Shown piece by piece: positions 1-32,000 of a DNA stretch of 32,000 bases (its first letter is position 1; every line of letters begins with the position of its first letter). Source of the stretch: Trichodesmium erythraeum IMS101 (GTDB lineage Bacteria > Cyanobacteriota > Cyanobacteriia > Cyanobacteriales > Microcoleaceae); contig NC_008312.1 in the NCBI RefSeq assembly GCF_000014265.1, positions 3,270,001 to 3,302,000 on the forward strand, given 5' to 3'. The translations under genes were made by a program, and so were the position numbers. The notes beneath the pieces are model-generated. The model made no database searches. It was not told where the DNA came from and saw nothing but the letters and a program-made list of their open reading frames with translations.

Positions 1-494
1 AAGATTACTTTTTGATAATTATTATCTTTTAATCTGAATCTTTCTCTAGCAATTCCAAATATTTTAATTAATCTTATTACATGTTCTACAAATATTCTCT
101 TTCTGGCTTTTTCTTGATTTTCTTCTTTGATTTCTAGCGGCATTTCTTTTTTTCTTGGTTTCTTTTTTGGTGTAGTAGTTCTTTCTACTCCTTCATAAGC
201 TTTATCTCCTTGAAATTTTTGTTTTTTATCAAATTTATCCTGTTGTTTTCTTAATATTTTTACATCACTTACTGGACCTTTTTCTCCTACTATTACATCT
301 ACTATTTCTGTTCCTTTTGGTGTCGTTATTATTTGATTTTTAAAAGTATGATTTTTATTTTTTCCTGAGTAATATTTTTCTTGGTCTTTATATTCACTTG
401 GTCTTTCTCTACTTTGTTCTGTACTATCTACAATTAATTCTAATTCTGTTAATATCTCCTTTACCCATTCCAATTCATTTTCTTTTTTTTTTTT
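1..494 (-). CDS. Transposase catalytic DDE part (OrfB, -1 frame relative to OrfA); its 3' end runs off the window
   Basis: I translated the minus strand by hand and it is stop-free: ENELEWVKEILTELELIVDSTEQSRERPSEYKDQEKYYSGKNKNHTFKNQIITTPKGTEIVDVIVGEKGPVSDVKILRKQQDKFDKKQKFQGDKAYEGVERTTTPKKKPRKKEMPLEIKEENQEKARKRIFVEHVIRLIKIFGIARERFRLKDNNYQKVI. The VDST ... SD ... VEH spacing and the YSGKxKxHTxKxQ motif match DDE_Tnp_4-type transposases. Confidence 0.75.
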
Positions 495-847
495 ACTTGT
501 TCTAATAAACTTGCTGGCAGTAATTCTCTGAGAATATCTATCCAGTAATGAAAAATATTATTAGCACTTGATTCACTTATACCAAAGTTAATTCCTAATG
601 TTTGAAAAGTCGGTATTTGATGTAAATAAAATAACGTTAAAATTATTTCTTCCTCCTTTGTTAAATTCTTTTTTCTGACTCCACCTGCTTTAATTAATCT
701 TTTTTCTGTTTTAGCGATCGCCTTCTTTTTCTCTGATTCTATTATTTGGGCCTTTGCTATTAATTTTATTAGCTGTTCATAAGTAATGCCAATAATTCTT
801 TTTGTTTCTTTTGGATGGTTATAAATATATTCTAAAGTTGGATTCAT
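461..847 (-). CDS. Transposase N-terminal HTH part (OrfA frame)
   Basis: The ORF-track protein contains ...LTKEEEIILTLFYLHQIPTFQTLGINFGISESSANNIFHYWIDILRELLP..., which is typical of the HTH_Tnp_4 N-terminal domain of IS5/Harbinger-like transposases. The frame ends 10 codons after the KKKKK (A12) tract. Confidence 0.75.
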   Translation of the reverse strand: MNPTLEYIYNHPKETKRIIGITYEQLIKLIAKAQIIESEKKKAIAKTEKRLIKAGGVRKKNLTKEEEIILTLFYLHQIPTFQTLGINFGISESSANNIFHYWIDILRELLPASLLEQVKKKKKMNWNG

Positions 848-1011
848 TTGGGAGACTTTATAAATAAATGGTTTTGATAATTTTACCTTATTTTTTATTT
901 TGGAGATGTCTATTGCCTTTGATAAAAATTGGATATATCACTTGAATTGAATGCTAAATAGCTTAGGGAGTAATTAGGAACTTTCTATGTAATGTCCCGA
1001 CCTCAAAATGA

Positions 1012-1041
1012 GAATTATAGAGGAGCTAGTCGGATAAATTT
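1012..1041 (+). repeat. 30-nt conserved box, copy A (gaattatagaggagctagtcggataaattt). Its reverse-complement copy lies at 21779..21808.
   Basis: Hand alignment gives a 14-nt exact core (gaattatagaggag) and 27/30 identity overall with the reverse complement of 21779-21808. Confidence 0.6.
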
Positions 1042-1269
1042 CTTCTTTAACGCCCTCTGTCATAATCAGCCCAAAACATATATCTTTATGTGAGCTTGAA
1101 GAAGTGAAAAGCTGGTGAAGGCGTTAAACCCTGCCCACAAAGGCTAAGGCCTTTAGATTTAAATTCTTTAAGAGTTAATCAGCTAGCCCTAATTACTTAT
1201 ACTTCACAAATTGAAAATTTTGTGATTATAATAAATATATCTTATCAGGTAGAGGTATAACAGCGCAGA

Positions 1270-1686
1270 ATGAAACAATTGGGAACTCATCTAGTAGTTG
1301 ATGCCTGGCATTCTCCCACAGAACTGCTCAACGACACTGAATTTATACGTCAGTCTTTAATGAAAGCAATTTCAGCAGGAGGAGCAACTCTTATAGATTT
1401 ATGTGTTCATCAGTTTAGTCCTCATGGAGTAACAGCAACAGCAACACTAGCAGAATCTCATATTGCCATCCACACATGGCCTGAGTTAGGTTACTTTGCT
1501 GCAGACTTATTCTTTTGTGGTCATGGGAGTCCGCATAAAGCTATAGAGATTCTACAAACGGCTCTTCAAGCTAAACAAATGAAATTGACAGAGATTAAGC
1601 GCGGTTTTGAGCAAGAGATGGCAGTTCAAGATACTGTTACAACACATCATAATGCCAAAACTCTGGCAAAAATCAACTTTAGTTAG
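1270..1686 (+). CDS. speH: S-adenosylmethionine decarboxylase proenzyme, small bacterial type 1 (pyruvoyl-dependent)
   Basis: The 138-aa protein carries the self-cleavage and active-site region TLAESHIAIHTWPELGYFAADLFFCG, with the ES|S processing motif and the HTWPE motif of class 1 AdoMetDC. Confidence 0.9.
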   Translation: MKQLGTHLVVDAWHSPTELLNDTEFIRQSLMKAISAGGATLIDLCVHQFSPHGVTATATLAESHIAIHTWPELGYFAADLFFCGHGSPHKAIEILQTALQAKQMKLTEIKRGFEQEMAVQDTVTTHHNAKTLAKINFS

Positions 1687-2359
1687 TGTAAAAACAACCA
1701 ACTTAAAGTTAATTTGTCAATAATCCTCTTGGATGAGTTTGAATAAGTTTTGCCGAACAGATTAGATTAGATTCTCAGGAGTATAGTCATATTGAACAGG
1801 AGTATAAGTTGTGAATCTAACCTTTAGTTTTTAGGTATAAGAAGGTTTATAAGCTCTTGAGTATTTAAATCATAAATTCAATTTCTGTCAAAAGCAACAG
1901 ACGACAGGCAACAGGCAAGAGGGAATTAAAAATTGAGATATATGACAGATTAGTAGAAAATGGTTGGTTTTAGTTAATAGTCTCGCGGCTTCGGTCGTGG
2001 GATTGTGAGTATATTTTAACTTAGTTGATTTGCTTTACACTTTATATTTTTGATATCCTTCTCGACTGTTAGGCGTAAGGTAAATTCTACCTAGCCGAAG
2101 CTCAAGGGCTGGTTGAGGTTTTTCACTTAGCACGCCCTCTGTAATACACCGGCTGTTGTAATTTATCGTCGCAAGGCCGAACTTCACCCTAGTCAAACCC
2201 TTTTCTGAAACACCCGTTTTTTGTCTGGTGACTGCTTATCCGCCACTAATTAATTAATAAGTGAAATAACATATTTATTAAAAAAAAACTAAAAAGTTAC
2301 TTAATAAGCGGGGCAGGCTTTAAACCAATTTTTTTTACAAAACAAAGTTGAACAGACTT

Positions 2360-2947
2360 CTATCGCTGATTTAATTTTGGTCGCACTACCCAATAACCAG
2401 CACCAAATGCAGCAATTACAATTAAACAAACAGCAATTACTAAGGATATTCCATTCAAATTAGATACTTGTGTACTATTGGTAAATCTACTGTAGTAACT
2501 TTTGTCTGGTTCTTCTGTAAATAAATGTTCTGGAAAGTTTGGCTTTTTTGCTCTAGGTTCGGTAAATGGTAGAGAGGGAGAAGAATGGGATAATATTTCA
2601 GGAGAGTTCAGCTCAAAATCAGAACTTAAGTAATTAGAGCCCGTAGTATTAATCCTCGGAGAGTTCGGTATAGAAGGTATTTGCGGTTGGGTTACCTGGA
2701 TGACTGATTGGGCAGTATTTAATGTTTCTTGTAAATGTATTGCAGAATTAATAACTTTTTCAATTTCTTTTCTAAGTTTTTGATTTTGTTGAATTAACTG
2801 TTCATTATGAACTTTAAGGGACTCTAGCTTGATTTGAGTTGCTTGTAATTCAGCAGTAGTTTCTCTATATAAAGAAATAGGTACAGATGGAGAGTAGTTA
2901 TTTTCTGATACGGGTTTAGTTTGACTAGATGTGCTAAGATTTGCCAT
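2360..2947 (-). CDS. Hypothetical tail-anchored coiled-coil membrane protein
   Basis: The protein has a heptad-like coiled-coil segment (AELQATQIKLESLKVHNEQLIQQNQKLRKEIEKVINSAIHLQETL) and one C-terminal TM helix (ISLVIAVCLIVIAAFGAGYWVV). The ORF-track start at 2971 is a TTG, so I prefer the first ATG at 2947 (MANLSTSS). Confidence 0.55.
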   Translation of the reverse strand: MANLSTSSQTKPVSENNYSPSVPISLYRETTAELQATQIKLESLKVHNEQLIQQNQKLRKEIEKVINSAIHLQETLNTAQSVIQVTQPQIPSIPNSPRINTTGSNYLSSDFELNSPEILSHSSPSLPFTEPRAKKPNFPEHLFTEEPDKSYYSRFTNSTQVSNLNGISLVIAVCLIVIAAFGAGYWVVRPKLNQR

Positions 2948-3184
2948 TGTTTTACTAAGTAATACTAACAAGTCAAAAGTTCAAAGTAATCCCTGACTAA
3001 TTTATTAGTGCAGAAATATTTGACCAACAGCATTTACTAAATTTACTAATGTTTATGTCCTAAATATATAGTATTATATACATATAATTATACCATAACA
3101 CATAAATTTGTCAAGTCATAATCAAAAGAATTTACTCAGATAAATTGCATTTCCAAAGAATTGAATCTTGTTTAATTAATATCT

Positions 3185-3610
3185 ATGAATTACGATGAAA
3201 CTAACAATGAACTATTTCAAGAGTCAAATATGCAAGAACTTAAATATGGAGAGCGGAATATATTGGAGGGAGAGTTAATTACTTTTCCAAATCCCCGTAT
3301 AGGACGACGTTATGAAATAAATATTAGTTTACCAGAATTTACTTGTAAGTGTCCTTTTTCTGGTTATCCAGATTTTGCTACAATTCATATTAAATATATT
3401 CCCAATGAACGAGTAGTTGAGTTAAAAGCTATAAAGTTATATATCAACAGTTATCGAGAACGCTATATTTCCCATGAAGAATCAGTTAATCAAATCTTAG
3501 ATGACTTTGTCGCAGCTTGCGATCCTTTAGAAGTCAAAATTAAAGGTGATTTTTTGCCTCGGGGAAATGTTCATACAACTATTGAAGTTGAACATTATAA
3601 AGCAAGCTAG
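3185..3610 (+). CDS. queF: NADPH-dependent 7-cyano-7-deazaguanine (preQ0) reductase, unimodular type
   Basis: The catalytic Cys region is LPEFTCKCPFSGYPDFATI and the QueF motif is VELKAIKLYINSYR (E-x-K-x-x-K-L-Y type). The 141-aa size fits type I QueF. Confidence 0.9.
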   Translation: MNYDETNNELFQESNMQELKYGERNILEGELITFPNPRIGRRYEINISLPEFTCKCPFSGYPDFATIHIKYIPNERVVELKAIKLYINSYRERYISHEESVNQILDDFVAACDPLEVKIKGDFLPRGNVHTTIEVEHYKAS

Positions 3611-3714
3611 AGAAGTAATATTACCAGGATTTTCCCAGGATAACTAAGAAACAAAGTTTATATTATTAACAACAATTTATCCGATAAACTGGACACGGGC
3701 TACCTTATAATGCA

Positions 3715-5100
3715 AATACCGGGACTTTAGTGAAAAAATAGTAAAAAAAAGGGTATAATGTATACCTGATATGTATTTTACGTTAATTACTGGCCTGGGA
3801 AAAGTTTGATGAAAGAAACAACTTCAGTGGCCATGCCCTCTTGTTTCCATCGATGGTGCGATCGCTTTAACAATGTCTTTAAAACAAAAGCCCAAAAAAC
3901 AGGGTTTAGGGAATATATAGGAGGATTACTCTTGAGAAAGCGATCGAAAAAACTTGTCTCAAATTGCCAACAACACTGTAGGTCACACGTACCACAAATT
4001 ACGGCATTTTCTAGTTCGAGCAAATTGGTCTGTAGATGCTGTGAATGAGCGTCGTCTTCAAGTAATGTGGGAACGTCGCCAAACAAAACCTTCTCGATCC
4101 TATTGCTTTAATTATAGACGATTCAGGCCACAGAAAAAGTGGTAATTTTACTGCAGGAGTAGGGCGGCAATATATAGGAGAAATAGGAAAAACAGATAAT
4201 GGTGTAGTCGTGGTGACAACTCATCTTTATGATGGAGTTAAAAGTCTACCTTTAGACATAGCTTTGTATCAGAAAGCTGATTCTTTTCCAAAAGGAAAAA
4301 AAGACCCAGAATTTGTCAAGAAACCAGACGAGTGCAATGTCTCTAGTAGATCAATGTTTGTCCAGAGGACACCAACCAGAAATTGTGTTAATTGAAATTT
4401 GGCTATGGTAACAATACATCATTCTTAAATCAACTAGAGAAAAGAAGTTTAACTTATATAGGAGGATTAGCTAAAAATCGAAAAGTCATCATTAAAAAAC
4501 AAGATGACATTAAAGAGGAAATTAGATTAGACAAGCTGGCAGAAAGTATACCTCAGAAAGCTTTCAACTTAGTTCAACTAAGTACAAAAAATGCTAGAGA
4601 AGTTTGGGTAGCTACATTAGAAGTAGAAATATCTAGGATGTCAGGTCAAAAAACTATAGCTATCGTTATGAATGCTAAAAGTTTTTCTGAGGCCACTGAT
4701 ATTAACTATTATATCACTAATAGAGAAGACAAATATGTAACTCCTGAGTGGATATATTCTACTTATTCTCAAAGAAATTGGGTGGAAGTTTTCTACAGGG
4801 AAGCCAAAGGATGGTTAGGATTAAGAGAATATCAAGTCAGAGATAAAATCAGCCTTAAAAGGCATTTTATTTTAGTATTTTGTGCTTATACATTTATTAT
4901 CTGGCATCAGTTAACAGGAGGTATAAGAAGGCGTTGGGCTAACAAACCATTAAATACGTTTACTGATACTTTAGAAGCATTTCGTACCGCAATATCTTAT
5001 CGTTTTGTTGAGTGGTTAGATGAAAACATCGACGTATTTACCGCTCATAAAGAGAGTTTAGGGTTTGTTTGGGCTTGAAATTTGCTAAAGTCCCGTTATT
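3715..5100 (+). mobile_element. Decayed IS701-family-like insertion sequence (about 1.39 kb) that retains its terminal inverted repeats
   Basis: The left end is aataccgggactttag (3715-3730). The right end ctaaagtcccgttatt (5085-5100) is its reverse complement at 15/16 positions. These ends enclose the frameshifted transposase. I could not identify a clear target-site duplication. Confidence 0.7.
3806..5078 (+). pseudogene. IS701-like (COG5659/DDE_5-type) transposase broken by at least 3-4 frameshifts
   Basis: Fragments lie in different frames: FHRWCDRFNNVFKTKAQKTGFREYIGGLL / SQIANNTVGHTYHKLRHFLVRANWSVDAVNERRLQVM / PIALIIDDSGHRKSGNFTAGVGRQYIGEIGKTDNGVVVVTTHLYDGVKSLPLDIALYQ / AMSLVDQCLSRGHQPEIVLI / GYGNNTSFLNQLEKRSLTYIGGLAKNRKV...REAKGWLGLREYQVR. 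The IIDDSGxxKSG...GVxRQYxGxxGK pattern is characteristic of this family. Confidence 0.75.
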
Positions 5101-5439
5101 AGAAAAAATCAAGGAGTGTAAAAATTAAGGTAAATTAATTATAGATGCTACCTAAGCTCCTGCCGATATGAACTATCTGACCGACTTAAATCTATTAAAT
5201 AATGGCAGAATTAAAACCGAAATCATCTAAGATATTCTCTTAAAAGGCTGTTAAAAGCCAGTTTCATCTAAAACTCATTACTCACCGTTAAACAGCAAAA
5301 AAAAAGAATATTTAAAGGTAGGCAAAAAAGACAGCCAACTTCTAATGCAATTAGGAAAGTAATCAAAAAAACTGAAATATGTAAGTAAAAACTTAAATAC
5401 TCAAAAGTCTGTTAATTGAGAATGGTAGCCGTCATAAAA

Positions 5440-6058
5440 GTTTGAGTAGTAGACAATATAAAACATTTTTGGGTTTCTGTGAAATTTAGCATCAACAACA
5501 ACTAATGTGGGATAACAAATAACAACGAATAGATGAAACAATAGTAAGTTTAAATCAACCTGATATGCGTCCAATAGTAAGAGTAAAAAGGGAGAAAATA
5601 CAGTGATTTGGAGCTCAAATATCTGTAAGTTGTATAGATGGATATATATTTTTACATAGAATAAGTTGAGATAACTATAAGGAATCTCAAGATTTAAAGG
5701 CTCAAGTTGAAGAATGGAAAAACTACACAGGTTATTATCCAGAGTGAGTTTATAGAGACTAAATTTATTTAACATGAGAAAACCAAAAATTATCTAAAAA
5801 CAAAGGTATTAGAATCAGTGGTTTATTAGGGAAGAGCACCCAAAAATATTGATAAAGAACAGAAAAAACAAGCTCAGGAGCGATGAAAGATTAGGCGACC
5901 ATATTGAAGGTAAATTTGGCAGGCGGCAAAAGAGGATTTAGTCATCAAAAAAAGTAATAGCTAAACTTTCTAAAACTTCCACAACTGCAATCGCAATTAC
6001 TTTCTTAGTAATCAACCTTTCTACCCTTTTAAATGAAACTTTTTCTCTTTTTTTATAA
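5440..6058 (+). pseudogene. Heavily degraded remnant of a second IS (IS5/IS4-like DDE transposase C-terminal half)
   Basis: My hand translation has many stops but shows recognisable pieces: ...GVSVKFSINNN*CGITNNNE..., ...TGYYPE*VYRD*IYLT*ENQKLSKNKGIRISG..., and ...SDERLGDHIEGKFGRRQKRI*SSKKVIAKLSKTSTTAIAITFLVINLSTLL. The IEGKFG...AKL..TS...I...FLV.NL tail is typical of this transposase group. Confidence 0.5.
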
Positions 6059-6389
6059 TTTTTTTGTCTGGGTATTTTTAATAATTTCAACTTCTATTTG
6101 AATAAATGATGATTCTGATTTGAGAGCCATTATTTTTTTGAATAAAAAATCAACTACTTTCATGATTTTTCAGCAAACCCTACTTAAGAGTAGTATAACA
6201 AAAGTTAATTATGCCCTTGTAAGATATGATCTAATATTATATAGAATGTTATATAATTAGTAGTCATAAAACTAAACTTAAATCAAATATTTTTTCAACA
6301 GTCATTAGAAATATCAACAATATTAATTAAAATCCTAACTATCAAGCTTCCGTTGAGAAGAGAAATTATCAATTAGCTGATATTATGAA

Positions 6390-7850
6390 TTAGCTTTGCT
6401 TTTTGCCCGCCTCATCCTCTAAAACTAGATTAATAGTTGTTTCAGTTTCTGACCCTTCTAATTGACAAATATTGATTTTATCTAGACGTTGACCTTCAGC
6501 AGAGATGACAGTAAATTCAAGATTTTTGTAGTGTAACTTTTCTCCTTGAGTGGGAATTTTTTGTAATTGATAAATCAAAAACCCTCCCAAAGTCTGATAG
6601 TCCTCAGTCACTGGCAAATCTAAATTTAAAAGTTCATTAACTTCTTCAACACTTAATTGTGCCTGTACAATAAAAGTCTGATCATCTAACATCTGTAAGG
6701 TAAGTTCTTCAGAGCCTGTTACTTCATAACTATCACTACTAATAATTTCAGCAATTAAATCTTCCCGTGTAATTAATCCAGCAGTTCCACCAAACTCATC
6801 TACCACTATTACCATTTCTGGGTGCTGAGGACTATTTGAAATTTGACGCATTCGTTGCATTAATGATAATAACTCATTCAGATAAGTTTGTTCAGAAACA
6901 AATCTTGCAGGTCGAACCCAAGATAAAATAGAAGTTTTTGGGCATAATAATCCTTTCGCTAAAGGTTTAGCTAGTTCTTTAAAGTCAATAATGCCCTGAA
7001 TATCATCTATTGATTCACCAACTACAGGATATCTGGAATGACCAGATAGCTGAACTTCATTTAACAAATCTTGAAAAGTAGCTGTACTAGAAATAGTATC
7101 TATATTTGTCCGTGGGACCATAATTTCTACAGCTAATACTTCCCCAAATTCAAATACATTACTAAGTAGTTGTCGTTCTTCTGCTTCTAAACCTATTGAT
7201 TCTGTAGAAGTAGAGATAATTAATTGCAATTCTTCTGAAGTAACAGGTGCTTTCCAGGCACTACCAGTAGATCTAATTCCCAGCAGTCTTAATAACCAAT
7301 AAGTAGATTGATTTAAAATCCAGATAAACGGATTAAACAAACGAGAGATGGCTATACTTAAAGGGCCTAATAATCTAGATAACTGTTCTGAATAAATGAG
7401 TGCTACTGACTTTGGGCATAACTCTCCGAGCACAATTTGTAGGTAAGCCAAAATCAAAAAGGTGACAATAGTAATAGCTACGGAGTCATCGTTCCCTTGA
7501 CCAATATGAATAGGTAATGGTATGGTTTTTATAGCATTTGTAACGATTTCTACCATAGTTTTTGCACCTATCCAACCCAAAGTAAAACTAGATAAAGTAA
7601 TACCTAACTGAGTTGTCGATAGAAGTCGCTCTATGTGTCTTTGAAGTTGTTGAACAATTTTTGCTTGAACATCACCTGCATCTACTAATTGATTAATACG
7701 TGACCTTCGCACAGAAACAATAGAAAATTCGGCCAATACAAAAAATGCATTAATAGTAATTAGTAAAAAAACTAACAAAAATTGTGACAGTATATCTAAA
7801 TCTGGTATCTCCGTCATAAAACTAATATAAAATGTCACCATTAGTGACAT
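6390..7850 (-). CDS. CNNM/CorC-HlyC family protein (DUF21 transmembrane domain + CBS pair + CorC_HlyC C-terminal domain), a putative divalent-cation efflux protein
   Basis: The N-terminal TM region contains INAFFVLAEFSIVSVRRSRINQLV. The central CBS-pair region contains IMVPRTNIDTI and VVDEFGGTAGLITREDL. The C-terminal region contains TLGGFLIYQLQKIPTQGEKLHYKNLEFTVISAEGQRLDKI. Alternative ATG starts at 7841 and 7817 (MTEIPD...) are at least as plausible as 7850. Confidence 0.85.
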   Translation of the reverse strand: MSLMVTFYISFMTEIPDLDILSQFLLVFLLITINAFFVLAEFSIVSVRRSRINQLVDAGDVQAKIVQQLQRHIERLLSTTQLGITLSSFTLGWIGAKTMVEIVTNAIKTIPLPIHIGQGNDDSVAITIVTFLILAYLQIVLGELCPKSVALIYSEQLSRLLGPLSIAISRLFNPFIWILNQSTYWLLRLLGIRSTGSAWKAPVTSEELQLIISTSTESIGLEAEERQLLSNVFEFGEVLAVEIMVPRTNIDTISSTATFQDLLNEVQLSGHSRYPVVGESIDDIQGIIDFKELAKPLAKGLLCPKTSILSWVRPARFVSEQTYLNELLSLMQRMRQISNSPQHPEMVIVVDEFGGTAGLITREDLIAEIISSDSYEVTGSEELTLQMLDDQTFIVQAQLSVEEVNELLNLDLPVTEDYQTLGGFLIYQLQKIPTQGEKLHYKNLEFTVISAEGQRLDKINICQLEGSETETTINLVLEDEAGKKQS

Positions 7851-7851
7851 T

Positions 7852-8157
7852 TTAATGTTTACTTCCTGCTTCTATCGGAGTTGTGGGCAGCAGGACTTTC
7901 ACAGGAATAACCGTTATAGCCAACTGCATTTCTCGCTCTTCATACTTATGCTTCTATAAATCTCTAATGAAGGCCTTATAGATAGACCTAACGTACTTCT
8001 TGCAATCAAAGCTTAAAAAACTTAATACTATATCCATTATTTGACCACAACTTGAACTTGTCTTAGCAGATGGAAAATATTTATTTCCTAATACTAATTT
8101 AGAACCATACCAACGATCTTTATGTTCTAATAGTATACCTTCTGTAAAAGAATATCT
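7852..8157 (-). pseudogene. C-terminal remnant of an IS200/IS605-family TnpB (OrfB) gene
   Basis: My hand translation reads RYSFTEGILLEHKDRWYGSKLVLGNKYFPSAKTSSSCGQIMDIVLSFLSFDCKKYVRSIYKAFIRDL*KHKYEEREMQLAITVIPVKVLLPTTPIEAGSKH*. The W.G..LV....FPS(S/A)KT.S.CG pattern and the ...EAG tail resemble TnpB C-termini. There is one internal stop and no N-terminal part. Confidence 0.5.
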
Positions 8158-8343
8158 TTATTCTGGGATTAAGTCAACAGCCTGAACCTTACTATCATTG
8201 ATTATGCCTTAGACCTCCAAACATTGTTTATTTATTTATTTATGTCTAAAAAACGCTATTTTTTTTACAGTCTCAGGCACAATTCTCAAATATATGTATC
8301 TTTAAATTGCAATATTTTGGGCAAGAAAAAATCAAAAATTTAA

Positions 8344-9012
8344 TTAATCTATTTTAATTTTAGATATTTTTAAATCTAACTTTTGATCGGGATAATCTGT
8401 AAGTTCTAGGGAAATTTCTTTAGCGTTATCTAATAAAGCAACAGGAATTGTGATAATACCATAATATCTTCTAGCATTGGGTGGAAGTTCTCCTGGTAAA
8501 TCTTCTGTACTAGCACTTATCACTCTTCCTTGTTCATCTTTAATATTCAAGAAACTGTATAAGAATCTTACAGCTCGGTCTCCTTTGTTTTTTAAATTAA
8601 CATCCAAGACTATAGAATTACCCCACCTACGAATATCATTAATTTCCAGCACTACTCCGGCATCACTACTGATAATTGGAAAAGTTTGCTGAGGCTGGTT
8701 TATTTGACCAGATTCTACCTTACCTTGTTTTTGATGGGATTCTCCAACAGTTGTCTTTTTCTCTACTACTCCACCATTTATTATAGTATTTTTGACATTG
8801 AGAACAATTTTTTCCTCCTTTAATAAAACTAGCTCTTCTCGACGATTTGAATTACCTTGAGTACCTGCTAAATTATTAGTGGGACGAGTATCTGGTTGAG
8901 TAATTCCCTTTAAAGCCTCTCTGCCCAGTTTAAATCCCCAAGAAGCACTACTCAAACCAGCACCAAACATTAGAGCCAGTAAACCTAGAGTTAGGAAAAT
9001 ACTAGAATTCAT
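8344..9012 (-). CDS. Secreted or periplasmic hypothetical protein (signal peptide plus a C-terminal beta-rich domain)
   Basis: The N-terminus MNSSIFLTLGLLALMFGAGLSSASWG looks like a Sec signal peptide. The ORF is a clean 222 aa with an ATG start, and I recognise no family motif with confidence. Confidence 0.6.
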   Translation of the reverse strand: MNSSIFLTLGLLALMFGAGLSSASWGFKLGREALKGITQPDTRPTNNLAGTQGNSNRREELVLLKEEKIVLNVKNTIINGGVVEKKTTVGESHQKQGKVESGQINQPQQTFPIISSDAGVVLEINDIRRWGNSIVLDVNLKNKGDRAVRFLYSFLNIKDEQGRVISASTEDLPGELPPNARRYYGIITIPVALLDNAKEISLELTDYPDQKLDLKISKIKID

Positions 9013-9183
9013 AGTTTTTTTCTGTCTTAGGTATGATTTGATTTTTTTTATGATATACTATAATTTATCTATATAATAATCTATAATCTTCTATATTTAA
9101 TTACTTGACTATATTGAAGATTAATTGTATAGTATTAATTAAATTTATCCTTGTAGGACTAGTAAATTTATAACAAGGTATAA

Positions 9184-9256
9184 GCGCCTTTGGCCGATTG
9201 GGGAGGCAGCGAGCTCATAATTCGCTTTCAGGCTGGTTCGATTCCAGCAGGGCGCA
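9184..9256 (+). tRNA. tRNA with CAU anticodon (elongator-Met or lysidine-type Ile2 class), non-canonical D arm and variable loop; copy 1
   Basis: I folded a cloverleaf by hand. The acceptor stem is GCGCCTT/AGGGCGC with one G-U pair and discriminator A. The D stem is 3 bp (GCC/GGC) with loop residues ATTGGGG. The anticodon stem is GCGAG/TTCGC with loop CTCATAA. The T arm is GCTGG-TTCGATT-CCAGC. No CCA is encoded, and the absence of a C1xA72 mismatch argues against an initiator tRNA. Confidence 0.7.
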
Positions 9257-10097
9257 TTTATTTAATAATAAAGGTGAAAAATGTTTTTTATAAACTTTTC
9301 ATATTAGGTTTTGCTCAAAACAAAAACTATTTTTTAAGAGTAGTGATTAGAGGAGTAGGCTGGTAATTCAGCCAAATGAGTTTTTTCTAGAGGTTGGTAA
9401 GTAGTATTTATGGCCTTAGTGAATGTATATAAAAAATCTAAGTTTGGCCAAAAATAAAATTATTTTCAGTTAATAGTTAGGCGATCGCCACCAACTGTAT
9501 TTCCTCTCCCATTATTCTTTATGCTTTATTCTTTTTTGTGATTGAGCCAATACACTTGATCCCTTAGCTGGTCTTGGCCGCCATAAATCATTGTCTACCC
9601 AATTTTATTGAGTACATACTATATTTATGTGATGACAAAAGGGCTAAAAAGCAATCAAGAGTAAGGATTGACCAAAAAAAGTTTAAGAAAAATGAGTCTA
9701 GGTATTGTAAACTAGACTCATTGAAAAGATTATGAACGAATTAGCTATATAATACTATAAATATAAATAAATCGTCAAATAAGAGTAGCAAATTCTGTAA
9801 ATCTCAACAGTGAAACTCTAAAAAAATATCAACAACATAGCTATTGTTATATAGGAAATGAAGTTCGAGGTTGGTTGAATGGGGTTAGAAATTTTGGCAG
9901 AGTGAAGATGAGGGACTAATGGCCAATTATCTGATACATCGGCTGAATTATCAGAAAGGTAAAAGAGCTAGACCTATTGTCAAAGTGAAATGAGCCTTTT
10001 AGTCTTTTGTGCCACCCTTTCAGTGTTTGTTATATATTTGTGATAAATAAGAATAATATTGTCTAAAGAGTGATTATTAATGTATAATCAAAAATAA

Positions 10098-10170
10098 GCG
10101 CCTTTGGCCGATTGGGGAGGCAGCGAGCTCATAATTCGCTTTCAGGCTGGTTCGATTCCAGCAGGGCGCA
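10098..10170 (+). tRNA. Second copy of the same tRNA(CAU), 73/73 identical to copy 1
   Basis: The sequence is identical to 9184-9256. A TATAAT hexamer lies at 10083-10088, about 9 nt upstream. The first ~40 nt of trailer are only about 70 percent identical to the copy 1 trailer, and the upstream flanks are unrelated. Confidence 0.7.
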
Positions 10171-10401
10171 TTTGTTTGGTATTTAAGGTGTCAAAGCTTT
10201 TTTTAATTTTCGATTTTCTGGGCTTTCATATTTAATCACCAAACCTAAGATAGGACATAAATGACTTGTTGGGATTCTATGATAATAATTTCATAAATCC
10301 CTTAATCTTAAGTAAATATAGAACTAGGTATAATTTTTAATTCATCTACCTATCATGAAATATAATATCATATTTCGCACCCAAGGGCATAAACAAACAA
10401 G

Positions 10402-11733
10402 ATGAATCTCAGCAAAAAAACTATTGTAGCCTTTGTCTCTCCAGGAATACCCCTTTCTGCTCTTGGCCTTCCTCTTTTAGTCTATCTTCCCCCATTTTAT
10501 GCAGAAGAAATGGGACTTGGCCTGTCTCTAGTAGGCACAATTTTTATGATTGCCCGTTTGTGGGACGTTTTTACTGATCCAGTTCTTGGTGTTTTCAGCG
10601 ATCGAGTCACAACTCCACTAGGTCGTCGGCGCCATTGGATTATATTATCTGTCCCTATTTTAATGATTTGTGTTTATAAAGTGTTTATGCCAGGAGCACA
10701 AATCACAGGAAATTATCTTCTGTTTTGGATGCTGTTGTTGTATGTCGGTTGGACTCTGCTGAGTATCTCTCATATGTCTTGGGGAGCAGAGTTATCATCA
10801 GATTATTATGAGCGATCGCGAGTTCAAGGTTGGCGAGAGTTTGCTTTAGTCTTTGGTATGTTAGCGGTTTTGATACTCCCAACTATTCTGGAACAGACTG
10901 GAGGTGTTGATAGTAGTACGAAAGTTGCGGCTATGGGTTGGTTTACAATTATACTGCTGCCTATTACTGTAGCGTTCGCTGTGAGTAATGTTAAAGAAAG
11001 AGCTGTGGAACCATCTTGCCAACTTGGTTTCTTTGAGTCAGCTTCTATACTGTTGAAAAATAAACTACTAATACAGGTTCTACTAGCAGATTTAATGATT
11101 GGTCTAATTCCTGGAATTATTGGATCAATCTACATTTTTTTTGTGACTTATGTCATGGAATTAGGTGAACAGTCTAATTTGATGCTTTTACTGTATTTTA
11201 CGGCTAGTTTTTGTGGAATTCCTGTTTGGATGCGTCTTAGTTATAAGTTGGAAAAGCATCGGACTTTTGGTGTTGCTAAAATATATGGTTGTATAGTTCT
11301 TGCTAGTTTATTCCTTGTTCAACCAGGAAATTTATGGTTGTATGCTTTGGTTAATATTCTTTTCGGTATTGAATCTGGTTCGGGAGCATTTTTATTGCGC
11401 TCAATTATGGCAGATGTTACGGACCATGATAATTTGGAATCTGGGACACAACGTACAGGTCTTTACTATTCACTATTAACCATGACTACTAAAGTTGGTT
11501 CTGCTTTGGGAGTTGGGATAATTTATCGTATTTTAGATTGGATAGGTTTTGACCCTGGGGTGGAAAATACTGCGGGAGCAATTGAGGCTCTTAAATATAT
11601 ATTTATTTTTGTACCTATTCCCATTAGTATTTTGGCAGCGATCGTTATCTGGAATTTTCCACTAGACAGCACTCGACAAAAAGAATTACGTCGTTTACTG
11701 GCAGAACGTGATTCTGTGATTAGCTCAAAATAA
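10402..11733 (+). CDS. MFS transporter of the GPH (glycoside-pentoside-hexuronide:cation symporter, MelB-like) family
   Basis: The protein has about 12 hydrophobic segments and the GPH signature region ARLWDVFTDPVLGVFSDRVTTPLGRRRHWI (R..D...DP..G...D......GRRR). Confidence 0.85.
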   Translation: MNLSKKTIVAFVSPGIPLSALGLPLLVYLPPFYAEEMGLGLSLVGTIFMIARLWDVFTDPVLGVFSDRVTTPLGRRRHWIILSVPILMICVYKVFMPGAQITGNYLLFWMLLLYVGWTLLSISHMSWGAELSSDYYERSRVQGWREFALVFGMLAVLILPTILEQTGGVDSSTKVAAMGWFTIILLPITVAFAVSNVKERAVEPSCQLGFFESASILLKNKLLIQVLLADLMIGLIPGIIGSIYIFFVTYVMELGEQSNLMLLLYFTASFCGIPVWMRLSYKLEKHRTFGVAKIYGCIVLASLFLVQPGNLWLYALVNILFGIESGSGAFLLRSIMADVTDHDNLESGTQRTGLYYSLLTMTTKVGSALGVGIIYRILDWIGFDPGVENTAGAIEALKYIFIFVPIPISILAAIVIWNFPLDSTRQKELRRLLAERDSVISSK

Positions 11734-11823
11734 TTCGAGAATTATCAGCTAATATGATTTTGCTTTCTGAAGGTTCAGGACTTGGTCAGGAACCTAGTTT
11801 ATGGGAGGCAGATTTTTAGATAG

Positions 11824-11915
11824 TCAGGACTTACGCTTAGGAACTAATTGTATTGTAAATATATCAAAAAAATTCCAAACATACAATATACATAGCGGTA
11901 TTGCGTAAGTCCTGA
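11824..11915. mobile_element. MITE-like 92-bp element between convergent genes
   Basis: It has perfect 13-bp terminal inverted repeats, tcaggacttacgc (11824-11836) and gcgtaagtcctga (11903-11915). TAG flanks both sides, which may be a 3-bp duplication. A third partial copy of tcaggactt lies nearby at about 11775. Confidence 0.5.
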
Positions 11916-11949
11916 TAGTCAAACATCAATCTAGGCTGCTAACACTTGC

Positions 11950-14900
11950 CTAACCAGTTACGAATGGATCTACGTTGGTAATTCCTGTCAATTTCTTAAC
12001 CTTGACTTTACCGCCATCTTCAGCCAGAATGAATGAGGGTTGATAAACGTCTGTGCCGTAAAAATTGGTTAAGCGCGGCAAATTCACTACACTTCCTTCT
12101 CCGGTGGCGGTAATATCCACATCACCACTAATAGTTCTCGCACCTAAAGTCAGTTTACCTTCATTCCTGGCTTTAATGACAGTATCGCTTTTACCGCTAA
12201 AGCTGTTGACTGCTGAAAAACTCAATGTGCTGTTATCGGCAGACAAATCTACTTCCTTGAGGGTTTTCAGCTTCTTAGCTGTCACCGAGCCGTTATTTTC
12301 AGTCTTAATAAATGAGGGTTGATAAACGTCTGTGCCGTAAAAATTGGTTAAGCGCGGCAAATTCACTACACTCCCTTCTCCGGTGGCGGTAATATCCACA
12401 TCACCACTAATAGTTCTCGCACCTAAAGTCAGTTTACCTTCATTCCTGGCTTTAATGACAGTATCGCTTTTACCACTAAAGCTGTTTGCTGATAAATTCA
12501 ATGTACCGTTATCGGCATACAAATCTACTACCTTGAGGGTTTTCAGCTTCTTAGCTGTCACCGAGCCGTTATTTTCAGCCTTAATAAATGAGGGTTGATA
12601 AACGTCCGTGCCGCTAAAATTGTTTAACAGGGGCAAATTCACTACACTCCCTTCTCCGGTGGCGGTAATATCCACATCACCACTAATAGTTTTGGCACCT
12701 AAAGTCAGTTTGCCTTCATTCCTGGCTTGAATGACAGTATCACTTTTACCGCTAAAGTTGTTGACTGCTGAAAAACTCAATGTGCTGTTATCGGCATACA
12801 AATCTACTACATTGAGGGTTTTCAGCTTCTTAGCTGTCACCGAGCCGTTATTTTCAGCCTTAATAAATGAGGGTTTATAAACGTCTGTGCCGTAAAAATT
12901 GTTTAACAGGGGCAAATTCACTACACTCCCTTCTCCGGTGGCGGTAATATCCACATCACCACTAATAGTTTTGGCACCCAAAGTTAGTTTGCCTTCATTC
13001 CTGGCTTGAATGACAGTATCACTTTTACCACTAAAGCTATTTGCCGATAAATTCAAGGTACCGTTATCGGCAGACAAATCTACTACCTTGAGGGTTTTCA
13101 GCTTCTTAGCTGTCACCGAGCCGTTATTTTCAGCCTTAATAAATGAGGGTTTATAAACGTCCGTGCCGCTAAAATTGTTTAACAGGGGCAAATTCACTAC
13201 ACTTCCTTCTCCGGTGGCGGTAATATCCACATCACCACTAATAGTTTTGGCACCTAAAGTCAGTTTGCCTTCATTCCTGGCTTGAATGACAGTATCGCTT
13301 TTACCGCTAAAGTTGTTGACTCCTGACAAACTCAATGTGCTGTTATCGGCATACAAATCTACCTCTTTGAGGGTTTTCAGCTTCTTAGCTGTCACCGAGC
13401 CGTTATTTTCAGCCTTAATAAATGAGGGTTTATAAACGTCCGTGCCGCTAAAATTGTTTAACAGGGGCAAATTCACTACACTTCCTTCTCCGGTGGCGGT
13501 AATATCCACATCACCACTAATAGTTTTGGCACCTAAAGTCAGTTTGCCTTCATTCCTGGCTTGAATGACAGTATCACTTTTACCGCTAAAGTTGTTGACT
13601 GCTGAAAAACTCAATGTGCTGTTATCGGCATACAAATCTACCTCTTTGAGGGTTTTCAGCTTCTTAGCTGTCACCGAGCCGTTATTTTCAGCCTTAATAA
13701 ATGAGGGTTGATAAACGTCTGTGCCGCTAAAATTGTTTAACAGGGGCAAATTCACTACACTTCCTTCTCCGGTGGCGGTAATATCCACATCACCGCTAAT
13801 AGTTCTCGCACCTAAAGTCAGTTTGCCTTCATTCGTTGCTTCAATGACAGTATCGCTTTTACCGCTAAAGTTGTTGACTCCTGACAAACTCAATGTGCTG
13901 TTATCGGCATACAAATCTACCTCTTTGAGGGTTTTCAGCTTCTTAGCTGTCACCGAGCCGTTATTTTCAGCCTTAATAAATGAGGGTTGATAAACGTCTG
14001 TGCCGCTAAAATTGTTTAACAGGGGCAAATTCACTACACTTCCTTCTCCGGTGGCGGTAATATCCACATCACCACTAATAGTTCTCGCACCTAAAGTCAG
14101 TTTGCCTTCATTCGTTGCTTCAATGACAGTATCGCTTTTACCGCTAAAATTTTTTACTCCAGGTAAAGTAAGACTGGCGTTATTCGCAAATAAATCTACC
14201 TCTTTCATAGTGAGCAGTTTATTTGCTTTAAGTGTGCCACCATCTTTCACCGTAATAGATGAAGGCTGATATAGGTCTTTGCCTGAGAAAGTCTTTAGAT
14301 CGGGCAACTTAACTACACTGTTTTTTCCTTCGGCTAAAATATCTGTGTCGTTCCCTACAGTGGTTAGTCCATTTAAAGTTAGAGTTCCACCATCCTTAGC
14401 CCCTAAAAACAAATCTTTAATATTAGGGTTTCCCTTGGAAAAGTTAATTTTGATGTTTTGACCAAAAACTTCCAGAGTTACATTATCGCTAGACTTGGGG
14501 ACTTTACCACCGCTCCATTTACTAGGGTTATACCAATCACCGCTACCTCCGAGCCAGGAAAGGTTTGCTTGTTCGATGGTAATAGTATTACCATTTAAGA
14601 AGACTGTGGCCCAATCATCCTCGACCTTCATCCGCAAAAACTCAGACTCGCTCAACTCCTCTCCCAAAACAAAACTGACAAAAATTTCCCCTTCATCCCC
14701 AGGGGTATCAAAACTATTAACTTCCCCATCAAAATAATGAGCGTACTCTTCAAGAATTATAGGAGCGATCGCCCCTACATTCCCAGCATTATCTTCAACA
14801 AACTCTTGTGCTAAATAAATGGTCTGTGTCTCTCCAGCAAAAGCACCATTCGCTCCATTAATTTTACTCTCAGAAACAATTTTTATCTGTGGCAAAAAGC

Positions 14901-15126
14901 CGGCATGTTCATTTTGCCAAGTACCAATTAAAGCATCAGCTTTACTAACATCATAACTCTCTCCAAAAGCCAGATTCATTTGCTCTTCAAAATCTACTTT
15001 ACTAGAGAAATTGTCAAGCAAATGTTGAACTATTGGCAGAGCATTTTGTACTACAGAAATTAAATCAATATTACTGCCAATTAGAATATCTGTATCATCA
15101 GAATTCTCCTTTTGAGAACTACTCAA
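11950..15126 (-). CDS. Large repetitive protein, probably surface or secreted: a ~190-aa unique N-terminal domain followed by about 10 tandem 93/92-aa repeats
   Basis: The 1058-aa ORF contains 8 nearly identical units (...NFSGKSDTVI(E/Q/K)A(T/R)NEGKLTLGA(R/K)TISGDVDITATGEGSVVNLPLLNNFSGTDVY(Q/K)PSFIKAENNGSVTAKKLKTLK(E/V)VDL(Y/S)ADN...) plus 2 degenerate units. The N-terminal domain contains IILEEYAHYFDGEVNSFDTPGDEGEIF and GDWYNPSKWSGGKVP. The start codon at 15126 is TTG. Confidence 0.8.
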   Translation of the reverse strand: MSSSQKENSDDTDILIGSNIDLISVVQNALPIVQHLLDNFSSKVDFEEQMNLAFGESYDVSKADALIGTWQNEHAGFLPQIKIVSESKINGANGAFAGETQTIYLAQEFVEDNAGNVGAIAPIILEEYAHYFDGEVNSFDTPGDEGEIFVSFVLGEELSESEFLRMKVEDDWATVFLNGNTITIEQANLSWLGGSGDWYNPSKWSGGKVPKSSDNVTLEVFGQNIKINFSKGNPNIKDLFLGAKDGGTLTLNGLTTVGNDTDILAEGKNSVVKLPDLKTFSGKDLYQPSSITVKDGGTLKANKLLTMKEVDLFANNASLTLPGVKNFSGKSDTVIEATNEGKLTLGARTISGDVDITATGEGSVVNLPLLNNFSGTDVYQPSFIKAENNGSVTAKKLKTLKEVDLYADNSTLSLSGVNNFSGKSDTVIEATNEGKLTLGARTISGDVDITATGEGSVVNLPLLNNFSGTDVYQPSFIKAENNGSVTAKKLKTLKEVDLYADNSTLSFSAVNNFSGKSDTVIQARNEGKLTLGAKTISGDVDITATGEGSVVNLPLLNNFSGTDVYKPSFIKAENNGSVTAKKLKTLKEVDLYADNSTLSLSGVNNFSGKSDTVIQARNEGKLTLGAKTISGDVDITATGEGSVVNLPLLNNFSGTDVYKPSFIKAENNGSVTAKKLKTLKVVDLSADNGTLNLSANSFSGKSDTVIQARNEGKLTLGAKTISGDVDITATGEGSVVNLPLLNNFYGTDVYKPSFIKAENNGSVTAKKLKTLNVVDLYADNSTLSFSAVNNFSGKSDTVIQARNEGKLTLGAKTISGDVDITATGEGSVVNLPLLNNFSGTDVYQPSFIKAENNGSVTAKKLKTLKVVDLYADNGTLNLSANSFSGKSDTVIKARNEGKLTLGARTISGDVDITATGEGSVVNLPRLTNFYGTDVYQPSFIKTENNGSVTAKKLKTLKEVDLSADNSTLSFSAVNSFSGKSDTVIKARNEGKLTLGARTISGDVDITATGEGSVVNLPRLTNFYGTDVYQPSFILAEDGGKVKVKKLTGITNVDPFVTG
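12033..14258 (-). repeat. Tandem array of 8 near-identical coding repeat units with a 279 or 276 bp period
   Basis: The landmark atgagggtt recurs at 12033, 12312, 12588, 12867, 13143, 13422, 13701 and 13980, with a degenerate atgaaggct at 14259. The spacings are 279, 276, 279, 276, 279, 279, 279 and 279. Confidence 0.9.
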
Positions 15127-15646
15127 ATTTTTTTCTGTAGCTTCATACTCAGGATTTAATATATTTTGTCTAAGGTCAGTAATTATATTTATAGGTGGAA
15201 AATTAGAATCATTACTAGGTAATAGGCGATCATCACAAACAAGGCCTAATCCACAAAGGCCATCTCCTGAAACAAAAGGGGATATTTCCTGTGCAAAAAT
15301 ACATTCTATGATAATTTCTGTTAATCACTTCTATTAGGAAGTATTACATACTGAATTAACTCTATTATCAATAATCCACGTTTGCTTAAAAAAAATTAAT
15401 AATCGCCCAAAACCAAGGTATAATAGGTATCGATAAAAATATTTTGAAATTTTTTTAAAGATAGATAAGATTCAAAATTTAGGAACAGGGTTGATGTTAG
15501 ACTCTTCTATCTGTTATTATTTAAAGTTTACTAAGTTGGATAATTTAAGAATGCTCGCGCTAGTATAGACTAAATAAAAACTAAAAATACTTTAGTTATT
15601 AAAACTTCTGTAGTTCTTATAGAGCAATAAACTTATTTATTTTCCT

Positions 15647-17659
15647 ATGATTAGAATACCATTATATCAGATAACTCAAGAAATTTATACTGGAACAAAA
15701 AGTAAAGTTTATCGTGGAATAAATACCATAACTCAACAACCAGTAGTTATTAAAGTTCTGAAGAAAGAATACCCGACCTTTTCTGAGTTATTACAATTTA
15801 GGCATCAATATACAATTACTAAAAATCTTAATTTGGCTGGAGTTGCTAAACCTCTATCTTTAGAAAAATATGGTAATGGTTATGCCCTAATTATGGAGGA
15901 TATTGGGGCAGTTTCTCTCAATACTTACCTGAGTAACCAAAAACTTAATCTGCAAAAGTTTTTGGAGCTGGCAATTTCAATGGTTGAAATTTTAGAAGGT
16001 TTATACCATCATCAGATTATTCATAAAGATATTAAACCTTCTAATATTCTAATTAACCCAGATACTGGGGATGTGAAGTTAATTGACTTTGGTATTTCCA
16101 CATTATTAACTAGAGAAACTCAAGAAGTTATTAACCCTAATATTCTGGAGGGGAGTCTCACATATATTTCTCCGGAACAAACAGGAAGAATGAATAGAGG
16201 TATTGACTATCGGAGTGATTTTTATTCTTTAGGTATTACATTCTATGAGATGCTGACAAAGCAATTACCTTTTGTATCAAGTGACCCCATAGAATTAGTT
16301 TATTTTCATATTGCTAAAGAACCTACTCCACCTGCTAATTTAAATAAAGAAATACCTTTAATGGTAAATAATATTATTCTGAAAATGATCGCTAAAAATG
16401 CGGAAGAACGCTATCAGAATGCTATTGGATTAAAACATGATCTACAAATTTGTTTAAATTATTGGCAAAACAACAAAAATATTCCTTTATTTGAGTTAGG
16501 AAAACGGGATATTTCTGACCGCTTCAGCATTCCAGAAAAGCTTTATGGTCGCCAAAATGAAGTTAATAATTTATTAAGTGCTTTTGAAAGAGTTGCTGCA
16601 GGTAAAAGTGAAATAATGTTAGTAGCTGGTTTTTCAGGAATTGGTAAAACAGCAGTAGTTAATGAAGTTCATAAACCAGTAGTTCGTCAACGAGGCTATT
16701 TTATTAAAGGTAAGTTTGACCAATTTCAGTGCAATGTTCCTTTTAATGCTTTTGTACAAGCATTTCGTAATTTAGTGATACAATTGCTAAGTGAAACGGA
16801 AAATAATTTACAGAAATGGAAGACTAAAATTCTCTCAGAATTGGGTGAAAATGGGCAAGTTATTATTGAAGTTATTCCTGAACTAGAATCTATTATTTCT
16901 CCTCAACCTGCAGTGGCAAAATTATCAGGAACTGCGACGGAAAATAGGTTTAATTTATTATTTTTAAAGTTTATTAAAATATTTGCTTCTCAAGAACATC
17001 CATTAGTTATTTTTTTAGATGATTTACAGTGGGCAGATACAGCTTCTCTAAAATTAATGGAATTGTTGATGAGTGATAAAAATAGTCAGCATTTATTATT
17101 GATAGGAGCTTATCGGGATAATGAAGTAAATCCGGCTCATCCTTTAATGTTAACATTAGAAGAAATAGGCAAAAATTTAGCTGTAATTAATACTATTATT
17201 TTAAAACCACTAGAACTAACTTCTGATTTAAATCCCTTAGTAGCAGATACGTTTAATTGTTCTCAAGAAATAGCATTACCTTTGGCGAAGTTAGTCGGTC
17301 AAAAAACTCAAGGGAATCCTTTTTTTATTACTCAATTTCTCAAAGCATTGTATCAAGAAAAATTAGTGACATTTAATTATAAGGCTGGTTATTGGGAGTG
17401 CGATATTGCTCAAGTAAAATTATTTTCTCTAACCAATGATGTTGTAGAATTTATAGCAAATCGTATCCAAAAGTTGTCATCTGAGACTCAAGAGGTGATG
17501 AAATTAGCGGCTTGTATTGGTAATAAGTTTGATTTAGAAACTTTAGCTATTGTTTCAGAAAAAAATATTGTAGAAACAGCTAATAACTTGTGGCAAGCAT
17601 TGCAAGAAGGATTAATTTTACCTGTTACAGAAGTCTATAAGTTTTATATTTCAGAATAG
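15647..17659 (+). CDS. Ser/Thr protein kinase + AAA_16 (STAND-like) ATPase, forming the N-terminal segment of a multi-kinase interrupted by an in-frame TAG
   Basis: Hanks kinase motifs are present: VVIKVLKK, HKDIKPSNILI, KLIDFGIS and LTYISPEQTGRMNR. These are followed by a P-loop (VAGFSGIGKTAVVNE) and a Walker B motif (VIFLDDLQWAD). Confidence 0.85.
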   Translation: MIRIPLYQITQEIYTGTKSKVYRGINTITQQPVVIKVLKKEYPTFSELLQFRHQYTITKNLNLAGVAKPLSLEKYGNGYALIMEDIGAVSLNTYLSNQKLNLQKFLELAISMVEILEGLYHHQIIHKDIKPSNILINPDTGDVKLIDFGISTLLTRETQEVINPNILEGSLTYISPEQTGRMNRGIDYRSDFYSLGITFYEMLTKQLPFVSSDPIELVYFHIAKEPTPPANLNKEIPLMVNNIILKMIAKNAEERYQNAIGLKHDLQICLNYWQNNKNIPLFELGKRDISDRFSIPEKLYGRQNEVNNLLSAFERVAAGKSEIMLVAGFSGIGKTAVVNEVHKPVVRQRGYFIKGKFDQFQCNVPFNAFVQAFRNLVIQLLSETENNLQKWKTKILSELGENGQVIIEVIPELESIISPQPAVAKLSGTATENRFNLLFLKFIKIFASQEHPLVIFLDDLQWADTASLKLMELLMSDKNSQHLLLIGAYRDNEVNPAHPLMLTLEEIGKNLAVINTIILKPLELTSDLNPLVADTFNCSQEIALPLAKLVGQKTQGNPFFITQFLKALYQEKLVTFNYKAGYWECDIAQVKLFSLTNDVVEFIANRIQKLSSETQEVMKLAACIGNKFDLETLAIVSEKNIVETANNLWQALQEGLILPVTEVYKFYISE

Positions 17660-17713
17660 TCAAGTGCATTAGCAACTTTTCAGACAATAGAAACTGAGGC
17701 TAGTTATCAGTTT

Positions 17714-20700
17714 TTGCATGATCGGGTACAACAAGCAGCTTATTTGTTAATTCCAGAAGAGCAAAAACAAGCAACTCATTTAAAAATAGGGCGATTATTG
17801 TTAGAAAATATCCCAAAAACTGAAAGACAAGATAGGATTTTTGATATTGTTAATCAGTTAAATTATGGGATGGATTTAATGAATAATTCTATTGAGCGAA
17901 AACAACTTGCTGGGTTAAATTTAATTGCTGGAAAGAAAGCTAAGGTTTCTGGTGCTTATAATACTACAATTAATTATTTCAATACAGGTCTAGAGTTGTT
18001 AACTGTTAATAGTTGGAAAACGAATTATGATTTAACATTATCCCTCTATGTAGAAGCCACAGAAGTGAGTTCTTTGATAGGTGAGTATGAGCAGATGGAC
18101 AAATTAGCTGAGGTTGTATGTCAACAAGCTAAAAGTTTATTGGAGAAAGTTCCAGTTTACATGAGTAAAATTAAATCTGAATTTGCTCAAAACCAAATGA
18201 TGAAAGGTATTGATCTAGCTATAGTAGTTATTAAAAATTTAGGATTAGAATTATCTCCTATATTGGAAGAAGCAGAGTTATCTGCTGCTATTGCAGAACT
18301 CCAGTCATTGATATTTCTGAGCGATCGCTCCACTGAAGACCTCAAACAACTTCCAGAAATGAAAAATCCTGAAAAGTTAGCTTTAATAGAACTTTTAGGG
18401 TTAATAGGAGCAGCAGCTTTTGTTGTGGGTTCCCCACTATGGTCGAGTATAGTTTTTGCTATGGTTACTTTATCTATGGAGTGGGGTAATACTCCTGTTT
18501 CTGCTTACGGTTATAGCTCTTACGGAATTTTCCTCTGGAGTAGAGGAGAAATTAAAGCAGCTTCTGAGTTTTCTGAGGTAACATATAGACTATTCGAGCG
18601 CTTCGGTGGAGATACTCTCAAAGGACTGACTGTCGCAAACCTCCATCTGCGCCATTGGAAAGAACATTTAGGAAAAACTTTGCCTTTATTTCTAGAATGT
18701 TATTCCCTAGCTTTGTCTAGAGGAGACTTGGAATTTGCTAGTTATAATATTTCTTTACACTCTTTTTATTCCTACTTTATTGGGTCAGAATTAACAGAGC
18801 TTTCTCTAAAGCTGAATAACGCTATTGATGCTGTTTTTCAAATGAAGCACAAAGTTCCTCTAACCTGGTTGCAAATGACTCAACAAACTATTCTGAACTT
18901 AAGCGATCGCTCTGAAAATACCTGTTTATTAATTGGTGAAGCTTTTGATGAGACAAAAATACAGCCTCAAGAAGATTTTGGACTGACATACTTACATTTT
19001 TATAAACTTTATTTATATTATCTGTTTGGCGACTACCAAGAATCTCTAAAATTTTGTCTAGCAGGACAAACATATCTGCATTTTAGTAGTTCTGACTATA
19101 GTCTCATACTTTTCTATTTTTATGGCTCTTTAATTCGACTTGCTTTGTACAATGAAGGTTCAGAAGAAGAACAACAACAGTGGTTAGAACAAGTGACCTC
19201 TTACCAGAAACAGATGAAAATTTGGGCGCACCATGCTCCTATGAACTTTTTACATAAATTTCATCTAGTAGAAGCAGAAAAACATCGGGTGCTTCATAAC
19301 TATGTTGAAGCAATTGAACTTTATGAACAAGCGATCGCTGGAGCTACAGAAAATAAATATATTCAAGAAGTTGCCCTAGCTAATGAACTTGCAGCTAAAT
19401 TTTACTTAGGGTGGAATAAAGAGACTATTGGCCAAGCATATTTAATCAAAGCTTACTACGCTTATGCTCAGTGGGGAGCTACTGCTAAACTTAAACATCT
19501 AGAAAAGTGCTACGGTGATCTACTTAAACCCCTACAGGAACAAAAACCTAATTTGACTTCTAGCTTAACTACTGAAACTATCATATATACAAGTAGTGAT
19601 ACCTCTTTAATTTTTGACTTCAAGAGTGTGATGAAAGCAACTCAGGCAATTTCAGGAGAAATTAAACTTGAGAATTTACTCTCGGTTTTGATGCGAGTTA
19701 CCCTAGAAAGTGCTGGAGCTAAAAAAGGTTATTTAATCTTACCCCAAGGGGAAAATTGGGTAATAGAAGCTGAGGCTATTCGTAATAGAAACCTTGAGGG
19801 AGAATTACAGCTAACAGCAAAACAGTCTATTTCTATTAACTCCACAAATAAGCTTTCTACTTCTGTTGTTTATTATGTGGCGCGTACTCAAGAAATTGTT
19901 GTACTTGATGATGCTACTAATGAAACTAAGTTTGCTGCTGATACTTATATTCAAAGGTATAAACCTAAGAGTATTTTATGTATTCCCATTATTAATCTTT
20001 CTCAATTTATTGGCATACTATATCTAGAAAATAATCTGACGGTAGGAGCTTTTACTAGGGATCGCCTAGAAGTATTAAAATTTCTCACTACTCAAGCAGC
20101 TTTATCCTTAGAAAATGCCAGGCTTTATGAAACCTTATCTATTGCTAAAAATCAACTTGAAGAATATAATCAGACCTTAGAGGAGCAGGTTAAAAAACGT
20201 ACTGAAGAATTAAATGAAAAAAATGTAGATTTATCTGAAACTATCAAAAAACTACAAAAGGCTCAAGGTCAATTAATTCAAACGGAAAAAATGTCTAGTT
20301 TAGGGCAGATGGTAGCGGGAATTGCTCACGAAATTAATAATCCAAACAATTTTATATATGGCAATGTTAATCACGCTATTGAATATAGCAAAAATTTACT
20401 TAATTTAATCAATCTTTATCAGGAAGAATATCCTCATCCGACAATTAAAATAGAAGAAATGACTGAAGATATAGATTTCTATTTTTTAAGAGAAGATTTA
20501 TACAAATTACTAGATTCTATTAAAGTAGGAGCTGAAAGAATTCAAAAAGTTGTGCTATCTCTACGGAATTTTTCGAGATTAGATGAATCAGATATGAAGC
20601 CAGTAAATATCCATGAAGGTATTGATAGTACTCTACTAATTTTACAAAATAAACTTAACTATAAAATTGGAAAATCAGAAATTAAAGTAGTCAAAAACTA

Positions 20701-21085
20701 TGGGCCTCTTCCATTAGTAAACTGTTACGCTTCTTACTTAAATCAAGTATTTATGAATATTTTAATTAATGGTATTGATGCTCTAGAAGAGGCGAGAAAA
20801 AATAATAGTGAATTAGAAGAGCCTATTATTATTATTAGTACAGAAATTACTCAAGACCAGACTGTAACAATTAAAATTTTTAACAACGGCCCTAGCATTA
20901 GTCTCGAAAATCAAAGGAAGATATTTGACCCATTTTTTACTACTAAACCAGTGGGTACTGGTACAGGTTTAGGTTTATCAATTAGTTATTCAATTGTTGT
21001 TGAAAAACATAAGGGTAAGCTAACTTGTAATTCTTCATTAGGGAAAGGAGTAGAATTTGTGATTGATATTCCATGTGACCTATAA
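17714..21085 (+). CDS. C-terminal segment of the same multi-kinase: helical/TPR-like region + GAF + HisKA + HATPase_c
   Basis: This segment is in the same frame as 15647..17659, and the family-typical FLHDRVQQAAY motif follows the TAG. It has a GAF-like region (GYLILPQGENWVIEAEA...ILCIPIINLSQFIGILYLEN), an H-box (VAGIAHEINNPNNF), an N-box (NQVFMNILINGIDAL) and a G2 box (GTGTGLGLSISYSIV). The ORF-track start is a TTG inside the conserved motif. Confidence 0.85.
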   Translation: MHDRVQQAAYLLIPEEQKQATHLKIGRLLLENIPKTERQDRIFDIVNQLNYGMDLMNNSIERKQLAGLNLIAGKKAKVSGAYNTTINYFNTGLELLTVNSWKTNYDLTLSLYVEATEVSSLIGEYEQMDKLAEVVCQQAKSLLEKVPVYMSKIKSEFAQNQMMKGIDLAIVVIKNLGLELSPILEEAELSAAIAELQSLIFLSDRSTEDLKQLPEMKNPEKLALIELLGLIGAAAFVVGSPLWSSIVFAMVTLSMEWGNTPVSAYGYSSYGIFLWSRGEIKAASEFSEVTYRLFERFGGDTLKGLTVANLHLRHWKEHLGKTLPLFLECYSLALSRGDLEFASYNISLHSFYSYFIGSELTELSLKLNNAIDAVFQMKHKVPLTWLQMTQQTILNLSDRSENTCLLIGEAFDETKIQPQEDFGLTYLHFYKLYLYYLFGDYQESLKFCLAGQTYLHFSSSDYSLILFYFYGSLIRLALYNEGSEEEQQQWLEQVTSYQKQMKIWAHHAPMNFLHKFHLVEAEKHRVLHNYVEAIELYEQAIAGATENKYIQEVALANELAAKFYLGWNKETIGQAYLIKAYYAYAQWGATAKLKHLEKCYGDLLKPLQEQKPNLTSSLTTETIIYTSSDTSLIFDFKSVMKATQAISGEIKLENLLSVLMRVTLESAGAKKGYLILPQGENWVIEAEAIRNRNLEGELQLTAKQSISINSTNKLSTSVVYYVARTQEIVVLDDATNETKFAADTYIQRYKPKSILCIPIINLSQFIGILYLENNLTVGAFTRDRLEVLKFLTTQAALSLENARLYETLSIAKNQLEEYNQTLEEQVKKRTEELNEKNVDLSETIKKLQKAQGQLIQTEKMSSLGQMVAGIAHEINNPNNFIYGNVNHAIEYSKNLLNLINLYQEEYPHPTIKIEEMTEDIDFYFLREDLYKLLDSIKVGAERIQKVVLSLRNFSRLDESDMKPVNIHEGIDSTLLILQNKLNYKIGKSEIKVVKNYGPLPLVNCYASYLNQVFMNILINGIDALEEARKNNSELEEPIIIISTEITQDQTVTIKIFNNGPSISLENQRKIFDPFFTTKPVGTGTGLGLSISYSIVVEKHKGKLTCNSSLGKGVEFVIDIPCDL

Positions 21086-21778
21086 AGAAGTTAAGCATTC
21101 AAGCATTGGCTATCAGCTATTACTTTTATTTGAGGTTCAAAGGTGTATTAATTGAGCCAGAATTAAATCTTAAATAAAAAAGTGGATTTCTTTGATATTA
21201 AATCTAACTGAAATATCAATTATTATCCAACTCTTTAGCCTAGCAAATTCAATTATTCTACAATTAAATTTATATATAGTTATTTAAGTTTTAATCGATA
21301 GGGATAGAGTAAGTAATGTAAGGCGATCGCATGAATATTTAATCAGGGGTTTACCCTTCTCTTTGCGACATCAAAAGAATATTACAAATAATTAGGGTAC
21401 AAAAGGAATATTTATTCAGATTTTCCCCTTGATTAAAAAAAGATATTTCAACCAACATAATGATATTTAAACTATCTATTCTGACTTATGAGTACTGTCT
21501 CCTAACTCAATAGTGATAACCTGAATTCAAAGAGTAAAAATTAATCTTCGATGGTCAACCATTAAGGGTTTAAAGGGCGTGTTGTAAATTTAAAAAAACG
21601 GTTTAATTTTGATTAAACAGCACTTTTGCTTTAATTATTTGTTTTTAGAGTAGTGAATCTAAATATTTAAAAACTTCTCAACTTTTTTAGGTCTTGAAAA
21701 AGTGTCTGGTATTACATCCAAAAACCTTCAGATAAGTTAGCATTTTGGGCAGAATAATTGCAGATGGCAGCAAGAGAC

Positions 21779-21808
21779 AAATATATCTGACTACCTCCTC
21801 TATAATTC
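21779..21808 (-). repeat. 30-nt conserved box, copy B (reverse complement of the box at 1012..1041)
   Basis: The plus strand reads aaatatatctgactacctcctctataattc, and its reverse complement matches 1012-1041 at 27/30 positions. Confidence 0.6.
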
Positions 21809-21817
21809 GGCCTTCAT

Positions 21818-21886
21818 CCCATCCCAGGAGGGATGGGTTGGGGGTACGTCTGCGCACTCAACGTTCAGAGATGGAGATGAGTCTCC
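21818..21886 (-). other. GC-rich island with two hairpins just downstream of the FAAL-ACP-TE stop codon, a possible 3' UTR structure or terminator
   Basis: One hairpin is cccatccc-agga-gggatggg (21818-21837, 8-bp stem). The other is ggaga-tgag-tctcc (21873-21886). No clear U-tract follows on the minus strand, so terminator function is unproven. Confidence 0.3.
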
Positions 21887-21906
21887 TACTCCTTAACAAG
21901 AGAACC

Positions 21907-24882
21907 CTAAATAGTTAATTTTGATGGCATATCAATATAAGTTTTGAGTCTGGAAGCTAAAACCTGAACATGGGGTTCAAGCATCATGGTAATATGATCC
22001 CCAGGAACAGTCTCAAGTTCTACAGAACGTTGAGAAAGTTGCTCCCAACCCAAAAAAGAATTCTTTTGCAGTTGGTTGCGAATAGTATCAGTCAAACCAA
22101 TGGCGCTATTCCAAGTACGAACATCACTACTACGGAAAAGAGCAATAGGAGTCGGATAAAGTTTCTCTGGGTGATAATGACCCATCGCATAAACACTAGC
22201 TTTTAAAACTTTGACAAAACTATGCACTTGTCTTTTAGCTGCCTGAGAAGAACGTACATGAAGCTTTTTCACTAGTTGCTCAGTTACATAATTTAATTGC
22301 TCATCAGGAGAGAAAACTTTCAGATCATTATAGGATATCTCTAAATTTTCCTTTAAAAAGTATTCAAATAACCTCACGACCTCACTCATATATTTAGTAT
22401 CATCCCAACCCGCAATTATAAAACTACTAAATAAAGGGGCAGGAATATCAAAAACAGCAAGTAAACCAATTTCATCTCCCTGTTTTTGTAACTGTTGGGA
22501 TATTTCAAAAGCTACTTGCCCACCAAAAGAATGACCACCCAAAAAATAAGGACCTGTGGGCTGAATCTTTTTTAATGCGTCAATATAGTCGGCAGCGATC
22601 GCCTCAACATTTGTTTGAGGTTCTGCTTGATCATCCATTCCCCGTGCTTGTAGTCCGTAAAATGGTTGGTCTTGACCGAGATGAAAGGCTAGAGAATGGA
22701 GATAAAACGCAGTTCCCACACCCCCAGGGATACAGAAAAAAGGAGGCTTAGAACCTTTTGCTTGAATTGCTATTACAGGAGTAGCAAAACCCGAACCTAA
22801 GTTTCCATCTGCAACTAACCCTATATCATAATTTGCAGAAGGTTGTGGGGAAAGCACTTCTTTTGCCAAATAATTAGCTAGAGCTTCAACTGTGGGATAT
22901 TCAAAAATTAGTGTTGCCGGAAAAGAAGTTCCTAAGCTATCTTGGAGAAGATCGCTCAACTCAACAACTGTCAGAGAATCTAATCCCATACTAGTTAAAG
23001 GTTGTTGCCAGTCTAATTGAGATTTATTTACCTGGAGAATATTTGAGATTAAAATCTGAAGATGAGATATTAGTAATTCTTGACGTTTTTCAAGTGTGGT
23101 AGCTAAGAGTGTTTTTCTATCTAAGAAAGCTTCTTTTTCCTTTTCCAACAGATCAAATTCTTGGTAAATACTACTGCCAACAACATCAAGACTTTGCTCT
23201 AAAAAACCTACTTTGCAAGCATGACGCTGAATCTTGTTGCTAGAAGTTTTAGGAATAGTTCCTGTTTTCAATAATAATATCCCATAAACTTGTAACTGAT
23301 GCTGTTGAGATACAGCTTGACGGATAGCGTTAACAACCTCATCTACATCCAGTTTATCTAAGTAACTTTCCTGAACTTCTTGAACAATGACCAACCTTTC
23401 CTCACTTTCCAACTCTACGGAAAATGCTGCACCACAACTAGGTCGTAAAGCTTGATGACTTCTGTCTACAGTTAACTCAATATCCTGGGGATAATGGTTA
23501 CTACCTCGGATAATAATTAAATCTTTGAGACGACCAGTGACAAATAATTCATCATTGAGCAAAAATCCTAAGTCACCAGTCCTGAGAAACGGACCCTCCT
23601 GTGTATCTTTTAAGTAATTTTGAAAAGTTTCTGCTGTTGCTTGGGGTCTACTCCAATAACCTTGAGCAACACTAGGACTAGAAACCCAAATCTCTCCCAC
23701 TTGGTCATCTGCACATTCAGTTAAAGTTTCCGGGTTAACAATGAGAATTTTTTCACCTGAACTAGCGCGACCACAACTAACAATTTTTTGGGTACTATCA
23801 TTCTCGTCAACTGTTACCAAAACCCGATTTTTAGTAAATTCAGCCTTGTCAACATTCAGAATAACTGGGGGTTCTGTTATTAAGCCTAAAGTAATACCGA
23901 CAACACTCTCTGCCATCCCATAGCCTGCAGTTAAAGCCTCTGGGCGAAAGCCATAGGGTTTAAAAGTCTTGATAAACCGCTCAAATGTCTCCGCACGAAT
24001 TGGTTCAGCACCGCTAAGAGCTAACTCCCAATTACTTAGGTCAAGCATTGCCCGTTCTTCAGGGGTTGTTTGAAAACAAACTAGGTCATAAGCAAAGTTA
24101 GGAGCTAGGCTTTGAGTAGCTTTGTAATGAGACATAGCCATTAGCCAACGGAAAGGTTTTTGCAGAAAATCCAATGGCGACATAATTTTAACAGGGAAAT
24201 TACCGTAGAGAGGTTGTAGAACTCCCACTAATAACCCTGTATTGTGACTAAAGGGTAACCAAGTCACTGTAATACTTTCAGGTGTAATATCAGATTGTTC
24301 ATAGCCCATAGCTAAATTGTGCAGAATATTTTTGTGGGTGATCATTACACCTTTAGGTTTTCCAGTTGAACCGGAAGTGTATTGAAGAAAAGCCAATGTA
24401 TCACCGTTGATATTAGGTTCTTGCCAATGGGACTCCAGATTTTGAGCAATAATATTATCGGTATCTAACAGCTGTATTGTTGCTAACATGGGATTTTCCG
24501 CAAAGCGACCTTTTAAGTAAGGTAATAGAGGTGTAGTGGTAAGAATCAACTTTGCTTGAGCATCTGCTGCAATTGCTTCTAATTTTGAGAGGGACTGATC
24601 AGGGCGTGGTGGATAGGTTGGTATAGCGATCGCCCCCCCATACAAACAGCCAAAAAATCCAGCCATCAATTTTAGTCCAGGGGGGTACAACAGCAAGACT
24701 CTTTCACCTTTAGCATTTAGGGACTGAAGATTTGCTGCTATGGCCTTAGCGTGTTGTTCTAATATTTGATAGGTAAGACTATCAGCTTCTGTTTCACCAT
24801 CTTTGAGAAAAGTATAGGTTTTTTGCTTAGGTTGATCTAGGGTTCTATGGTGTAGGAGGTCTATTAAAGTATCAAATTGCAT
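21907..24882 (-). CDS. Tri-domain fatty acyl-AMP ligase (FAAL) - acyl carrier protein - thioesterase
   Basis: The N-terminus is FAAL-type (LTYQILEQHAKAIAANL...LLLYPPGLKLMAGFFGCLYGGAIAIPTYPP). The AMP-binding core is LQYTSGSTGKPKGVMITHKNILHN. The phosphopantetheine attachment site is LTSMGLDSLTVVEL. The alpha/beta-hydrolase TE has GGHSFGG (GxSxG) and a C-terminal VPGDHITMM. Confidence 0.9.
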   Translation of the reverse strand: MQFDTLIDLLHHRTLDQPKQKTYTFLKDGETEADSLTYQILEQHAKAIAANLQSLNAKGERVLLLYPPGLKLMAGFFGCLYGGAIAIPTYPPRPDQSLSKLEAIAADAQAKLILTTTPLLPYLKGRFAENPMLATIQLLDTDNIIAQNLESHWQEPNINGDTLAFLQYTSGSTGKPKGVMITHKNILHNLAMGYEQSDITPESITVTWLPFSHNTGLLVGVLQPLYGNFPVKIMSPLDFLQKPFRWLMAMSHYKATQSLAPNFAYDLVCFQTTPEERAMLDLSNWELALSGAEPIRAETFERFIKTFKPYGFRPEALTAGYGMAESVVGITLGLITEPPVILNVDKAEFTKNRVLVTVDENDSTQKIVSCGRASSGEKILIVNPETLTECADDQVGEIWVSSPSVAQGYWSRPQATAETFQNYLKDTQEGPFLRTGDLGFLLNDELFVTGRLKDLIIIRGSNHYPQDIELTVDRSHQALRPSCGAAFSVELESEERLVIVQEVQESYLDKLDVDEVVNAIRQAVSQQHQLQVYGILLLKTGTIPKTSSNKIQRHACKVGFLEQSLDVVGSSIYQEFDLLEKEKEAFLDRKTLLATTLEKRQELLISHLQILISNILQVNKSQLDWQQPLTSMGLDSLTVVELSDLLQDSLGTSFPATLIFEYPTVEALANYLAKEVLSPQPSANYDIGLVADGNLGSGFATPVIAIQAKGSKPPFFCIPGGVGTAFYLHSLAFHLGQDQPFYGLQARGMDDQAEPQTNVEAIAADYIDALKKIQPTGPYFLGGHSFGGQVAFEISQQLQKQGDEIGLLAVFDIPAPLFSSFIIAGWDDTKYMSEVVRLFEYFLKENLEISYNDLKVFSPDEQLNYVTEQLVKKLHVRSSQAAKRQVHSFVKVLKASVYAMGHYHPEKLYPTPIALFRSSDVRTWNSAIGLTDTIRNQLQKNSFLGWEQLSQRSVELETVPGDHITMMLEPHVQVLASRLKTYIDMPSKLTI

Positions 24883-25677
24883 AATTAAAAAAAAAGCTAA
24901 ACATCTTGATATTAAAACTTCGGAGTTAATACCCCTACTATGTTTTTCTGCGCTGATAGTTTAACATAAATGTATATTTGTTTCAAGTGAAAAATAATCA
25001 TTCAAAAAATTGGAGTAACAGTATACGATATTTCCTGCCCCAGCTACAAACAATAAAACAATTGGCTTTAGTTTTTACTCTGTTAGCTGTTGAGGCACTG
25101 AAATATATATTTTTTGATCTATGCCAATTAGTCTTTTAGCAGCAATTATTATCTATAAATTTCCACTATACAGGACTCAAAAAAAAATAATTTTTTTGTA
25201 TTTATCCAAGGTATATTTGACCAAGTTTAGTGCAATATTACTTTGATTACTTTTGTACAAGGATTTCGTAATTTAATATAAAAATTTCTGAATAAAACAT
25301 AAATTAAATCACAAAAATTGAAGAATGCAATTATCTCAAAATTTAGTAATAATAGGTAAAATATTATTTAATTTATATTTTTATAATATCTTGATAATAA
25401 GTACAAAAAACCTTTGATCTTTAAACCTATTTTTCCTTGAGTATAATTGCCTTTCTTCCTACAAAATGTAAATATTCACCCATAAATAATATTTTTTATA
25501 ACTAAATATATTATTTATTTGTCCTCAACTTGCGGTCAAATAATTACCAGATAATAGGCTTGATAATTGCTTTGATCTACTTTTTTTAAAGGCTCATTGA
25601 TTTTCCTAGAGATTTATAGTTGGTGGAAATGTCTGAGACAAATGGTAATGAATATAAGTTGTTCACAATTAGGTAAC

Positions 25678-26571
25678 CTAATCAAATGCTATTGAATTAA
25701 TTTCAGGTAAAAATCCAGCATTTTTTACCCACTTAGCACATTCTGTTTCTAACTCTTCAGACATAATTATATCATATCTTTTGAGCTGTTCAGTAGTTAA
25801 TAAATTGTGCCAGCGACCATTTACTCCTTTATTAATAAAAGTATTAGGTTGAAAGACTCCTTTTTGCTGAAACTTTTGCCAATTTGACTTCATATATTCT
25901 AGAGAACTTTTTTCTAAGACCATCTCTTTTTTTGAACTATTGATATTTAGATTGAGAAATTCAGAAATTCTGTCAATTTCTTGAGATTTATCATAGATTA
26001 AATTATGATAGTGGACTAAAAGTACATTCGGTAAATTTCTTACCTGCCACCAACTTTTTATATGTTTCCAATAAGACCAATACTGATTTTTATCCTCTTT
26101 TGTTTCTACAAAATCATCCCAAAAAGCCGCAAAATCTTGTGGTAAATTTTCATGGAAATATTCAGGCAAGAAAGATTGATAATGATGATATAAAGATAAT
26201 CCCACATCTCTGCCATCTCTTACTAAATAAATATATTTCCATTCTGGGTAACATGGTAAAGCTTCAAACAATAGATGACTTTTTAAAATTCTGGGGCTAG
26301 ACAAACTTTCTATCCAAGATTTTTTATTTTCTGGGGGAGTAATAAAAATTTCTTCTACCCAGGGACTAAGATCATGGAGAGATTCAAAATCATCATGGCC
26401 ATTAACCATTAAATTAACTATTTGTTGAGTTAAAGTTGTGCCTGACTTATAACAGGAGGAGATGACAATATCAGTATTTCTAGGCTTAATTAAATCCCAG
26501 ATTGTTGAATTCTGTAGCTCGCTTTTTATTACTATCCGGTTTTTCGGTAATGATTGATAATTTGGCAGCAT
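25678..26571 (-). CDS. PAPS-dependent sulfotransferase (cytosolic SULT / Sulfotransfer_1-like)
   Basis: The 5'-PSB loop is SSCYKSGTTLTQQIV, the 3'-PB motif is YLVRDGRDVGLSLYHHY, and the C-terminal motif INKGVNGRWHNLLT is of the RKG..GDWKN.FT type. Confidence 0.85.
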   Translation of the reverse strand: MLPNYQSLPKNRIVIKSELQNSTIWDLIKPRNTDIVISSCYKSGTTLTQQIVNLMVNGHDDFESLHDLSPWVEEIFITPPENKKSWIESLSSPRILKSHLLFEALPCYPEWKYIYLVRDGRDVGLSLYHHYQSFLPEYFHENLPQDFAAFWDDFVETKEDKNQYWSYWKHIKSWWQVRNLPNVLLVHYHNLIYDKSQEIDRISEFLNLNINSSKKEMVLEKSSLEYMKSNWQKFQQKGVFQPNTFINKGVNGRWHNLLTTEQLKRYDIIMSEELETECAKWVKNAGFLPEINSIAFD

Positions 26572-26980
26572 AATAATTTTCTAAATTTTTCCCGTTTAGT
26601 TGCTTTATGATTTTTAGATTAATTATCTAAATAATTAGATTAGTTTAATGCTAAAAAAATCAAGATCGTCTTTTTCTGGGATATCAAAAAAGATTAGGAA
26701 TTACTCAATATTTTTGACCCTTTTACCATTATATAGCTAACTAGAAAGTAATGGCAAATTTTTACCTAGGGCTTGCTAATTCAATATAAAAGCACTAGCA
26801 CATAAAGGCTTTAGTGTTTTTTAATCGAAAAAACTACCTGGTTTCCGATCCCTGAAGCTAAAAAAGCTAGCATTTCGAGAACTCCTATGCCAGAAAAATC
26901 AAGAGACAAATAATATTCCACCGCTTCCTCTACCTACTTCCTTACTTCTTAAACAGACTTTTTTAGCAGACCCTAGCTAG

Positions 26981-28258
26981 TTATATAGTTCCTGTTAAAA
27001 CTGGTTTACCTGTTGATACTGCCTGTTCAATAATATCAGCAGCACGAGTGACTCCACCTGCTCGTTTAATTGCTTTCTGTAATCTCAAAGCATTTTGCTT
27101 ATATGACGGTTGTGTGAGCACCTGAGAAATAGCTGTTCGTAACCGAGGTACTGTTAAACGTTTCAGTGTTATCGCTACTCCAGCTCCAGCCCAAGCTATT
27201 CGTGCCGCTACTCCTGGTTGATCGTTAGCAATAGGAATAGCAACCATTGGTACTGCATTACTTAAACATTCTAGAGTTGTATTCATACCTGCATGAGTAA
27301 TAGTGAGAGTAGCTTTTTGCAGTATTTCTAATTGGGGTGCATATTCAACAACTAGAGGATTTCCTGCTAAGTTGGGTAGAGATTCTGGAGTGGCAGAACC
27401 TCCCAGAGAAATAACTAACTGAGCATCCAACCCCTCACAAGCTGCTGTAATTTGATAAAATACCTCAACCAAACGATTTTGTATAGTTCCCATAGAGGCA
27501 TAAATTAAAGGTTTACCTGTCAACTGTTCCCAAGGAAAGGAAACAGGTTCTCTAGTACCTGAATAATGATAAGGTCCTGTGAAATGAAAACACTTAGGTA
27601 AATTTTCTCTGGGAAATTCTAACTCAGCAGGTTGCTGACTAATTTGAGCCAGTAGAGAATAAGCATCATTGGGGTCAGAGTACAAAGGTAAATTCCATTG
27701 ACGACGATACTCAGCTACTACCTTGTTAATAGGTTTGCCTAAGATTTGATAGAAACTCCAAGTAGCTCTATTACGCAGTTTTGCCCACCAGGCGGGGTTA
27801 TATTTCCAGTTGCTTACAGGGTGGGGAACATTCTCATCTTGATTGAGTACCAGTGCACTACAAATAGTAATAAAGGGAATGTCTAGAAAATCCCCTATAG
27901 ATTCTCCTAATGAAGCCTGGTCGATTAACAAAGCATCTACACCAGCATTTTTGATGACTTGCGGAGCATCCCGAAGCAAAACATTTGTCCAGTCTTTTAA
28001 TAGTGTAATTGTATAGCGAAATGCAGCTAACCCGCTGAGTTTACTCAGGTGATTTAAAGCTTCTGCTGTGCTGCCCTTAGAATATTCTTCCGTGCCATAG
28101 GCAACAAATTCTAATCCTGCTGCTAGTGTCTTAGCTTCAGCGTCAAGTATCCCTATCGTCGTGACACGATGACCACGCCTTTTTAATTCTTGTCCTATGG
28201 GAAGCATTGGATTTAGGTGTCCTGTCAATGCCGGACAAATCAGACCAAAATGAGTCAT
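26981..28258 (-). CDS. GT1-family UDP-glycosyltransferase (MGT / CrtX-like)
   Basis: The N-terminus is ALTGHLNPMLPIGQELKRRGHRVT and the UDPGT signature region is THAGMNTTLECLSNAVPMVAIPIANDQPGVAARIAWAGAG. I prefer the ATG at 28258 (MTHFGLI...). The ORF-track start at 28324 would overlap the upstream GalU gene by 20 nt. Confidence 0.85.
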   Translation of the reverse strand: MTHFGLICPALTGHLNPMLPIGQELKRRGHRVTTIGILDAEAKTLAAGLEFVAYGTEEYSKGSTAEALNHLSKLSGLAAFRYTITLLKDWTNVLLRDAPQVIKNAGVDALLIDQASLGESIGDFLDIPFITICSALVLNQDENVPHPVSNWKYNPAWWAKLRNRATWSFYQILGKPINKVVAEYRRQWNLPLYSDPNDAYSLLAQISQQPAELEFPRENLPKCFHFTGPYHYSGTREPVSFPWEQLTGKPLIYASMGTIQNRLVEVFYQITAACEGLDAQLVISLGGSATPESLPNLAGNPLVVEYAPQLEILQKATLTITHAGMNTTLECLSNAVPMVAIPIANDQPGVAARIAWAGAGVAITLKRLTVPRLRTAISQVLTQPSYKQNALRLQKAIKRAGGVTRAADIIEQAVSTGKPVLTGTI

Positions 28259-28304
28259 AGTAAGTTTTTTCCTGGTTTTCTGATTTTCCCCTACAATCAT
28301 ACTA

Positions 28305-29189
28305 TCAAGCATTACGAAAATCAATCATTGTCTGCCAATACACATCTGGCATCCCCGTATCAAAACATCGCCCTTTGACTAAATACCCTGTCATTCCTTC
28401 TGCTTTTTGTAATTTATCTAAACAAGATGTCAGTTGAAATTCTCCTTTTTCCCTCGCATTTTGTTTAATGTTTTCTTCTAGGTAATCAAATATTCTTGCG
28501 GTTAATACATATATCCCAAAAACTCCTAAAAAGTGTTCTTTTTTCATCCCTAACACATGAAGCTTTTCTCTGGCATAATTTAGGTCTGGTTTTTCATAAA
28601 TTGTATCAATATTAATTAGACTATCGGCAACTAAAGTTCCACCAATACAACCATAATGATGTATTTCTGTTCCTGGGATAATTCTCACCCCAAGTACACT
28701 TTTATTCGTCTGTTCATAGACTTGCAAAAATTGACTTGTACAGGATTTTGTGACCTCAGAAGTATAAAGATGATCCCCCAGTAATAGCAAAAAAGGTTCG
28801 TCTCTTACCCAATCTTTAGCACAGAAAACAGCATGACCATAACCAGCCTGCTGCTCTTGAGTTAAGAAAGTAATTTTATTACCTAAATTTTGTAAATATT
28901 GGCAATATTCTTGTTTTTCCGGGGAGAGTTTTTCATAATAACTAGGAACACCTTGGAAATAGTCTGTAAAAATTTGGCGATCGCTTTCCTGTACCACCAC
29001 TCCCACCTCTTCTATTCCACCACTTATAGCCTCTTCAATAATTATTTGAATTATTGGTTTAGCTCTGCCATCTTTGTCTATTATGGGAAATAGTTCTTTT
29101 TTCACAACTTTAGTAACTGGGAACATCCTTGTACCGAAACCTGCCGCTGGAATTACTGCTTTTCTTACTTTAGCTGTTGTTTCTGTCAT
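28305..29189 (-). CDS. galU: UTP--glucose-1-phosphate uridylyltransferase (GalU type)
   Basis: The N-terminal nucleotidyltransferase motif is KAVIPAAGFGTRMFPVTKVVKKELFPIIDKDG. The 294-aa length fits the family, and LLLGDH is also present. Confidence 0.85.
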   Translation of the reverse strand: MTETTAKVRKAVIPAAGFGTRMFPVTKVVKKELFPIIDKDGRAKPIIQIIIEEAISGGIEEVGVVVQESDRQIFTDYFQGVPSYYEKLSPEKQEYCQYLQNLGNKITFLTQEQQAGYGHAVFCAKDWVRDEPFLLLLGDHLYTSEVTKSCTSQFLQVYEQTNKSVLGVRIIPGTEIHHYGCIGGTLVADSLINIDTIYEKPDLNYAREKLHVLGMKKEHFLGVFGIYVLTARIFDYLEENIKQNAREKGEFQLTSCLDKLQKAEGMTGYLVKGRCFDTGMPDVYWQTMIDFRNA

Positions 29190-29566
29190 ATATTTTTGAT
29201 TTTTTGGTTAACTAATAAATAAAAATTAGTAAAATTTAGACTTTTAAACTTGTATAAATTGAATTTTTAAGAAAATTTGTTTACTATTCTCTGCTATTTC
29301 TGAAAGCTATATTTTTTTTCATTTCAGCGTAGAATATGTATTTTTCCCAAAGTACATTATCATCAATTATTGACTTAATCAAAGTTTTTATGATCATTTA
29401 ATTATAGAATCTAATAATGAACATTTATTATTGGAGTGGTAACAAATATTTTGATATTGGAGTAAGCTGTCAGCCATCAGCTATCAGCTTGAAGGAAAAA
29501 TTAGCCTCCAAGAAGAATTACAGCGCTTTTCAAATTGATAAACTGCATCGCCATAACCAAAACCTT

Positions 29567-29622
29567 GTAGGAGCGTTGCATAACAAAAATGCGTTTCATG
29601 TACCATAGCGAAACGTCCCTAC
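29567..29622. repeat. Imperfect inverted-repeat element (gtaggagcgtt ... aacgtccctac)
   Basis: The 11-nt arms have one mismatch. Its right arm plus flank (ccatagcgaaacgtccctactgtagtcta, 29603-29631) recurs as ccatagaacgtccctactgtggtctaa at 29924-29950. Confidence 0.5.
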
Positions 29623-29912
29623 TGTAGTCTACTGAAATGAAAATTGCTATAAAAGTCTGACACCGAAAAGATGATCAGCTCAACTTAGTAATTTCTTACT
29701 TTCATGGAGCTTTTTGGGCACCATTAACAAGAAAAAGCTCTTTAGCTAAGTACTAATAGCTGAATGTTCACATATGGCATCAAATTTAGGAGGGAAATAA
29801 TTATCGCATCAGACTAAGTTAAAGGCTTTAAGATTTTTGAGAGATAAATGTGATCTAAAAGTATGAATAAGGTGGTATTTCTGACGATGAACCACATCAT
29901 CATCAAAACAAT

Positions 29913-29940
29913 GTAGGGACATTCCATAGAACGTCCCTAC
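29913..29940. repeat. Palindromic repeat gtagggac-N12-gtccctac, related to the element at 29567..29622
   Basis: It has 8-bp perfect arms, with 3 more pairs after one mismatch, and shares a ~27-nt direct repeat with 29603-29631. Confidence 0.5.
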
Positions 29941-29946
29941 TGTGGT

Positions 29947-30226
29947 CTAACTATTAAAAAAAACACTGTAATTATTTAATTTGCTTCCATCTCCAAAATA
30001 CAAAATAATCAACTTACCATCTTTACCACTGCTAATGAGCTTGCTATCAGGAGTAAACGCTACCGAAGTTATAGCTCTTGTATGTTCCTTACATATAGAA
30101 ATAGGTGTTAGCCTTTTCAGACTCCAAACTTTAATATTTCTATCACTGTCTTTACTCACAATTAACTTTCCATCGGAGCTGAAAGCTAGCGAGTTAAAAA
30201 CAGCTGAATGTGTTCTACGGTAGTTA
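29947..30226 (-). pseudogene. WD40-repeat protein fragment (about two WD repeats, no credible start)
   Basis: My hand translation reads DNYRRTHSAVFNSLAFSSDGKLIVSKDSDRNIKVWSLKRLTPISICKEHTRAITSVAFTPDSKLISSGKDGKLIILYF. It shows the WD40 pattern H...V.S(L/V)AF(S/T)(S/P)D(G/S)KL..S...D..IK(V)W. It begins directly at the stop of the upstream MscS gene. Confidence 0.45.
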
Positions 30227-31936
30227 TCATGTTGCCGATCTGTTTGAGGATGCCATTACCTTTACTCCTGATGTCTCGAGAAGCTTGTTAATTTTGAGCA
30301 GTATTTCTTGTTGGACTAAAATAGATTCAGCTAAATCTCTAGTTAGGATATATGTGAAGATATCAATATCAACGATTTCATGACTCAAACTGCTAATACC
30401 AACACTTTCTTCGGAAAGTTTTGGATCTTGAGCGAGGACATTTCGTAGCTTCTCCATGATTTCTTCTAAGTCTTCGTGAACACTGTCATAGCTCAATGAA
30501 AGTGTCTTGTCAAAATAATAGTTGTCACGCTTACTATGATTGACAATTTGCGATGTGGATACTACTGTATTAGGGACAGAAATGAGGTAGCGTTCTGGCG
30601 TGCGAATCAATGTTGAGTGTAAACTGATGTTTTCTACTGTACCGGTAACACCACCTAATTCACAAAAATCGCCAATCTTTATTGTGTCAGTTAACAATAA
30701 GGTTAAACCACCTACTACATTTTCTATATATGGTTTAACTCCAAACCCAACAGCAACACCACTAATTCCGAAGCTAGCTATTATTGGTCCAACAGCTATG
30801 CCAATTTCTTTGCTGGTAATATAAAAAACTATTAATCCTGTTACAGCTCCTAGTAAACGAAATCCATTGTGAATCATTACTTTTTTCAAGTCTCTATTCT
30901 GTTCAGCCATTCTGAAGATAATAGTAGAACTAATGGCATTGAATACCATAAAAGCGAGCCAAGCTAAAACAAGACCTTGCAGAACAGTTGATAATGTCAG
31001 TAGATTTTCTAGGAGTTTGCCCGTGATATTAATAGATTGATCTATGATATATTTCCAAAAAGTAATCAAGCAATATGTGAAAACTGGTATAAATAATCCC
31101 AACCATGATTTTTTCTGGGGATCAGTAATTTTTCCTTTGTGCGAGACTTTGAATATCAATTTGTCGGCAAAAAAAACGGTAGGGAATATTATCAAGGTTA
31201 CTATAGCTAGACTAAACCATTGCCAGAGGGTTTGGCCATACAACAATATAATATTTTTCCCCCTTGGTAGCCATGTATTCCATTTGGGAGGTAGGAGATG
31301 GCCAGGTGTACTGATATAGAATTTGTAGAACCCTGGAGATGTTTTCCAGTAATTCGATTCATTATAGGGATATTTCTTGATCAATTGATAATATTTTCTG
31401 ATCCGCTTCACTGTTTCAGGGGTAAAGAGAAATTGATTGGCATTGAAACCTTTCTCAACTAACTGCATTTTAATCTCAGTTTCTGGAACTTCCCAGCGTG
31501 TTAGGGATCTAGAGAAAACATCTTCTTGACTAGGAATCATACTGGGTCTAGGTAATTTAAGGCGGTCTAATATCTCTTTCAGCATTAATGCAGATTGTGT
31601 ACCAAACTCTTGAATAGTAACTGGGGAAACATCTACAAGATTTAAGGCCTTAATCGCCCGGTTAAGAGCTAAGTTTGCTTCATCGGCTTTTTTTAGCACT
31701 GCCTGAGAATGCCATAATCCCCCGTCTTTTTTTGACTGCTCTTCAGCTTCCATAATCAGTGTATAAGCCTGATTCATATTATTCATAAATCCTGACATGG
31801 TAGCACGGGGACTATTAGTGTCAGGTGGCCTAAGTGGGTTAAAGTTTGAGCTTATGCTAATAACGGCATGCTGAGTCAGCAGAATTATTATTACAACAGT
31901 GAGAATTTGTAAAAAGAGTTTTTTTATGAGTTTCAT
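30227..31936 (-). CDS. Mechanosensitive ion channel family protein (MscS-like) with an N-terminal signal/TM segment and a large extracytoplasmic domain
   Basis: Several TM helices in the central part are followed by the MscS pore-helix and beta-domain signature VVGGLTLLLTDTIKIGDFCELGGVTGTVENISLHSTLIRTPERYLISVPNTVVSTSQIVNHS. Confidence 0.85.
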   Translation of the reverse strand: MKLIKKLFLQILTVVIIILLTQHAVISISSNFNPLRPPDTNSPRATMSGFMNNMNQAYTLIMEAEEQSKKDGGLWHSQAVLKKADEANLALNRAIKALNLVDVSPVTIQEFGTQSALMLKEILDRLKLPRPSMIPSQEDVFSRSLTRWEVPETEIKMQLVEKGFNANQFLFTPETVKRIRKYYQLIKKYPYNESNYWKTSPGFYKFYISTPGHLLPPKWNTWLPRGKNIILLYGQTLWQWFSLAIVTLIIFPTVFFADKLIFKVSHKGKITDPQKKSWLGLFIPVFTYCLITFWKYIIDQSINITGKLLENLLTLSTVLQGLVLAWLAFMVFNAISSTIIFRMAEQNRDLKKVMIHNGFRLLGAVTGLIVFYITSKEIGIAVGPIIASFGISGVAVGFGVKPYIENVVGGLTLLLTDTIKIGDFCELGGVTGTVENISLHSTLIRTPERYLISVPNTVVSTSQIVNHSKRDNYYFDKTLSLSYDSVHEDLEEIMEKLRNVLAQDPKLSEESVGISSLSHEIVDIDIFTYILTRDLAESILVQQEILLKINKLLETSGVKVMASSNRSAT

Positions 31937-32000
31937 ACTGAGAAAGTCTCCATAACTTGCAGATTAGTCTATTTATTTAAGTCTTAAGAGTCCATTTTTC

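What the first reader, a model, noticed from the sequence alone, without database searches (positions are those of the whole stretch)
21907..29189. Candidate undescribed lipid pathway: FAAL-ACP-TE + SULT-type sulfotransferase + GT1 glycosyltransferase + GalU, all co-oriented
Four consecutive minus-strand genes together supply four functions. GalU activates a sugar (UDP-glucose), the GT1 enzyme is a UDP-sugar transferase, the sulfotransferase is PAPS-dependent, and the FAAL-ACP-TE activates, carries and releases a fatty acid. No PKS or NRPS module is present. The logic resembles mycobacterial acyl-trehalose chemistry, where the FAAL FadD32 loads Pks13 and the Pks13 TE transfers the acyl chain to trehalose, and where Stf0 sulfates trehalose for sulfolipid-1. 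A plausible product is therefore a sulfated fatty-acyl glycoside or another sulfoglycolipid distinct from SQDG. One caveat is that only GalU and the GT are tightly linked (46-nt gap). The sulfotransferase and the FAAL gene are separated by spacers of about 410 and 795 nt, so co-regulation is unproven.
Basis: inference. Interest (0 to 1): 0.7.

Follow-up and report, generated by a model that had tools for sequence, protein, structure and literature searches.

The report
Candidate sulfated acyl-glycoside gene cassette
Four neighbouring genes of the ocean nitrogen-fixer Trichodesmium erythraeum (a sugar activator, a sugar transferase, a sulfate transferase and a fatty-acid loading and releasing enzyme) belong to a set of genes that repeatedly cluster together in cyanobacteria. 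They probably decorate a lipid-like molecule with sugar, sulfate and a fatty acid, but no product has been described.

Summary
Window 21907-29189 (Trichodesmium erythraeum IMS101, ABG51345-ABG51348) carries four co-oriented genes. They encode a FAAL-ACP-TE tri-domain protein, a SULT-type sulfotransferase, a CrtX/MGT-type GT1 glycosyltransferase and a GalU-like nucleotidyltransferase. No PKS or NRPS module is present.

- The exact four-gene order occurs only in T. erythraeum-type genomes.
- Pairwise links recur. GalU-GT(x1-3) occurs in Okeania and Dapis. GalU or GT/FkbM sits directly upstream of FAAL-ACP-TE in four other genomes. ST-ST-FAAL-ACP-TE occurs in another Trichodesmium lineage.
- Across cyanobacteria this GT family clusters with P450s, three different Sulfotransfer_1 subfamilies, FkbM methyltransferases, PapA5-like acyltransferases and exporters.
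- The same P450 and FkbM families also flank FAAL-ACP-TE orthologues in Nostocales.

Against a single pathway:
- FAAL-ACP-TE stands alone in Crocosphaera.
- None of 80 GT-anchored metagenome loci contains it.
- The nearest ST homologues outside Trichodesmium pair with a sulfatase.
- The ST evolves under relaxed constraint.
- The ST-FAAL spacer is a rearrangement scar.

The ST is not Stf0- or CurM-like, and the TE is a generic type I TE. My best reading is an orphan cassette for an acylated, sulfated glycoside of a lipophilic alcohol (confidence about 0.45). I rate it a new variant of a known kind.

The parts
28305..29189 (-). GalU-like sugar-1-phosphate nucleotidyltransferase (294 aa), probably a UDP-hexose supplier
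   Evidence: Pfam NTP_transferase 2.7e-25. TIGR01099 galU scores 190 bits, below the 326.8 cut-off. The best solved relatives are all UTP-glucose-1-phosphate uridylyltransferases, E 8e-38. Orthologues (84-89%) sit next to GT arrays or FAAL-ACP-TE in L010, L011, L012, L025, L091, L103 and L179. dN/dS is 0.17-0.21.
26981..28258 (-). GT1 (UDPGT/MGT/CrtX-type) glycosyltransferase, 425 aa
   Evidence: Pfam UDPGT 2.7e-24. TIGR01426 MGT scores 203 bits, below the 260 cut-off. Best solved relatives are 8H5D, 7VM0, YjiC and OleD/OleI. Identity to Pantoea CrtX is 34% over the full length, against 24-28% to macrolide GTs. Orthologues at 60-83% are widespread in cyanobacteria. Motifs TGHLNP (12) and THAGMNT (321) are present.
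26572..26980 (-). GT-ST spacer. The last 94 nt before the ST start (26572-26665) travel with the ST gene.
   Evidence: Positions 26572-26665 are 82-83% identical to the regions upstream of both tandem ST copies in L087-L089. The best promoter-like match of the region is 26757-26728 (11 of 12), but promoter-like sites are not enriched over shuffles.
25678..26571 (-). SULT-type (Sulfotransfer_1) PAPS-dependent sulfotransferase, 297 aa
   Evidence: Pfam Sulfotransfer_1 7.5e-47. Best solved relatives are SULT1B1, 1C2 and 1A1, E 1e-25. Motifs YKSGTT (41), ILKSH (95), VRDGRD (117) and NKGVNGRW (247) are present. There is no similarity to the CurM/Ols-like ST domain of P0079. Copies at 79-82% lie in tandem upstream of FAAL-ACP-TE in L087-L089. 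dN/dS is 0.49-0.54. GC is 30.9%.
24883..25677 (-). ST-FAAL spacer, a rearrangement scar with gene relics plus a conserved region upstream of the FAAL gene
   Evidence: Positions 25201-25376 are 76% identical to the kinase gene (window 16700-16875; L016, L025). Positions 25090-25186 are 79% identical to the 3' part of the MFS_2 gene (window 11582-11682; L009, L013, L096). Positions 24891-24998 are 76% identical to the region just upstream of the FAAL gene in L025. GC is 25%. No ORF of 60 aa or more is present.
23176..24882 (-). FAAL domain (residues 1-569) of the 991-aa FAAL-ACP-TE protein
   Evidence: Best solved relative is 7R7E/F/G, E 1e-171, followed by the Legionella FAAL 3KXW and FadD32. 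NCBIfam FAAL families score 337-424 bits.
22867..23055 (-). Carrier (ACP) domain, residues 610-672, with the GLDSL phosphopantetheine motif at residue 633
   Evidence: Pfam PP-binding 3.6e-14. Motif position.
21961..22743 (-). Type I thioesterase domain, residues 714-974
   Evidence: Pfam Thioesterase 2.5e-30. Motifs GGHSFGG (782), FDIPAP (811) and PGDH (960) are present. A profile of ACP-TE against solved structures gives AB3403 NRPS TE 7e-37, FAS TE 1e-17 to 5e-21, and Pks13 5e-16 (full length) or 1.6e-8 (TE only); no CurM TE appears.
10402..11733 (+). MFS_2 (GPH-family) transporter, a possible exporter or importer linked to the cassette in relatives
   Evidence: Pfam MFS_2 1.8e-74. Orthologues (87-89%) are divergently adjacent to FAAL-ACP-TE in L009 and L013. 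An 86% copy ends the GT-P450-PapA-GT4-ST contig L096. A relic lies in the ST-FAAL spacer.
29913..29940 (-). Terminator-like hairpin between the MscS gene and the GalU-like gene, a possible upstream boundary of the unit
   Evidence: 12-bp stem with 6 GC pairs. This is a consensus match only; terminator-like sites are not enriched over shuffles.

Best explanation
The four genes are the T. erythraeum version of a variable cyanobacterial cassette that builds a decorated glycoside of a lipophilic alcohol.

Proposed steps:
1. The GalU-like enzyme makes a UDP-hexose. This is inferred from family membership.
2. The CrtX/MGT-type GT1 transfers the hexose to a hydroxyl group of a lipophilic acceptor. 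The acceptor is unknown. It could be a hydroxy fatty acid, an alkanol or a terpenoid alcohol. In relatives a P450 next to the GT probably creates that hydroxyl.
3. The FAAL domain adenylates a free long-chain fatty acid and loads it on its own carrier domain. The domain order is shown; the substrate is inferred from the closest FAAL structures.
4. The fused type I TE off-loads the acyl chain. I propose O-acyl transfer onto the glycoside, because pure hydrolysis would make FA -> acyl-AMP -> acyl-ACP -> FA a futile ATP-burning cycle. This step is inferred.
5. The SULT-type enzyme sulfates a sugar or aglycone hydroxyl from PAPS. This is inferred; the PAPS-binding motifs are present.
6. The nearby MFS_2 transporter is a candidate exporter. 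This is inferred.

The present gene order is derived. The FAAL-ACP-TE gene has left its usual site between a tRNA-Met gene and the MFS_2 gene and now lies next to GalU-GT-ST.
For: Domains and motifs.

Recurrent linkage around FAAL-ACP-TE orthologues (25 loci):
- The GalU-like gene lies about 70 nt upstream of FAAL-ACP-TE in Dapis M126 (L010) and Okeania SIO3B5 (L011).
- Dapis M172 (L025) has GalU, three GTs, an FkbM gene and FAAL-ACP-TE.
- Okeania SIO2C9 (L012) has GalU ... GT-FAAL-ACP-TE.
- Another Trichodesmium lineage (L087-L089) has ST-ST-FAAL-ACP-TE with a different downstream context.

Linkage around the GT family:
- A P450 orthogroup lies nearby in 10 of 50 loci of 5 kb or more. Any Sulfotransfer_1 gene lies nearby in 5 of 50, often less than 80 nt from the GT, and these STs belong to three unrelated subfamilies. 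FkbM genes also occur.
- PapA5-like acyltransferases occur in L096 and L167, together with an ST and an MFS transporter.
- In Nostoc NIES-4103 a 59%-identical GT starts inside the stop region of a KS-AT-ACP-TE PKS that is preceded by FAAL-ACP and a P450 and followed by an RND exporter.
- A 62%-identical GT on Nostoc C052 plasmid pC052_E lies among lipid-modifying genes and a DevBCA-type exporter.

Bridges between the two sets:
- The same P450 orthogroup flanks the FAAL-ACP-TE orthologue in Tolypothrix (L024).
- FkbM flanks it in Calothrix PCC 7103 (L026).
- These genes occupy the same hisF-ruvB-TPR slot that holds GT-P450-HAD in other Nostocales.
- MFS_2 links FAAL-ACP-TE (L009, L013) to a GT-P450-PapA-ST contig (L096).

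Selection: FAAL, GT and GalU are under purifying selection, dN/dS 0.17-0.30.
Against: - The full four-gene set is seen only in T. erythraeum-type genomes.
- FAAL-ACP-TE orthologues stand alone in Crocosphaera, including ATCC 51142. Trichodesmium MAG_R02 has no GalU, GT or ST within 8 kb.
- None of 80 GT-anchored metagenome loci contains a FAAL or ACP-TE.
- The nearest non-Trichodesmium homologues of the ST (60%) are paired with a sulfatase and a porin, not with lipid genes.
- ST dN/dS is 0.49-0.54. Truncated or chimeric ST and GT-ST variants circulate in natural populations.
- The spacers are long, contain gene relics and may carry separate promoters.
- The window has neither a P450 nor a PapA-like gene, and no relic of a P450.
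- The relatives with linkage (Trichodesmium, Okeania, Dapis) are closely related, so part of the synteny may be inherited and not selected.
- No product is known.
Confidence: 0.45

Rival explanations
1. The genes are functionally unrelated neighbours. A rearrangement-prone genome placed a self-sufficient FAAL-ACP-TE gene next to a GalU-GT pair and a stray sulfotransferase, and no common product exists.
For: - The ST-FAAL spacer holds relics of MFS_2-like and kinase-like genes. The usual FAAL site (tRNA-Met ... MFS_2) is empty in the window.
- FAAL-ACP-TE stands alone in Crocosphaera.
- None of 80 GT loci has a FAAL.
- ST homologues elsewhere pair with a sulfatase.
- ST constraint is relaxed.
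Against: - GalU-FAAL, GT-FAAL and ST-FAAL adjacencies each recur in genomes whose flanks differ.
- The GT family is repeatedly joined to sulfotransferases of three subfamilies and to acyl-transfer genes.
- The same P450 and FkbM families flank both GT and FAAL-ACP-TE.
Confidence: 0.2
2. FAAL-ACP-TE acts alone in lipid remodelling. It re-activates free fatty acids released by lipases and re-esterifies them onto a common membrane lipid or lysolipid, possibly with the MFS_2 transporter, in analogy to Aas/LplT. GalU-GT-ST would then modify a different substrate.
For: - The family-B FAAL-ACP-TE of Nostoc piscinale is followed 53 nt later by a class-3 lipase and preceded by a PAP_fibrillin gene.
- MFS_2 is divergently adjacent to the gene in L009 and L013.
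- Orthologues stand alone in Crocosphaera.
- A GDSL lipase lies in L167.
Against: - GalU-like genes lie about 70 nt upstream of FAAL-ACP-TE without any GT in L010 and L011.
- FkbM and P450 genes are linked to it in L024-L026.
- The protein has no acyltransferase of the PlsC type.
- The analogy rests on general knowledge and was not tested.
Confidence: 0.15
3. The cassette makes a carotenoid or other terpenoid glycoside. The GT would be a CrtX-like glucosyltransferase of a xanthophyll or other terpenoid alcohol. FAAL-ACP-TE would esterify the sugar, as in carotenoid glycoside esters, and the ST would add sulfate.
For: - CrtX, confirmed between crtE and crtY on a Pantoea plasmid, is the closest characterised homologue. 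It is 34% identical over the full length, against 24-28% for macrolide GTs.
- JGI labels many orthologues as zeaxanthin glucosyltransferase.
- The associated P450s score best against terpenoid oxygenases, weakly.
Against: - No carotenoid or terpene synthase gene lies next to the GT in any of more than 90 loci examined.
- Several GT loci carry fatty-acid or polyketide genes and glycolipid-type exporters.
- 34% identity is family-level similarity and not orthology.
Confidence: 0.15
4. The ST and TE carry out olefin-synthase or CurM-like off-loading. The ST would sulfate a beta-hydroxyacyl-ACP, and the TE would hydrolyse, decarboxylate and eliminate sulfate to give a terminal alkene.
For: - The FAAL domain is closest to structure 7R7E/F/G. 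From my own knowledge, not from the tool, that entry is an olefin-synthase loading domain.
- A fused FAAL-ACP-ST-TE protein exists elsewhere (P0079).
Against: - The window ST has no detectable similarity to the ST domain of P0079. It is SULT1-like.
- CurM-type ST and TE are absent from the solved-structure hits.
- There is no KS, AT or KR to make a beta-hydroxyl.
- The ST is missing from most orthologous loci.
Confidence: 0.03

Closest known systems
Mycobacterial sulfolipid-1 and acyl-trehalose pathways (FadD23/Pks2, PapA1/PapA2, Stf0, MmpL8) and FadD32/Pks13
   Same: The logic is shared: a FAAL loads a fatty acid on a carrier, the acyl chain is transferred to a sugar hydroxyl, a sulfotransferase acts, and a dedicated transporter exports. 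Related cyanobacterial GT cassettes even carry PapA5-like acyltransferases. The Pks13 TE is a detectable but distant homologue of the TE.
   Different: There is no PKS. The ST is a SULT1-type Sulfotransfer_1 enzyme and not Stf0-like. The sugar is installed by a GT1 enzyme with a dedicated GalU-like supplier, not taken as trehalose. The TE is fused directly to FAAL-ACP. The window itself has no PapA or MmpL gene.
CrtX zeaxanthin glucosyltransferase and the MGT-family UDP-glycosyltransferases (OleD/OleI, Bacillus YjiC and relatives)
   Same: The fold and family are the same (Pfam UDPGT, TIGR01426 subfamily level), with full-length alignment. CrtX is the nearest characterised relative.
   Different: Identity to CrtX is only 34%, and no crt genes are nearby. 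The score is below the MGT cut-off. The cyanobacterial orthogroup (60-83% identical across orders) has its own conserved partners: P450, HAD, ST and FkbM genes.
Cyanobacterial olefin synthase (Ols) and the CurM ST-TE off-loading module
   Same: A closely related FAAL loading domain and carrier, and co-occurrence of ST and TE functions.
   Different: The KS-AT-KR module is absent, and the ST and TE are of unrelated subtypes.
Fungal sophorolipid- and cellobiose-lipid-type glycolipid clusters (P450 + GT1 UGTs + acyltransferase + exporter). This comparison rests on general knowledge.
   Same: In relatives the cassette combines a P450, one to four GT1 enzymes, an acyl-transfer function and a transporter. 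This matches a route of hydroxylated lipid, then glycoside, then acylated glycoside.
   Different: The host is bacterial. It adds a SULT-type sulfotransferase and a FAAL-ACP-TE protein. The T. erythraeum window has no P450.

Membership tests
Fatty acyl-AMP ligase (FAAL) | Adenylate-forming domain that groups with FAALs and not with acyl-CoA ligases | tested here: met
   NCBIfam FadD32 424 bits, fatty-acid-AMP ligase PRK05850 423 bits, against 155-289 bits for the CoA-ligase models. The top solved relatives are FAALs: 7R7E 1e-171, 3KXW 1e-138, FadD32 1e-101. All scores are below the equivalog cut-offs.
Fatty acyl-AMP ligase (FAAL) | FAAL-specific insertion that blocks the CoA-ligation conformation | not tested
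   I did not make a residue-level alignment to FAAL and FACL structures.
Fatty acyl-AMP ligase (FAAL) | Hand-over to a cognate carrier domain | tested here: met
   A PP-binding domain (3.6e-14) with a GLDSL motif at residue 633 is fused directly downstream.
Type I thioesterase (PF00975) | Alpha/beta-hydrolase domain with Ser, Asp and His motifs at the C-terminus of a carrier-protein enzyme | tested here: met
   Pfam 2.5e-30. Motifs GGHSFGG (782), FDIPAP (811) and PGDH (960) are present. The triad is assigned from motifs only.
Pks13-type acyl-transferring TE | Closer relationship to the Pks13 TE than to hydrolytic or cyclising TEs | tested here: not met
   The Pks13 TE scores 1.6e-8, against 7e-37 for the AB3403 NRPS TE and 1e-17 for the FAS TE. 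It is absent from the single-sequence hits. Acyl-transfer activity itself cannot be read from sequence.
Cytosolic SULT-type sulfotransferase (Sulfotransfer_1) | Domain match plus the PAPS-binding 5'-PSB and 3'-PB motifs and the catalytic His | tested here: met
   Pfam 7.5e-47. SULT1B1, 1C2 and 1A1 score E 1e-25 to 1e-22. YKSGTT (41), ILKSH (95), VRDGRD (117) and NKGVNGRW (247) are present.
Stf0-type trehalose sulfotransferase | Sequence relationship to Stf0 | tested here: not met
   No chain named as Stf0 or as a trehalose sulfotransferase appears among the 43 solved-structure hits at E <= 1e-5.
CurM/Ols ST-TE off-loading module | CurM-type ST and TE acting on a beta-hydroxyacyl-ACP made by KS-AT-KR | tested here: not met
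   There is no similarity to the ST domain of the FAAL-ACP-ST-TE protein P0079. No CurM ST or TE appears among the hits. The window has no KS, AT or KR.
MGT-family GT1 / CrtX | Score above the TIGR01426 cut-off, or orthology to CrtX with crt gene context | tested here: not met
   203 bits against a cut-off of 260. Identity to CrtX is 34%. No crt genes lie in any locus examined. Family-level homology (Pfam UDPGT 2.7e-24) is met.
GalU UTP-glucose-1-phosphate uridylyltransferase | Equivalog-level score and nucleotide-binding motif | tested here: inconclusive
   TIGR01099 gives 190 bits against a cut-off of 326.8. All 16 solved relatives are UGPases, best 8e-38. The motif AAGFGTR is at residue 15. 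Sugar specificity is not determinable here.
Mycobacterial SL-1-like acyl-sugar sulfolipid system | FAAL + PKS + PapA acyltransferases + sulfotransferase + MmpL transporter in one locus | tested here: not met
   The window has a FAAL and an ST but no PKS, PapA or MmpL. PapA5-like genes occur only in related cassettes L096 and L167. The resemblance is in logic, not in membership.

The most novel reading that the evidence does not exclude
T. erythraeum, and many other cyanobacteria with variant cassettes, make an undescribed class of phosphorus-free anionic glycolipids: sulfated, fatty-acylated glycosides. The acyl group would be installed without any PKS by a stand-alone FAAL-ACP-TE protein whose thioesterase works as an O-acyltransferase. 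The cassette family (CrtX-like GT1, P450, SULT-like STs, PapA-like or FAAL-ACP-TE acyl donors, exporters) would be a phylum-wide counterpart of the mycobacterial acyl-trehalose sulfolipid pathways that arose independently.
Probability: 0.25. Interest if true: 0.75.

Novelty: new variant of a known kind. Interest (0 to 1): 0.55.

Why it matters
Trichodesmium supplies a large share of new nitrogen to oligotrophic oceans and lives under chronic phosphorus scarcity. From general knowledge, sulfur- and sugar-based lipids replace phospholipids under those conditions. A sulfated acyl-glycoside would be a new phosphorus-free anionic lipid or surfactant. It could bear on membrane economy, colony and surface chemistry, and interactions with epibionts.

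Three broader points also follow.
- The analysis exposes an uncharacterised and widespread cyanobacterial glycosyltransferase orthogroup with recurrent P450, sulfotransferase, methyltransferase and acyl-transfer partners.
- It identifies a FAAL-ACP-TE architecture that review literature on FAALs does not describe.
- Both are directly testable by heterologous expression.

Tried and rejected
- **Olefin-synthase/CurM reading.** This was prompted by a fused FAAL-ACP-ST-TE homologue (P0079). I rejected it because the window ST has no similarity to that ST domain, the TE is not CurM-like, and P0079 sits in an unrelated PKS cluster.
- **P450 pseudogene in the spacers.** I found none. The spacers hold MFS_2-like and kinase-like relics instead.
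- **TPR protein next to GT, P450 and FAAL-ACP-TE in Nostocales.** It is most simply a syntenic anchor (hisF-ruvB-TPR) and not a pathway member.
- **Promoter and terminator scans.** They showed no enrichment over shuffles and do not settle operon structure.
- **Rfam.** The whole-window scan found nothing. An 82-nt ultra-conserved element near the ancestral FAAL site proved to be an ordinary tRNA-Met gene.
- **Literature.** Searches for the accessions, for Trichodesmium sulfotransferases and lipids, for CYP110/GT pairs and for slr1125 found no description of the cluster or of a product.
- **Unavailable data.** One GT look-up (P0264) was not on record. The genome-contig scan did not return IMS101 itself although the proteins are from IMS101; the reason is unknown.

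Full report
**Observation**

- 21907-24882 encodes a 991-aa protein with AMP-binding, PP-binding and Thioesterase domains.
- 25678-26571 encodes a 297-aa Sulfotransfer_1 protein.
- 26981-28258 encodes a 425-aa UDPGT-type GT1. Its start is fixed by the MTHFG N-terminus conserved in all homologues.
- 28305-29189 encodes a 294-aa NTP_transferase.

NCBIfam puts these proteins in the FAAL, MGT and GalU families, always below the equivalog cut-offs. The gaps are 46, 409 and 795 nt. None of the other window ORFs tested has a PKS or NRPS domain. The proteins are identical to four consecutive entries of Trichodesmium erythraeum IMS101, ABG51345-ABG51348. The same arrangement is found in strain GBRTRLIN201 and in several ocean metagenome contigs.

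**What each part is**

- **FAAL domain.** It is a genuine FAAL. Its best solved relatives are 7R7E/F/G (E 1e-171), then the Legionella FAAL and FadD32.
- **Carrier domain.** It has the GLDSL serine motif.
- **TE.** It has the GGHSFGG, FDIPAP and PGDH motifs. It is a generic type I thioesterase, closest to an NRPS TE (AB3403) and to FAS TEs. The Pks13 TE is only a distant relative, and no CurM TE appears.
- **Sulfotransferase.** It is SULT-like. Mammalian SULT1B1, 1C2 and 1A1 are the best solved relatives, and the PAPS-binding and catalytic-His motifs are present. It is unrelated to the CurM/Ols-type ST domain of the fused FAAL-ACP-ST-TE protein P0079. No Stf0-type hit appears.
- **GT.** Its nearest solved relatives are Bacillus and Streptomyces small-molecule UGTs. 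Its nearest characterised homologue is Pantoea CrtX, verified by its position between crtE and crtY. Identity is 34% over the full length, against 24-28% for macrolide GTs.
- **GalU-like protein.** All 16 of its solved relatives are UDP-glucose pyrophosphorylases.

**Neighbourhood test anchored on FAAL-ACP-TE**

A scan of one genome per species with an ACP-TE profile returned 79 loci. With the loci from exact look-ups, 25 loci carry orthologues (FAAL at least 65% and ACP-TE at least 49% identical). They come from Trichodesmium, Dapis, Okeania, Crocosphaera, Caldora, Symploca, Tolypothrix, Calothrix and Nostoc.

- The sulfotransferase was found only in T. erythraeum-type contigs. The GT was found in three lineages and the GalU-like gene in five.
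- The GalU-like gene lies about 70 nt upstream of FAAL-ACP-TE in Dapis M126 and Okeania SIO3B5.
- Dapis M172 has GalU, three GTs, an FkbM gene and FAAL-ACP-TE.
- Okeania SIO2C9 has GalU ... GT-FAAL-ACP-TE.
- Exact look-up of ST homologues then showed a second Trichodesmium lineage, seen in three assemblies. It has two tandem STs (about 80% identical to the window ST) directly upstream of an 85%-identical FAAL-ACP-TE, with a different downstream context.
- In contrast, Crocosphaera subtropica ATCC 51142 and its relatives carry the gene alone. Trichodesmium MAG_R02 has no GalU, GT or ST within 8 kb.

**Neighbourhood test anchored on the GT**

The GT belongs to an orthogroup that is 60-83% identical across cyanobacterial orders.

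- In Okeania SIO3I5 the block GalU-GT-GT-GT is followed by a P450 and two sulfotransferases.
- In Crocosphaera XPORK-15E the GT is followed by a sulfotransferase and two P450s.
- In Nostoc edaphicum it is followed by a P450 and a HAD hydrolase.
- A metagenome scan gave 80 further loci, 50 of them 5 kb or longer. Of those 50, 10 carry the same P450 orthogroup, 8 the HAD gene, 5 a sulfotransferase and 2 an FkbM gene. None carries a FAAL or ACP-TE.
- The sulfotransferases near the GT fall into three subfamilies that do not detect one another by BLAST. Sulfation has therefore been recruited to this GT more than once.
- Two GT clusters contain PapA5-like condensation-domain acyltransferases together with an ST and an MFS transporter. 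One of them (L096) comes from a Trichodesmium colony metagenome and ends in an 86% orthologue of the window's MFS_2 gene.
- In Nostoc NIES-4103 a 59% GT is translationally coupled to a KS-AT-ACP-TE PKS that follows a FAAL-ACP and a P450 and precedes an RND exporter.
- On a Nostoc C052 plasmid a 62% GT lies among lipid-modifying genes and a DevBCA-type exporter.

**Bridges between the two gene sets**

- The P450 orthogroup that accompanies the GT lies directly after the FAAL-ACP-TE orthologue in Tolypothrix.
- An FkbM methyltransferase lies directly after it in Calothrix PCC 7103, as in Dapis M172.
- Both cases occupy the hisF-ruvB-TPR slot that holds GT-P450-HAD in other Nostocales.
- The MFS_2 transporter is divergently adjacent to FAAL-ACP-TE in Dapis M229 and a related MAG.

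**History of the locus in the window**

In six relatives a tRNA-Met(CAT) gene and a 222-aa protein gene follow FAAL-ACP-TE. In two of these relatives MFS_2 precedes it.

- In the window the 222-aa gene (8344-9012), the tRNA (9184-9256) and MFS_2 (10402-11733) are present. Between them lie only 841 nt and a second identical tRNA copy (10098-10170).
- The FAAL-ACP-TE gene now lies about 12 kb away. The 795-nt spacer upstream of it carries 76-79% identical fragments of MFS_2-like and kinase-like genes.
- The present juxtaposition with GalU-GT-ST is therefore derived.
- dN/dS against relatives is 0.17-0.30 for FAAL-ACP-TE, GT and GalU, but 0.49-0.54 for the ST.
- Truncated and chimeric ST variants occur in natural populations.
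- The nearest ST homologues outside Trichodesmium (60%) are paired with a sulfatase and a porin.

**Interpretation**

The evidence supports a functional association network. It links the GT to P450, ST, FkbM and PapA-like genes, and it links FAAL-ACP-TE to GalU, GT, FkbM, P450 and MFS_2. It does not support a fixed four-gene operon.

The most economical mechanism is a tailoring cassette for a glycoside of a lipophilic alcohol:
1. UDP-hexose supply by the GalU-like enzyme.
2. Glycosylation by the GT1.
3. Sulfation by the SULT-like enzyme.
4. Supply of a long-chain acyl group by FAAL-ACP-TE.

Because a purely hydrolytic TE would make the tri-domain enzyme a futile cycle, I infer that the TE transfers the acyl chain to an acceptor hydroxyl, or that the acyl-ACP is modified before release. 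All catalytic steps are inferred. Only domain content, motifs and gene associations are shown. The aglycone is unresolved, and the CrtX relationship keeps a terpenoid acceptor open.

Three rivals remain credible:
- chance juxtaposition;
- an independent lipid-remodelling role for FAAL-ACP-TE, supported by the lipase next to the family-B enzyme in Nostoc piscinale;
- a carotenoid glycoside ester pathway.

The olefin-synthase-type reading is disfavoured.

**Comparison and novelty**

The logic resembles the mycobacterial acyl-trehalose and sulfolipid pathways and fungal glycolipid clusters. Membership in those systems fails on defining features: there is no PKS, no Stf0-type ST, and no PapA or MmpL gene in the window. 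I found no description of the cluster, of a stand-alone FAAL-ACP-TE, or of a product in the searchable literature. I classify it as a new variant of a known kind, an orphan glycolipid-type cassette. Interest is moderate. It would be higher if the sulfated acyl-glycoside and the acyl-transferring TE are confirmed.

Noticed in passing
window 9184-9256 and 10098-10170 (+): Two identical tRNA-Met(CAT) genes lie 841 nt apart (ARAGORN; Rfam tRNA 47.1 bits). The same tRNA, 99-100% identical, lies between FAAL-ACP-TE and the 222-aa gene in Dapis, Okeania and other Trichodesmium genomes. The duplicated tRNA marks the site that the FAAL-ACP-TE gene has left in this genome. The whole-window Rfam gathering scan missed both copies.
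   Followed up: partly
window 15647-21085 (+), stop codon at 17660-17662: The Ser/Thr-kinase/AAA/GAF/histidine-kinase gene is a single ORF of about 1,805 aa in Dapis and Trichodesmium MAG_R02. Here one in-frame TAG splits it into 670-aa and 1123-aa ORFs. It is either a pseudogene or a read-through candidate.
   Followed up: partly
window 24883-25677: The ST-FAAL spacer (25% GC) contains old fragments of an MFS_2-like gene (25090-25186, 79% to 11582-11682) and of a kinase-like gene (25201-25376, 76% to 16700-16875).
   Followed up: yes
window 11950-15126 (-), repeat 12019-14148: A 1058-aa protein is built of 7.7 tandem copies of a 279-nt (93-aa) unit at 94% identity. GC is 40-42% in a window that averages 34%. 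Only weak PATR-like Pfam matches were found, and the function is unknown.
   Followed up: no
L180 (Nostoc piscinale CENA21) 8446-14276: A second subfamily of FAAL-ACP-TE proteins (GGWSFGA motif, 44% identical) is followed 53 nt later by a class-3 lipase and preceded by a PAP_fibrillin gene. This hints at a lipid-remodelling role for this architecture.
   Followed up: no
L096 3377-4450 and L167 5012-6397: PapA5-like condensation-domain acyltransferases sit inside GT/P450/ST/MFS clusters in a Trichodesmium colony metagenome and in another cyanobacterial contig. This parallels the mycobacterial acyl-sugar pathways.
   Followed up: partly
L090 and L174 (Okeania SIO3I5; MAG P01_H01_bin.35): The closest non-Trichodesmium homologues of the ST (60%) form a conserved sulfatase-sulfotransferase-OprB porin trio. 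This may be a sulfation and desulfation pair of unknown substrate.
   Followed up: no
protein P0143 (1,128-nt ocean metagenome contig): A 230-aa chimeric ORF joins part of the C-terminal domain of the GT to the last two-thirds of the ST. It is a deletion variant that shows GT-ST adjacency and gene decay in a natural Trichodesmium population.
   Followed up: partly
window 461-847, 3787-5078 and 29947-30159: Mobile-element and gene debris are present: an HTH_Tnp_4 fragment, a DDE transposase fragment and a 70-aa WD40 fragment upstream of the GalU-like gene. This fits a rearrangement-prone, pseudogene-rich genome.
   Followed up: no
L179 (Okeania, GCA_010672695.1) 6471-19489: GalU-GT-GT-GT is followed by an IS605 transposase and then by SDR, carboxylesterase, Baeyer-Villiger-type FMO, SDR and ADH genes. 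That set is typical of sub-terminal alkane or ketone oxidation and may be another source of alcohol acceptors for the GTs.
   Followed up: no
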